Source: Marmoricola sp. (GTDB lineage: Bacteria; Actinomycetota; Actinomycetes; Propionibacteriales; Nocardioidaceae). Taken from it: DNA of 53,721 nt. Below are positions 1 to 53,721 of this stretch, piece by piece (the first letter of the stretch is position 1; the number at the start of each line of letters is the position of its first letter). The stretch lies in contig JBHWSH010000402.1 in the NCBI GenBank assembly GCA_043427135.1, positions 1-53,721 of the forward strand, given 5' to 3'. Below the pieces are notes generated by a model that was not told where the DNA came from, made no database searches, and saw nothing but the letters and a program-made list of their open reading frames with translations. A program made the position numbers and the translations under genes.

Positions 1-5
1 CCGGG

Positions 6-1064
6 GTGCTGAAGACCCGCCCGGCTGGCATGCCGAGTGCGGGCGCAGCGGACTCGCAGCGGATCGAGTCGGCCAGGGTGACGCAGGACATCGAGGGCTA
101 CCGGGTCAAGGCGACCGTCGTGCTGCACGCTGCGCCTGGGCCCGGCGCCACGCTCGCGGTCGGCTTCGGCGCCGCCGACGGCACTGCCTGCGTCTCCGAA
201 GCCACCTACACGACGCCCACCACCGGCACGCCCAGCGCGGGGTTCTCCGTGTCCGGACGCACCGTCACGCTCGACGGCGACTCGGTCGATGCCCGCGTCG
301 GTGACTGGAACTGCGCCTTCGTCGCCACTGGCAGCCCCGACGACACGACGTACGACGCCCTGATCGGCGACTTGAAGGACGTCCACGCCAAACCGACGTT
401 GAAGGTGGGAGCCGTCGAGCTCCTGGACCGCGAGCAGAAGCGACTCCGCTTGGTGCCGAAGGCGTGGACCCCACTCGAGGTCACCGTCTCCAACCCCGGC
501 CGCTACCAGGCGTTCGACGTGAAGCTCGCGGGCAGCGGCAAGAGCGTGAAAATCCGTGGCGCAAAGGTCGGCTGGCTGAACAGGGGCGGCAAGGCCGTCG
601 CGCGGGTGCAGGTCAAGCTGACCCGCAAGACCGCCACCACGCTCAAGCTCGTCGCGCGCAGCGGCGGCGCGAAGGCGGTGCGCAAGATCAAGGTGGCGCC
701 GGTCAAGGCACCGCGGCGACCGGCGGCCGGCTCGTACAGCACCGGCGCGAAGCCGGGGAAGATCACCTTCAAGGTCGCCGGCGGCAAGGTGAAGGCGTTC
801 AAGGCCCGCGGCGTCCGGATGACGTGTCGCGCACCCGGCGAGGTCGGTGCGACCTATCGGCTCGTCAACCTGAACTTCCCGAAGGCCGTCAAGGTCCCGA
901 GCAATGGCATCGTCGACGTCCTGCACGAGTGGAGCCAGGGCAACGCGTGGTACCGCGCTCGTCTGCAGATGCGGATCGACGGACCCAAGGTGATGCAAGG
1001 GAACTTCAACTACGTCACTGCCGACTGGTGTCGGGTCGACACCGACTTCACCGCCCGCCGCTGA
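6..1064 (+). CDS. Secreted/surface hypothetical protein with acidic N-terminal and Lys-rich beta-sandwich-like C-terminal regions; probably 5'-incomplete at the window edge
   Basis: 352-aa ORF with GC3-biased codons, beta-rich Thr/Val/Lys composition and paired cysteines. Confidence 0.6.
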   Translation: MLKTRPAGMPSAGAADSQRIESARVTQDIEGYRVKATVVLHAAPGPGATLAVGFGAADGTACVSEATYTTPTTGTPSAGFSVSGRTVTLDGDSVDARVGDWNCAFVATGSPDDTTYDALIGDLKDVHAKPTLKVGAVELLDREQKRLRLVPKAWTPLEVTVSNPGRYQAFDVKLAGSGKSVKIRGAKVGWLNRGGKAVARVQVKLTRKTATTLKLVARSGGAKAVRKIKVAPVKAPRRPAAGSYSTGAKPGKITFKVAGGKVKAFKARGVRMTCRAPGEVGATYRLVNLNFPKAVKVPSNGIVDVLHEWSQGNAWYRARLQMRIDGPKVMQGNFNYVTADWCRVDTDFTARR

Positions 1065-1113
1065 GGCTCCGCTGCACACCTGTCTGACCCGCCCGCGAAA
1101 TCGGGCTGCCTTC

Positions 1114-1135
1114 TGTCGGTGAGGACGAGTAGCGT
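1114..1135 (+). promoter_or_regulatory. PafBC/RecA-NDp-type promoter motif TGTCGG-N10-TAGCGT
   Basis: Exact fit to the actinobacterial consensus TGTCGG-N10-TANNNT, 28 bp upstream of ATG 1164. Confidence 0.5.
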
Positions 1136-1163
1136 CGTTGCACCACGACGGAAGGGGCCGCGC

Positions 1164-2145
1164 ATGGCCGGCACACGGGTACTGGTCGGCACGCGCAAGG
1201 GCGCCTTCGTGCTGACCTCCGACGAGCGGCGTACGGACTGGGAGATCAGCGGGCCGCACTTCCCCGGGTGGGAGATACGACGGCATCCCCGGCCAGCACC
1301 AGTGGTACGACGGATCGCTGCGGCCGTGGGAGTTCCAGCGGATCTGGCACCTCGAGCCGTCGCTGCACGACCCCGAGACCGTCTACGCCGGCGCCGAGGA
1401 CGCAGCGCTGTTCAAGTCCACCGACGGTGGCGTCTCCTGGTCGGAGCTGTCCGGGCTGAGGCGGCACGACAGCGGTGAGCAGTGGCAGCCCGGCGCCGGC
1501 GGCATGTGCTTGCACACGATCCTGCAGCACCCCACCGACCCGGACCGGATGTACGTCGCGATCTCCGCGGCCGGTGCGTTCCGCACGGTCGACGGCGGCA
1601 CGACGTGGCAGCCGATCAACAAGGGGCTGAGCTCCGGTGAGATCCCCGAGGAGCAGGCGGAGGTGGGGCACTGCGTGCACCGCATCGACCTGCACCCCAG
1701 CAACCCCGACGTGCTCTACATGCAGAAGCACTGGGACGTCATGCGCAGCGACGACGGCGGGGGTCGGTGGCACGAGGTCAGCGGCGACCTGCCCAGCGAC
1801 TTCGGCTTCCCGATCGCGGTGCACGCACACGAGCCGCAGACCGTCTACGTCGTGCCGATCACCAGCGACACCTACCACGTCCCGGTCGACGGCAAGCTGC
1901 GCGTCTACCGCACCCGCACCGGCGGCGACAGCTGGGAGCCGCTGACCGAGGGCCTGCCGCAGGAGCACTGCTACGTCAACGTGCTGCGCGACGCGATGGC
2001 CGTCGACCAGCACGAGTCGTGCGGCATCTACTTCGGTACGACGGGCGGCCAGGTCTACGCCTCCGCCGACTCCGGCGACACCTGGGCTCCGATCGTGCGC
2101 GACCTGCCGGCCGTGCTGTCGGTCGAGGTCCAGACGCTCGCATGA
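1164..2145 (+). pseudogene. BNR/Asp-box repeat (sialidase-like) beta-propeller protein, broken by an internal deletion plus frameshift at ~1276
   Basis: N-terminus [20 protein letters not shown]...GPHFPGWEI jumps to another frame reading [13 protein letters not shown]...; that frame carries repeated S/TxDGGxTW Asp-boxes up to stop 2145. Confidence 0.85.
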
Positions 2146-2459
2146 GCCACTCGACGGCCCACTCGATCCGGGTCACGCTGCCGGCGCATCTGCGGGCGAT
2201 GGCCAAGGTGCACGGGGAGGTCGTCATCGAGGTGCTCGACGACGTCACCCAGCGCACTGTGCTCGACGCGCTCGAGGCGGCGTACCCGATGCTGTGCGGC
2301 ACGATCCGCGACCGCGCCAACGGTCGGCGGCGAGCGTTCGTGCGGTTCTTCGCGTGTCGGGAGGACCGGTCTCACGACGACCCCGACGTGCCCCTGCCCG
2401 ATCGGGTCGTGGCCGGTGAGGAGCCGTTCATGGTCGTCGGCGCGATGGCGGGCGGCTGA
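2142..2459 (+). CDS. MoaD/ThiS family ubiquitin-like sulfur carrier
   Basis: [10 protein letters not shown]...[10 protein letters not shown]...AMAGG with C-terminal Gly-Gly; ATGA overlap with the upstream stop. Confidence 0.85.
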
Positions 2460-2464
2460 GCGTT

Positions 2465-2875
2465 GTGTCGCAGCCGCCGGACGAGGGGCCGTTCTTCCAC
2501 GGCACCAAGGCCGACCTCCGGGTCGGTGACCTGATCGAACCCGGCCGCGCGTCCAACTTCGGGACGCGGCAGCAGGCCAACTTCGTCTATCTCACCGCGA
2601 CCATGGACGCCGCGGTGTGGGGCGCCGAGCTGGCAGTTGAGGAGGGGCCGGGGCGGATCTACGAGGTCGAGCCCACCGGGCCGTTCGAGGACGACCCGAA
2701 CCTGACCGACAAGAAGTTCCCCGGCAACCCGACCAGGTCGTACCGCACGCGCGACCCGCTCCGCGTCGTACGCGAAGTGGCCGACTGGGAGCCGCACCCG
2801 CCCGAGGTGCTACAGCACATGCGCGACCGGCTGGAGGAGTTGAAGCGTCAGGGCGTCGAGGCGATCAACGAGTAG
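2465..2875 (+). CDS. arr: NAD(+)--rifampin ADP-ribosyltransferase
   Basis: FFHGTKADL, SNF, VYLT, WGAELA and EDDPNLTDKKFPGNPTRSYR are typical Arr motifs. Confidence 0.95.
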   Translation: MSQPPDEGPFFHGTKADLRVGDLIEPGRASNFGTRQQANFVYLTATMDAAVWGAELAVEEGPGRIYEVEPTGPFEDDPNLTDKKFPGNPTRSYRTRDPLRVVREVADWEPHPPEVLQHMRDRLEELKRQGVEAINE

Positions 2876-2908
2876 GTGCTTCGCCGGGAGGGCGCCGCGC
2901 CACGGGCG

Positions 2909-3637
2909 TCAGCCGTCGAGGACGTGGCGGAGGTAGCGGCGCGGGTCGTCGAGGTAGCGGCGCCAGTGGTCGACCAGCTCGAGCTCCTCCCACGTCGTCG
3001 GGCGGAGTCCCCAGGGGCCGGCTTCGATCAGGTGCGCGCCGGGCAGGGCGGCGACGAGCGGTGAGTGAGTCGCGCAGAGCACCTGGGCGCCGGCCGCTGC
3101 GATGTCGTGCAGCGTCGCGACCAGCGCGATCTGGGCGCTGAACGACAGCGCCGCCTCCGGCTCGTCGAGGCAGTAGAGGCCCGGTGAGTCGAACCGGGTT
3201 CGCAGCAGCTCGAGGAACGACTCGCCGTGGCTCATCTCGTGGAACGGCGTCGCGTCGTACTCCTCCATGCGTGTGAAGTAGCCGTGCATGGTCTCGGCCC
3301 GCAGGAAGAACCCCCACCGCGACGCTCCGGCGGAGCGTTCGAGCGTGATCCAACGATGCAGCGGCGACTCGGTGGCGCGGGTGCCCTGCTGGACGTTGCG
3401 GGTGCCGCCCTCGGGCGCCAGTCCGAAGGCCATCGCCACCGCTTCGACGATCGTCGACTTGCCGGTGCCGTTCTCGCCGACCAGCAGCGTCACACCGGCC
3501 GGCAGGTCCAGCCCCTCACGCAGCAGCTGGGCGACGGCCGGGACGGTCGCCGGCCACTGCGGGTCTGCGGGCGCCCGCCCGTTCGGCACCACGCGGCGTA
3601 CGGAGCGCTGGTCGTTGATCCAGTCGCGGCCCGCCAT
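2909..3637 (-). CDS. AAA/ABC-type ATPase (standalone predicted ATPase)
   Basis: Walker A GENGTGKS, signature SHGESF, Walker B CLDEPE, H-loop ATHSP. Confidence 0.9.
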   Translation of the reverse strand: MAGRDWINDQRSVRRVVPNGRAPADPQWPATVPAVAQLLREGLDLPAGVTLLVGENGTGKSTIVEAVAMAFGLAPEGGTRNVQQGTRATESPLHRWITLERSAGASRWGFFLRAETMHGYFTRMEEYDATPFHEMSHGESFLELLRTRFDSPGLYCLDEPEAALSFSAQIALVATLHDIAAAGAQVLCATHSPLVAALPGAHLIEAGPWGLRPTTWEELELVDHWRRYLDDPRRYLRHVLDG

Positions 3638-3759
3638 GCCGGGAGGGTACGCCGCGCAGCACTTCCGCAGGCTCGTGGACGCATCGCCAGGGGCACACCC
3701 CTTGTCCAGTGTCCGTAACCCCGCGTTACATGACCTCACCGACACAGGAGGGCGACGCG

Positions 3760-4191
3760 ATGGCGAAGAGCGACCAGGGCGGATTCAGTGCGGCCGAGCG
3801 CGAGGCCATGAAGGCGCGGGCCGAGGAGTTGCGCGCGGAGAAGGGCGGCAACAAGAAGGCCAAGGAGCTGGAGAAGCTCATCGAGACGATCGAGGCGATG
3901 CCGGACGGCGACCGCGAGCTTGCGGCCGGGCTGCACTCCCTCGTGACAGAGACGGCGCCCGAGCTCGACGGCCGCACCTGGTACGGCATGCCGGCGTGGG
4001 CCAAGGACGGCGACATCGTCTTCTTCATGCAGCCGGCCGGGAAGTTCGAGACCCGCTACTCGACGGTCGGGTTCAACGACGTGGCCAAGCTCGACGACGG
4101 TGACATGTGGCCGACGTCGTTCGCCGTCACGAGCCTCACGCCGCAGGTGCGGGAGCGGATCGCCGAGCTGCTCCGCCGAGCGCTGGGCTGA
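3760..4191 (+). CDS. DUF1801/YdhG-like protein
   Basis: TWYGMPAWAKDG, KFETRYSTVGF, MWPTSFA; AGGAGG RBS. Confidence 0.85.
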   Translation: MAKSDQGGFSAAEREAMKARAEELRAEKGGNKKAKELEKLIETIEAMPDGDRELAAGLHSLVTETAPELDGRTWYGMPAWAKDGDIVFFMQPAGKFETRYSTVGFNDVAKLDDGDMWPTSFAVTSLTPQVRERIAELLRRALG

Positions 4192-4208
4192 CCGGGTCGT
4201 CCGCGGGC

Positions 4209-4249
4209 TCCGGAGTCTGTGACTCACCAGTTGGGTCACAGACTCCGGA
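4209..4249. repeat. Palindromic repeat family A, copy 1 (CCGGAGTCTGTGA...TCACAGACTCCGG), between convergent genes
   Basis: Near-perfect hairpin; related copies at 8035, 22491, 26082 and 51241. Confidence 0.85.
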
Positions 4250-4254
4250 ACCCC

Positions 4255-4833
4255 TCAATGCGCCGGTGCCTGCCAGTCGGGGTCGCGGCCGATGAAGCCG
4301 AGGAGCTTCGTCTGCCAGTCGGCGTCGGCCGGCACGGGCACCTTCGCGCCGTACTGCCCGCTTGCCCGCAGCGCCTCGTCCATGGGTTCCATGCCTTCGA
4401 ACAATGCGCGGCAATGTTCCTCGTCGAGGCGGTCGTCCTGCCCGGTCGCGCGAGCGAGGTCCCAGGTGTGCATGAAGACGTCGGCGGTGTAGAAGGTCGA
4501 GATCGCCTGAGGGACCGGCATCTCAGGCAGTGGTGGGTGCTTCAAGACGCGGTCGGCGTACGCCGGGTCGTCCAGCACCGCTTGCACCGACCCCGTGTGG
4601 TGCTCCCAGGCGGCGATCGGGTCGTGGTCGACGTCCGGTCCGGCGGGGAGCTCGATCGAGGATCCGCCGGCGAGGAACCCCGGAAGCCACGACGTGAGAT
4701 GCCGTACGACGTCGCGCGCGACCCAGCCCTCGACCGGGGCGGGTGCATCCCAGTCGCCGACGGAACGGACCTTCTCGGTGAACGTCGCCGCGATACTGCT
4801 GTGCTCCGCGGCAGGATCGGTCGGGATGCTCAT
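4255..4833 (-). CDS. TIGR03086-like / mycothiol maleylpyruvate isomerase (DinB-fold) metal-binding protein
   Basis: WDAPAPVEGWVARDVVRHL and DVFMHTWDLARATG motifs. Confidence 0.85.
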   Translation of the reverse strand: MSIPTDPAAEHSSIAATFTEKVRSVGDWDAPAPVEGWVARDVVRHLTSWLPGFLAGGSSIELPAGPDVDHDPIAAWEHHTGSVQAVLDDPAYADRVLKHPPLPEMPVPQAISTFYTADVFMHTWDLARATGQDDRLDEEHCRALFEGMEPMDEALRASGQYGAKVPVPADADWQTKLLGFIGRDPDWQAPAH

Positions 4834-4890
4834 GGTTCACAGCGTGCCGTCCCGGCGCCCCGCTGTCACTAGCGCTGGAAAGATGAGCGC

Positions 4891-6528
4891 GTGACCGACC
4901 ACGCCGACCTCGTCATCGCCGGCGGTCGCGTCTGGACAGGGGCGAGCGACCGACCCGGGACGGGCGCCGTGGCGGCCCGCGGCGACCGGATCGTCGCGCT
5001 GGACCCGGAGCACGCCGTCGCATTGACCGGCCCGCGCACCGAGGTGATCGACGCTCGTGGCGGGCTGGTCCTGGCGGGGTTCCAGGACGCGCACGTGCAC
5101 GCGCCGTTCGCCGGACGCAACCGCCTGCACGTCTGGCTCAACGACCTCGACGGGCGCCGCGCCTACCTCGACCACATCGCGTCGTACGCCGCGGCGAACC
5201 CCGGCCAGGAGTGGATCATCGGCGGTGGCTGGGCGATGGAGCACTTCCCCGGAGGTACGCCGCGCAGGGAGGACCTCGACGCGATCGTCCCGGACCGTCC
5301 GGTCTTCCTCATGAACCGCGACGTGCACGGTGCCTGGGCCAACTCCCGGGCGCTCCAGATCGCCGGCATCACAGCCGACACCGCCGACCCGGCCGACGGG
5401 CGCATCGAGCGCGACCCGCGCACCGGCGAGCCGACAGGCACGCTGCACGAGGGGGCGGCGTACTCCTTCCAGGACCGCATCCTGCCGACCCCGTCCCGCG
5501 AGGACTGGGAGACGGCGATCCTCGACGCGCAGGATCACCTGCACTCGTTGGGGATCACCGGCTGGCAGGACGCCTGGGTGACGCCCGCGACGCTCGCGGC
5601 GTACCGCTCGCTGGCCGAGGCGGGTCGGCTGACCGCGCGCGTGGTCGGTGCGCTGTGGTGGGACCGGCACCGCGAGCTCGACCAGGTGTCGGAGTTCCTT
5701 GCTGCGCGGGAGAGCGCGACGGTCGGCAACTTCCATCCGACGTCGGTCAAGATCATGACCGACGGCGTGCTGGAGAACTACACGGGCGCGCTGCTCGAGC
5801 CGTACTGCGACGGCTGCGGTGGGCATACCGACAACCACGGGCTGTCCTACGTCGAGCAGGAGCTGTTGGAGGCTGCGCTCGTCGACCTCGACCGGCACGG
5901 GTTCCAAGTGCACCTGCACGCGATCGGCGACCGCGCCGTACGCAATTCGCTCGATGCCATCGCCGCTGCGCGCCAAGCCAACGGCGTCAGGGACAACCGG
6001 CACCACATCGCCCATGTGCAGCTCATCGACCCGGCCGACGTGCCGCGGTTCGCGCAGCTCGGAGCGGTCGCGAACCTGCAGGCCTACTGGGCGCAGAGCG
6101 AGCCGCAGATGGAGGAGCTGACGATCCCGTTCCTGGGTCGGGATCGGGCACATCGGCAGTATCCGTTCGCCGACCTGCTGCGGGCCGGCGCGCGGCTGGC
6201 GATGGGCTCGGACTGGTCGGTCACGACGGCGGACCCGTTGCAGGAGATCGAGGTCGCGGTGACCCGGGTCGACCCCGACCACCGGGACAACGCGCCGTTC
6301 CTGCCCGAGCAGGCGCTCGACCTGGCGACCGCGGTGTCGGCGTTCACGCGCGGGTCGGCGTACGTCAACCACGACGCCGACGGCGGGGTCCTCGAAGTCG
6401 GCAAGCGCGCGGACATCGCAGTGCTCGACCGCGACCTGACCGACGCGTCGGCCGGGCTGCCGGGTGATGCGCAGGTGACGCACACGATCGCCTCCGGGTC
6501 AGTGGTCTTTCGACTCCCCGGTGGTTGA
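4891..6528 (+). CDS. Amidohydrolase 3 family (YtcJ-like)
   Basis: GFQDAHVH, HAIGDRA, HIAHVQ, GSDW, GKRADIAVLD. Confidence 0.92.
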   Translation: MTDHADLVIAGGRVWTGASDRPGTGAVAARGDRIVALDPEHAVALTGPRTEVIDARGGLVLAGFQDAHVHAPFAGRNRLHVWLNDLDGRRAYLDHIASYAAANPGQEWIIGGGWAMEHFPGGTPRREDLDAIVPDRPVFLMNRDVHGAWANSRALQIAGITADTADPADGRIERDPRTGEPTGTLHEGAAYSFQDRILPTPSREDWETAILDAQDHLHSLGITGWQDAWVTPATLAAYRSLAEAGRLTARVVGALWWDRHRELDQVSEFLAARESATVGNFHPTSVKIMTDGVLENYTGALLEPYCDGCGGHTDNHGLSYVEQELLEAALVDLDRHGFQVHLHAIGDRAVRNSLDAIAAARQANGVRDNRHHIAHVQLIDPADVPRFAQLGAVANLQAYWAQSEPQMEELTIPFLGRDRAHRQYPFADLLRAGARLAMGSDWSVTTADPLQEIEVAVTRVDPDHRDNAPFLPEQALDLATAVSAFTRGSAYVNHDADGGVLEVGKRADIAVLDRDLTDASAGLPGDAQVTHTIASGSVVFRLPGG

Positions 6529-6593
6529 GGCGGGCGAGGAACGAGCGACCCCCGGTGGTTGAGGAGGGCGAGGAACGAGCCCGTCTCGAAACC
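6516..6593 (+). repeat. Repeat family B (GGTGGTTGAGGA-stem-GTCTCGAAACC), one partial plus one full copy; supplies the amidohydrolase stop codon
   Basis: CCCCGGTGGTTGAGG(C/A)GGGCGAGGAACGAGC occurs twice in tandem. Confidence 0.8.
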
Positions 6594-6627
6594 TCCGGCC
6601 GCCCGCCGAGCCGATAGTTTCGGCGCC

Positions 6628-8010
6628 ATGACCTCATGCGACCTACCCACCGGTTTCGGACCCGAATTCGACTGGGGAGTGGCCACCGCGTCGTACCAGA
6701 TAGAAGGCGCGGTCACCGAAGGCGGCCGCGGGCCGTCGGTGTGGGACACCTTCAGCCACGAGCCGGGCCGCACCAAGGACGGCGACACCGGCGACGTGGC
6801 GTGCGACCACTACCACCGCTATCCCGAGGACATCGCGCTGATGAACGACCTCGGGGTGGGCACCTACCGGTTCTCGTTCGCGTGGCCGCGGATCCAGCCC
6901 GAGGGCAGCGGTCCGGCCAACCCTGCAGGGCTCGACTTCTACGACCGCCTCGTCGACGGGCTGTTGGAGGCAGGCGTCCGCCCCTGCCCGACGCTGTTCC
7001 ACTGGGACACCCCGCAGGCGTTGCAGGACCGCGGCGGCTGGCTCGACCGCGACATCGCCGACCGGTTCGCCGAGTACGCCGCGATCCTGGGCGAGCGCTT
7101 CGCCGACCGGATCGACCAGTGGGCCACGCTCAACGAGCCGATGGTCGTCACGCTCTACGGCCACGCGCTCGGCATCCACGCCCCCGGTCAGGCGCTGATG
7201 TACGACGCGCTGCCGGCCGCGCATCACCAGCTCCTCGCCCACGGGCGGGCCACGCAGGCGCTGCGCGCGGCCGGCGTACGACGTGTGGGGATCGTCAACA
7301 ACCTGGCACCCACCTGGCCCGCGTCGCAGTCCGACGACGACCGTGCGGCGGCTGCGCTCTACGACGACCTGGTCAACTGGACCTTCACCGACCCGGTGCT
7401 CCGCGGCGCGTATCCGGAGTCGATGACCGACCTCATGGTCGAACGCGTCGCTGCGCGGGTGCCCGGCTTCGACCACGACGCCCTGGCCGCCGACCTGGGC
7501 GTGATCGCTCAGCCGCTGGACTGGTTCGGCGTGAACCATTACTTCCCCGCGCTCATCGGCGCACCGGCGGATCCGGCCGCGGAGCTGCCGTTCGACATGG
7601 GCCTGGTCGCCGACGTGCCGTACACCGACTTCGGCTGGCCGGTCGTCCCCGAAGCGTTCACCGAGCTGCTCCTCGGGCTACGCGACCGATACGGCGCAGC
7701 ACTGCCGCCGCTGGTCATCACCGAGAACGGCTGCTCCTACGCCGTCGGCCCCGACGAGACCGGGCGGGTGCGCGACGACCGTCGGATCGCCTACCTCGAC
7801 TCCTACCTGCGCGCCGCGCTGGCCGCCAAGGAAGCCGGCGTCGACCTGCGCGGCTACTACTGCTGGTCGCTGCTCGACAACTTCGAGTGGGGTGAGGGCT
7901 ACTCCCAGCGCTTCGGTCTCGTGCACGTCGACTTCGACACGCTGGTGCGCACGCCGAAGGACTCCTTCGCCTGGTACCGGGACGTCATCGCCGCCAACCG
8001 CGCCGGCTGA
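6628..8010 (+). CDS. GH1 beta-glucosidase
   Basis: WGVATASYQIEG, TLNEP acid/base, ITENG nucleophile, WSLLDNFEW. Confidence 0.95.
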   Translation: MTSCDLPTGFGPEFDWGVATASYQIEGAVTEGGRGPSVWDTFSHEPGRTKDGDTGDVACDHYHRYPEDIALMNDLGVGTYRFSFAWPRIQPEGSGPANPAGLDFYDRLVDGLLEAGVRPCPTLFHWDTPQALQDRGGWLDRDIADRFAEYAAILGERFADRIDQWATLNEPMVVTLYGHALGIHAPGQALMYDALPAAHHQLLAHGRATQALRAAGVRRVGIVNNLAPTWPASQSDDDRAAAALYDDLVNWTFTDPVLRGAYPESMTDLMVERVAARVPGFDHDALAADLGVIAQPLDWFGVNHYFPALIGAPADPAAELPFDMGLVADVPYTDFGWPVVPEAFTELLLGLRDRYGAALPPLVITENGCSYAVGPDETGRVRDDRRIAYLDSYLRAALAAKEAGVDLRGYYCWSLLDNFEWGEGYSQRFGLVHVDFDTLVRTPKDSFAWYRDVIAANRAG

Positions 8011-8034
8011 CCTCGGTCCTTCGTCGCGCAGCTC

Positions 8035-8071
8035 CGGAGTCTTTGATCCACCTGGTGGATCAAGAACTCCG
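8035..8071. repeat. Palindromic repeat family A, copy 2, between convergent genes
   Basis: CGGAGTCTTTGATCCACCTGGTGGATCAAGAACTCCG hairpin. Confidence 0.85.
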
Positions 8072-8087
8072 CGGTCCCTGTCCTGGA

Positions 8088-8552
8088 TCAGGCGGGATCC
8101 GTCACGTCGGCGACCCGGGCGCTGAAGTGCGCGATGACCTCGTCGGCAGCGAGCGTCGCGGCCACGCCGTGCGCTCCCGCGCCGATCGAGATCGTCTCCC
8201 CGACGATCTGCTCGTCGGCAATCACCGGCAGTGCGGTCCGCGAGCCGAACGGCGTGATCGTGCCGCGCTCGTAGCCGGTCACCTCCTGGGCCGCGGCGGC
8301 GTCCGGCATCGAGATGCGGTTGACGTCGAGCAGCGCCCGCAGCTTCGGCCAGGAGATCTCCCGGTCGCCCGGGACGAGCACGAACAGGTGGTCGCCCTCG
8401 CCGCGGCGTACGACGAGGGTCTTCACGATCGCCTTCGGAGGTACGCCGCGTGCTGCCGCGGCCTCCGCCAGCGACCGGACGCGGCCGTGCCGGGTGACAG
8501 TGTGGGCGATGCCGGAGTCGGCGAGCGCTCGCAGCGCCGGGTTGGCGTCCAT
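8088..8552 (-). CDS. YbaK/EbsC aminoacyl-tRNA deacylase family
   Basis: IVKTLVV and TGYERGTITPFG motifs. Confidence 0.9.
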   Translation of the reverse strand: MDANPALRALADSGIAHTVTRHGRVRSLAEAAAARGVPPKAIVKTLVVRRGEGDHLFVLVPGDREISWPKLRALLDVNRISMPDAAAAQEVTGYERGTITPFGSRTALPVIADEQIVGETISIGAGAHGVAATLAADEVIAHFSARVADVTDPA

Positions 8553-8638
8553 AGCCTCGACAGTAGCCCCGCATCCGCGCGGCTCGGGCCCGACAAGCAC
8601 ACCGTTAGCGGGCGGCTGTGCTCGGGTAGAAGGTCGGC

Positions 8639-9415
8639 ATGGGAAGCGCGGTCGCCTTCGGCGCAGTGGCGTCGAGCGCGCTGGTCTTCGGGTCGCTCGC
8701 CGGGCTGTGGCTGAGGCTGCCCAAGCGGGTGCTCGCGTCGATGCTCGCCTTCGCCGCCGGGTCTCTGATGACGGCGCTGGCGTTCGAGCTATTCGAGCAC
8801 TCCTACGAGCAGGGTGGCCTGTGGCGCGCGGCGATCGGACTGCTCGTCGGTGCGTTGGTCTTCACCGCGATCAGTCAGTGGCTCGACCGTGCGGCGGAAG
8901 GCGCTCACGGCTCGGAGAGCGGGTCGGAGAAGCTCGATCCGAAGGCGGCCGCCTCTGACCGTGCCGCGTCCTCGGCGTCGAAGTCGGGTGCCGCCGGACT
9001 TGCGCTGCTCGCCGCGGTGACCTTGGACGGCGTACCGGAGAACCTGGCGCTCGGCATCGCCCTCGGCGAAGGCACCGGAGGTTTGGCGCTGCTGGCCGCG
9101 ATCTTCGTGTCCAACTTCCCCGAGGCCCTCGTCGGCAGCGCGTCGATGCGCGAGCAGGGGCGGTCGGCCGGGTTCGTGCTGGGCACGTGGGGGGTCTGCG
9201 CGGTGCTGCTGACAATCGCGGTCCTCGTCGGTGCTGGCCCGCTGTCGAGCGCCGACCCGACGACCATCTCGCTGCCGTTGGCGTTCGCCGCGGGAGCGGT
9301 GCTGGCGTCGTTGGCCGACACGCTGATGCCGGAGGCCTACCGGGACGGCGGGTGGGAGGTCTCGCTCGCGACGTCCGCCGGGTTCGTGCTGTCGTTCTAC
9401 CTCGCGACGCTGTGA
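8639..9415 (+). CDS. ZIP (ZupT/GufA-like) metal transporter, copy 1
   Basis: AFAAG, LDGVPENLALG, SNFPEA, LMPEA; hydrophobic; near-identical paralogue at 29857. Confidence 0.9.
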   Translation: MGSAVAFGAVASSALVFGSLAGLWLRLPKRVLASMLAFAAGSLMTALAFELFEHSYEQGGLWRAAIGLLVGALVFTAISQWLDRAAEGAHGSESGSEKLDPKAAASDRAASSASKSGAAGLALLAAVTLDGVPENLALGIALGEGTGGLALLAAIFVSNFPEALVGSASMREQGRSAGFVLGTWGVCAVLLTIAVLVGAGPLSSADPTTISLPLAFAAGAVLASLADTLMPEAYRDGGWEVSLATSAGFVLSFYLATL

Positions 9416-9482
9416 CGTCGGTGGCTCCGTGTCGTACGCCGCGCGGGCCGCAGAAGCGAGCCAGTCGCCGTACGCTCGACGC

Positions 9483-10364
9483 GTGAGCGACCTCGAGGTC
9501 TCCGTCGGCGGTCGGACGGTCATGGTCAGAGACGCGGGGGCGCTCGGCGGCGTCCCGGTCGTGCATTTCCACGGGACGCCCGGATCGCGACGCGAGGTCG
9601 AGTTCGGTGCTGAGGCCGCGCGGCGTCTGGGTGTGCGGGTGATCAGTTTCGACCGCCCGGGGTTCGGCGGATCCGACGCCGCGCCCACCACGCTCTCCCT
9701 GGTTGCCCAGGAAGTGGAGGCCGTGGCGGTCCGCCTCGGACTGGAGCGGTTCTCGGTGCTCGGGTGGTCCGGGGGCGGGCCGTTCGCACTGGCGACGGCG
9801 GCGCTCCTGGGAGACCGCGTGACGCGGGTCGGGATATCGGGTGGTCTCGCGCCGGTGGACCAGATGCCGGGAGCGCGGGAGGCGCTGGACGAGAACGACC
9901 TGCGCGCCCTCGCGTACCTTCCGGGCGACCCCGCTCGTGCGGCGGAGCAGTTCTACGCGGGCAGCGCTCCCCTGCTCGACGGCATGATGACGATGCTGGA
10001 CGACGAGCAGGCGCCGTGGATCGACTGGATGTGGAGCGAGAGCGACCCGGAGGTGATCGCGGACCCGGAGGCGAGGCGGGCGCTGTTTACCTCGTTCCGC
10101 GAGGCCCTGCGACAGGGACCGATGGCCATCGCGTGGGACAACGTCGCGTTCGTCGGCCCATGGGGGGTCGACCTCGACGCCGTCGTCTGCCCGGTCCACC
10201 TTTGGTACGGCGACCAGGACCAGATGGCACTACCCGCCAACGGCGAGTGGCTGGCGGCGCGGCTGGCCGATGCCGAGCTGGTCGTCTACGAAGGCGAAGG
10301 GCACCTGCTGCCGTTGCGGCACTGGGAGGACATGCTTCGCACGTTGAGTCGCGAGAGGGTTTGA
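9483..10364 (+). CDS. Alpha/beta hydrolase
   Basis: HGTPGSR, DRPGFGGS, GWSGGG nucleophile elbow, GEGH. Confidence 0.9.
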   Translation: MSDLEVSVGGRTVMVRDAGALGGVPVVHFHGTPGSRREVEFGAEAARRLGVRVISFDRPGFGGSDAAPTTLSLVAQEVEAVAVRLGLERFSVLGWSGGGPFALATAALLGDRVTRVGISGGLAPVDQMPGAREALDENDLRALAYLPGDPARAAEQFYAGSAPLLDGMMTMLDDEQAPWIDWMWSESDPEVIADPEARRALFTSFREALRQGPMAIAWDNVAFVGPWGVDLDAVVCPVHLWYGDQDQMALPANGEWLAARLADAELVVYEGEGHLLPLRHWEDMLRTLSRERV

Positions 10365-10366
10365 GG

Positions 10367-10705
10367 ATGGCGTACGACGAGCAGCTGGCTGAGCGGACCC
10401 GGCGCGCGGTCGAGGTCGCGGCGGGGTCGGCGGGCTACCGCGAGATCAAGATGTTCGGCGGACTGTGCTGGACGGTGAACACGCACATGGCCGTCGGCAC
10501 CGGCAGCGAAGACCTGATGGTGTACGTCGGCAAGGCCGGTGTCGAGGCAGCACTGGAGCAGGGCGCCCGCCCGGCGACGATGGGCGAGCGCACCATGGGC
10601 GGCGTCGTCCTGGTCGCTGCTGCGGACCTGCCGGACGACGGGGCACTCGACGCGTGGGTGCGCCCCGCGGTCGAGCGGGCACTGGCGCGGCCTCCGAAGA
10701 GCTGA
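10367..10705 (+). CDS. TfoX/Sxy N-terminal-like protein
   Basis: MAYDEQLAERTR...EIKMFGGLCW pattern. Confidence 0.8.
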   Translation: MAYDEQLAERTRRAVEVAAGSAGYREIKMFGGLCWTVNTHMAVGTGSEDLMVYVGKAGVEAALEQGARPATMGERTMGGVVLVAAADLPDDGALDAWVRPAVERALARPPKS

Positions 10706-10738
10706 GCCCGGCGCGCCGTACGTCGGCGCCGTCGAGAT

Positions 10739-10806
10739 CCGTCCACGTGGACGAGATTCGACGTGGTTCACGGCCGCGACGGGTTCATTCCCGTCCATGT
10801 GGACGG
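10739..10806. repeat. 68-bp double-palindrome element (family D), copy 1
   Basis: CCGTCCACGTGGACG-AGATTC...CCGTCCATGTGGACGG; second copy at 20484. Confidence 0.8.
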
Positions 10807-10844
10807 TTGTCGACGAGGCGGCCGCCCCCGGGCAGTCGGAAGCC

Positions 10845-11477
10845 TCAGCCGACGACGTCGTACCCGGTGTCAAGGCGAGCCTGTTCCACTACGGCTACGA
10901 GGTCGTCATGATGCAGCGGCCGCGAAAGGTCCGGCGCGCTCGGGAACGAATCTGCGGCTCGACCGAACAGCACGACGATGGCACGGCCGGTCATCGTGGA
11001 CGGTGCCCATAGTCCGTCGATTCCTGGTCCAGTCACAGACAGCTGGTCGTGGATGGCTTGCGCCCACCGGCGGCAGACGTGCCGCTCTGACGTGGAGAGG
11101 TCGTACGTCGCTCCGTTGCGCAAGGGCCACGTGTCGATGAGGTCGAGCAGCATCAATCCCCGGGTGGGTCGCCAGCCGGACAGGTGGCGACCGTCCTCGT
11201 GCAGGTCGATGACCCAGCTGTCCTGGAACACCTCGCCGAACGGAGTGGAGGGGTCTGTAGCGGAGTACAGCACGCCGACCCCAGGATGCTCGCGCGGTGG
11301 CGGCGGGTGAGGATCCCATCGCGCGGTGGTCGGACCCCAGGTGCGCATGGCGTCCCAGCGCGACGCATGTCTTCCAGAGGTGGCGTGGATGCGTAACAGC
11401 GGGCCGTCGTAGCTGCGTAGGTCGCGGTCCTCGTACGTCAGCGGGCCGGGTGGGGCGCTGGGGGACTTCGGCGTCAT
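10845..11477 (-). CDS. RES-domain toxin (NAD+-consuming/ART-like fold)
   Basis: Conserved R (LLRIH), RWDPH, GVLY, E (FGEVF), S (GLWAPS); ATGA-coupled to the upstream gene. Confidence 0.85.
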   Translation of the reverse strand: MTPKSPSAPPGPLTYEDRDLRSYDGPLLRIHATSGRHASRWDAMRTWGPTTARWDPHPPPPREHPGVGVLYSATDPSTPFGEVFQDSWVIDLHEDGRHLSGWRPTRGLMLLDLIDTWPLRNGATYDLSTSERHVCRRWAQAIHDQLSVTGPGIDGLWAPSTMTGRAIVVLFGRAADSFPSAPDLSRPLHHDDLVAVVEQARLDTGYDVVG

Positions 11478-12055
11478 CGGCGGGCGAAGGACTCCGCCAG
11501 CCAGACGACGGCCTCGACGGAGCCGCCGCCGGCCAACCACTGAACGGCGGAAAGGTCGTTGAGTTCCTCGCGCGGCTGCGTCATCCAACGCTCCATGGCG
11601 ACCGGATGCATGCTCTGAGGCAAGGCACCTAGGACCTGCCGAAGGCCGGTGAGCGGCTTGTCGTCGACGAACTGCCACTCCGGGAACAACAGCTCGCGCT
11701 GGGGCCCCCGCGGGTAGGCGTAAAGGTCCTTGGCCGCTGCGGAACGCCGTACGTTCGCTGTCGCGCGACCGCCCAACCGCTCGCCCGCTTCGGCGGTGGT
11801 GAGTCCGCGGGTGGCCCGTGTCTGGGCGTTGACCGATGCCGTGGCCAGCTCGACCCGGGCCCGTGCTTGCGTCATCGCGTCAAAACTCTCCGGAGGAGCC
11901 CCAGAGTCGAGCAGGAACTGGCGTTCGCCGGCACTCATCGCATCGCGCGTCGCCAGCACCTCGACGAAGATCTCGTAGACCACGGCCGGGTCGACGTCCA
12001 GGTCGCGCTCGGCCACGGCCTGGGCGATAACGTCGGGATCCAGCAGGTGCGGCAT
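11474..12055 (-). CDS. Putative antitoxin of the RES toxin (HTH plus Xre/MbcA/ParS-like C-terminus)
   Basis: LTTAEAGERLG HTH, FPEWQF, W..P..EL...S...WL; directly upstream of RES. Confidence 0.75.
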   Translation of the reverse strand: MPHLLDPDVIAQAVAERDLDVDPAVVYEIFVEVLATRDAMSAGERQFLLDSGAPPESFDAMTQARARVELATASVNAQTRATRGLTTAEAGERLGGRATANVRRSAAAKDLYAYPRGPQRELLFPEWQFVDDKPLTGLRQVLGALPQSMHPVAMERWMTQPREELNDLSAVQWLAGGGSVEAVVWLAESFARR

Positions 12056-12107
12056 GACGCCATGATACGCCGTATCGACGAATTCGGTCTGCTGCGTGTG
12101 AGCGAAA

Positions 12108-12122
12108 GATCATAGTATGATC
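12108..12122. promoter_or_regulatory. Palindrome GATCATAGTATGATC in the divergent promoter between the RES TA operon and fic
   Basis: AT-rich 7-1-7 inverted repeat in an 86-bp intergenic region. Confidence 0.5.
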
Positions 12123-12141
12123 CTTCGCTCAAGGAGGCGTC

Positions 12142-13475
12142 ATGGCTCGACGGGAACGCGTCGAGGTGCCACCCGACTACGCCGGGTCGTCCCGCGTTGA
12201 GCGCCGGGGCGGTGTGTACCGGCGCTACCACCCTGACCGCTTCGGAGGCACAACGACTGGGCTCAGTGGCCGAGTCATCGAGCAGGCAGCCGACGTGACC
12301 GGGGGGTTGCAGGCGTTCGGCGCGCGCCTGAGGACCAACCCGTTCCCAGTGTTGTACTCGACCGCCCTCCGGTCCGAGTCCATCTCGTCGTCCTGGATCG
12401 AGGGCATCCGGGCGACACCCCGCGACATCGCATTCGCGAACCTCCGAACACTCGACCAGGACCTGCATGCCGACGGCGCCTCAACCCACGTGGCCGAGCA
12501 AGTCGTTCGCAACGCACGGGCGATGAGGGACGCGATCGGCTTGCTCGGAGACGGGACCTGGCAGCACGAGCACATCTGCACATACACCAGCAGCTCCTAC
12601 CCCGGCACCGCCGGGGTTATCGAGAGACGCAGGTCTGGATCGGTGGGGCCAGCCCGTTGCATGCCGAGTACGCCGGCCCCCCGCACGAGACCGTCCACGG
12701 CTACATGGACGACCTGCTGGAGTACGCCAACACCTCCGGCGACCTTCCGGTGGTCCTGGCGGCACTGGTGCACGCACAGTTCGAGTCGATCCACCCGTTC
12801 GAGGACGGGAACGGCAGGGTCGGCCGGGCACTCGTGCACGGCGTCTTCAAGCGTGCTGGCCTGGTCGACGGCGGCGTCGTGCCGCTGTCGGCAGTGCTGC
12901 GAAACGACACTGGCGGCTACGTCGGGGCGCTCACCGCATATCGGTACGACGGAACGTCGCGCAGGGCGCGAACGACGGCGCTGGACGACTACGTGAGCAG
13001 GTTCCTCGGCTACGTCGCCACCGCGGTCGCATCCGCGAACCGCTTCGTCGACGCTGCGCTGGCGTTGAATGCGCGCTGGCGTGGGGCGCTCGCCGGGACC
13101 CGGACGGATGCAGCGCTGCATCGAGCCCTGGACGTCGTCGTCGAGTACCCGGTCATGACCACCCGACTGCTGGCCGAGCAACTGGGGGTGACGCCCCGTC
13201 GGGCCGAGGACCTGGTGCGCGAGCTGAGCGCGGTCGGGGTGCTAAGCCCTAGCACCGGCAAGTACCGGCGTTCGGCGATCTACCAGGCCGACGACATCCT
13301 GACGTTGCTCGCGTTCGGCGCAGAAGCGGGCCCTGCGAGTCGAGCACCCGACCGCGCATCCGCCATCGAGCCACTGAGGCTGCGGTGTGACGCTCCGACG
13401 GCCGATGGTGCGTGTCGCAACCGGGTGTCAGAGCGTGGGGTGAGGTGCTGGCGACACCGCGCTGACTGCTGCTGA
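12142..13475 (+). pseudogene. Fic family protein with a 1-bp frameshift at ~12576
   Basis: N-part (LRSESISSSWIEG) and C-part with canonical HPFEDGNGRVGR lie in different frames; adding one C restores ...HEHILHIHQQLLP... Confidence 0.85.
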
Positions 13476-13482
13476 CGCGAGC

Positions 13483-13715
13483 GTGAAGCTTTGGCAAAGC
13501 CCTGGCAGGCGCAGGACCGCAAAGTCCTGAAGCGCATCAACCTTTTGATCGCTGACATCACGCGCAACGGCAACGAGGGCATCGGCAAGCCAGAGGCGCT
13601 CAGGTACGACTTCGCCGGCTATTGGAGACGCCGCATCAGCGCTGAGCATCGCCTGGTTTACAAGGTCGTAGGTGACGAGGTCCGCATAGCCGCCTGCCGC
13701 TACCACTACGGCTGA
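13483..13715 (+). pseudogene. yoeB: Orphan Txe/YoeB toxin with damaged N-terminus
   Basis: WQAQDRKVLKRIN...GIGKPEAL...GYW.RRI..EHRLVY...CRYHY; GTG AAG CTT (MKL) start is out of frame; no adjacent yefM. Confidence 0.8.
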
Positions 13716-13802
13716 TCCCCTGCGCGGGCACGCTGCTCACGGCAGGATGGTGGGGCATCAGTCAGACGGGGGATTCGTAATGTCATCAGGCAGGCACCAG
13801 TA

Positions 13803-14654
13803 ATGGCCGGCACTCTTTCAGGTCTCGAAGTCGGCCGTCGGGTCAGTGGCTTCGTGTTCGAGGTCGGCGTCAAGGCGTACGGCGCGGCCGCTGCGCTCAG
13901 TGTCGCTCTGAGCGACGCCGAGACCGCCGGCGGGAAGGCCAAGGATGCGGTGGCCGCGGTGCCCAACCTGATGGACCGCTACCGCGACGCCAAGTACGTC
14001 GTCGAGCACCGCGAGGAGATCCAGACCTCGCTCGACTACATGCAACAGAACGCACCGGATGCTGAGCAGCTGGAAGCCACGGCGGCGAAGAGTGTCGACA
14101 CGCTCGAGGGGATCTCCCAGACCTGGGACGAGACCGCTGCTGCCTGGGATGCCATGTCCACGTGGAGGATCTGGCGGGGCATCCCCGATTCGTTCGGCCA
14201 CCTTCGCGCGGCCTGGGACGCGAAGCCCGACTTCGACTCCATCCGTCAACTCGCGGACGTAACCGAGGACGTGGCCCCCTTCGTGGAGTATGGCAAGGTC
14301 CTGGTTCCCAAGCTCTACGACCTTCTCTTGTTGGTCGTGGACAACTTCGCCCGCGACGAGATCGTGTCCACGGTCGGCGTCATGCTGGCTGCGCTCTTCA
14401 TCGCGTACGTCGCGGGCACGTGGATCGGTTTCTGGGCTCGCCGAGGTCGGCCACGCCTGATCGCACGCACCCTCCAACGGTTGGGTGCCCGCCGCTACTC
14501 CAAGTGGTACGCCGCCAACTCCGAAGTCGCGCTCGGCGAACCGGTTGTCGCCGCGTCCCGTGAGAGCCTCATCCGCGACATCGTCGACGATCCGGAGAAC
14601 ACGTTGGACCCAGCGGCGTACGAGGTACTGCAGCGCCACTTCATGCGCAAATAG
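13803..14654 (+). CDS. Hypothetical membrane-anchored helical protein
   Basis: 283-aa ORF with one TM segment (VGVMLAALFIAYVAGTWIGFW). Confidence 0.65.
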   Translation: MAGTLSGLEVGRRVSGFVFEVGVKAYGAAAALSVALSDAETAGGKAKDAVAAVPNLMDRYRDAKYVVEHREEIQTSLDYMQQNAPDAEQLEATAAKSVDTLEGISQTWDETAAAWDAMSTWRIWRGIPDSFGHLRAAWDAKPDFDSIRQLADVTEDVAPFVEYGKVLVPKLYDLLLLVVDNFARDEIVSTVGVMLAALFIAYVAGTWIGFWARRGRPRLIARTLQRLGARRYSKWYAANSEVALGEPVVAASRESLIRDIVDDPENTLDPAAYEVLQRHFMRK

Positions 14655-14776
14655 CTATCGAGCCTGCCGTCGTAGTTCGAGCACCACAAGATCTGGGTAG
14701 CCCGCGCGGTGCTCGGCCGGCCGTGCCGCCTCACGGAACTGGCCGTGCGGGCGGTTTTGCCGGGCAGGATCGAACG

Positions 14777-15163
14777 ATGGACTCACCATTTGCTGTACGT
14801 GTGGGCGCAGGCACGCTGCGCGGCTCCGAACGCGTTCTGCTCGCCCATCCCTGGACAGATGCGGGCGTGACGGTCGGCCCGCTGACCAATGGCGCTCAGG
14901 CGCTGCACCTCGCCGTTGGCCTATGCGTCCTGAACGACAGCTACCGCGAAGCGGAACGGCTCGGCATCGTCCTCAACGGGGTCGCCGTCGTGGCCGAGGG
15001 CGGGTTCGACGACCAATGGAGATCGACCGGAATCGAGTACGCAGTTATCTTCGACTCCGCCGCGGCGCCTGAGGACTTGCGGCATCTCGTTGAAGTCGTC
15101 GACGGCGTTGCAGAGGTTCCGAAGGCACTCCGCGCCGGGGCATCGTTAGCCAGGCGAGTTTGA
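14777..15163 (+). CDS. OsmC/Ohr family protein
   Basis: NGAQALHLAVGLCVLND...VAEVPKALR pattern. Confidence 0.7.
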   Translation: MDSPFAVRVGAGTLRGSERVLLAHPWTDAGVTVGPLTNGAQALHLAVGLCVLNDSYREAERLGIVLNGVAVVAEGGFDDQWRSTGIEYAVIFDSAAAPEDLRHLVEVVDGVAEVPKALRAGASLARRV

Positions 15164-15353
15164 GCGACCACGTCGGCGGCGCGGGCTCTTCCTGCTACGA
15201 CGCCCACCACCGACGGAGGCGATCGAAGCAGTCGGCTGCCCGAACGACGGCGCACTGTTGGGGGCATCGCTGAGGGGAGTTGATGCGTTCCCACCTCGGG
15301 CGCAGTCCGTATCGGTGAGACTGAGCGGGACGCGTCGACGGGAGGACATTGGG

Positions 15354-16166
15354 ATGCATCTACGCCGGACAGTGGGGCTCGCGACCATCGCACTCATGGT
15401 GGGGCTGTTGACACTGGTTGGCTCACAGGCCTCGTCATCGGCGTCGGCGTCTCAGTACAAGCGGCCTGTCGCCCTCGTCGCATCGACTACTGAGCTGGTC
15501 GAGGGGGACCGGTTGAAGCTGACTGCGACGATCGCCAACCCGCGCAAGGCGAAGCGAGTCACCCTCGAACGGTGGAACGTTCCGCTGTACTACGGCACCC
15601 CGTCCTGGCAGACGGTGAAGTCTGTGAAGGTACGGAACCGAAAGCGCGTGACGTTCAAGTACGTCGCCACCGCGTTGAACAGCGAACGCTTCCGGGCGGT
15701 CGTGACCTACAAGTCCGCGAAGCCCGCGCGCTCGAAGACGATCGGCGTCAAGGTATGGCGCTGGATTCCCTTGTCCGACTACCGGCCGTACTACGACACG
15801 AACCACCTCATCTTCAGCGACGTCACCATCAATGGACGTCGATACAAGGGATACGGTCCGCCGTCCTACTCCCGAGCACGGTCGTGGGAGGCACGGTTCA
15901 CGCCCGGCAGGAACTGTCGCGCCTTTCGGGGTGTTGCCGGACTCGCCGACATCTCCGGGGACGGATCAAGCGGATCGGTGACTATCACGGCCGACGATGC
16001 CGTGACCTATGAGTCGCCAGCGCTGACGCCAGGCATGGACTCTCCATTCGAGATCTCGTTAGAGCTGCCCTACCGGCTGGGCCTCCAGTTCCTCAACACC
16101 TCGCCGGAGAAGGTCGACTCATGGCCGGTCATCGGTGAACCTGCGCTGTTGTGCACAGGTGTATGA
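15354..16166 (+). CDS. Secreted protein with C-terminal NPCBM/NEW2-like domain
   Basis: Signal peptide; CRAFRGVAGLAD...GSVTITAD...LTPG...GEPALLC pattern. Confidence 0.6.
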   Translation: MHLRRTVGLATIALMVGLLTLVGSQASSSASASQYKRPVALVASTTELVEGDRLKLTATIANPRKAKRVTLERWNVPLYYGTPSWQTVKSVKVRNRKRVTFKYVATALNSERFRAVVTYKSAKPARSKTIGVKVWRWIPLSDYRPYYDTNHLIFSDVTINGRRYKGYGPPSYSRARSWEARFTPGRNCRAFRGVAGLADISGDGSSGSVTITADDAVTYESPALTPGMDSPFEISLELPYRLGLQFLNTSPEKVDSWPVIGEPALLCTGV

Positions 16167-16603
16167 ACTCCCGCGCGCGGTAGCGTGACATTCGCGGCGG
16201 AAAGACGCGCTCGTCGCGACGGACGCCGGATCATTGGTAGTACCGGCACCAATAGTCAAGCGCATATCTGTTCGCCGCGACTGGCGGGGTCGGGTCTGCC
16301 TTGCCCGTATTCGTCGACTAGTCGGACCGATCGGGGTAGAGGGGTGAAAGGCCAGGGATCGAGTCGGACGCCGCATCAAGTCCGTGCTCCATTGCGATCC
16401 CCGTGGATCCGTTCTTCGCGCTCTTCGTGAGGTCAAACAGGGTCTGCGCGTCCAAGCCGTCGCGACGAAGATGCGGAGGTTGATGAGGAACGCAGCGACC
16501 CACTTCTGAAACGGCCAGTTGAGTGCGAGGATATCGTTGATATCGAATGACCGGCCCGCATCGGCCCTTGCCCTGAGCGCTGAGGCGAGCGCAGTTGCCT
16601 TAT

Positions 16604-16797
16604 GGTGCTGGTCGTGGAGCGTCGCTGGAGTACCCGCGACCGAGCACCTCGTCGTCGACCTCGGCCCCTCCCAATGCCGGGTCGAGATGACGGTGCCGTG
16701 GTGGGCGGTGTCCTACCTCGGCATCGTCGCGGTCGCGTTGTCGCGGATCCGGCGGTACGCCGAGGAGGCGGCGGTAGGGCGGCCGTCGACGCTCTGA
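16604..16797 (+). pseudogene. 5'-truncated copy of the SRPBCC/polyketide cyclase gene at 44140
   Basis: WSW.VAGVPATEH.VVDLGPSQCRVEM matches only the C-terminal half of 44140..44559. Confidence 0.85.
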
Positions 16798-16868
16798 GTG
16801 GACGCTTCCCTCCGCGCCGCGGAGGGTGTAGGCACGGGGGTCATGCATCGTGACGACGGGAGTGAGCC

Positions 16869-17210
16869 GTGACGGAATACCTGATCTCGTTCCCCAGCGG
16901 CGAGATGAACATCCCCGACGGCGGACTCGAGGAGGTCTCGCAGACTGCACACGCCGTCGTACGCGAAGCCAAGGAAGCCGGGGTCTGGGTCTTCGGCGGC
17001 GACATCGACGAGAGCGTCCCGCCGGTCCGTGTCGCCGCGGACGGCACGGTCATCGAGGGCACCTATCCGCAGACGAAACAACTCGAGGGCGGCTACAGCA
17101 TCCTCGAGCTCGAGACGTACGACGACGCGTGGCGTTGGGCGGCGAAGTTCGCCGCAGGGTGCCGGTGCCCCCAGGAAGTGCGGGCGTTCGCCTACGACCC
17201 GGAGAGCTGA
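16869..17210 (+). CDS. YciI/DGPF family protein, copy 1
   Basis: AKEAGVWVFGG, GTYPQTKQLEGGYSILE, CPQEVRAF. Confidence 0.85.
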   Translation: MTEYLISFPSGEMNIPDGGLEEVSQTAHAVVREAKEAGVWVFGGDIDESVPPVRVAADGTVIEGTYPQTKQLEGGYSILELETYDDAWRWAAKFAAGCRCPQEVRAFAYDPES

Positions 17211-17236
17211 GCGCCCTAGCGAATCGAGCGGGCGAT

Positions 17237-17407
17237 CTACTCCTTCGACGGAGCGCATGCCAGGATCGCGCCCGACACGGCCAGCCCGAGGCCCAGTGTG
17301 TCGAAGTGGGTCAGTTCCGGCGTACCGGAGTCCCCCACGGCGTTGACGATGAGCACGCCGACGCCGAGCAGCCAAACGAAGGGGCCGATCCCGGGAACGA
17401 TGTCCAT
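17237..17407 (-). CDS. 56-aa hydrophobic small protein, copy 1
   Basis: MDIVPGIGPF...ACAPSKE; same-length homologue at 45000..45170. Confidence 0.5.
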   Translation of the reverse strand: MDIVPGIGPFVWLLGVGVLIVNAVGDSGTPELTHFDTLGLGLAVSGAILACAPSKE

Positions 17408-17465
17408 CGCCGCAGAGTACGGGGCACCGGATCCCGGCGACGTGTGGCTCTGCCGAATCGATGGC

Positions 17466-17477
17466 GTTACATGTAAC
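17466..17477. promoter_or_regulatory. Perfect palindrome GTTACATGTAAC, likely TA operator
   Basis: Ends 8 bp upstream of the antitoxin start codon. Confidence 0.6.
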
Positions 17478-17485
17478 ATGAACGC

Positions 17486-17689
17486 GTGGCGGTCCGAGAG
17501 CGAGTGAGCGAGTACCGGGCCCGGATGCGAGCCCAGGGTCTGCGTCCGGTCCAGATCTGGCTGCCCGACGTGCGGTCGGCCGAGTTCGCGGCGGAGGCGC
17601 ACCGGCAGTCCGCCTTGGTCGCATCCGCTCCTGCTGCCGATGAGGACATGGGCTTCGTCGAGGCCGTGTCAGACGACTGGGACGAATGA
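17486..17689 (+). CDS. Antitoxin (DUF3018/MazE-like)
   Basis: RERV..YRARMRAQGLRPVQIWLPDVRS; acidic tail; ATGA-coupled to the toxin. Confidence 0.85.
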   Translation: MAVRERVSEYRARMRAQGLRPVQIWLPDVRSAEFAAEAHRQSALVASAPAADEDMGFVEAVSDDWDE

Positions 17690-18012
17690 GCCGCGGACTC
17701 GTCGTCACGGTCGCTGGTGGCGTCTACGCCAGCAAACCCCGGCCGGCACTGATCCTGCAGGATGACCGCTTCGACGCGACCGACTCGGTGACGGTCTGTC
17801 CGTTCACCACCGCCGCCGTGGATGCGCCGATGCTGCGGGTGCCCGTCGCTGCCGATGAGGGCAACGGGCTCGACCAGGACAGCTTCGTGATGATCGACAA
17901 GATCACGACCGTTCGCAGGAGCAATCTCGGAGAGGAAGTCGGGCGACTTGATGCGGCAACCATGGTCGAGGTCGAGAGACGAGTCCTCGTGTTCCTCGGC
18001 TTCGGTGCGTGA
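17686..18012 (+). CDS. mazF: PemK/MazF family toxin
   Basis: SKPRPALILQ, VTVCPFTT, S.VMIDKITTV, VGRL. Confidence 0.9.
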   Translation: MSRGLVVTVAGGVYASKPRPALILQDDRFDATDSVTVCPFTTAAVDAPMLRVPVAADEGNGLDQDSFVMIDKITTVRRSNLGEEVGRLDAATMVEVERRVLVFLGFGA

Positions 18013-18073
18013 GCGAGGTCTCTCGCAGGCTCATTGGCCATACCGGCTGCGCGGCGTTCTCGGCCGTGACGCT

Positions 18074-18466
18074 TCACGCCAAGCGAAACTGCAAGCAGAC
18101 AACCGGTGTCCGGTCTTCGACCGGCGTGCCCGCTTCCGCCCAGTAGCGCCGATGGCCCGCCCGCCACTCCTCCAGGTCGGCGTCGCCCTCACCTTCTGCT
18201 TCAGCGAACGACCATGGCACGTCGACGAACCGCATGACGTCGACCTGCGTCACCTCGATGGTGGCGATCTGTCGCCGGTCGTTGTCGAGCACGGCAAGAC
18301 GTTCGCCGACGTGCTCGAGGACCTCGCCCTCCTGCTCGTACTCGCTGACCAGCCCGGCCGTCGCCCGCTTCCGCCCGGTCAGCACGAGAGCGTTGAGTTC
18401 GTCGCGCATCCGTCCGGGGAAGCCGAACTCGACCGAGCGGAGACCCCCAACGCGCGGCCAGGTCAT
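18074..18466 (-). CDS. ASCH domain protein, copy 1
   Basis: GRKRATAG, FAEAEGEGD, W...H..YW. Confidence 0.9.
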   Translation of the reverse strand: MTWPRVGGLRSVEFGFPGRMRDELNALVLTGRKRATAGLVSEYEQEGEVLEHVGERLAVLDNDRRQIATIEVTQVDVMRFVDVPWSFAEAEGEGDADLEEWRAGHRRYWAEAGTPVEDRTPVVCLQFRLA

Positions 18467-18626
18467 CGCGCACTCCAACGAGTGCGGCGCCACGGCTCGG
18501 CAGACATGTCCAGCAGGTTATGCCCGAGCGTTGGACGGCGCCGACCTCCTGCCTGAAATGCCCGTTTCGCAGACAGTGTGCGGTGGGCCCTCTTACGGTG
18601 TCGTCTTCGGCAACGGGAGGGTCGAG

Positions 18627-19487
18627 ATGGCAGGGGAATCTGCGCGCGAGGTCGCGCGACGTCGACGCGAGAAGGCAGACCGGCTCGCCCGCACCGCCGA
18701 GCTCTTCGAGCGGGGGGCGGAGGGCGAAGAGGCCACAGCAGCGGCGCTCGCTGCACTGCCGGCCACTGACTGGGCGGTGTTCCATGACATCCGTTGGCCC
18801 GGGCGCCGCTACGCCAACGTCGACCATGTGGTCGTCGGACCTCCAGGCGTGTTCGTCGTCGACTCGAAGAACTGGTCGGGATCCGTCGTGGTCCGAGACC
18901 AGGTTCTGCGGCAGAACGGCCGCAGTCGCGAGCCAGCGGTGGTTGGCGCAGCGGAAGCCGCTCTGGCCATCGCCCAACTGACGCGCGAGGTCCCGGCGAA
19001 CCACGTCCACCCGGTGCTGTGCTTCGTGCGCGACGAACCCATTGCAGGCTGGGCTCGAGACGTCATGGTGTGCTCCACCGGCAACATCGTGCAGATGCTG
19101 CTGTCGCGTCCTGTCGTGCTCAGCTCGGAGCAGCGACGGGCTGCCGCCCTCGACATCGACGCAAGCACCCATGCGGCCCTCGACATCGCACCGGCTCGAC
19201 CGGTTGCCACCGCGCCCGCGCCGCGGCGTACGGCACCGCGACGGCCCCACCCCGCAACCCCGGCTCAACCGCGCAGGCGCTCGCGCGGTCGCCGCTCTCG
19301 CCCGGGTGGCCCGGTCAAGCTCGGCCTGGTCGCGGCGGCCGTGGGCGCCTTCCTCTACGTCCCCGGCGTGCAGCATGCAGTGACCGACGGCGTCACGAAG
19401 ATTCTCGTGCCTGAGCAGACCTCCGCAGCGCCCGTCGACGACGTACCGAAGCGCGACAAGAACGCAGCGAAGCAGAACCGAGACTGA
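18627..19487 (+). CDS. NERD nuclease-related domain protein with C-terminal TM anchor, copy 1
   Basis: GAEGEE, VFHDI, NVDHVVVGPPGVFVVDSKNW. Confidence 0.9.
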   Translation: MAGESAREVARRRREKADRLARTAELFERGAEGEEATAAALAALPATDWAVFHDIRWPGRRYANVDHVVVGPPGVFVVDSKNWSGSVVVRDQVLRQNGRSREPAVVGAAEAALAIAQLTREVPANHVHPVLCFVRDEPIAGWARDVMVCSTGNIVQMLLSRPVVLSSEQRRAAALDIDASTHAALDIAPARPVATAPAPRRTAPRRPHPATPAQPRRRSRGRRSRPGGPVKLGLVAAAVGAFLYVPGVQHAVTDGVTKILVPEQTSAAPVDDVPKRDKNAAKQNRD

Positions 19488-19505
19488 CGCGCTCTAGCCT
19501 AGCGG

Positions 19506-19793
19506 GTGGCAGAACCCGAGCGCACACCGGACGGCCGCTACATCGTGGTCGACGGGCGACGCTGGCGGGCCGCCGATCCGGCCATCCCCGAGGACCGTCG
19601 CGACGAGCTCACCAAGATCCTGATGGCGTGGCGTCGAGAGGTACGCCGCGCAAAGGGCACGCCCGACGAGAAGGCCGCGCGTGCCGGCGTCCACGCGACC
19701 AAGATCGCGCTGGGTGAGCGAGGCACGCCCTGGTGGGAACAGCCCGACGACGAGCGCCGCGCGCGGTGGAGCGCCGACGTGCGGGGACCTTGA
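19506..19793 (+). CDS. Conserved small actinobacterial hypothetical protein, copy 1
   Basis: TPDGRYIVVDGRRWRA.DP...KIALGERGTPWWE; paralogue at 46668. Confidence 0.75.
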   Translation: MAEPERTPDGRYIVVDGRRWRAADPAIPEDRRDELTKILMAWRREVRRAKGTPDEKAARAGVHATKIALGERGTPWWEQPDDERRARWSADVRGP

Positions 19794-19833
19794 TTTCGAG
19801 ACGGCCTCCTTCGTCGGCCTCCTCAATCAGCGG
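19792..19833 (-). repeat. Repeat family B copy between convergent genes
   Basis: Reverse complement reads CCGCTGATTGAGGAGGCCGACGAAGGAGGCCGTCTCGAAATC. Confidence 0.75.
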
Positions 19834-19835
19834 AG

Positions 19836-20426
19836 TCAGGCCTGGGACAGCACGGCGACGAGGAAGTCCGAGTCTTCGCGGAACGGTCGCAGATCCCAGG
19901 TGGACAGCAGTACGTCGGGCGCGAGCCCGGCTGCGCGCGCGTCGTCGAGGAAGTCGTCGAACGAGTAGCCGCGTCCGACACCGAACCCGACGACCAGCCG
20001 GCCGTCGACGGCCAGGTGACCCGCAAGGCGGCGCAGCGCCTCCCGCCGGTCCGCGGGATCGACGAACGTGATCACGTTGCCCGCGGACACGATCACATCG
20101 AAGCGGTCGGGCAAGTCGAGCTGGGCGAGGTCGCCGACCAGCCACCGCGGCCCGGGGTAGTCCTCCTCGGCCGCGGCGACGAGCACCGGGTCGAGGTCGA
20201 CGCCGACCACGTCGTGTCCGACTCGAGCGAGATGACCGCCTACGCGACCGCTGCCGCAGCCGGCGTCGAGGATGCGGGCGCCGCGCGGCACCATGGCGTC
20301 GATCATTCGCGCCTCCCCAGCCAGATCGGCACCGTCGGCTGCCAGCGCGCGGAACCGGTCGACGTACCACTGCGAGTGGTCGGGGTTGTCCGCGATGATC
20401 TCTGCCCAGGAGCGCTGCTCGGTCAT
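19836..20426 (-). CDS. Class I SAM-dependent methyltransferase
   Basis: ILDAGCGSGR, VGVDLD, FDVIVSAGNV. Confidence 0.9.
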   Translation of the reverse strand: MTEQRSWAEIIADNPDHSQWYVDRFRALAADGADLAGEARMIDAMVPRGARILDAGCGSGRVGGHLARVGHDVVGVDLDPVLVAAAEEDYPGPRWLVGDLAQLDLPDRFDVIVSAGNVITFVDPADRREALRRLAGHLAVDGRLVVGFGVGRGYSFDDFLDDARAAGLAPDVLLSTWDLRPFREDSDFLVAVLSQA

Positions 20427-20483
20427 GCTCCGACCCTAGCCACGGAACCGCTACCGCTCATCGCCGCAACCGGGGGTGACGAA

Positions 20484-20551
20484 CCGTCCACGTGGACGAG
20501 ATTCCACCCGCGTCCGAGCTCACGGGCGTCGATTGCCGTCCACATGGACGG
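20484..20551. repeat. 68-bp double-palindrome element (family D), copy 2
   Basis: CCGTCCACGTGGACG-AGATTC...CCGTCCACATGGACGG; same length as copy 1. Confidence 0.8.
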
Positions 20552-20656
20552 GTTGCGCCGCGTCCCGGGCTCCGCGAGCGGCGAGGTTGCGCGGCGTCGA
20601 AGAAGGCGATCGCCGACCCGGTGTACTCCCGCTCGGCTCAGGACTAGGCTTGACGC

Positions 20657-20881
20657 GTGTCCATCCAGCGCATCACTGTCGACCCGGCACGGATGGCCGG
20701 TGCGCCGACGATCCGTGACACCCGTGTCACGGTCACAGCCGTACTCGGCCAGCTTGCTGCGGGCAGGACGTACGACGAGATCCTCGCGGACTACCCCTAC
20801 CTTGAGCGGGAGGACATCGTTGCCGCGCTTGAGTTCGCAACCGCATCGATCGAGCGCGGACTTCCCATCACCGCAGCATGA
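20657..20881 (+). CDS. DUF433 antitoxin
   Basis: RITVDPARMAGAPTIRDTRVTV...EILADYPYL..EDI.AAL. Confidence 0.9.
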   Translation: MSIQRITVDPARMAGAPTIRDTRVTVTAVLGQLAAGRTYDEILADYPYLEREDIVAALEFATASIERGLPITAA

Positions 20882-21124
20882 AACTGCTGCTCGACGCCAA
20901 CTTATCCCCGGTCATGTGCAGGCAGTTGAGGACGGAGGGCATCGAGGTCTCGCACGTTTACGACCGCGATCTCGGGACAGCCACCGACGAGGCCATCGCC
21001 GCTTTTTGCTGCAGGGATCGGCTACGTGGTCGTTTCCGCTATGGAGCCGGAACTTGAGGCTGGCGCGGTCGTGTCGCTCTCGCCGACGCACCTGCGCACT
21101 CGTCGGCTTCCGATCGCACGGTGA
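20878..21124 (+). pseudogene. DUF5615/VapC45-like PIN toxin, frameshifted and internally deleted
   Basis: MKLLLDANLSP...SHV...TATDEAI; extra T in the T5 run at ~21003; YVVVSA joins directly to the C-terminal EAGAVV...RRLPI, so the DxDF segment is missing. Confidence 0.8.
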
Positions 21125-21183
21125 GTCATCGCCCGACCACCAGTCCGAGTGAAGATCGGAGCCCACCCCCTATCGTCACGCGC

Positions 21184-22098
21184 ATGACTCTGGAGCAGTG
21201 GCAGCGGCTGGACAGCCGGACGGTCTCCACCAACGGCATCGAGCTGCGAATCGTCGAGCACGGGGACGGGCCCGCGGTCGTGCTGTGCCACGGCTTCCCC
21301 GAGCTCGGCTTCTCGTGGCGCCATCAAGTTTCGGCGCTCGCCGAGGCCGGCTACCGGGTGATCGTCCCCGACATGCGCGGGTACGGCGGCAGCAGTCGTC
21401 CCGAGCGCATCGAGGAGTACGACGTCCTCAACCTATGCGGGGACCTGGTCGGTCTGCTCGATGCGCTCGACCTGGGCGATGCGGTTTTCGTGGGCCACGA
21501 CTGGGGCGCCTCGGTCGTCTGGCAGCTCGCTCTGCTGCATCCGGAACGGGTTCGTGCCGTCGCCGGTCTCAGTGTCCCCGCGACGCGTCGCAGCCCGGTG
21601 CCGCCGATGCAGATCCTGCGCTCGCGGCTCGGTGACGACTTCTACATGGTCTGGTTCCAAGAGCCGGGTGTGGCCGACGCCGTGCTGGGCGACGACGTAC
21701 GACGCGCGCTGACCACCGATGCGCTGTCGCTCGCGGCGGCGGACGCCGAGCCGGTCGACCTCGCCGCCAGCCGTCCCTGGTGGGGGCCGGAGGAGTTCGA
21801 GCACTACGTCGCGACGTTCGAGGAGACCGGATTCACCGGCGGCCTGAACTACTACCGCAACATGGACCGCAACTGGGAGCTCACCGAGCATCTCGAGTGG
21901 CGCCGGATCACCCAGCCGGCGATGTACCTCACGGGGTCTGAGGACCCGGTGGCGATGTTCACCCCGACGACCTGGATGGAGAAGCTCTGCACCGACCTGC
22001 GGCAGATGGTCGTCGTACCGGGTGCCGGTCACTGGATCCAGCAGGAGCGGCCGGACGAGGTCACCCAGGCGTTGCTGGAGTTCCTCGCCGGGCTGTGA
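21184..22098 (+). CDS. Epoxide hydrolase-like alpha/beta hydrolase
   Basis: [31 protein letters not shown]. Confidence 0.92.
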
Positions 22099-22099
22099 A

Positions 22100-22456
22100 G
22101 CGCTGCGGCGCCAGCGGACAGCACGGAGTGGCGGCTCTCGAAGCTCTGGTCGCCCGTCATCGCGCCGCGGAGATCGATGCGAGCTACGCCGCCTATGACG
22201 AACACGCGCTCGACACACCCGACGAGTGGGGAGACCTGGCCTCCTTCAGGCGGGCTGCGTCAGCCTCATGAACGGACGGCCGGCCCGGGGCGAGCTGTGG
22301 TGGTGCGAGATAGCCGAGATCCGCCGACGACCCGTCGTGGTGTTGTCCCGTGACGCGGCCATGGCCCTGCTCGTTGCGCGACTCGGTCGCTTGGCGGATT
22401 CCCGCGCGCAGGAGATCTGCCATGCCCTGGGCGTGGCGGTCGACTGTCGCTCCTGA
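22100..22456 (+). pseudogene. Decayed MazE5/MazF5-like TA pair
   Basis: Antitoxin C-terminus [14 protein letters not shown]...PDEWGDLAS without its N-terminus; toxin 22268..22456 PARGELWWCE...RPVVVLSRDAA joined to LGRL...IC.AL.VAVDC with the central part deleted. Confidence 0.8.
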
Positions 22457-22490
22457 GACCCGTCGCCACTGACCCGTCGCCACTGGGACC

Positions 22491-22529
22491 CCGGAGCCTG
22501 TGACCCACCTGGTGGATCACAGACTCCGG
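22491..22529. repeat. Palindromic repeat family A, copy 3
   Basis: CCGGAGCCTGTGACCCACCTGGTGGATCACAGACTCCGG. Confidence 0.85.
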
Positions 22530-22565
22530 AGTCCGGGCATGGTGTGACGGCGGGATACTCGGCGG

Positions 22566-22862
22566 GTGGACGACCTGGACATCGAGTTCGAAGGACCGGT
22601 CATCGAGTGGCGCGGCCCGGCGCCGTACTACTTCGTCGACGTCCCTGCCGAACCGAGCGAGGACATCAAGTTCGCCGCGCATGGCATCGAGTACTGGGGG
22701 CAGGTGCCGGTCGTCGTCCGCATCGACGACACGGACTTCACCACCGCGTTGTTCCCCAAGGCCGGCCGCTACCTGTTGCCATTGAAGGACAGCGTTCGCA
22801 AGCCGCTGAGCGTCGAGCTCGGTCAGGTGCTGTACGTCGCGCTGCGGGTCGGGCGGCGCTAG
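22566..22862 (+). CDS. DUF1905 domain protein
   Basis: WRGPAPYYFV, WGQVPV, FTTALFPK..YLLPLK. Confidence 0.85.
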   Translation: MDDLDIEFEGPVIEWRGPAPYYFVDVPAEPSEDIKFAAHGIEYWGQVPVVVRIDDTDFTTALFPKAGRYLLPLKDSVRKPLSVELGQVLYVALRVGRR

Positions 22863-22889
22863 CGCAGCAGGCCCGGCGATCAGCGGCGC

Positions 22890-22964
22890 CCCGGCGGTCG
22901 AGCTTGTCGAGACCCCGGTGATCTCGACAGGCTCGATCAGCGGGGACAGGCTCGATCAGCGGGG
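22890..22964. repeat. Repeat family C cluster (CGGTCGAGCTTGTCGAGACC / GACAGGCTCGATCAGCGG)
   Basis: Inverted pair plus tandem GACAGGCTCGATCAGCGGG between convergent genes. Confidence 0.75.
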
Positions 22965-22986
22965 TCAGGCGTAACGACGCCGGCGG

Positions 22987-23784
22987 TCAGGACTTCTTGG
23001 CCGTCGTACGACGCGCGGCGGTCTTCTTCGCAGTCGCCTTGGGCTTCTCCCGCACCCGCACGCTCTGCCCCGATGTGCGCTTGACCTCGAAGAGCTCGAT
23101 CGCCCCGACGAGGTCGACAAGCTTGCCGTAGCCCCAGTTGCGCGAGTCGAAGTCCGGTGCCTGCTTGGCGACGTAGCTGCCGACGCCGCCGAGGTTCGCC
23201 CAGCCGTCGTCGTCCGAGGCGGCGTCGATCCCGTCGCGCAGCAGCCTGACGAGCTTCGCGTCCTGCGCAAGCTCACGACTGCTCTTGCGGGCCGGGGCCG
23301 GCGCGACGTTCTCGCCCTCGGTCTCCTTCGGCTTGTCCCGGTCGCGCAACACGTCGAGGTAGATGAACCGGTCGACTGCCGCCACCAGCGACTTCGGCGT
23401 CTTCGGCTCGCCGAACCCGTAGACGATCTTCCCCGACTCGCGCAGCCGCCCGGCCAGGCGCGTGAAGTCGCTGTCCGACGACACGATGCAGAAGCCGTCG
23501 ACGTTGCCGGTGTAGAGCAGGTCCATCGCGTCGATGATCAGCGCGCTGTCGGTGGCGTTCTTGCCGCTGGTGTAGGCGAACTGCTGGATCGGCTGGATGG
23601 CGTGCGCGTTGATGACGTCCTTCCAGCCACGCAGGTTCGGCGTCGTCCAGTCGCCGTAGGCGCGTTTGACCGATGCGATGCCGTACTTCGCGATCTCCGC
23701 GAGCAGCGCCTCGATGATCGTCGGTGTGGTGTTGTCGCCGTCGATGAGGACGGCGAGCCTGGGGGAGTCGGGTGCGAGCGCCAT
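22987..23784 (-). CDS. NYN domain protein with OST-HTH/LOTUS C-terminus
   Basis: LAVLIDGDN, RAYGDW, GKNATD..L.IDAMD, VSSDSDF, PDFDSRNWG. Confidence 0.92.
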   Translation of the reverse strand: MALAPDSPRLAVLIDGDNTTPTIIEALLAEIAKYGIASVKRAYGDWTTPNLRGWKDVINAHAIQPIQQFAYTSGKNATDSALIIDAMDLLYTGNVDGFCIVSSDSDFTRLAGRLRESGKIVYGFGEPKTPKSLVAAVDRFIYLDVLRDRDKPKETEGENVAPAPARKSSRELAQDAKLVRLLRDGIDAASDDDGWANLGGVGSYVAKQAPDFDSRNWGYGKLVDLVGAIELFEVKRTSGQSVRVREKPKATAKKTAARRTTAKKS

Positions 23785-23815
23785 GCTGGCGAGCGTATGC
23801 CGCCGGGCCGTACGC

Positions 23816-24410
23816 TCAGCGGGGACGACCGGCCTGCACGAGCCCGGTCTCGTAGGCCAGCACTGCCGCCTGCACGCGATCGCGCACGCCCAGCTTGGTG
23901 AAGAGTCGCGACACGTAGGTCTTCACGGTCGCCTCGCTCAAGAACAGCTCAGCGCCGATGTCGGTGTTGGACAGCCCTTTGGCCAGCAGCCGAGCGACGG
24001 CCAGCTCACGCTCCGTCAAGGTCGACCACACCTCCGGCAACCGGCCGGGCGGCGGCGCCCCGACGAAACGCTCGAGCAGCCGCCGCGTCAGCGCTGGGTC
24101 GAGCATCGCCTCACCACGCTCGACCACCCGCACGGCGTGGATCAGGTCGTCGGGAGGCACGTCCTTGAGCAGAAACCCGGACGCCCCTGCCTGCACGGCG
24201 GCGTAGACGTACTCGTCGAGGTGGAACGTCGTCAGCGCCAGCACCTTCGTCTCTGGATGCTCGGCGAGCAATCGGCGGGTGGCTTCGATCCCGTCCATCC
24301 GCGGCATCCGCACGTCCATGAGTACGACGCCCGGCTGGGTCGCCGCCGCCTGCTCGAGCGCCTCGACGCCGTCGCCGGCCTCGCCGACGACGTCCATGCC
24401 GGCCCGCTGC
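23816..24410 (-). pseudogene. NarL/LuxR response regulator missing its first ~20 residues
   Basis: VVGEAGDG...VLMDVRMP...GFLLKD...LTERE...SEATVKT; no beta1/DD motif; fused out of frame to the kinase. Confidence 0.85.
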
Positions 24411-25275
24411 GCTCCTGCCCGTGCACGGTCACCTCGACGGACAACCCCTGTGATCCCGACTCGATCAGCGCCGCCAGCTGGTCCATGCCCGGCTGCGGCG
24501 TGAGGGCCCCGGCCTCCTCGGCGTCGCGCAGCACGGCGACCACGCGGCGCATCTCGGCGAGCGCATCGGTGCCGGTGGTCCGGATGGTGTGCAGGGCGGC
24601 ACGCACGTGCTCGGGGTCGTCGTCGACGACCTGCTCGGCGGCTCCGGCCTGCACGACCATCATGCTGACCGAGTGCGCCACCACGTCGTGCAGCTCGCGG
24701 GCGATCCGGGTGCGCTCCTCGACCACCGCGGCCATCGCCTGCTCGGCGCTGGCCACCTCCACCTCGATCGCCCGCCGCAGCGACTCCGCCGCCTTGCGCT
24801 CGGCGACGTGCAGCCAGCGGCCCATCGACCAGGCGATCGTGAACACCAGCCAGTGGAAGATGATCTCGCCGGGGGTCTGCAGCAGCTCGACCCGCAGGTC
24901 CATGTAGAGCAGCGTCGCCGCACCGGCCAGCGCGCCGTACGCGCCCTCGCGGCCCCGGCCGTGTCGGGCCACCGAGAACACCGCGACCACCATCGGTGCG
25001 AACTGCCCCCAGAACAGCACCGGCAGCTCGACGACGGCGAACACCAGAGGCCACGTCCACAGCACGACCAGCGCCGAGTGCAGCGGCGCGATCCGGCGCA
25101 GCACGAGCGGCAACGTCACCAGGACCACGACGAGGGTCGCGACCACGCGCGACCCGTCGCCCTGCAGCGAGCTGAACGGCACCCACAGCTCCGCCAGACC
25201 CACGATCGCCAACCCCGCGGCGAGCAGCACGTCGCCCCACAGGCGCGCGCGGCCACCGGTCCTGGGGGTGCTCAT
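24410..25275 (-). pseudogene. Sensor histidine kinase (HisKA_3) truncated before the HATPase domain
   Basis: TM helices, ERTRIARELHDVVAH, ALAEMRR; ends at VHGQER with no N/G boxes. Confidence 0.85.
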
Positions 25276-25383
25276 CGCCTCACGATAGGGCGCCTCGGCG
25301 TGTGCCGGAATCATCCTGAAGTTGACACCTCTGTCGACCGCGGGCCGATGACCGACGACCCGCGGCGCCGCAACGGTGAGGGC

Positions 25384-26079
25384 ATGAAGAACACCGCCGC
25401 TTTCCGCAGAGTCGTCGCCGCCGCGGGGCTCGTCCTGACCGCACTCATGATGGTCGGCTCGACCATCTTCGCCCCCGAGTTCCCCGCCGACCGCGCCGAC
25501 CAGCTGGCCGCGATCGCCGAGGGCGGGAGCCTCGCCACCACCTCGGCGTTCCTGTTCGTGCTCGCCCAGCTGCCGTTCGTCGCGGCGGTGCTCGGCATCG
25601 GGCACCTGCTGCGCGCCCGGTCGCCGCGCCTGTCCAACATCGGCACGACGCTCGCGCTCGTCGGCGCCTTCGGGCACAGCTTCTACGGCGGGATCACGAT
25701 GGCCCAGGTCGCCATGGCTGCCGACGAACCGAACCGGGCAGTGCACGTCGCCGTCCTCGACCAGGTCGAGTCCGAGCCTGTGGTGGCGTTCATTGCGATG
25801 GGCCTGCTCGGCACCGTCCTCGGCATCCTGCTGCTGTCGCTCGGGGTGTTCCGGGCAGGGGTCGGGCCGCGGTGGGTGGGGCCGGCGTTGTGGGCGTTCC
25901 TGATCGTGGAGTTCGCCGGGCAGGGCCTCACCGAGTGGGCCTCGCACGTCGCCGTCGTGCTGTACGTCGCGGCGTTCGTCGGGCTCGCCGTGACGGTGTG
26001 GCGCAGCTCTGACCGGTCGTGGACCGTGGCCGGTGACGACGCGGTCACCGCCGCCCCGCCGCGCGAGGCCTTCGCCTGA
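25384..26079 (+). CDS. Multi-pass membrane protein, divergent from and probably regulated by the two-component pair
   Basis: About 6 hydrophobic helices, GAGG RBS. Confidence 0.7.
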   Translation: MKNTAAFRRVVAAAGLVLTALMMVGSTIFAPEFPADRADQLAAIAEGGSLATTSAFLFVLAQLPFVAAVLGIGHLLRARSPRLSNIGTTLALVGAFGHSFYGGITMAQVAMAADEPNRAVHVAVLDQVESEPVVAFIAMGLLGTVLGILLLSLGVFRAGVGPRWVGPALWAFLIVEFAGQGLTEWASHVAVVLYVAAFVGLAVTVWRSSDRSWTVAGDDAVTAAPPREAFA

Positions 26080-26081
26080 GC

Positions 26082-26128
26082 GACTGCGGAGTCTGTGGTC
26101 CACCAGGTGGATCACACACTCCGCAGTC
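26082..26128. repeat. Palindromic repeat family A, copy 4
   Basis: GACTGCGGAGTCTGTGGTCCACCAGGTGGATCACACACTCCGCAGTC. Confidence 0.85.
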
Positions 26129-26208
26129 CCGGCGTCGAGCAGGGTTGAGCCCGTTCGCGGACGAGCAAACTCCCGGCGGAGCACGATGCCAGGAAAAGGA
26201 GCTCGTCC

Positions 26209-26646
26209 ATGTCCGTCACAGGCGACTACGCCCCCAGCCCCCGCGACTTCGTCCGCGACCAGGTCGAGCTCTTCGAGCGCACCGACGGCGCCGAGGGCAA
26301 CACCATGCAGGGACTGCCGATCATCGTGCTGACCACCGTCGGCGCCAAGTCCGGCAAGATCCGCAAGACGCCGCTGATGCGCGTCGAGCACGACGGCCGC
26401 TACCTCGTCGTCGCCTCGCAGGGCGGCGCCCCGACACACCCGAACTGGTACTACAACCTCATCGCCGACCCGCATGTCGCGCTGCAGGACGGCCCCGACC
26501 GTCGCGACTACGTCGCCCGCGAGCTCGACGGCGCCGAGCGGGACGAGTGGTGGGCGCGGGCGGTCGAGGCGTTCCCGCCGTACGCCGACTACCAGCGCAA
26601 GACCGACCGGCGCATCCCGATCTTCCTGCTCGAGCCGGCCGACTGA
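26209..26646 (+). CDS. F420-dependent (Ddn-like) nitroreductase family oxidoreductase
   Basis: LTTVGAKSGK.RKTPL, VASQGG.PTHP.WY.NL, YQ.KT.R.IP. Confidence 0.92.
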   Translation: MSVTGDYAPSPRDFVRDQVELFERTDGAEGNTMQGLPIIVLTTVGAKSGKIRKTPLMRVEHDGRYLVVASQGGAPTHPNWYYNLIADPHVALQDGPDRRDYVARELDGAERDEWWARAVEAFPPYADYQRKTDRRIPIFLLEPAD

Positions 26647-26651
26647 GCCGC

Positions 26652-27782
26652 ATGCCCGTCGAGTACCACGGCTCCCCGCGACCGACCATCGGCATCGAAT
26701 GGGAGCTCGCCCTGGTCGACAAGACCACCCGCGACCTGGCCAACGTCGCCGCCGACCTCTTCGACGCCGTCCAGGGCGACGCCGAGCCGCAGGTCGATGA
26801 GACCAAACTGCACAAGGAGCTGCTGCGCAACACGATCGAGATCGTCACCGGCATCTGCGAGTCGGTGCCGGAGGCGATCGCCGACCTGGCCGGCACCGCG
26901 CGGACCGTCCGGCCGTACGCCGACGCGCTGGGTGTCGACCTCTACTCCGCCGGCACGCATCCGTTCGCCGAGTGGACCGACCAGCAGCTCACCCCGGGCC
27001 ACCGCTACGAGGAGCTGATCTCGCGCACCCAGTGGTGGGGCCGGCAGATGCTGATCTGGGGCCTGCACGTGCACGTGGGGGTACGCCGCCGCGACCACGT
27101 GCTGCCGATCGTCACCTCGATGCTCAACTGGTTCCCGCACCTGCAGGCGTTGAGCGCCTCGTCGCCGATGTGGGCCGGCACCGACACCGGCTACGCCAGC
27201 AACCGGGCGATGATGTTCCAGCAGCTGCCGACCGCCGGGCTGCCGTTCCAGTTCCAAACCTGGGCGGAGTACGAGTCCTTCGTCGCCGACCAGCTGCACA
27301 CCGGGGTCATCGACGACATCTCCGAGATCCGCTGGGACGTCCGGCCGGCACCCCGGCTGGGCACCGTGGAGATCCGGATCTGCGACGGCGTCTCGACAAT
27401 GCGCGAGATGGGTGCGCTGGCGGCGCTGACCCAGTGCCTCGTCGTCGACCTCGACCGCCGGCTCGAGGCCGGGGAGACGCTGCCGTCGATGCCGCCGTGG
27501 CATGTCCAGGAGAACAAGTGGCGGGCGGCCCGCTACGGCCTGGACGCCGAGATCATCCTCGACGCGCACGGGAAGGAGCGGCTCGTCACCGACGACCTCG
27601 ACGAGCTGCTCGACCGGCTCTTGCCGCTGGCCCGCGAGCTCGGTTGTTCGGATGAGCTGGCCGCGGTGGCCGACATCCCGGCCCGCGGCGCGTCGTACCA
27701 GCGGCAACGCGAGGTCGCCCTGCGTTCCGGCGGCGACCTGGTCGCCGTCGTCGACTCGGTCGTGTCCGAGCTCGAGCTCTGA
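26652..27782 (+). CDS. Glutamate--cysteine ligase family 2 (YbdK-like carboxylate-amine ligase)
   Basis: TIGIEWE, AGTHPF, GLHVHVG, WDVRP, TVEIR.CD, ENKWRAARYG. Confidence 0.92.
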   Translation: MPVEYHGSPRPTIGIEWELALVDKTTRDLANVAADLFDAVQGDAEPQVDETKLHKELLRNTIEIVTGICESVPEAIADLAGTARTVRPYADALGVDLYSAGTHPFAEWTDQQLTPGHRYEELISRTQWWGRQMLIWGLHVHVGVRRRDHVLPIVTSMLNWFPHLQALSASSPMWAGTDTGYASNRAMMFQQLPTAGLPFQFQTWAEYESFVADQLHTGVIDDISEIRWDVRPAPRLGTVEIRICDGVSTMREMGALAALTQCLVVDLDRRLEAGETLPSMPPWHVQENKWRAARYGLDAEIILDAHGKERLVTDDLDELLDRLLPLARELGCSDELAAVADIPARGASYQRQREVALRSGGDLVAVVDSVVSELEL

Positions 27783-27785
27783 CCT

Positions 27786-27852
27786 CCCCGGCGGTCGAGC
27801 TTGCCTGCTCGGAGGAGGGACCGCAGCGACCGTCTCGAAGGGTCGAGACCCC
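27786..27852 (+). repeat. Hybrid repeat: family B core nested in family C arms
   Basis: CGGTCGAGCTTG...GGAGGAGGG...CCGTCTCGAAGG-GTCGAGACC; inverted near-copy at 47568. Confidence 0.75.
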
Positions 27853-27872
27853 GGCGCCCCTCGCCCGACCCC

Positions 27873-28643
27873 TCACACGTGGCCGCTGAGCTGGGCGAGC
27901 CGGGTAGCGAGTGCGTCGACCATGGCGCCCGCCTGCTTGGCCGACACGGCCGCCTTGCGGTCGCCGCCTTGGCTCGACACCGGCAGCACGTCGATCGACA
28001 GCTTCGCTCCGCCGGCCAGCGCCCGCAGCGCGTCGACCTTGTCACCGAACGGCGTGCCGCTGCCGGGTGAGTAGTAACGCACCGCCTCGTCGATCTGGTC
28101 GGGGTACAGGTCGGCCTTGGTGACGGCGATGACCAGCCAGATCGGCCGGTCGCGGCGTACGGCCATCGACGCGATCCGGTGGGAGGTGATCGTCCAGTCC
28201 TCCAGCTCCGCGGCGAGCTGCTCTTCCCTGGTCGCGGTCGCCGAGCCGCTGGTGCCCGCCGTACGCCGCGGGGTCGCGTGGCCGTAGGCGACCACGTGCA
28301 CCACGCCATCGACGGGCTCGTCGTGGAACACCTCGTCCAGGGCGCTCAGCCGGGTGGCGGCGTTGTCGCCCGGCACCACCCGGAAGCGGAAGCCGTGCAG
28401 ACGGGCGGAGCGACGGGTGCGGCGCTCCATCACCGCCGAGCCGACCTCGGCCACCGTGTCGCCGCCCGTACGCCGGGTGAGCCGCTCGACGAGCTGGCTC
28501 TTGCCCACCCCGGTCATGCCGGTGACGGCGACCACCGGGAAGCGCCGGCGGAAGATCCGGCCGAGCCGTTCCGGCGCGGCAGCCAGGCCGGTCAGGACAC
28601 CGCCCACGACGGTGGCGCCGACGGCGGTGCGGCCCGACGACAT
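27873..28643 (-). CDS. P-loop GTPase-like protein
   Basis: GMTGVGKS (G1), TKAD (G4), PVSS (G5); G3 appears as VVPG. Confidence 0.7.
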   Translation of the reverse strand: MSSGRTAVGATVVGGVLTGLAAAPERLGRIFRRRFPVVAVTGMTGVGKSQLVERLTRRTGGDTVAEVGSAVMERRTRRSARLHGFRFRVVPGDNAATRLSALDEVFHDEPVDGVVHVVAYGHATPRRTAGTSGSATATREEQLAAELEDWTITSHRIASMAVRRDRPIWLVIAVTKADLYPDQIDEAVRYYSPGSGTPFGDKVDALRALAGGAKLSIDVLPVSSQGGDRKAAVSAKQAGAMVDALATRLAQLSGHV

Positions 28644-28771
28644 GGTCGGCCGAAGCCGGGACGGGGTGGTGGGCACGGAATCTCCTCCTCGGCTGCAGGC
28701 TGGTCGCACGCCGAGCCTACGGTCTGCGCGTGCTCGGCTCATGTCGGCGAGTGCGCTGGCACACTCGTCGG

Positions 28772-29179
28772 ATGAGGCACGCCCGGACCGCAGCCGGCGT
28801 ACTGCTGGCGCTCCTCGTCACGGCCGGATCGGTGCTCGCCGCGAAGGTGACCTTCCTGTTCGCAGCGTGCGGGACGTTCGACGACACCGGTGGCCCGTAC
28901 CCGGCTCGCGACTCGCCGCAGGGTCGCGTCTGCGTGCCGGCTCAGGACGACATCTTCACGCCGCAGGCGCTCGCCGACTGGGTCCTCGTCACCGCCGGGC
29001 TGCTGGCCGTCGTGCTGGCAGTGGCGGCGTGGCGAAGGGGCTGGCGGGCCCGGGCGCTCGGAGCGATGGGCGTCGTCGCCCTTCCGCTCGTCGCCGTCGC
29101 GGCGCTCGCGACGCCGTCGAACACCTGTACCGACGACGTACGCCGGGAGCCCGGCTCGGACTGCGCGACGGGCGGCTAG
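28772..29179 (+). CDS. Small membrane protein with paired cysteines
   Basis: Three hydrophobic segments. Confidence 0.55.
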   Translation: MRHARTAAGVLLALLVTAGSVLAAKVTFLFAACGTFDDTGGPYPARDSPQGRVCVPAQDDIFTPQALADWVLVTAGLLAVVLAVAAWRRGWRARALGAMGVVALPLVAVAALATPSNTCTDDVRREPGSDCATGG

Positions 29180-29334
29180 CCGGCGTGCTGCAGCAAGCGT
29201 GACCACCTCGAGGGGCGGAAGCAGCACGGCGTCGAGGCGATCGCGAATGACCTCCGCCAAGCGGGCCGCCGTGCTTGGGTGGAGGGGATGCCGGGGACCG
29301 TCCCGCATCCTGACGAAAACATGGGGGGAACGCA

Positions 29335-29706
29335 ATGGAGACCGCCGCCATCATGTCCTGGACGCTGGTGCAGGAGATCCCGATCCCGGACGACGTGAAC
29401 AACCTGCTGGTGGAGGGGGAGAAGGCCGTCGCTGCGTACAAGACGTTCCGCGACAGCGCTGTCTTCACCACCAAGCGGCTGATTGTGCGTGATGCGCAGG
29501 GGATGACCGGCAAGAAGGTCGAGATCTACTCGCTGCCCTACAAGAACATCAACATGTGGTCCTCGGAGAACGCGGGCAAGATGTTCGACTTCAACGCCGA
29601 ACTCGAGCTGTGGACCCGCGCTGGCCACATCAAGGTCAAGTTGGACAAGAAGATCGACATCCGCCGGCTCGATCAGCTGATCGCGTGGGCGGTGCTCAAC
29701 AGCTGA
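29335..29706 (+). CDS. Bacterial PH domain (bPH_1) protein
   Basis: RD..VFT.KRLIV.D.QG.TGKK.E..SLPY..I...S.ENAG. Confidence 0.9.
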   Translation: METAAIMSWTLVQEIPIPDDVNNLLVEGEKAVAAYKTFRDSAVFTTKRLIVRDAQGMTGKKVEIYSLPYKNINMWSSENAGKMFDFNAELELWTRAGHIKVKLDKKIDIRRLDQLIAWAVLNS

Positions 29707-29856
29707 CACGGGCCGGCCGGCGCTGTCGGTGACGGGCGAGACGTGCAGGCAGAGCTCGATTCTCCTTACGGGGTCGATCTCAGTCATGGAGTGACTGGGA
29801 TCGACCCGGTAAGCGGCGATCGTTAGCGCATCGGGCCGGTAGGGTACGAGACCGGC

Positions 29857-30633
29857 ATGGGAAGCGCGATCGCCTTCGGCGCCGTCGCCTCCAGCGCCCT
29901 GGTGCTGGGGTCGCTCGCCGGGCTGTGGCTGCGGCTGCCGAAGCGGGTGCTGGCGGCGATGCTGGCGTTCGCCGCCGGCTCGCTGATGACGGCGCTGGCA
30001 TTCGAGCTCTTCGAGGACTCCTACGAGCAGGGCGGTCTGTGGCGGGCCGCGCTCGGCCTGATCGTCGGTGCGCTGGTGTTCACCGCGATCAGCCAGTGGC
30101 TCGACCGGGCCGCCGAAGGCGCCCACGGCTCGGAGATCGGGTCGGAGAAGCTCGACCCGGAGGCGGCCGCCTCGGACCGGGCCGCGTCGTCGGCGTCCAC
30201 GACGGGCGCCGCCGGCCTCGCCCTGCTCGCGGCGGTGACCCTGGACGGCGTACCGGAGAACCTGGCGCTGGGCATCGCGCTGGGTGAGGGCACCGGCGGG
30301 TTGGCGTTGTTGGCGGCCATCTTCGTGTCCAACTTCCCCGAGGCGCTCGTCGGCAGCGCGTCGATGCGCGAGCAGGGCCGGTCGGCCGGGTTCGTGCTCG
30401 GCATGTGGTGGGTGTGCGCGCTGCTGCTCACCCTCGCCGTCGTCGTCGGCGCCGGGCCGCTGTCGAACGCCGACCCCACGACGATCTCGCTGCCGCTGGC
30501 GTTCGCCGCCGGTGCGGTGCTGGCGTCGCTGGCCGACACGCTGATGCCCGAGGCCTACCAGGACGGCGGGTGGGAGGTCTCGCTCGCGACGGCCGCCGGG
30601 TTCGTGCTGTCGTTCTACCTCGCCACGCTGTGA
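29857..30633 (+). CDS. ZIP metal transporter, copy 2
   Basis: 258 aa, colinear and near-identical in protein to 8639..9415. Confidence 0.9.
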   Translation: MGSAIAFGAVASSALVLGSLAGLWLRLPKRVLAAMLAFAAGSLMTALAFELFEDSYEQGGLWRAALGLIVGALVFTAISQWLDRAAEGAHGSEIGSEKLDPEAAASDRAASSASTTGAAGLALLAAVTLDGVPENLALGIALGEGTGGLALLAAIFVSNFPEALVGSASMREQGRSAGFVLGMWWVCALLLTLAVVVGAGPLSNADPTTISLPLAFAAGAVLASLADTLMPEAYQDGGWEVSLATAAGFVLSFYLATL

Positions 30634-30835
30634 GTGCCGGCCCGGCGCCGTACGACGAACGGCCGGGGCCGCGGGAACAGGTGCAGGGGCCGTCGCACCG
30701 CCGGTCCTGCCGTCTGCGAGCGGCACCGCCTGTCCGCGCGGCCCTGCCGGCCCGAGCTGTGAGGGACCGAACGCAGCTTTCCCTGCGCTGCGTGACCGGG
30801 GCGACGCAGGATGGAGGTGGAAGAAGGTGATCGGG

Positions 30836-31045
30836 ATGGCTGGCTCGTCGAGCCACGACCACGGCCCACAACAGCTGTCGATGCTGACCTACGGACTGCT
30901 CTTCGGCCCCGCGATGGGGATGCTCGTCGCGCTCGTCCTCGTCGGCGATGAGGCGCTCGCGCTGGGCTTGACGATCGGCGCAGCGGCCGGGGTCCTGCTG
31001 GGTGCGCTGCTGGACGTCGAGCGGGAGCGGCGCAGCGGTCGCTGA
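30836..31045 (+). CDS. Small two-TM glycine-rich membrane protein
   Basis: YGLLFGPAMG...ALGLTIGAAAGVLLG. Confidence 0.55.
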   Translation: MAGSSSHDHGPQQLSMLTYGLLFGPAMGMLVALVLVGDEALALGLTIGAAAGVLLGALLDVERERRSGR

Positions 31046-31052
31046 CGGGACG

Positions 31053-32709
31053 TCAGAGTCCGAGGCCGCCGTCGACGACCGGGCCGAAGCGGCCGCGGAT
31101 CTCGGGCGTGCGTTCGCGGGCGATCGCCAGGTAGTTGCTGAGCTGGTCGACGAAGACCTCCTCGTCGAACTTCGCGAACAGCAGCTCCGTCACCTGCCAC
31201 AGGCAGTGACCGCCGAGCCACCAGTGCGTGCCCATGGTGCTGGTGCGGCCGTGCAGCGCGTTGGCGAAGTCGACGATGGTCGCGCGCAGGTCGTCGGGCA
31301 CCTCGAGTACCCGGTGGTGAAATCGGACGTAGGGGAACAGCTCCTCGTTGGCGAGTACGGCGACGTCGATGCCGTCCTTCTCGAACGCGAATCGGCCGGG
31401 TGCGTACTCGTCCGGGTCGGCCTGCAGCCAGTCGCGCAACGAGTCGCGGACGAGTGAGATGAGCTCGTCGGCGTCGGCGGGCTTGGCGACCCTCGGCTCG
31501 TGTCGCGGCCGCTTGGGTAGCACCGGTCGCCGGCGGCGAGGCACCTGAGCGGCGTCGACAGGCGTGCCGCGCGCCCACAGCCGCACGTCCTCGACGTCCT
31601 CGACGACCCGTTGCAGGATCCAGGGGATGTCGAAGGCGAGCATGCGCGCGTCGTAGATGTCGACGTCCTTGTGCAGGCTGGCGGGATCGTTCCCGAACGG
31701 CTCCCAGCCCTCGGCCAGGAGCTCATCGCGCAGGTCGTCGTCGAGGTCGAGATCCGACGCCTGCACCGTGATCGAGCCGAGCGTGGAGAAGGCGGCGATG
31801 TGCGGTCCGTCGATGCCGGCGTCGGTCAGGCCGACCACGAGGGCGTCGCCGTAGTCGAGCCCGGCCTCGCCACGGAAGCCGGCCAGCGCGAGGGACAGGT
31901 AGGCATCCAGCCCGTCCCACCCGTCGTACCCGTTGAACGGCAAGCGTGTCCGCAGCGGCCAGTCCTCGGTCGACATCACGTCGTCGTCCTCGTCCGCCCA
32001 CGCCAGCCCCATCGCCTCCGGGAACGCGTGGAAGACCAGGGACGCGGTGAGCTCGACCATGCGGTCGACGTCGTCCATGTCGAGGGCGACGTACTCCTCG
32101 ACGATGGCAGCGAGCTGCTTCTCCTCCTCGTCGCCGAACCGCTCCGCGAACTCCTGCAACGCCGGGTCGGTGATCTCGTCGGGCAGGTGCTCGCGTCCGA
32201 TGAGGTACGCCGCGCGCGGGTAGGTGTCGAAGGTCGGCATCGCCTCGAGCTCGGCCGTGTCGAGCGCCGTGATCGCCTCGACGGCGTCGGGGCAGAGTGC
32301 GAGCACCAGGTCGTCGAGCCAGTAGCCGTGCAGGATCCGATGTGCGGCGTCGAACGCCCAGGCGTAGGGCTCGTCGAGCCCTTGCTCCTGCTCGAAGCGG
32401 ACGTGTGCGTCGGCGGCGTCCGCCCAGTCGGCGTCGCTCGCGAGCCAGGCAGCGGTCGCCCGCAGCGCCAGGCCTTCGACGACCCGGTCGGCCTCGACGG
32501 TCGGTCGACGTCCGACCCAGCCCTCGACGACGTCGCGGTCGAGCAGTAGGACTGTGGACCGCGGGTCCACCAGGTAGGGGAGCGCCGCGGTCTGCCTGCC
32601 GCGGGACCCACGACAGCGTCACGGTCGCAGGCTCCTCGAGCGTCTCCTGCAGAGCGCGGCATCGGACCTCGGCGGCCCGAAGCCGGGTCTCCCACCGTGC
32701 GTCGTCCAT
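31053..32709 (-). pseudogene. Acidic multidomain protein with TY-Chap/YbjN (T3SS-chaperone-like) domains; frameshifted by a 4-bp duplication at 32593-32600 (505-aa ORF from 32570 remains)
   Basis: ATG 32709 has a GAGGAG RBS; removing one TGCC joins it in frame to the 505-aa ORF (550 aa total); W..L...L...GD.L...L..GW.P and P...EL..LV...L patterns resemble TY-Chap N/C domains. Confidence 0.6.
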
Positions 32710-32735
32710 CGGTCTCCTCGTCGTGGCTGGGTCGG

Positions 32736-33302
32736 TCAGTCGTGGGGCCGGGGGTGGGCCAGCCGTAGCTCGGCGGCAAGCTCCGGGTGCGTCAGGAGCG
32801 CGGCCCGCAGCAGCCGCTTGGCGCGGGCGACGCGCTGGTCGACCGCGGCCCGCTCGATGCCGAACCGGTCCGCGACTGCGGCGGCGTCGAGGTCGTCGAC
32901 GAACCGCAGCCGGAGCACCTCGGCCGCCCCCGGCGGCAACAGCTGCAGGACCCGATCGAGCAGGTCGGCGCGGACCGGCACCAGCGACGGCGTCGACAGC
33001 GTGCGCAGCTCGGCGAGGAGGTCCTCGACGTCGCCGTCCTCGGTCTCCACCGGTCCGCGAACGAACTCGTGCTCTTCGCGCCGGCGTTGGCGGCGCAGGA
33101 AGCCGGTGGCCTCGTTGCGCACCGCCACTTCGAGCCACGCCGCCGGGTTGCGCGGGCCGTCCCCGTCCCGGAAGGCGCCGAGGTAGTCCGCGACCGCCTC
33201 ATGAGCGATGTCCTCCTGGTCCTGCGGGGCCAGCCCCCGGGTGAGGCGGTGGACGCGCGCCAGCCGGAGCGCGTCGGCGTACACGTCGATCGTCTGCGTC
33301 AT
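32736..33302 (-). CDS. ECF-type sigma-70 factor
   Basis: Region 2 QEDIAHEA...AWL..AVRN...LRR; region 4 LPP..AEVL.LRF...A.VA...GI...V..R..RA...LR. Confidence 0.85.
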   Translation of the reverse strand: MTQTIDVYADALRLARVHRLTRGLAPQDQEDIAHEAVADYLGAFRDGDGPRNPAAWLEVAVRNEATGFLRRQRRREEHEFVRGPVETEDGDVEDLLAELRTLSTPSLVPVRADLLDRVLQLLPPGAAEVLRLRFVDDLDAAAVADRFGIERAAVDQRVARAKRLLRAALLTHPELAAELRLAHPRPHD

Positions 33303-33375
33303 GGCCGCAGTGTGTGCCCGGGGTCCGAACCAACTCGGGTGTCAGATCGAGAGCCGCGCCGGCGTCGGGGGGTGT

Positions 33376-33981
33376 ATGAACGACACCGACATCCAGACCC
33401 TGCCCGTCCTCGAGGTCGCGAACGCGCACTTCGTCACGCCGTACCTCGCGGTCGGCGGCGACCTCGCCTACGACGATGCCACCGCCGTCCGACAGTCCGT
33501 CGAGCTCGTCGTCACGGGCGGCGTCACCCATGTCCTCGACGTCCGCTTCGAGGCCGATGACACCGACTGGTGGGCCGAGACCGAGGTCAGCTACCTGTGG
33601 GCCGGCATCGACGACGCCGGCCAGCGCGTGCCGGGCGAGTGGTTCGACCACGTGACCGGGTGGGCGCTTGCCGCGATCAAGGACGGTGGCGTCGTCCTGA
33701 CCCACTGTCACATGGGCATCAACCGCGGGCCGAGCGCCGGGTTCGCCGTCCTCGTCGGCCTGGGCTGGGACCCGGTGGTCGCACTGGCCGCCATCCGGGC
33801 GGCGCGCCCGATCGCGCACATCTGGTACGCCGAGGACGCCCTGGAGTGGCACTTCGACCGCGTCGGCGCCATCCCGGCCCAGCGGCGTACGACGCGCGCC
33901 CTGGTGGCGCAATGGCGCGAGCACAACCCGCTCGACGTGGTCCGGATCATCCGCCGGATCCGCGCCGGTGAGGCCGGTTGA
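33376..33981 (+). CDS. Dual-specificity / PTP-like phosphatase (CX5R)
   Basis: L.VGGD, GVTHVLD.R, IDDAG, VLTHCHMGINRGPS. Confidence 0.9.
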   Translation: MNDTDIQTLPVLEVANAHFVTPYLAVGGDLAYDDATAVRQSVELVVTGGVTHVLDVRFEADDTDWWAETEVSYLWAGIDDAGQRVPGEWFDHVTGWALAAIKDGGVVLTHCHMGINRGPSAGFAVLVGLGWDPVVALAAIRAARPIAHIWYAEDALEWHFDRVGAIPAQRRTTRALVAQWREHNPLDVVRIIRRIRAGEAG

Positions 33982-34032
33982 TTCGGACCCCAACCACATC
34001 ATCGCTTCACCACGACGAGGAGGGAGCCCGAG

Positions 34033-34953
34033 ATGACCGAGCTGATCGCCCGAACACGCATCGCACTGTCGCTCAAGCCGGACTTCACCGAAGGCCGGTG
34101 GGAGTGGAGCCTCGCAGGGGAGGGCTTCACGCTCACCGGCTCGGTGCCGGCCCGCGACCGGGAGGACGCCGTGTTGCTGGCGCTCGGTGCCAGCTACGAC
34201 TCGTTGCGAGACCGCGGCCCGGTGCAGTTGGTCGTCTCGCTGCCGGCCAGCGCCCGGTTGTGGGCGTACGCCGGCGACGTCGCCGCGCACTTCGCCGGTG
34301 TCACGCTGGTGCCTTTCAAGGACACCGACACCGAGCTGCGGGCGACAGCGATGAAGGCGTTGAACGCCCAGCCGCTCACTGCACCGGCCGTCCCGATGCA
34401 GCGGGTTCCTGACGGCCCGCTCACCGTCGCCACCGACGGCTCGGCGTCCCGCGGCCGGATCGGCTGGGGTTGGGTGACCGACGACGGGCGGCACGACTGC
34501 GGCTCGGCCACGCCGACGGTGAAGGCGTGCACCCGGCGCATCCAGCCGGCGTACGCCGAGCTGCGGGCGATCTCCGAGGCGATCGCGGCGCTGCCCGGTC
34601 GCGACCTGGTGATCCGCAGCGATTGCCAGCCGGCCGTGACGCTGGTCCGCGACTGGATCGCCGGGGTCGACCGGATGCCGTTCGGCTACGACGCCACCCA
34701 CCACGACGCCGACCGGCGGGGAGGCCTGCGCTGGATGCAGAAGCAGGTGCGCGCCGAAGCGCACCGCATCGACATCGGCTGGGTGCGCGGCCACGCCGGC
34801 GACCCGCTCAACGAGGCCGCCGACTCCCTCGCCAAGCTCGCCCGCCGCGCGACCGAGGGCACGTGGGGCTTCGCTCCCGCCGATGTCCCCGAGCGCGCCC
34901 GCGCCATCGCCGACGCGTTCGTCGGCCACCACCAGCCCGCAGCCGCGGCCTGA
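34033..34953 (+). CDS. Ribonuclease HI-family protein with an extra N-terminal domain
   Basis: All four acidic sites present: ATDGS, AELRAI, IRSDC, WVRGH.G..LNEAAD.LA. Confidence 0.9.
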   Translation: MTELIARTRIALSLKPDFTEGRWEWSLAGEGFTLTGSVPARDREDAVLLALGASYDSLRDRGPVQLVVSLPASARLWAYAGDVAAHFAGVTLVPFKDTDTELRATAMKALNAQPLTAPAVPMQRVPDGPLTVATDGSASRGRIGWGWVTDDGRHDCGSATPTVKACTRRIQPAYAELRAISEAIAALPGRDLVIRSDCQPAVTLVRDWIAGVDRMPFGYDATHHDADRRGGLRWMQKQVRAEAHRIDIGWVRGHAGDPLNEAADSLAKLARRATEGTWGFAPADVPERARAIADAFVGHHQPAAAA

Positions 34954-34978
34954 CCCACCACCGTCCTCGGGAGGACCC

Positions 34979-36277
34979 ATGAAGATCAACGCACTCCTCG
35001 ACGTCAACGTCGTCGCCCACGAGACCGAGGACGAGGTGGCCGTGCTGCTCGAGCTCGAGGCGCCCGCCGCGGTCTCCGGTGCGCCACGTCCGCAGGCGTC
35101 GCTGCAGGTCGTCCTCGACCGCTCCGGCTCCATGTCCGGCCCGCCGCTCGAGGGTGCGAAGCGGGCGCTCGTCGCGCTGGTGCGCCGGCTGGACCCGAAC
35201 GACAACTTCGGGTTGGTCACCTTCGACGACTCCGCGCAGGTGGTCGTGCCCGCCGGCCCACTCACCGACAAGGAGGCGGTGATCCAGCGGATCGAGGCCG
35301 TCCACGCCGGCGGGTCGACGGACCTGTCCGCCGGCTACCTCCGCGGCCTGCGGGAGCTCCGCCGGGTGCTGCCCACCGGCGCCGGGCCCCGGGCGAGCGG
35401 CACCGTCCTGGTGATCTCCGACGGCCACGTCAACGCCGGCGTCCGCGACGTCGACGAGTTCGCGACGGTGACGGCCAAGGCGTACCTCGACGGGATCGTC
35501 ACCTCGACGCTCGGCTATGGACGCGGGTACGACGAGACGCTGCTGGCCGCGATCGCACGGTCCGGCTCGGGCAACCACGTGTTCGCCGCCGACCCGGACG
35601 CCGCCGGTGCGGCCATCGCCGGCGAGGTGGACGGCCTGCTCGACAAGGTGGTGCAAGCGGTGTCGCTGACGGTGCGATTCGAGCCGGCGGTGCAGTTCCT
35701 GCGGCTCTACAACGATCTGCCTGCGCAGCAGATCGGGGACGGCCAGGTGATGATCGAGTTGGGCGACCTCTACAGCGAGGAGGCCCGCAAGGTCCTGCTC
35801 AAGCTGCGGGTGCCGGCGCTGGCCGACCTGGGTCTGGCCCGGGTGGCGACGCTCGAGCTCGCGTACGTCGAGCTGCCCGGCCTGGTCGAGCACACCGCGG
35901 CGCTGCCGATCAACGTCAACGTGGTGCCCGGGGACGAGGCCGCCGGCCGGGTGGCGCACCCGACGGTGCACTCCGAGGTGCTCTTCCAGGAGGCTCAGGA
36001 GGTGAAGCGGCAGGCGTCGGAGGCGTTCGAGCGCGGAGACTTCGCCGGCGGTCAGCAGCTCATCCGGGAGACCAAGGAGCGGCTCGGCCGGTCGCTGGAG
36101 GTCGCCCCCGAGGCGCTCAAGCCGGAGATCCGCGCGGAGCTCGGCGAGGTCGACCGGATGGAGCACCTCGGCGACACGACCGGCCCGTTGGCGGCGCCGA
36201 TGATGTCGAAGATGTCGCGGGAGTCCTACCACCGCAGCAACCGCAAGCGCGGCCGCCGGATGGAGACCGACGAGTGA
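34979..36277 (+). CDS. vWA domain protein (intact MIDAS) with Ig-like and helical C-terminus
   Basis: VVLDRSGSM, GGSTDL, ISDGHVN, STLGYG..YDE.LL..IA. Confidence 0.92.
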   Translation: MKINALLDVNVVAHETEDEVAVLLELEAPAAVSGAPRPQASLQVVLDRSGSMSGPPLEGAKRALVALVRRLDPNDNFGLVTFDDSAQVVVPAGPLTDKEAVIQRIEAVHAGGSTDLSAGYLRGLRELRRVLPTGAGPRASGTVLVISDGHVNAGVRDVDEFATVTAKAYLDGIVTSTLGYGRGYDETLLAAIARSGSGNHVFAADPDAAGAAIAGEVDGLLDKVVQAVSLTVRFEPAVQFLRLYNDLPAQQIGDGQVMIELGDLYSEEARKVLLKLRVPALADLGLARVATLELAYVELPGLVEHTAALPINVNVVPGDEAAGRVAHPTVHSEVLFQEAQEVKRQASEAFERGDFAGGQQLIRETKERLGRSLEVAPEALKPEIRAELGEVDRMEHLGDTTGPLAAPMMSKMSRESYHRSNRKRGRRMETDE

Positions 36278-36334
36278 GCGTGGGCGGGCGCGGAGGAGAG
36301 CTCGGCCGGACACTGACCGGTGAGAGGAGGACGG

Positions 36335-36430
36335 ATGCGGACGATGAGCTTCGCGGAGTGCCAGGCCCGGTACGCCGAGGTCCTCGACCGGGTCGCGCGC
36401 GACCGGGAAGAGGTGGTGATCGTCCCCGCG
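36335..36430 (+). pseudogene. yefM: YefM/Phd antitoxin N-terminal fragment
   Basis: MRTMSFAE.QARYAEVLDRV..DREEVVI then diverges where the convergent gene ends. Confidence 0.7.
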
Positions 36431-36443
36431 TATCTCCGGTCCC

Positions 36444-38120
36444 TCAGGCTCCCGCGCGAACGTAGTAAGCGCCCCGTCGTTCGCCGCGAAGCTCCAACTC
36501 ACCGGCTTCAGTGAGGCGCTTGAGAACTGAGCGCGCCTGGCCCGGGCTCAGATGGCACAGCTCAGCAGCCTTGCTCCTCGTGATGCGCCCGAACTGTTCC
36601 ACGTAGGTCAAGATCAGGCGCTCTTGTTGGATCGGATCGGTGTCTTGCAGACGCACGTACTCACTGGACGCCGCAAGTCGGTAGAACGCCGCGGTCAAGT
36701 GGTGACGCCGGTTGCGGCCAGGCCCCCTCGAGTCGACGAGTCCCATCTCGGTCAGCCGGGCGATATGGGCACGCAGCACCGAGACAGGTTCGTGAAGGGC
36801 GTCGGTCAACTCCCCGGTCGTCATCGGCCCCATGGCCTTGAGCTCGTGCAGGATCTGCAACTGAGGTAAGGCAAGCACATGGCCTGTCGACTCCTCGTGC
36901 TCCAGCACGAAGCGGACCATCTCCAAGTCTGAATCGCTTGTGGGGATCTGCACGATGACGGCGTGATCGTTGGTGGCCGAGTAGTCCGGGCCTCCACGGC
37001 CGGCACGCAGCAGCTGCAGATACATCTCCCGAATGCCACGTCCAGCGCGGTCGACGATTCCTGCTCGTTTGAACGCCTCCGCCAAGATCGGGCTACGAGG
37101 CTTGGAGTCGTCGAGGAAGTTCAGGAGCGTGATTCCTGGCGGGAACCCGCCTGGACTGCTGACGCGGAACCGGTCATCAGCCAATTGGATCATGATGGAT
37201 CCGACCTCGGAGTAGTCGCGATGCACCAAGGCGTTGGCGATCGCCTCGCGGATGGTGGTGGGAGGCAGCCTTGGTACGCCGACCCGGTGGAGCCCGATCA
37301 CGAGTTCCTGCTCCGAGTTGCGGATGTCGACAAGGTCGAACGTGCGCTCGGCGGCTCGCAGCAGCGGCAGGCGCATCGTCTGGTTGGTCGTGATGGCGTC
37401 GCCGCGGAGCTCCTGGAAGATGACTTCAGCGGTCGGGACGTGGCGTTCCAGAGCTACAGAGGTTCCGAACAGGAGAATGGCGCCCAACGTGAGCTGGTTG
37501 TCTTGCTCGGGGAGGACGAGCCGGAGACTCCTGAGGATCTCGGCATTGTCCAGCTGAGCGAGTGTCTGATCGCCCTTGCCGCTCGCGCACAAGGCTCGGA
37601 AGCGCTGGAACTCGGTCTCGTCGAGGTCGTCGAGGTGTGCTCCGCGGGCCGGGGTCGCGGCGTAGTCGCGTCCTTGGGCTGTCAGCCCTGCCGAGAGCAT
37701 TTCGTGGAGGGGATACCGAATGCACTCGGGCTTGCCGTCGACACGAAGGGAACGGCGCAGGTACTTGCCTGTTGTCTTCGACCCGACCGGGATGACTGCT
37801 TTCGGCACGTCGATGACGGCTACGGACTTGTCACCCACGTCGATGACGTCGACGGTGGTCGGCACCGGGGCATCGGTGCGGTTCACGATCATTGCTTGGA
37901 TGAGTTCGGGTCGTGTCCCCGAGTCATGACGTGGTTCGAGGCCCGTGATGGTGCCATCGTCCTCCACGCCCAGAAGCAGGAGGCCGCCTTCGCCATTGGC
38001 GAGGCAGACAACGGCGTCGACGATGTCGTTGTCGCTCAGTGAAGAACGCGCACCGCGCTTGAATTCCACGGTCAGCGACTCTCCACGCGCGGTGAGCTCA
38101 CGCACCTCATCAGGGGTCAC
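36444..38120 (-). CDS. AlbA_2 (Schlafen-like) - ATP-binding (HATPase_c_4/RecG-C-like) - HTH protein
   Basis: GESLTVEFK, CLAN.EGG.LLLGVEDDG, REAIANALVHRDY, SSPGG, RAGRG, two C-terminal wHTH regions; lower GC3 than neighbours. Confidence 0.88.
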   Translation of the reverse strand: MTPDEVRELTARGESLTVEFKRGARSSLSDNDIVDAVVCLANGEGGLLLLGVEDDGTITGLEPRHDSGTRPELIQAMIVNRTDAPVPTTVDVIDVGDKSVAVIDVPKAVIPVGSKTTGKYLRRSLRVDGKPECIRYPLHEMLSAGLTAQGRDYAATPARGAHLDDLDETEFQRFRALCASGKGDQTLAQLDNAEILRSLRLVLPEQDNQLTLGAILLFGTSVALERHVPTAEVIFQELRGDAITTNQTMRLPLLRAAERTFDLVDIRNSEQELVIGLHRVGVPRLPPTTIREAIANALVHRDYSEVGSIMIQLADDRFRVSSPGGFPPGITLLNFLDDSKPRSPILAEAFKRAGIVDRAGRGIREMYLQLLRAGRGGPDYSATNDHAVIVQIPTSDSDLEMVRFVLEHEESTGHVLALPQLQILHELKAMGPMTTGELTDALHEPVSVLRAHIARLTEMGLVDSRGPGRNRRHHLTAAFYRLAASSEYVRLQDTDPIQQERLILTYVEQFGRITRSKAAELCHLSPGQARSVLKRLTEAGELELRGERRGAYYVRAGA

Positions 38121-38123
38121 GCG

Positions 38124-38194
38124 GCCATAGTTATGCATATATATGAGTCTGGCAAGAGCTGGACTGATTGACGCCATACTTATGCATAGAAATG
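38124..38194. promoter_or_regulatory. Two 22-bp AT-rich direct repeats (38124-38145, 38173-38194), each containing palindrome TATGCATA
   Basis: GCCATAGTTATGCATATATATG and GCCATACTTATGCATAGAAATG, 49 bp apart, in a divergent promoter region. Confidence 0.7.
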
Positions 38195-38289
38195 GAGAAT
38201 CCGGCGGCCGCTGCCGAGCCAGCAACGACCGTGATTCGGCTGACCGGGACGCCGACAGACGGCAGGATGGAGGCGGACGGGGGAGTGAG

Positions 38290-39195
38290 ATGCCACCAGG
38301 GCGGGACCAGGTCAAGGCGATGGAGCGGCTCGCCCGCATCATCGCCGTCCTCGACGCGGCGGGGGTCGTCGGTGCGACCGCGGAGCGGCTGATCGCGGTC
38401 GCCGACTACGGCGAGGCCGCCCCGCAGGACCAGCTCAGTCTCGACCTGCGCAACCTGCGCAAGCAGGGCTGGCAGATCGACAACGTCGCCGGCCCCGGCG
38501 AGCCGGCCCGCTACCGGATGGTCAGCGGCGACAACCGGCTGCGCGTCCGGCTGACACCCGCCCAGCTGGCGGCGCTGCAACGGGCGGTGCTGCTGTCGCA
38601 GCGGTCCGACCTCGCCCAGCGTCTCGGCGTCGAGCCGGGCTCGGTGCCGGAGGGGGTCGGCAGCGAGGTGCTGCCGCAGCGGGAGAGCGAGGAGCTGTCG
38701 CTGGTGTTCCGGGCGGTTCAGCTCGGCGGCCGGATCCGGTTCACCTACAAGGGCACGCCGCGCGTCGTACATCCCGGGACGGTCCGGTTCCAGAACTACC
38801 AGTGGTACTTCAGCGGCGTGGAGGACGGCAGCGACCTGGTCAAGCACTTCATCGTCGGCGACATGAGCGCGGTGTTCCTCGACAAGCCGGGGACCGCGCG
38901 GGAGGTGTCGGTGGACCGGCGCATCCCGCTGCACCCGCTGCGCTGGGAGGTCGACGAGCCGACCGCGGTGACGGTCCGGACGACGCCGGAGTACGTCCCG
39001 GACGTGGTCCGCTGGCTGATGGAGCCCGACTCCCAGACCGAGACGGACGGCGTGGTGGACATGCGGTACACCGTCACCCACCGGCAGGCGTTCCGCGCTC
39101 GCGTCTACGTGCTCGGCAGCCGGGTCACGATCCCGGACGGTGGCGTGGTCCTCGAGGGCCTGCTGGACGAGCTGCGCGCGATGGTGGGCCGCTGA
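38290..39195 (+). CDS. WYL-domain regulator (PafB-like: wHTH-WYL-WCX)
   Basis: ERLARII, DLRNLRKQGW.I, IRF.Y...R.VHP, WYF.G. Confidence 0.85.
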   Translation: MPPGRDQVKAMERLARIIAVLDAAGVVGATAERLIAVADYGEAAPQDQLSLDLRNLRKQGWQIDNVAGPGEPARYRMVSGDNRLRVRLTPAQLAALQRAVLLSQRSDLAQRLGVEPGSVPEGVGSEVLPQRESEELSLVFRAVQLGGRIRFTYKGTPRVVHPGTVRFQNYQWYFSGVEDGSDLVKHFIVGDMSAVFLDKPGTAREVSVDRRIPLHPLRWEVDEPTAVTVRTTPEYVPDVVRWLMEPDSQTETDGVVDMRYTVTHRQAFRARVYVLGSRVTIPDGGVVLEGLLDELRAMVGR

Positions 39196-40229
39196 TGGCC
39201 ACGCCGAAGTACCTCCAGCGCCTGGCCCGCCTGCCCGAGGTGATGTCGCTGCTCGCGGCGTACCCGGACGGGATGTCGCTGCGCCGCCTCGCCGACCAGT
39301 TCGGCGTCGACGTGGAGACGATGCGCCAGGACCTGGTCACCTACCTCGACCTGGAGTCGTGGGGGTGGTCGTTCGACATCTTCCGGCGGCCGGCGATCGA
39401 GTTCGTGCAGCCCGAGGGCGGCTACCGGACCGACGGGTCGGGCGGCACGATGGTCCGCATCGTCGGCGACGCCTCACCGGGCCTGGGGGTGGAGCACCTG
39501 TCGGCCGGCGACCGGGCCACCCTCTACACGGCCGGTGTCGCGCTGCTCGACGTCGAGCCGGACGACACCGACCTGGCCGAGGCGCTCGGGGTGCTCGCGG
39601 AGACGATGTACGGCGAGCCGGCCTCGTCGCTGCGTGTAGGGGACTGGAACCGTTTCCTCGCCGAGCTGCAGGACGCCCAGGAGCAGGGCCGCCGGGTGCG
39701 GATCGTCTACTCCCGCGCCTGGCGCGAGGGCGTGACCGAGCGGGTGATCGAGCCGCTGCGGCTGGTGCAGACCCGCCGCGGCTGGGAGGTCGACGCCGGG
39801 CCGGTGGGGCCGGAGGGCAACCTGCGGACGTTCCTCCTGTCCAACATCCGCTCCGCCGAGGTCCTCGACGAGACGTTCGACCCGCCGGCAGGTGTCGAGG
39901 CGCTGCTGAAGCGGCAGCGCGCGACCACCACCGTCCGCCTCGAGCTGGCGCAGGACGCCCGCTGGGCCGCACGCCTGTACGTCGAACGCGTGACCGTGGT
40001 CGCGGAGGACGAGGAGACGTTCACCGCTGACCTCGAGCTGCTGCCGCCGGTGGGTGAGCGGGTCGGGCTGATCCTGCTCGCCAGTGGGCCGTCGGCGCGC
40101 GTCATCTCGCCGGGAGCGGTGCTGCCGGAGGCGCTCGGGGTGGTGGGGGAGCTGTTGCGGCACCACGAGGGTGCACGGGCAGACGATCGTGTTCGAACAC
40201 AACAACTGACAGATGCGAAGGGCAGCTGA
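39195..40229 (+). CDS. WYL-domain regulator (PafC-like)
   Basis: RL..L...HTH (LADQFGV....RQDL), VRI.Y....TERVIEP.RL, W.V.A, RTF.LSNI; TGATG-coupled to the first WYL gene. Confidence 0.85.
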   Translation: MATPKYLQRLARLPEVMSLLAAYPDGMSLRRLADQFGVDVETMRQDLVTYLDLESWGWSFDIFRRPAIEFVQPEGGYRTDGSGGTMVRIVGDASPGLGVEHLSAGDRATLYTAGVALLDVEPDDTDLAEALGVLAETMYGEPASSLRVGDWNRFLAELQDAQEQGRRVRIVYSRAWREGVTERVIEPLRLVQTRRGWEVDAGPVGPEGNLRTFLLSNIRSAEVLDETFDPPAGVEALLKRQRATTTVRLELAQDARWAARLYVERVTVVAEDEETFTADLELLPPVGERVGLILLASGPSARVISPGAVLPEALGVVGELLRHHEGARADDRVRTQQLTDAKGS

Positions 40230-40230
40230 G

Positions 40231-41382
40231 ATGCGCAAGCTGAGCGTGAAAGGCTCCAACCAGTCTTCACCCGAAGATCGGGCCGTCGTTGTGCAAGAGC
40301 GGGACGAGATGCGGAGGTTCGTCAAGGAGTTGAGCGGGGATGACATCACCTCAGGCAGCTGGTTCACGAAGCTGCTGATGCACTCCCTCAGCACTTACAC
40401 CTCAACGGTGGATTGGCAGTACTTCCAGGAGCGTTATCGAGGTTTGCCGCCGGATATCATCGTCGACCAGCGGATCAGGATGGCGGCGCGGTACGCCGCG
40501 ATCGGAGGCGGCCTCTCAGCGAGTGCGTATACGGGGGCAGTAGCCGCGACGATCGGTAGTCTCGGCGGCGCGAGCCCAGCGACTGTTCCAGTTGCGACCG
40601 CCACGATGCTGGTCGACGTCGCCTACACATCGCGTCTCCAGCTGCATCTGGCGTACGACATCGCAGTGCTCTACCGCGTTCCGCTGGACCTGAACGATCC
40701 AGATGATCTGTGGAAGCTCATCCGAATCGCGTTCACCATCAAGGGCGGCGAGGCTGTCAGTGAGGGCTTGCTGAAGGCAGTGCCGGCCGCCGTGCGTCCC
40801 CTGATCAAGCGCTACTACTCCAAAGGTGTGCTTCACGCGGCCAAGGGGCTGCCGGTCGTTGGAAAGCATCTTCTGCAGCGCAACGTCATCAAGATCGGCA
40901 TCCCCCTCGTTGGCGTGCCGCTCGCGGTACTGGTGAATCGACAGACCACACTCATTGCGGGGCGACATGCGCGGGTCGTATTCCGGAACGAGGCTCGCAT
41001 CGTCGAGATTGCTCGACAGCTCGTGACCGATACGCGCCACCCTGATCTGGTGCTGTGGTTGGCGTGGCTCGTCACCGTGGCGGACAACAAGACCAACGAT
41101 GACATCGCGCTTCTACTGCGCTACCTGGCTGCGCTCCTCGAAGAGGAGCATTCGGTGATGGATGACGACTTGACTGCCTTGATCACCACTGACGCAGCGG
41201 CGATCTGGTGCCGTCTCGAGACAGCTGACGGGGACCGCAGTGATCTGATCCAGGCCGCGCACCGGATAGGGCAGGTGGCCGGTTCCAGCTCACGCACCCG
41301 CGCTGTCGTCGCGGAGATCGCGGAACGCTTAGGTTCGGGCAATGGTGGAGGTCGTCCTTCGAAGCTGGTCCGCTCCGGGTAG
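40231..41382 (+). CDS. EcsC-like protein with possible C-terminal TerB-like region
   Basis: Gly/Ala-rich hydrophobic hairpin followed by LQL.LAYDIA.LY..P.D..D; lower GC3. Confidence 0.5.
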   Translation: MRKLSVKGSNQSSPEDRAVVVQERDEMRRFVKELSGDDITSGSWFTKLLMHSLSTYTSTVDWQYFQERYRGLPPDIIVDQRIRMAARYAAIGGGLSASAYTGAVAATIGSLGGASPATVPVATATMLVDVAYTSRLQLHLAYDIAVLYRVPLDLNDPDDLWKLIRIAFTIKGGEAVSEGLLKAVPAAVRPLIKRYYSKGVLHAAKGLPVVGKHLLQRNVIKIGIPLVGVPLAVLVNRQTTLIAGRHARVVFRNEARIVEIARQLVTDTRHPDLVLWLAWLVTVADNKTNDDIALLLRYLAALLEEEHSVMDDDLTALITTDAAAIWCRLETADGDRSDLIQAAHRIGQVAGSSSRTRAVVAEIAERLGSGNGGGRPSKLVRSG

Positions 41383-41425
41383 GCGCTCCCGTAGGGTCGG
41401 AACCAGGACCTGACGGGGAGGCTCT

Positions 41426-41764
41426 GTGGACATCTGGGACGTACGCGATCGGCTGATCGACGACTACCAGTCCTTCACGACCGCTTTCGTCGACATTCGC
41501 GACCGCCGGATCAAGCAGTACGTCGACGAGCAGCTGCAGCGCGGTGACCAGTGGCCCGAGCCGTGGATCTCGCTGAACCCTATGTTCGCCAGCGGCGGCA
41601 CCGTCCACGACCTCGTCCAGCAGGACCTGCTCCACCCGGAGTGCGAGCGGATCTTCCGGGTTAAGGACGGCCCGAGCGACCCGGGTTCCCGCGACATCAC
41701 GTTCCACCGCCACCAGCGCGACGCGATCGAGGTGGCCGCGAGCAAGAAGAGCTACGTCCTCACC
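41426..41764 (+). pseudogene. N-terminal fragment of a large DEAD/DEAH helicase, cut just before Walker A
   Basis: RD.LI.DY.SF...FV.IRD...WPEPWISLNP.F...HRHQ.DAI...SYVLT; the expected TGTGSGKS is absent. Confidence 0.8.
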
Positions 41765-41985
41765 CTGCGGTGGCCGGCGCCTTGCTCGGCGCATTCCACG
41801 GCTACGAGGCACTGCCTGTCGCGTTGACCAACCGGCTGGAGGTGGGATGGGTCATGGACCAGCTGGCGCGCGACCTGGCGCGGCAGGCGATCGAGAATCA
41901 GGCCGGCGCGGGGTGGAAGTCTGAAGACTCGGACCCCGACCCACCCCTCGATCCCTGGTGGGACACGCGCTATCCGGGGGTATGA
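41765..41985 (+). pseudogene. C-terminal fragment of an ADP-ribosylglycohydrolase
   Basis: AVAGALLGA.HG..ALP..L..RLE...V.D.LARDL...W..RYPG. Confidence 0.75.
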
Positions 41986-42020
41986 CCTCCCGCGCGACGC
42001 CATCAGAAGGAGACACACCA

Positions 42021-42332
42021 GTGACCTACATGGTTCCGATCACCCCGCCGCACCAGACGTCTGGATACACGACTCACGGAGCGGTGGACCTCGCCACGGG
42101 ACACGAATGGACGGTCTACCTCAACCCGCACCACGTCGATTTCCGTCCGCTCCACGGGAGCGTGGACGAGCACGAGCAAAGGGCCGCCGACCTGGCGCGC
42201 GCCATGTCGAGCCGCAACGCTCGGGTCTACACCAAGACCCATGGCGGAGCCTCGCTCGAGTACGGCGTCCGCGTGCGGTACGACGGCGCCGTCCCAGCGT
42301 TCAAGAGCGACGAGTCGGCTGCTCGCGCATGA
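42021..42332 (+). CDS. Hypothetical protein
   Basis: AAGGAG RBS, 103-aa ORF with biased codons. Confidence 0.5.
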   Translation: MTYMVPITPPHQTSGYTTHGAVDLATGHEWTVYLNPHHVDFRPLHGSVDEHEQRAADLARAMSSRNARVYTKTHGGASLEYGVRVRYDGAVPAFKSDESAARA

Positions 42333-42658
42333 TCGGCGATCAGGAATGCGCAGTGAAGGCGCCGACTTCCGGGCGCTCCTGTTCGAGGAGATGCGATCGG
42401 ATCGCTCCGGGCCTGGTCCCGACGGGCACGCCGCCCGCGCCTTCGTCGGGCCGTTGGTGACGCGAACCCGCTGATTGCGCGGCACTCCGCGGCGTCAGCG
42501 CGGCCGCTGGGACGGCGCAGCGCCAGACGCGGAATACGAGGCGTTGCGCCCCATGCCCGTCACGATCGCCGAGGGGCCGCCGATCTGATCCCCGCAGGAG
42601 GCTCTCGGCGTTTCGACGAGCACCTGTTCTACGACAGGAACATGCCGTCACCGCGCGC

Positions 42659-42676
42659 GGTAGCACAAGTGCTACC
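42659..42676. promoter_or_regulatory. Palindrome GGTAGCAC-AA-GTGCTACC, likely phd-vapC operator
   Basis: Perfect 8-2-8 inverted repeat ending 7 bp before the antitoxin ATG. Confidence 0.7.
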
Positions 42677-42683
42677 ATGGCCC

Positions 42684-42929
42684 ATGGCCACGATCGGCGT
42701 ACGCGAGCTGCGGCAGAACGCCTCGGATCTGCTCCGGCGGGTCGAAGCCGGCGAGGAGATCACCGTGACCGTCGCCGGGCGTCCCAGTGCTCGCCTGGTG
42801 CCAATGGCGCCCACCCAATGGCGGACTTGGGACGACATCGCCGAGCTCTTCGGCGGCCGCCCGGATCACGACTGGGAACGCGATCGCGCCCTCCTCGACC
42901 ACGGCGTCGAGGATCCCTGGGGCCCCTGA
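42684..42929 (+). CDS. vapB: Phd/YefM (VapB) antitoxin
   Basis: IGVRELRQNAS.LLRRVEAGEEI.VT..GRP.ARLVP. Confidence 0.9.
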   Translation: MATIGVRELRQNASDLLRRVEAGEEITVTVAGRPSARLVPMAPTQWRTWDDIAELFGGRPDHDWERDRALLDHGVEDPWGP

Positions 42930-43321
42930 TGACATCGACGCAGCGTGGCCTGCTGGACACGAGTGTCGTGATCGCGAGCGACGTCGCTCCCATGTCCGGC
43001 GCACTGGCAATCAGTGCCGTCACCCTTGCCGAACTCCACTTCGGCGTGCTCGTTGCTCGAACGCCCGAAGCGCGGGCGGAGCGGCTCCGGCGCCTCAGCA
43101 TCCTGCAACGGCACTTCGACGCGCTGCCCGTCGACGATTCTGTCGCAGTGGCTTACGGCAAGTTGGCCGCCGCTGTGGTCGACTCCGGGCGACAGCCTCG
43201 CCGTCGCGCCCTGGATCTGATGATCGCGGCAACCGCGCACGTGCATCAGGCGACGCTCTACACGCGCAACCCCTACGACTTCGCCGGCCTCGAGGAGATG
43301 GTCGAGATCGTCGTCGTCTGA
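42929..43321 (+). CDS. vapC: VapC PIN toxin
   Basis: LLDTSV, SAVT.AEL..G, DL.IAATA, LYTRN..DF. Confidence 0.92.
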   Translation: MTSTQRGLLDTSVVIASDVAPMSGALAISAVTLAELHFGVLVARTPEARAERLRRLSILQRHFDALPVDDSVAVAYGKLAAAVVDSGRQPRRRALDLMIAATAHVHQATLYTRNPYDFAGLEEMVEIVVV

Positions 43322-43330
43322 GGTGCGCCC

Positions 43331-43759
43331 TCAGCCGCTGCCGTTGATGACCGAGCGTCCAAGCACCGCACGCGCCAGCGCGCATTCGGCGTCGCGATCG
43401 GCGTACCGCTGCTGGTGGCTGCCTCGCTCGACGATCACCTCGAACCCGCCAGGCGCCGCCTGCAGGGCGACGAAGGCGTCGCCGAGCAGCTTACGCAGCT
43501 GGTCCTCGCGAGGCAGCCAGAGCACCTCGGACTGCTGGATGCTGTCCAGCGCCCATTCGGTCGTGCCGTTGAAGCCGAAGATCGGGCCGGTCGGCACATC
43601 GATGATCTCCACGACCATGTCGCTGACGACGAACACCATGTCGTCCAGCTCGCGGTCGGGCACGTGGAAGCGGTCGCCGTTCTGCGGCGTCCAGGGCACG
43701 CCCGCGTCGCGCAACCGCCGGGCGAGCTCGATGCTGATCACGTCGTGCAGTGTGCCCAT
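43331..43759 (-). CDS. Conserved actinobacterial hypothetical protein
   Basis: GDRF.VP, FGFNGTTEWALDS, WLPREDQLR.LLG. Confidence 0.65.
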   Translation of the reverse strand: MGTLHDVISIELARRLRDAGVPWTPQNGDRFHVPDRELDDMVFVVSDMVVEIIDVPTGPIFGFNGTTEWALDSIQQSEVLWLPREDQLRKLLGDAFVALQAAPGGFEVIVERGSHQQRYADRDAECALARAVLGRSVINGSG

Positions 43760-43923
43760 CGCACGGCGCTCCGGCACCGGCGCCGGGGTACGGACCGGCG
43801 ACGGCAGGAGTCACAAGCGCGGCGCTGGTCTCGACCGTCACCCGAAAAGCAGGGCCAGGCCGATTCGTGCATGGAAAGTCGTGGGTAGGGCTGCTCGCGT
43901 ACCCACCGACCGAAGGGCGTGCC

Positions 43924-44121
43924 ATGCAGATCGACAAAGCACAGATCATCTCCCTGCTCCGTCAACGCGGCGACGACTCGAAGGCCGACCAGGCCGACCA
44001 GGAGCTGCCGGACCAGGTCGATACCGACAAGGACTCCGGCCTCCTGTCGAAGTTCGGCATCGACCCCAAGGACCTGCTCGGCGGTCTCGGCGGAGCGCTC
44101 GGCGGCAAGCTCGGCCTCTGA
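43924..44121 (+). CDS. Small acidic hypothetical protein
   Basis: MQIDK.QI..LL...GD..KA.QA..ELP.QVDTD..GLL.KFGI. Confidence 0.7.
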   Translation: MQIDKAQIISLLRQRGDDSKADQADQELPDQVDTDKDSGLLSKFGIDPKDLLGGLGGALGGKLGL

Positions 44122-44139
44122 CGCCGTCGACGACGAGTG

Positions 44140-44559
44140 ATGAGACCGCGTCTGGCCATCGCGATCGACGCGCCGGCCGACCTGGCGTGGGAGCAGTTGA
44201 TCGACCTGCGGTGGTGGCCCCGCTGGGGTCCAACCGTGCGGGCGGCCCGTCTCGACGACGGGTCGTACCTGCTGTCAGCTGGTGCGACCGGCGCGGTGGA
44301 GCCACTGGTCGGTCCGTGGCTGTCGTTCCGCGTCGACGCGTGGCAGGTCGACGCCGACCGGCGGTGCTGGTCGTGGCGCGTCGCCGGCGTACCTGCGACC
44401 GAACACGTCGTCGTCGACCTCGGGCCGTCCCAGTGCCGGGTGGAGATGACCGTGCCGTGGTGGGCGGCCTCCTACCTCGGCGTCATCGCTGTGGCCTTGT
44501 CGCGGATCAGGCGGTACGCCGAGGAAGCCGCCGGCACCGGCAGGCCGCTGACGCTCTGA
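44140..44559 (+). CDS. SRPBCC/polyketide cyclase family protein
   Basis: IDAPA..AW..L.D...WP.WGP. Confidence 0.85.
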   Translation: MRPRLAIAIDAPADLAWEQLIDLRWWPRWGPTVRAARLDDGSYLLSAGATGAVEPLVGPWLSFRVDAWQVDADRRCWSWRVAGVPATEHVVVDLGPSQCRVEMTVPWWAASYLGVIAVALSRIRRYAEEAAGTGRPLTL

Positions 44560-44632
44560 TCGGGTTGCTCTTCCGCTCCCGCCACCGACCGTGTAGGCAC
44601 GAACTCCACGCGTCGACGACAGGAGCAAGCCG

Positions 44633-44974
44633 GTGACGAAGTACCTGATCTCGTTCCCCAGCGGCGAGATGGACATCCCCGAGGGCGGGATCGAGGCGGT
44701 CGCGGAGACCGCGCACGCCGTCGTACGCGAAGCCAAGGAAGCCGGCGTCTGGGTCTTCGGCGGCGGCATCGACGAGAGCGTCGCGCCGGTGCGCGTCACC
44801 GCGGACGGCACGGTCCTCCAGGGCACCTACCCGCAGACGCAGCACCTCGAGGGCGGCTACAGCATCCTCGAGCTCCCGACGTACGACGACGCGCTGCGCT
44901 GGGCGGCGAAGTTCGCCGCTGGCTGCCGCTGCCCTCAGGAGGTGCGGGCGTTCGCGTACGACCCGGAGAGCTGA
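44633..44974 (+). CDS. YciI/DGPF family protein, copy 2
   Basis: Paralogue of 16869..17210. Confidence 0.85.
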   Translation: MTKYLISFPSGEMDIPEGGIEAVAETAHAVVREAKEAGVWVFGGGIDESVAPVRVTADGTVLQGTYPQTQHLEGGYSILELPTYDDALRWAAKFAAGCRCPQEVRAFAYDPES

Positions 44975-44999
44975 CCGGCCCTTCGATCACCGCCGCGAG

Positions 45000-45170
45000 C
45001 TACTCCTTCGACGGAGCGCATGCCACGATCGCACCCGACACGGCCATCGCCAGGCCGAGGGTGTCCACATGAGTCAGCTCCGGCGTACCGGAGTCCCCCA
45101 CGGCGTTGACGACCAGCACGAGGAGTCCAAGCGCCCACTCCAACGGGCCGACCCCGGGAATGATGTCCAT
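45000..45170 (-). CDS. 56-aa hydrophobic small protein, copy 2
   Basis: MDIIPGVGPL...ACAPSKE; below the ORF-track cutoff; same length as copy 1. Confidence 0.5.
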   Translation of the reverse strand: MDIIPGVGPLEWALGLLVLVVNAVGDSGTPELTHVDTLGLAMAVSGAIVACAPSKE

Positions 45171-45218
45171 CGCCGAAGAGTACGGAGCGCCGGACCTAGA
45201 TGACCCCCTGAGCCGGTC

Positions 45219-45623
45219 TTACGGCGCTGGCTCGACCAGGCGGAACTGCAGACAGACGACCGGTGTCTCGCCCTCGACGGGCGTGCCTGCTTCCGCCCAG
45301 TAGCGTCGGTGTCCGGCCCGCCACTCCTCCCGGTCGGCGTCACCCTCGCCCTCGGCTTCCGCGAACGACCACGGCACGTCGACGAACCGCATGACGTCGA
45401 CCTGCGTGACCTCGATGGTGGCGATCTGCTGGCGCGCGTTGTCGAGTACGGCGAGGCACTCGCCGACATGCTCGGGGGCCTCGCCCTCCTGCTCGTACTC
45501 GCTCACCAGCCCGGCGGTGGCGCGCTTTTCGCCGGCCAGCACGAGCCGGTTGAGCTCGTCGCGCATGCGCCCCGGCGAGCCGAACTCGATCGAGCGCAGG
45601 CCGCCCACCCGCGGCCAGGTCAT
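45219..45623 (-). CDS. ASCH domain protein, copy 2
   Basis: Paralogue of 18074..18466. Confidence 0.9.
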   Translation of the reverse strand: MTWPRVGGLRSIEFGSPGRMRDELNRLVLAGEKRATAGLVSEYEQEGEAPEHVGECLAVLDNARQQIATIEVTQVDVMRFVDVPWSFAEAEGEGDADREEWRAGHRRYWAEAGTPVEGETPVVCLQFRLVEPAP

Positions 45624-45790
45624 CGCGGCGTCCTGCCGTGCGGGTGGGTCACTCGATCAGGCATGACAGCAGGCTAGGTGCCCGATCGGGCGACGCGGAT
45701 GGCCCATCCGAGCCAGTAGGTCCTTGGTCTCCGGACACGAACCGGGGCGCCGCCGTACGGTGATCATCTTCTTCGGCAACGGGGGTCGAG

Positions 45791-46651
45791 ATGGCAGGTG
45801 AGTCCGCGCGCGAGGTGGCGCGACGTCGACGCGAGAAGGCGGATCGGCTGGCCCGCACCGCGGAGTTCTTCGAGCGCGGAGCGGAGGGCGAAGAGGTCAC
45901 CGCGGCAGCACTCGCCGCCCTGCCGGCGTCGGACTGGGCGGTGTTCCACGACATCCGGTGGCCGGGGCGCCGCTATGCGAACGTCGACCACGTGGTCGTC
46001 GGCCCTCCCGGCGTGTTCGTCGTCGACTCCAAGAACTGGTCGGGCTCCATCGTGGTCCGCGACCAGGTGCTGAGGCAGGATGGCCGGAGCCGCGAGAAGG
46101 CGGTCGCCGGTGCCGCCGAGGCCGCGCTCGCCGTCGCGCAGCTCACTCGGGAAGTGCCCGTCGACCACGTGCATCCGGTGCTGTGCTTCGTGCGCGACGA
46201 GCCCCTGACGGGTTGGGCTCGCGACGTGATGGTCTGCTCGACAAGCAACATCGTGGAGATGCTGCTCTCCCGACGGGCCGTGCTCACGCCGGAGCAACGG
46301 CGGGCGGTCGCTCTCGACCTCGACGCCAGCACACGCGCAGCGCTGGACGTGACGCCGAGACGACCGGTCGCCGCACCGCCCCCGCGACGTACGCCGCCAC
46401 CGGGCCGCCAGCCTGCGACCAAGCCGCGATCAGCACGGCAACGATCCCGCGTCCGCCGCTCGCGCTCCGGGGACCTCATCAAGCTCGGTCTGGTCGCCGC
46501 CGCTCTCGGCGTGTTCACCTACGTGCCAGGCGTGCAGCAGACGGTGATCGACGGGGTGACGAAGCTGATCGTGCCTGCGCCGGACGCCTCGGTGCCGACT
46601 GAAGATGCCCCGAAGCGAGACAAGAACGAGACGAAGCCGAACCGCGACTGA
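45791..46651 (+). CDS. NERD domain protein, copy 2
   Basis: Paralogue of 18627..19487. Confidence 0.9.
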   Translation: MAGESAREVARRRREKADRLARTAEFFERGAEGEEVTAAALAALPASDWAVFHDIRWPGRRYANVDHVVVGPPGVFVVDSKNWSGSIVVRDQVLRQDGRSREKAVAGAAEAALAVAQLTREVPVDHVHPVLCFVRDEPLTGWARDVMVCSTSNIVEMLLSRRAVLTPEQRRAVALDLDASTRAALDVTPRRPVAAPPPRRTPPPGRQPATKPRSARQRSRVRRSRSGDLIKLGLVAAALGVFTYVPGVQQTVIDGVTKLIVPAPDASVPTEDAPKRDKNETKPNRD

Positions 46652-46667
46652 CGCCTAGCCTGACTTC

Positions 46668-46964
46668 GTGGCAGAGCCTGAGCGGACAGCGGACGGCCGC
46701 TACATCGTGGTCGACGGGCGGCGGTGGCGGGCGACCGATCCGGCCATTCCCGAGGAGCGTCGCGACGAGCTGACCCGGATCCTGATGGCGTGGCGCCGCG
46801 AGGTACGCCGCGCGAAGGGCACGCCCGGCGAGCGGGCCGCGCGCGCCGGCGTACACGCGACCAAGATCGCCCTCGGCGAGCGGGGCACGCCGTGGTGGGA
46901 GCAGAGCAACGCCGAGCGGCGCGCACGATGGAGCACTGATGTCCCGACTCCGCCGCCGCGGTAG
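46668..46964 (+). CDS. Conserved small hypothetical protein, copy 2
   Basis: Paralogue of 19506..19793. Confidence 0.75.
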   Translation: MAEPERTADGRYIVVDGRRWRATDPAIPEERRDELTRILMAWRREVRRAKGTPGERAARAGVHATKIALGERGTPWWEQSNAERRARWSTDVPTPPPR

Positions 46965-46974
46965 CGGCCACGAC

Positions 46975-46996
46975 GTACAAGACCGCGCTGTTGTAC
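46975..46996. promoter_or_regulatory. Inverted repeat GTACAA-N10-TTGTAC, likely Phd/YefM operator
   Basis: Upstream of the antitoxin; contains the TGTACA core typical of yefM-type operators. Confidence 0.55.
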
Positions 46997-47017
46997 ATTC
47001 CGGGTAGCATGGGAGAC

Positions 47018-47284
47018 ATGTCCGAGCTCACCGTCAGTGAGGCCCGCGCCCGGCTGGCCGACGTCGTCGATGAAGCGCGTACCTCCCATCAGCCCGTGTT
47101 TCTCACGAGGCGGGGTCGACGAGTCGCAGCCCTTATCGGTGCGGAGGAACTCGAACGCCTTCTCGAGGCCGCCGAGGATCTGGCCGATGTGCGAGCAGCC
47201 ACAGCGGCTCGCGAGGAGATGGCGCAAGACGGTCTCGAGCCCATCCCGTGGGCGCAGGTGAAGGCTGACCTCGGGCTGTCGTGA
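47018..47284 (+). CDS. Phd/YefM antitoxin
   Basis: LTVSEARARLA.VVD...PV.LTRRGRRVAALI. Confidence 0.9.
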   Translation: MSELTVSEARARLADVVDEARTSHQPVFLTRRGRRVAALIGAEELERLLEAAEDLADVRAATAAREEMAQDGLEPIPWAQVKADLGLS

Positions 47285-47541
47285 CCTACGAGATCCGAGT
47301 TGCTCCTGCCGCAGCTCGACAGTTGCGCAAGCTGGACGCCGCTGCACGCAAGCGGGTTCAGGCGGCCATCGAACTCTTGGCTGAGCAGCCCAGGCCGCCC
47401 GGCGCCAAGAAGCTGGTCGGCGGCCACGGTGAGTGGCGGGTCCGCACCGGTGACTACCGGATCGTCTACGAGATCGAGGACGACATCCTGCTCGTGCTTG
47501 TCATCGCCGTCGGTCACCGCCGCGACGTCTACCGAACCTGA
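47281..47541 (+). CDS. relE: RelE/ParE family toxin
   Basis: A.RQLRKL, PRPPG.KKL, WRVR.GDYRIVYEI, VGHRRDVY. Confidence 0.92.
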   Translation: MTYEIRVAPAAARQLRKLDAAARKRVQAAIELLAEQPRPPGAKKLVGGHGEWRVRTGDYRIVYEIEDDILLVLVIAVGHRRDVYRT

Positions 47542-47567
47542 AGGGTCGGGGGCCGCGGTCGGGTCGG

Positions 47568-47705
47568 GATCTCGACCCTTCGAGACGGTCGCTGCGCTCC
47601 CTCCTCAGGGCAGGCAAGCTCGACCGCCGATGGGCAGCTCGATCGCTGGCGGGCAGGCTCGATCGCCGGGGGAGCTCGATCGCCGGTGGTGAGCTCGACC
47701 GGCGG
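47568..47705 (-). repeat. Hybrid B/C repeat followed by four short tandem GCTCGA(T/C)CG units
   Basis: Inverted near-copy of 27786..27852, then ~17-19-bp degenerate tandem units. Confidence 0.75.
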
Positions 47706-47726
47706 AAGGCCCCTACGCTGTGCCGC

Positions 47727-48971
47727 GTGCCGAATCTCGACGCGCCCCTGACTCTGCCGAGCGGACTGACGCTGCCCAACCGGATCGGCAAGGCGCCGAT
47801 GACCGAGAACCTCGCCGACAACAAGGGGCAGCCGACCATCCGGCACGAGCGGGTGTACCGCCGCTGGGCCGAGGGCGGCGCGGGCCTGCTGGTCACCGGC
47901 AACCTCATGGTCGACCGCCGCTACCTCGAACGCTCCCGCAACATCGTCGCCGACGCGCATCTCGACATCGCGCGGCTCGCCCGCATCAAGACAGCCGCCG
48001 GCGACACCCCGTTGCTCGCGCAGCTCAACCATCCCGGCCGGCAGACCAACCGGTTCATCGCCAACCGCCCGGTCGCGCCCAGCACCGGCGCGCCGGTCCG
48101 CATGTTCGGGCTCTTCGCCTCGCCGAGAGCCCTGTCCGCGCAGGAGATCCAGGGCGTCGTACGCCGCTTCGGCGAGTCCGCGGCGCGCGTGGAGAAGGCC
48201 GGGTTCGACGGCGTACAGATCCATGCCGCGCATGGCTACCTGCTCGCCCAGTTCCTGTCCCCACGAACCAACCGGCGCAAGGACGAGTACGGCGGCGACG
48301 TCCCTGGGCGCGCCCGCGCCCTCCTCGACGTGGTGCGGTCGTGCCGCGAGTCGACCCGTGACGGCTTCACGGTCGCGGTCAAGCTGAACTCCTCCGACTT
48401 CCGGCACGGCGGCTTCACCGAGGACGACGCCGAGCGGGTCATCCGGATGCTGGTCGGCGAGGGCGTCGACCTGATCGAGATCAGCGGCGGTACCTACGAG
48501 AGCCCGGCGCTGCTCGGGCTGGCCGGCGCGGCTGAGGGCACCAGCGCGGGCAGCGTGAAGGAGGCGTACTTCGCGGCGTTCGCCACCCGCGCGCGCAAGG
48601 CCGCCGGCGGCGTACCCCTCATGCTCACCGGCGGCATCCGCACCCGCGCCGCGATGACCGCACTCCTCGACAGCGGCGCGGTCGACCTCATCGGTCTCGG
48701 CCGGCCCCTCGCCCTGGAGCCCGACCTGCCCACGCGCCTCCTGGCCGGCGAAGACGGGCGCCCACTGCCGTCGTACGCGCTGCCGACCGCGGTCGGGATG
48801 ACAGGGGAGTCGGAGTGGTACGAGACCCAGATCGGCCTGCTCGGCGATGGCAAGGAGCCGCAGCGCGGGCTCAACCAGTACGTCGCGGCGACGCGCTTCG
48901 TCGCGGGTGAGCTCGTCCGGGGTCTCGCCGAAGGCCCGCGTCGCAGGAGGCTCGCGGCTGCGGCGGAGTAG
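47727..48971 (+). CDS. NADH:flavin oxidoreductase (Old Yellow Enzyme family)
   Basis: LPNRI.K.PMTE, QLNHPGRQ, GFDGVQIHAAHGYLL.QFLSP..N.R.DEYGG. Confidence 0.92.
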   Translation: MPNLDAPLTLPSGLTLPNRIGKAPMTENLADNKGQPTIRHERVYRRWAEGGAGLLVTGNLMVDRRYLERSRNIVADAHLDIARLARIKTAAGDTPLLAQLNHPGRQTNRFIANRPVAPSTGAPVRMFGLFASPRALSAQEIQGVVRRFGESAARVEKAGFDGVQIHAAHGYLLAQFLSPRTNRRKDEYGGDVPGRARALLDVVRSCRESTRDGFTVAVKLNSSDFRHGGFTEDDAERVIRMLVGEGVDLIEISGGTYESPALLGLAGAAEGTSAGSVKEAYFAAFATRARKAAGGVPLMLTGGIRTRAAMTALLDSGAVDLIGLGRPLALEPDLPTRLLAGEDGRPLPSYALPTAVGMTGESEWYETQIGLLGDGKEPQRGLNQYVAATRFVAGELVRGLAEGPRRRRLAAAAE

Positions 48972-48977
48972 CCGGGT

Positions 48978-49072
48978 GGTTTCGAGACACGGCCTCCGCA
49001 AGCTCCGGCCGTTCCTCAACCACCAAGAAGACACGGCCTCCGCAAGCTCCGGGTCGTTCCTCAACCACCAAG
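48978..49072 (-). repeat. Repeat family B, tandem pair
   Basis: AGACACGGCCTCCGCAAGCTCCGG..GTTCCTCAACCACCAAG occurs twice. Confidence 0.85.
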
Positions 49073-49109
49073 CTCTTGTGAGCCAGCCCACCTATCGCGC
49101 TGGGATCGG

Positions 49110-49143
49110 ACAGGTTAGTGTCGCCTTACTTAGGCAGACCTAA
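49110..49143. promoter_or_regulatory. Tandem IdeR/DtxR iron boxes
   Basis: ACAGGTTAGTGTCGCCTTA and CTTACTTAGGCAGACCTAA resemble consensus TTAGGTTAGGCTAACCTAA, just upstream of the siderophore operon. Confidence 0.75.
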
Positions 49144-49156
49144 CAGAAAGACCTCG

Positions 49157-50191
49157 ATGATCCGCACTCCCTTCCCCCGGCTGCTCCTCGCCGGCGTCGC
49201 CGTTCTCGCCCTGGCCGGCTGCGGCACCACCTCGACCGCCACCGAGACCACCGCGAAGACGACCGAGGCGCCAGCCGCGTCCGACGCGTTCCCGGTGACC
49301 ATCGAGCACGCCTACGGCGAGACGACGATCGAGTCCGAGCCGCAGCGCGTCGCGACTCTGGGCTGGGTCGACCAGGACCACGCCCTCGCGCTGGGTGTGG
49401 TCCCGGTCGGGGCCATTGAGATCAACTGGGGCGGCAACGAGCAGATGTCGACTCCCTGGTTCGACGCGGCGCTCGAGAAGCTCGGCGGCGAGGCGCCGAC
49501 CCGCTACAGCGACCTGGACGGGGCGCCGATCGAGGAGATCGCCGCCCTGCAGCCGGACTTGATCCTGGCGACGAACTCCGGCCTCACCGAGCAGGAGTAC
49601 AAGAAGCTCACCAACCTCGGCGTCCCCGTCGTCGCCTACCCCGACCAGCCGTGGCTGACCTCGTGGCAGACCTCGCTGGAGATGGTCGGCCAGGCGCTCG
49701 GCCGCAGCGACCGGGCGGCCGAGGTCCTCGCCGAGACCGAGGCGTCGATGGAGCAGGCCGCCGAGGACAACCCCGAGATCGTCGGGAAGTCGTTCATCTT
49801 CGCGGCGTTGTCGACCGCCGACACCTCCAAGATCGACTACTACACGCCGGAGGACAACCGGCCGCTGATCCTCAGCGAGCTCGGCATGGTCAACGCCCCG
49901 ATCATCGAGGAGATCAGCAAGCCGGGCGAGTTCTACGGCACGATCTCCGCCGAGCGCGCGCCCGACCTCGAGTCGGACGTCTTCATCACCTACGCCGAGA
50001 CCGACGGCGACCTGGAGACGTTCCGCAACGACCCGCTGCTCGGGCAGATCCCCGGCATCGAGAGCGGCCACGTGCTGGCGTCGACCGACAAGACGGACGC
50101 CCTGGGCATGTCGTCGCCGTCGCCGCTGTCGATCCCGTGGGCGATGGAGAACTTCATCCCGCAGGTCGCTGCGGCCGTCCAGGGCAACTGA
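49157..50191 (+). CDS. Iron-siderophore ABC transporter substrate-binding lipoprotein
   Basis: Lipobox LAGC, FPVTIEHAYG.T.I...PQRV, E.IAAL.PDLIL. Confidence 0.92.
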   Translation: MIRTPFPRLLLAGVAVLALAGCGTTSTATETTAKTTEAPAASDAFPVTIEHAYGETTIESEPQRVATLGWVDQDHALALGVVPVGAIEINWGGNEQMSTPWFDAALEKLGGEAPTRYSDLDGAPIEEIAALQPDLILATNSGLTEQEYKKLTNLGVPVVAYPDQPWLTSWQTSLEMVGQALGRSDRAAEVLAETEASMEQAAEDNPEIVGKSFIFAALSTADTSKIDYYTPEDNRPLILSELGMVNAPIIEEISKPGEFYGTISAERAPDLESDVFITYAETDGDLETFRNDPLLGQIPGIESGHVLASTDKTDALGMSSPSPLSIPWAMENFIPQVAAAVQGN

Positions 50192-50201
50192 CTCCGGACT
50201 C

Positions 50202-51230
50202 ATGCCGACCACGTACGACGCCGTCGCGCCGGCCGGGCTGCAGCAGCAGTCCCCGGCGCGGCGGCGCCGTACTCTCACCGCGGTCGCACCGACCTCGCTG
50301 CTCGTCGTCGCGGTGCTCTCGGTCCTGGTCGGCTCCCGCACGGTCGGTTGGAACGCGCTCCTCGACACCAACGACCCCGACCACGCGATCGCCGCGGCCC
50401 GACTCGCCCGCACCTGCGTGGCCCTCGCCGCCGGCGCCGCCCTCGGCCTGGCCGGCGCGTGTCTGCAGGGCCTGACCCGCAACGGCCTCGCCGACTCCGG
50501 CATCCTCGGCCTCAACGCGGGTGCGGCCTTCGGGATGATCGGCGCGGCGGTCTTCCTCGGACTCAGCTCGCTGACGGCGTACGTCTGGTTCGCGTTCCTG
50601 GGTGCCGCCGTCGCCACCGCGGTCGTCCTCGGCGTCGCCTCCCGGGTCCGCGGCGGCACCAGCCCGCTGGCCCTCGTGCTCACCGGCGCCGCCGTCACCG
50701 CAGGGCTGACCAGTTGGACGTCGGCGATCCTGCTGACCGACCAATCGGCGCGCGACACGTTCCGGTTCTGGGCGGTCGGCACCGTCGGCGGGCGCGGGTA
50801 CGCCGAGCTGTTGCCGGTGCTGCCGTTCCTGATCGTCGGTGCCGTGCTGGTTCTAGCGTCGGCTCGCACCCTCGACGCCCTCGCCCTGGGCGATGACACC
50901 GCCCGCGCGCTCGGCCGGCAGCCGATCCGTGACCGGGCCGTCGTACTACTCGCCGTCGTGCTCCTCGCCGGCGGCGCCACCGCGCTGGCCGGCCCGATCG
51001 CCTTCGTCGGCCTCGTCGTACCCCATCTCGTCCGGGCGCTGCACGGCCCCGCGCACCACCAGGTGCTGCCGCTGAGTGCGGTGTACGGCGCGGTGCTGGT
51101 CGTGCTGGCCGACACCGCGGGACGCGTCGTCCTGCCGCCGACCGAGGTGCAGGTGGGCGTCATGGTCGCCGTGGTCGGCGCCCCCGTCTTCATCGCGCTC
51201 GCCCGGCGCAGCAAGGTCGGTGCGCTGTGA
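50202..51230 (+). CDS. FecCD family iron-siderophore permease
   Basis: RL.RT, QGLTRN.LAD..ILG.NAGA, LALGDD.A..LG, GPIAFVGL.VPH. Confidence 0.92.
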   Translation: MPTTYDAVAPAGLQQQSPARRRRTLTAVAPTSLLVVAVLSVLVGSRTVGWNALLDTNDPDHAIAAARLARTCVALAAGAALGLAGACLQGLTRNGLADSGILGLNAGAAFGMIGAAVFLGLSSLTAYVWFAFLGAAVATAVVLGVASRVRGGTSPLALVLTGAAVTAGLTSWTSAILLTDQSARDTFRFWAVGTVGGRGYAELLPVLPFLIVGAVLVLASARTLDALALGDDTARALGRQPIRDRAVVLLAVVLLAGGATALAGPIAFVGLVVPHLVRALHGPAHHQVLPLSAVYGAVLVVLADTAGRVVLPPTEVQVGVMVAVVGAPVFIALARRSKVGAL

Positions 51231-52300
51231 GCACCCAGACTCCGGAGTCTTTGACTCGCCTGGTGGATCACAGACTCCGGGATCCTCATGCGCTCGAGGT
51301 CGTCCGATCGGCCCGCCGCGCACCGCGTCGCCGGCACCGCACCGTCATTGCCGGACTGGCGCTTGTGCTCGTCGCCGTCACCACGGTGCGGCTGCTGCTG
51401 GGCGACTTCACCGTGAGCGCGGTCGACTTCGTGCGGATCCTGTTCGGCGAGCAGATCCCCGTCGCGACGTACCTCGTCCAGGAGATCCGGCTGCCCCGCG
51501 CCGCGATGGCGGTCCTCGTCGGGGCGGCGTTCGGCGTCGGGGGTGCGCTGTTCCAGACCACGCTCCGCAACCCGCTGGCCAGCCCCGACATCGTCGGCGT
51601 CAGCTTCGGGGCGAGCGCCGCCGCCGTGTGGGCGATCGTCGTCGCCGGCCTGGCCGGTCCGTGGGTGTCGGTCGCCGCCGTCGTCGGAGCGCTGGTCACC
51701 GCCGTCGTCGTCCGGTGGGCGTCCGGCGGATCGACCCGCGGAGCGGCGTACCGCCTGGTGCTCGTCGGCGTCGCGGTCGCGGCCCTTCTGCAGGCGATGG
51801 TGCAGTACCTCTTCAGCCGCGCCGACGCCTACGACGCCCAGCTGATGCTGCACTGGCTCACCGGCAGCGTCGGCGCGGCGGACCGGTCCAACGTGGCGAT
51901 CCTCGCCGTCCTGCTGACCGCGCTCCTGCCCGGCGTACTCCTCGCGGCGCGCGCCCTGTGTCTCCTCGAGCTGGGCGACGAGACCGCGCTCGGGTTGGGC
52001 CAGCGCCGGTACGCCGCCGAGGCCGTCATGCTGCTCGGGGTCGTCCTCGTCGCCGTCGGTGTGGCGGCGGCCGGGCCGATCGCGTTCGTCGCCTTCATGG
52101 CCGGGCCGATCGCCCGGTCCCTGGAGCAGGGCCGGATCTCCCTGCTGTCGGCCGGTCTGGTCGGCGCGATCGTCGTGGTCGCCGCCGACGTCACCGCAGA
52201 CCTGCTCCTGCCCGGGGGCGACTACCCCGTCGGTGTCGTCACCGGCGCGGTGGGCGCCCCGTTCTTGTTGTGGCTGTTGACCCGGAGGAACCTGACATGA
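51227..52300 (+). CDS. FecCD family iron-siderophore permease
   Basis: RLPR, FQT.LRNPLASPDI.G, GPIAFVAF, PVGVVTG..GAP; GTGA overlap. Confidence 0.92.
   Translation: MSTQTPESLTRLVDHRLRDPHALEVVRSARRAPRRRHRTVIAGLALVLVAVTTVRLLLGDFTVSAVDFVRILFGEQIPVATYLVQEIRLPRAAMAVLVGAAFGVGGALFQTTLRNPLASPDIVGVSFGASAAAVWAIVVAGLAGPWVSVAAVVGALVTAVVVRWASGGSTRGAAYRLVLVGVAVAALLQAMVQYLFSRADAYDAQLMLHWLTGSVGAADRSNVAILAVLLTALLPGVLLAARALCLLELGDETALGLGQRRYAAEAVMLLGVVLVAVGVAAAGPIAFVAFMAGPIARSLEQGRISLLSAGLVGAIVVVAADVTADLLLPGGDYPVGVVTGAVGAPFLLWLLTRRNLT
51241..51281. repeat. Palindromic repeat family A, copy 5, inside the permease CDS
   Basis: TCCGGAGTCTTTGACTCGCCTGGTGGATCACAGACTCCGGG. Confidence 0.85.
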
Positions 52301-53136
52301 CCATCCTCGCCGCCCCCGCCGTCGCGGCGCCGGCCGCCCGCTTGTGCGCCGAACGGCTCAGCCTCGGGTACGACGGCCGCACCGTGGTCGACGACCTCAC
52401 CCTCGCGATCCCCGACGGCCAGGTCACCGTCATCGTGGGCGCCAACGCCTGCGGCAAGTCGACGCTCCTGCGCGGGCTCGCCCGTCTCATGCGGCCGACC
52501 GGGGGAGCGGCGCTGCTCGACGGTCGCGACGTGCATCGGCTGCCGACCCGCGACGTCGCCCGCGCGATGGGGCTGCTGCCGCAGACCCCCGTCGTACCCT
52601 CCGGCGTCACGGTCGTCGACCTCGTCGGCCGAGGCCGGACGCCTCACCGGGGCACCTTCTCCCGGTGGACCGCCGACGACGATGCCGCTGTCGCGGAGGC
52701 GCTCGCGCTCACCGGCACGACCGAGCTGGCCGACCGGCCCGTCGACGAGCTCTCCGGTGGACAACGGCAACGGGTGTGGCTGGCGATGGCGCTCGCACAG
52801 GGCACCGACCTGCTCCTGCTCGACGAGCCCACGACGTACCTCGACGTCGCCCACCAGGTCGAGGTCCTCGACCTGCTCCTCGACCTCAACCGCGCCCGCG
52901 GCACCACCGTCGTGATGGTGCTGCACGACCTCGGACTCGCCGCGAGGTACGCCGACCACCTCGTCGCCATGCGCTGCGGGCAGTTGTACGCCGAGGGGCC
53001 GCCCGCGGAGATCGTCACCGAGCAGTTGGTGCACGACGTCTTCGACCTGCCCTGCCGGGTGGTGCCCGATCCGGTGTCGGGGACGCCCCTCATCGTGCCT
53101 GTCGGCCGCCACCACCGAGGAGGGCTGGATGGCTGA
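52297..53136 (+). CDS. Iron-siderophore ABC transporter ATP-binding protein
   Basis: GANACGKS, LSGGQRQR, LLLDEPT, VLHDL. Confidence 0.95.
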   Translation: MTILAAPAVAAPAARLCAERLSLGYDGRTVVDDLTLAIPDGQVTVIVGANACGKSTLLRGLARLMRPTGGAALLDGRDVHRLPTRDVARAMGLLPQTPVVPSGVTVVDLVGRGRTPHRGTFSRWTADDDAAVAEALALTGTTELADRPVDELSGGQRQRVWLAMALAQGTDLLLLDEPTTYLDVAHQVEVLDLLLDLNRARGTTVVMVLHDLGLAARYADHLVAMRCGQLYAEGPPAEIVTEQLVHDVFDLPCRVVPDPVSGTPLIVPVGRHHRGGLDG

Positions 53137-53721
53137 GCCCGCAAGAGCCTTGGTGGTTGAGGAGGGGCCGGAGCTTGCGGAGGCCCCGTCTCGAAACCAC
53201 GCCGGCTCGGAGACCGACGACTTCCCGATGGTGCTCGCCGAGGTGACGGTCGCCTCCGTCGAACGGATCTCGACGTCGTTCGTGCGGGCCGAGCTCGCCT
53301 CGCCTGAGCTGGCGGAGTTCGGGGTCGACGGGCCGCTGCTCGACCAGCGGATCAAGCTCGTCCTGCCGGCCGCGAACGGACAGCTGCCGCCGATCTCCCG
53401 CGGCCCGACGTGGTACTCCGACTGGGCCGCCCTCCCCGACGACGTCCGCGGCCACGTCCGCACCTACACCGTCCGAGAGGTCCGCGGCACCGGGCCGGAC
53501 AGGCGCGTCGTCGTCGACATCGTCGTCCACCCCGGCGACACCGGCCCCGGCTCGCGCTGGGCCGCCGCCGCCCAGCCGGGCGACCGGGTCGCACTGCTCG
53601 GTCCCCGCCGGGGCTACCCCTTCGGCGGCATCGAGTTCGCGCCCGGTGCGGCCTCGCGACTGTTGATCGCCGGCGACGAGACGGCCCTCCCGGCGATCGC
53701 GGGCATCCTCGCCGGCCTGCC
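53129..53721 (+). CDS. Siderophore-interacting protein (ViuB/YqjH-like), runs off the window end
   Basis: V..V.RIS.SFVR, DQRIKL, RTYT.R, GPGSRWA..A..GD, LIAGDETALPAI. Confidence 0.9.
   Translation, partial: MAEPARALVVEEGPELAEAPSRNHAGSETDDFPMVLAEVTVASVERISTSFVRAELASPELAEFGVDGPLLDQRIKLVLPAANGQLPPISRGPTWYSDWAALPDDVRGHVRTYTVREVRGTGPDRRVVVDIVVHPGDTGPGSRWAAAAQPGDRVALLGPRRGYPFGGIEFAPGAASRLLIAGDETALPAIAGILAGL
53149..53198 (+). repeat. Repeat family B copy inside the SIP CDS
   Basis: CTTGGTGGTTGAGGAGGGGCCGGAGCTTGCGGAGGCCCCGTCTCGAAACC. Confidence 0.85.

Follow-up and report, generated by a model that had tools for sequence, protein, structure and literature searches.

A computational study (Iyer, Burroughs, Anantharaman, Aravind 2022, Viruses 14:1977, PMC9503650, section 3.8) predicted ARG-centric systems that would act against ADP-ribosylation by viruses. 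They comprise an ADP-ribosylglycohydrolase (ARG), a regulator of the WYL or Nudix type, a CX5R enzyme of the rhodanese-phosphatase superfamily and a vWA or TY-Chap chaperone, the search template being an ARG without coupled ARTs or sirtuins, and they are thought to bind phage-modified host macromolecules and to erase the modification (PMC9503650). DarTG/DarHTG is described as a toxin-antitoxin defence in which an ADP-ribosylglycohydrolase-like antitoxin is accompanied by a helicase (PMC13069673).

The window analysed in this work is a stretch of 53,721 nucleotides of Marmoricola sp. (contig JBHWSH010000402.1), and it contains a cluster that an initial annotation had proposed as undescribed and as no named system. 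This proposal is not sustained, since the set of genes is that of the ARG-centric systems of PMC9503650, section 3.8, and relatives of the same vWA gene lie within such systems. The published description matches the locus component by component: the WYL regulator, the CX5R phosphatase-superfamily enzyme, the vWA and TY-Chap chaperones, the helicase or nuclease add-ons, the rapid turnover and the patchy spread are all shared, and relatives of the locus vWA gene are found in canonical NrtR/ARG/phosphatase operons. From the sequence evidence we lean towards regarding the cluster as a variant copy, in partial decay, of the systems that Iyer et al. (2022) predicted. On the other hand, the ARG is deleted in the window copy, the WYL regulator consists of two genes that overlap, the cluster also has a tandem RNase H as well as an ECF sigma gene in divergent orientation with its own promoter-like motif, and the Nocardioides relatives carry SIR2_2, whereas the template excluded coupled sirtuins. 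The main text of PMC9503650 makes no mention of RNase H, sigma/ECF or PafB; the tandem pseudo-RNase H plus RNase H, the paralogous PafBC-like WYL pair and the divergent ECF sigma motif were not found in it.

Genes and motifs of the locus

Gene calls were based on codon-position GC and family scans, and the genes listed initially (sigma, chaperone, phosphatase, RNase H, vWA, WYL pair and stubs) are confirmed. The ECF-type sigma-70 factor (32736..33302, minus strand) scores above the cut-off of TIGR02937 (E 6e-16; 58.5 bits, cut-off 42.9) and also matches Sigma70_r4_2 (3.9e-10) and Sigma70_r2. Its gene is transcribed divergently from the phosphatase operon, and sigma genes of 36-40% identity occupy the equivalent position in L012/L099, L014/L106, L101 and L105. 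A promoter-like motif, TGTCAG-N17-GCGTC (33340..33366, plus strand), precedes the phosphatase ATG by 9 nt. All five sigma-linked loci have it upstream of the phosphatase gene, two of them without the WYL pair in the fetched flanks, and their alignment shows invariant GTCAG and GCGTCG blocks amid otherwise diverged spacers; L014/L106, L101 and L105 have the pattern, and in the L012 variant the first T is replaced by C. The window contains a single exact match, against 0.33 expected by chance, and at least one match was obtained in 31 of 100 shuffles. The element is a candidate ECF-sigma promoter, from which a leaderless or near-leaderless mRNA would be produced.

Directly downstream of the sigma gene is the TY-Chap-type chaperone gene (31053..32709, minus strand), which carries one frameshift. 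It was first read as an ORF from 31053 to 32570, but its true ATG (32709) follows the sigma stop by 26 nt; the frameshift is located near 32585-32600, and the N-terminal ~42 codons are in a different frame from the remainder. In the protein, a helical domain at the N-terminus precedes a TY-Chap3-like and a TY-Chap1-like domain. The window protein has no Pfam match of its own, and a search of 5.8 billion proteins gave just four homologues, one of them bearing PF22552. TY-Chap3 is matched by three and TY-Chap1, weakly, by two of the five aligned sequences, which include the window protein, itself without any Pfam score. In hhalign, residues 215-483 match a Nocardioides TY-Chap3+TY-Chap1 protein (probability 94%, E 1e-7), and the top Foldseek matches of the AlphaFold model (pLDDT 72.6) are T3SS chaperones (ExsC, SycN/YscB, CesT) and YbjN. 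The chaperone-like assignment is upheld by homologues, hhalign and Foldseek, with the amendment that the gene is frameshifted and starts at 32709.

The phosphatase, RNase H and vWA genes form a closely spaced trio on the plus strand, as had been stated, with intergenic gaps of 51 and 25 nt. The first encodes a CX5R phosphatase of the dual-specificity/rhodanese-phosphatase superfamily (33376..33981, 201 aa) with the motif HCHMGINRG. An alternative start at 33208 was rejected, as the 56 codons with which the long ORF would then begin overlap the sigma gene, and their translation is nonsense. The match to DSPc (E 2e-5) is below the Pfam gathering cut-off, and human DUSP3/VHR is matched distantly (E 0.006-0.015). 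The longer homologues are fusions to EVE or NUDIX domains and match PTP-SAK and Tc-R-P weakly.

The second gene of the trio (34033..34953) encodes a two-domain RNase H of 306 aa. Its C-terminal domain (RNase_H 7.4e-16 over residues 130-270) is of the canonical RNase HI type and carries the complete DEDD(H) set, and D135, E176, D197, H254 and D264 are invariant across 16 homologues, in agreement with the prediction of a catalytically complete enzyme. The N-terminal domain (~residues 8-111) has an RNase H-like fold but no invariant acidic residues. The AlphaFold model (pLDDT 86.8) was aligned by VIA-align with RNase HI (Z 14.0), with an integrase core (residues 4-123, Z 8.8) and with the connection and RNase H domains of HIV-1 RT (residues 3-273 on 320-556, Z 13.1, 198 aligned); the rmsd of this last superposition is 15.0, which indicates that both domains match and that their relative placement differs. 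The two-domain model superposes on that portion of the retroviral RT, but the locus protein has no polymerase domain. The N-terminal domain is family-specific and is present in almost no other protein: a search of 1.84 billion entries with this domain alone gives only 10 representatives (E<=1e-3). It evolves fast (18-69% identity versus 36-71% for the C-terminal domain), and the housekeeping RNase H genes of related organisms match the C-terminal domain only.

The third gene encodes a vWA protein of 432 aa with a family-specific C-terminal half (34979..36277; VWA 5.3e-18). It is 48-84% identical to 15 relatives, and the D47-x-S49-x-S51 residues of the MIDAS are invariant in the 16 sequences, so that the motif is indeed intact.

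Between vWA and WYL1, on the minus strand, lies a gene coding for an AlbA_2/Schlafen-like protein with HATPase_c_4 and two wHTH domains in Pfam (36444..38177); it was absent from the initial gene list. Its patch has 55-67% GC, compared with 70-74% in the flanks, and no tblastn match to it was found in the related loci L012-L026 or L098-L114. A 189-aa gene is conserved upstream of WYL1 in L012, L014, L015 and, partly, L013. The AlbA_2 gene is an interloper in its place and stands outside the conserved set.

Two WYL regulators follow on the plus strand, WYL1 (38290..39195, 301 aa) and WYL2 (39195..40229, 344 aa), and their stop and start overlap in TGATG, in line with the coupling previously noted. 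WYL1 scores 19.8 bits with Pfam WYL, short of the 21.8 cut-off, and 1.4e-11 with PADLOC WYL, whereas WYL2 matches the Pfam family at ~4.9e-11 to 8.3e-11. The PADLOC WYL models match both genes; PADLOC models gave no match for the phosphatase, RNase H, vWA, sigma or chaperone. In L012, L013, L014, L015 and L110, WYL1 is present at 62-70% identity and in collinear order with WYL2, and the context of its start codon, ATGCCACCAGG, is conserved. In mycobacteria, PafBC responds to ssDNA and activates the DNA damage response. It likewise consists of two adjacent, translationally coupled WYL-domain genes, and the only PDB sequence match of WYL2, over the WYL domain, is PafBC 6SJ9 (E 3.5e-4), whereas WYL1 has no PDB match by sequence. 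The label of PafBC-like holds for the architecture only. The cluster's pair is not beside pafA and is embedded in a mobile defence-type neighbourhood; the canonical pafA/dop locus of the same genome, followed by its WYL gene, is on contig C1, so that the pair of the cluster is an extra paralogue.

The next gene (40213..41382, plus strand) overlaps the WYL2 stop by 17 nt and encodes a 389-aa protein, possibly TerB/EcsC-like. Its language-model (Atlas) neighbours are TerB/EcsC clusters, a lead only for the earlier EcsC-like label, and it has no Pfam, NCBIfam or PADLOC match; with no tblastn match in any related locus searched, the gene is not conserved with the cluster. After it come the remnants of a large helicase and of an ARG, both recognised through intact relatives. 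The 5' helicase stub (41384..41764, plus strand, ~127 codons) shares 65% identity with residues 2-126 of a DEAD+Helicase_C+MZB protein of 1725 aa in genome G213, whose gene comes after TY-Chap-ARG-DSP-SIR2-nuclease genes. The 3' ARG stub (41767..41985, plus strand, 71 codons plus stop) shares 60% identity with residues 304-374 of a PF03747 protein of 374 aa in genome G279, located within TY-Chap1-ARG-ARG2-nuclease; its identity to the tail of the other ARG of the source genome (contig C371) is 54-57%, and it matches positions 269-285 of Pfam ARG (E 0.0064). The two stubs are joined directly by a deletion, and both trace back to ARG systems. As the ARG of the window is a dead stub, the suggestion that the module reverses ADP-ribose marks cannot apply to this copy. 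Orthologues of the Nocardioides ARG, TY-Chap and SIR2 were not found elsewhere in the 94%-complete source assembly. The two stubs resemble DarTG/DarHTG in that a helicase and an ARG-fold gene are neighbours in a defence setting, but among the scanned ORFs of the intact relatives (L125, L137) none was recognised as DarT-like, and the helicase is of the 1725-aa DEAD/MZB type, followed by an SNF2 helicase and an N6 methylase.

Conservation and distribution

The neighbourhood of the locus is conserved, patchily distributed and actinobacterial, and it is built around one vWA family, vWA being its most conserved gene. Nocardioides sp. Soil805 and N. zhouii share the collinear order phosphatase, RNase H, vWA, WYL1, WYL2; in N. 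ganghwensis this order is kept minus the phosphatase, and an Actinomycetota MAG retains a phosphatase fragment only. These four genomes, three of them Nocardioides, show 64-84% protein identity. The trio, or RNase H plus vWA, is also found on metagenome contigs L140 and L141, and this recurrence in genomes and contigs indicates a real conserved neighbourhood. Where downstream sequence was available for RNase H relatives with 49% identity or more, the gene that follows is vWA in 7 of 8 cases (the window, L012-L015, L140 and L141; L142 is the exception), and in Gordonia sedimidis vWA precedes RNase H with overlapping stop and start. No cluster or full-length RNase H relative was found among 24 genomes of the same genus.

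The vWA relatives are joined by ARG (often fused to the CX5R phosphatase), NrtR or WYL regulators and TY-Chap chaperones. In 17 close vWA loci, ARG is present within 10 kb in 7, NrtR in 6, the WYL pair in 6 and TY-Chap in 5, and three Gordonia loci consist simply of NrtR, vWA and an ARG::phosphatase fusion. Across 400 genomes drawn evenly from the class, the vWA family is patchy (24 genomes; 13 of 175 genera). Twenty of these vWA loci were fetched: ARG is found in 4, one of which also has ARPP-1 (PF20208), TY-Chap in 3 and a DSP phosphatase in 4, whereas about 9 have no recognisable partner. RNase H accompanies vWA in a narrow clade only (4 of 17 close and 1 of 20 even-sample loci).

Weighing of the alternative explanations

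It is conceivable, if rather doubtful, that the locus is an independent vWA-centred module targeting nucleic acids, controlled by the WYL pair and the ECF sigma and merely tending to lodge near ARG systems in shared islands. The examined flanks of 16 of the 20 even-sample loci show no ARG, so the vWA family is not strictly tied to it; up to 10 kb of flank is likewise free of ARG around loci reduced to vWA plus the WYL pair (L108, L110) or to sigma and phosphatase-vWA (L101, L105), and in the window the trio and the WYL pair are intact despite the ARG loss. The EVE and NUDIX fusions of the phosphatase homologues point to nucleic-acid or nucleotide substrates, and the Nocardioides ARG part has its own NrtR regulator and is placed beyond the SIR2 gene. 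However, a vWA::ARG fusion protein of 775 aa in an even-sample relative (L260) and operons of NrtR, vWA and ARG::DSP, with no second chaperone (L102-L104, L248), tie the vWA family directly to ARG. ARG and TY-Chap moreover lie between or next to RNase H-vWA and the WYL pair in L015 and L141, and the restriction of RNase H to a narrow clade also goes against such a module. A stress or DNA-damage regulon of the PafBC type, in which the WYL pair would sense ssDNA, RNase H would clear R-loops and the phosphatase would clean DNA ends, all in the service of cellular maintenance and not of conflict, seems very improbable: the resemblance of the overlapping genes to pafB-pafC, the match to 6SJ9 as sole solved relative and an RNase H predicted to be catalytically complete are in its favour, but the genome has its separate pafA/dop and WYL locus, and the absence from 24 same-genus genomes and the sparse vWA family are unlike core repair genes. 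The neighbours are toxin-antitoxin, restriction and defence genes, and the RecA-NDp-like word TGTCRGTG has no sense-oriented site upstream of the locus genes.

Non-functional debris in a variable island, with gene order shared by recent common descent or transfer instead of joint selection, is an unlikely reading, although the source genome does show signs of decay: the ARG and helicase stubs, the chaperone frameshift and the low-GC insert that replaced the small conserved gene. A 3.3-kb direct repeat of 85-90% identity lies on both sides of a 24.5-kb segment, the collinear genomes are close kin, and genes are broken in relatives too (phosphatase frameshifted in Soil805, RNase H in N. zhouii), but some of these frameshifts belong to MAGs, where they could be errors of sequencing. 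Against debris, five genes are full length and keep all catalytic or binding motifs, and the intergenic motif is kept while its flanks diverge. The components occur in varied orders and combinations in Nocardioides, Gordonia, an Acidimicrobiia MAG and small-genome actinobacteria, and this variety, together with the gene fusion, makes shared island descent insufficient as an explanation.

Proposed mechanism

If the cluster is a variant, partly decayed ARG-centric system, at most its phosphatase/RNase H/vWA/WYL part would still be workable in the source genome. The divergent ECF sigma factor would drive the phosphatase-RNase H-vWA operon from the TGTCAG-N17-GCGTC element, and the overlapping WYL pair may act, in the manner of PafBC, as a heterodimeric regulator that senses a ligand. 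Substrates would be bound by two adaptors, the vWA protein with its MIDAS and the TY-Chap protein. In intact relatives the ARG would remove ADP-ribose, and the CX5R phosphatase would process phosphate-bearing products. The tandem RNase H, with its inactive RNase H-like domain and its putatively active RNase HI domain, would be an added nuclease module that may cut the RNA of RNA:DNA hybrids or RNA attached to modified targets.

Gene content and the predicted ARG-centric kind

The window covers an entire 53.7-kb contig of an assembly that is 94% complete and divided into 420 contigs. Its GC content is around 70%, and genes were called by codon-position GC and checked by family scans because such high GC yields many shadow ORFs. 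Both lines of evidence bear out the genes listed in the initial annotation. An ECF sigma gene (32736-33302, - strand; TIGR02937, E 6e-16) is followed, 26 nt downstream and on the same strand, by the start (ATG 32709) of a chaperone-like gene whose main open frame spans 31053-32570. The + strand carries a trio made up of a CX5R phosphatase gene (33376-33981; motif HCHMGINRG), an RNase H gene (34033-34953; Pfam RNase HI, PF00075, 7.4e-16) and a gene for a vWA protein (34979-36277; MIDAS D47-x-S49-x-S51), with intergenic gaps of 51 and 25 nt. Further along this strand two WYL genes, WYL1 (38290-39195) and WYL2 (39195-40229), overlap in TGATG, and between vWA and WYL1 the - strand encodes a protein with AlbA_2/Schlafen, HATPase_c_4 and double winged-helix domains (36444-38177), which is absent from the initial annotation. 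Downstream of WYL2, also on the + strand, there are a 389-aa gene whose family was not recognised (40213-41382), a stub of ~127 codons from the 5' end of a large helicase gene (41384-41764) and, directly abutting it, the last 71 codons of an ADP-ribosylglycohydrolase (ARG; 41767-41985). No Pfam match, to EcsC (PF12787) or any other family, was obtained for the 389-aa gene at E values up to 5; its language-model neighbours include clusters with 39-82% EcsC members, at scores (0.84-0.87) below the reliable level of the tool, and a TerB/EcsC-like nature, taken from protein-atlas neighbours, is only a lead.

Iyer, Burroughs, Anantharaman and Aravind (2022) predicted 'ARG-centric' systems in actinobacteria and other phyla (section 3.8; PMC9503650). 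Their core is an ARG without a coupled transferase; more than 42% of them include a Nudix or WYL regulator and about 55% a phosphatase, mostly of the rhodanese-phosphatase superfamily, the chaperone being a vWA, SseB or TY-Chap1-3 protein and the variable parts nucleases, helicases, Macro, NADAR or ARPP (PMC9503650). The role proposed for these systems is to strip host macromolecules of the ADP-ribose that phage enzymes attach to them (PMC9503650).

The one-component sensor of this scheme is represented in the window by the two WYL genes (38290-40229), and the relatives use the same WYL pair and/or NrtR. The HCHMGINRG phosphatase belongs to the CX5R, rhodanese-phosphatase superfamily, and the peptide-binding chaperones are represented by the vWA protein with its MIDAS and by a TY-Chap3+1-like protein, recognised by profile and fold, whose gene is frameshifted. 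The hallmarks of conflict systems, patchy spread and variable add-ons, are found as well: in an even draw of the class the vWA family occurs in 24 of 400 genomes, and its partners vary by locus. Related to this, no full-length relative of the RNase H was found in 24 same-genus genomes, where the C-terminal domain alone was matched (31-39% identity), and this absence adds to the patchy spread. On the other hand, the core itself, a PF03747 enzyme without a coupled ADP-ribosyltransferase or sirtuin, is reduced in the window to the 71-codon C-terminal stub. It is present in the collinear relatives' loci L012-L015, alongside SIR2_2. The main text of PMC9503650, as distinct from its supplement, nowhere mentions RNase H, sigma factors or PafB, and the literature search found no experimental test of ARG-centric systems.

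Since the components match those of PMC9503650, the combination is of a described kind, described computationally only. The proposal of an undescribed conflict or repair system is therefore upheld in part, as the conflict-type neighbourhood is conserved and recurs in relatives, and 'undescribed' has to be withdrawn. Named systems were searched with the PADLOC-DB v2 models, and none was matched: no family was assigned to the chaperone, sigma, phosphatase, RNase H, vWA or 389-aa protein, and generic WYL models alone matched, on the two WYL regulators. On the sequence evidence, the locus is a real, conserved, conflict-type neighbourhood and a variant of the predicted ARG-centric kind, in a copy without the defining enzyme, the functions assigned to it being predictions throughout.

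Conservation around the RNase H and vWA genes

A large protein search with the RNase H gave 34 cluster representatives (49-68% identity, at least 91% cover), some of them named Nocardioides, and a second group at 30-36% identity which includes Mycobacterium. The alignment search gave 80 loci, and among the best 15, which were examined, Nocardioides sp. Soil805 and N. zhouii keep the order phosphatase-RNase H-vWA, small gene, WYL1-WYL2 at 64-84% identity, with a divergent ECF sigma gene upstream. The order is also kept, without the phosphatase, in N. ganghwensis, and one Actinomycetota MAG shows RNase H-vWA, further genes and the WYL pair, the phosphatase being just a fragment. A metagenome scan returned 79 loci, of which the 10 covering the RNase H N-domain were examined; contig L140 carries phosphatase-RNase H-vWA, L141 has TY-Chap beside RNase H-vWA-...-ARG, and L142 contains the RNase H without vWA downstream. 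When identity is at least 49% and downstream sequence is present, vWA directly follows RNase H in seven of eight cases, and in Gordonia sedimidis it comes before RNase H, stop and start overlapping. A distant clade formed by Mycolicibacterium and a metagenome contig (31-35% identity) has no common partner beyond close kin, so the vWA link is limited to the clade of at least 49% identity and to Gordonia sedimidis.

The relatives carry further parts of such systems. After the WYL pair, the Nocardioides loci contain an HD-like gene, SIR2_2, NrtR, a TY-Chap3+TY-Chap1 protein, a 261-aa protein and an ARG::DSP phosphatase, to which N. ganghwensis adds a 'REase-ARP' nuclease; in the MAG, TY-Chap3, ARG and DSP phosphatase come after vWA and before the WYL pair. 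The vWA protein, used as the query of a further scan, yielded 17 loci with ARG (7), NrtR (6), the WYL pair (6), TY-Chap (5), phosphatase (5 to 6), RNase H (4) and sigma (4), and with none of these partners in five. Three Gordonia loci consist of just NrtR beside vWA-ARG::phosphatase.

In the even draw the vWA family is distributed over 13 of 175 genera, the window's own genome being included in the count. Twenty loci were fetched, four of six from one genus being left out, and 114 neighbouring ORFs were scanned, after 7 of the 121 selected had been dropped as the vWA itself or nested; ORFs shorter than 100 aa were left out. ARG was found in 4 of the 20 loci, once together with ARPP-1 and NrtR and once as a 775-aa vWA::ARG fusion. 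DSP phosphatase occurs in four, TY-Chap in three and a histone-deacetylase-type gene in two, while a sigma-like gene, the WYL pair and RNase H are found once each and about nine loci have no recognisable partner. The fusion protein (genome G523, at L260 6999-9326, + strand) combines a vWA-family domain at residues 44-200 with an ARG domain at 496-761.

Other partners of the vWA family were also observed. In two loci from small genomes of 47-48% GC (L262, L263) and in Nocardioides sp. Root682 (L107), vWA stands with a histone-deacetylase-type gene (PF00850) that replaces ARG, and L262 has a DSP phosphatase as well. The vWA family may thus pair with different 'eraser' enzymes, and the deacetylase-type partners could point to a broader class of 'eraser' systems guided by vWA proteins. 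Two further loci (L100 1587-5204, L101 12773-16255) encode, downstream of vWA, a protein of 1160-1205 aa that combines an exonuclease-like RNase_H_2 domain with a superfamily-1 helicase, an RNase H-fold protein distinct from that of the window; it is next to vWA in L100 and separated from it by one 251-aa gene in L101.

Properties of the proteins and decay of this copy

The AlphaFold model of the RNase H (pLDDT 86.8) has the RNase H-like fold twice. The second copy, the C-domain, matches RNase HI structures (Z 14.0) and contains D135, E176, D197, H254 and D264, invariant in 16 sequences, which we take to be equivalent to D10, E48, D70, H124 and D134 of the E. coli enzyme. The N-domain (~residues 8-111) resembles integrase cores and the RNase H-like domain of UvrC (Z 7.7-8.8); it has no acidic residue invariant over the family, diverges faster than the C-domain and is found in only 10 representatives among 1.84 billion. 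Together, both domains match the connection and RNase H domains of retroviral reverse transcriptases at Z 13.1; the rmsd of this match, 15.0, is high. An internal duplication was considered and rejected, the two domains being without sequence similarity to each other.

The phosphatase matches DSPc at E 2e-5, its homologues weakly match PTP-SAK and Tc-R-P, and it is weakly similar to the ARG-fused DSP of the relatives (33% over 49 residues, E 0.002). Its longer homologues carry a fused EVE or NUDIX domain, and nucleotide or nucleic-acid substrates would fit these fusions better than phosphoproteins do. The vWA protein has an intact MIDAS; the prediction of its complex with the RNase H (score 0.00, controls not run) gave no answer and is evidence neither for nor against it. 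The initial annotation had called the WYL pair PafBC-like. PafBC proper would be an orthologous pafB-pafC pair, located downstream of pafA within the Pup-proteasome locus, whereas in this assembly dop and pafA are found on another contig (C1), where a WYL gene immediately follows pafA; besides, the match to PafBC (6SJ9) is weak for WYL2 (E 3.5e-4 over 70 residues) and lacking for WYL1. The pair in the window is therefore an extra paralogue.

The chaperone protein (31053-32570) has no Pfam match and only four homologues in a search of 5.8 billion proteins, and scans with its family of genome contigs and of metagenome contigs found no relative. In the family alignment TY-Chap3 is touched by three of the five members and TY-Chap1 by two, and profile comparison with the Nocardioides TY-Chap3+TY-Chap1 protein gives a probability of 94% over residues 215-483. 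Its AlphaFold model (pLDDT 72.6) comprises a helical N-domain and two alpha/beta domains, for which type III secretion chaperones and YbjN are the top matches among solved structures. The N-terminus is ~45 residues longer in the homologues, and in the window those residues sit in another frame, from ATG 32709, which implies one frameshift near 32585-32600. Assembled sequencing reads (4 runs) gave only short contigs, 90-99% alike, one of which runs from the end of vWA into the AlbA_2 gene. They show no indel at the frameshift, where their cover is uncertain, and so they speak neither for nor against it.

Between the sigma and phosphatase genes, a spacer of 73 nt contains TGTCAG-N17-GCGTC (33340-33366). 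Both blocks are invariant across five sigma-linked loci, two of which have no WYL pair nearby, and the rest of the spacer has diverged; a Shine-Dalgarno-like GGAGA follows where the element sits further from the ATG. This element is a candidate promoter for the adjoining ECF sigma. TGTCRGTG, the promoter word of RecA-NDp/PafBC type, was tried as a regulator site and rejected: 4.2 matches are expected in the window and 11 occur, but not one of them is sense-oriented upstream of cluster genes. A simple scan of 30800-42500 for sigma-70 promoters and terminators gave no sites.

Regarding the two stubs, the intact relative of the ARG stub (in genome G279) occupies the second ARG position in an operon of the order TY-Chap1-ARG-ARG-nuclease, and that of the helicase stub (in genome G213) has TY-Chap-ARG-DSP-SIR2-nuclease before it and, after it, genes for a SNF2 helicase and an N6 methylase. 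As both sit in ARG systems, the window once held more of a system of this kind, and the helicase and ARG stubs were fused by a deletion. Direct BLASTP between the ARG stub and the ARG of the relatives' locus L015 was not significant, and the stub was placed solely through closer relatives. Orthologues of the Nocardioides-type ARG, TY-Chap and SIR2 were not found elsewhere in the assembly; its other ARG, on contig C371, is 54-57% identical to the tail of the stub. In G213 (L125 1550-13387, - strand) the intact relative of the helicase stub is a DEAD+Helicase_C+MZB protein of 1725 aa; the SNF2 helicase and the N6 methylase, of 1284 aa, come after it, an order which to us is reminiscent of DISARM.

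The relatives have before WYL1 a 189-aa gene, without family by protein atlas or Pfam, whose place is taken in the window by the AlbA_2 gene. The latter lies in a patch of 55-67% GC, has partial PADLOC matches to pAgo-associated and Csa3 models and looks recently acquired. The relatives are damaged too, the phosphatase being frameshifted in Soil805 and the RNase H in N. zhouii; some gene breaks in MAGs may be sequencing errors.

Surroundings of the locus and possible role

A segment of ~3.3 kb occurs twice in direct orientation (16604-19780 and 44363-46942; 85-90% identity), with small ORFs, ASCH (-) and NERD; the two copies flank 24.5 kb containing the locus, and a MazF/PemK gene (17686-18012) falls inside the span of the first. 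There is also a 48-nt palindromic element in five intergenic copies (4206-4253, 8030-8077, 22487-22534, 26082-26129 and 51238-51285) with the core GGAGTCTGTGA.C.ACC.GGTGGATCACAGACTCCGG, which resembles a repeat of the REP type or else a shared terminator hairpin. Two ZIP-family transporter genes (8639-9415 and 29857-30633), 21 kb apart, are 87% identical in DNA. Conflict-type genes elsewhere on the contig are Fic/DOC (12657-13475), NYN+LOTUS (22987-23784), a PIN/VapC toxin (42677-43321), a Phd-ParE pair (46991-47541) and an AbiEii-like AAA_21 ATPase (2909-3745). At 2465-2875 (+), ~30 kb from the locus, a gene matching the rifampin ADP-ribosyltransferase Arr-ms (E 1e-49) provides the host with an ADP-ribosyl-transferring enzyme of its own.

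It is conceivable, though we regard it as improbable, that vWA, CX5R phosphatase and tandem RNase H form a self-sufficient immune 'eraser-nuclease', switched on by a dedicated ECF sigma and a WYL sensor that works as a heterodimer. Nucleic acid joined covalently to a modified host target, or hybridised with it, would then be docked by the inactive RNase H-like domain; ADP-ribosylated DNA, or RNA chains held by an ADP-ribose link, would be examples. Cutting would fall to the active domain and trimming of the ends to the phosphatase, and the TY-Chap protein linked to the sigma, which has an additional helical domain, would act as an anti-sigma factor that senses the modification. If true, this logic, in which repair of phage-inflicted marks is joined to induction at the sigma level, would be without tested precedent.

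ARG-centric systems were put forward as the first in which the host repairs phage modifications of its molecules instead of avoiding them. To these the neighbourhood adds three testable pieces, namely the tandem RNase H nuclease, the two-gene WYL sensor (a PafBC paralogue) and the ECF sigma with its candidate promoter. The analysis is most useful for the short list that it yields, of better exemplars and of testable residues and sites, and the natural 'knock-outs', with ARG lost here and the phosphatase or RNase H lost in relatives, suggest which parts may work alone.
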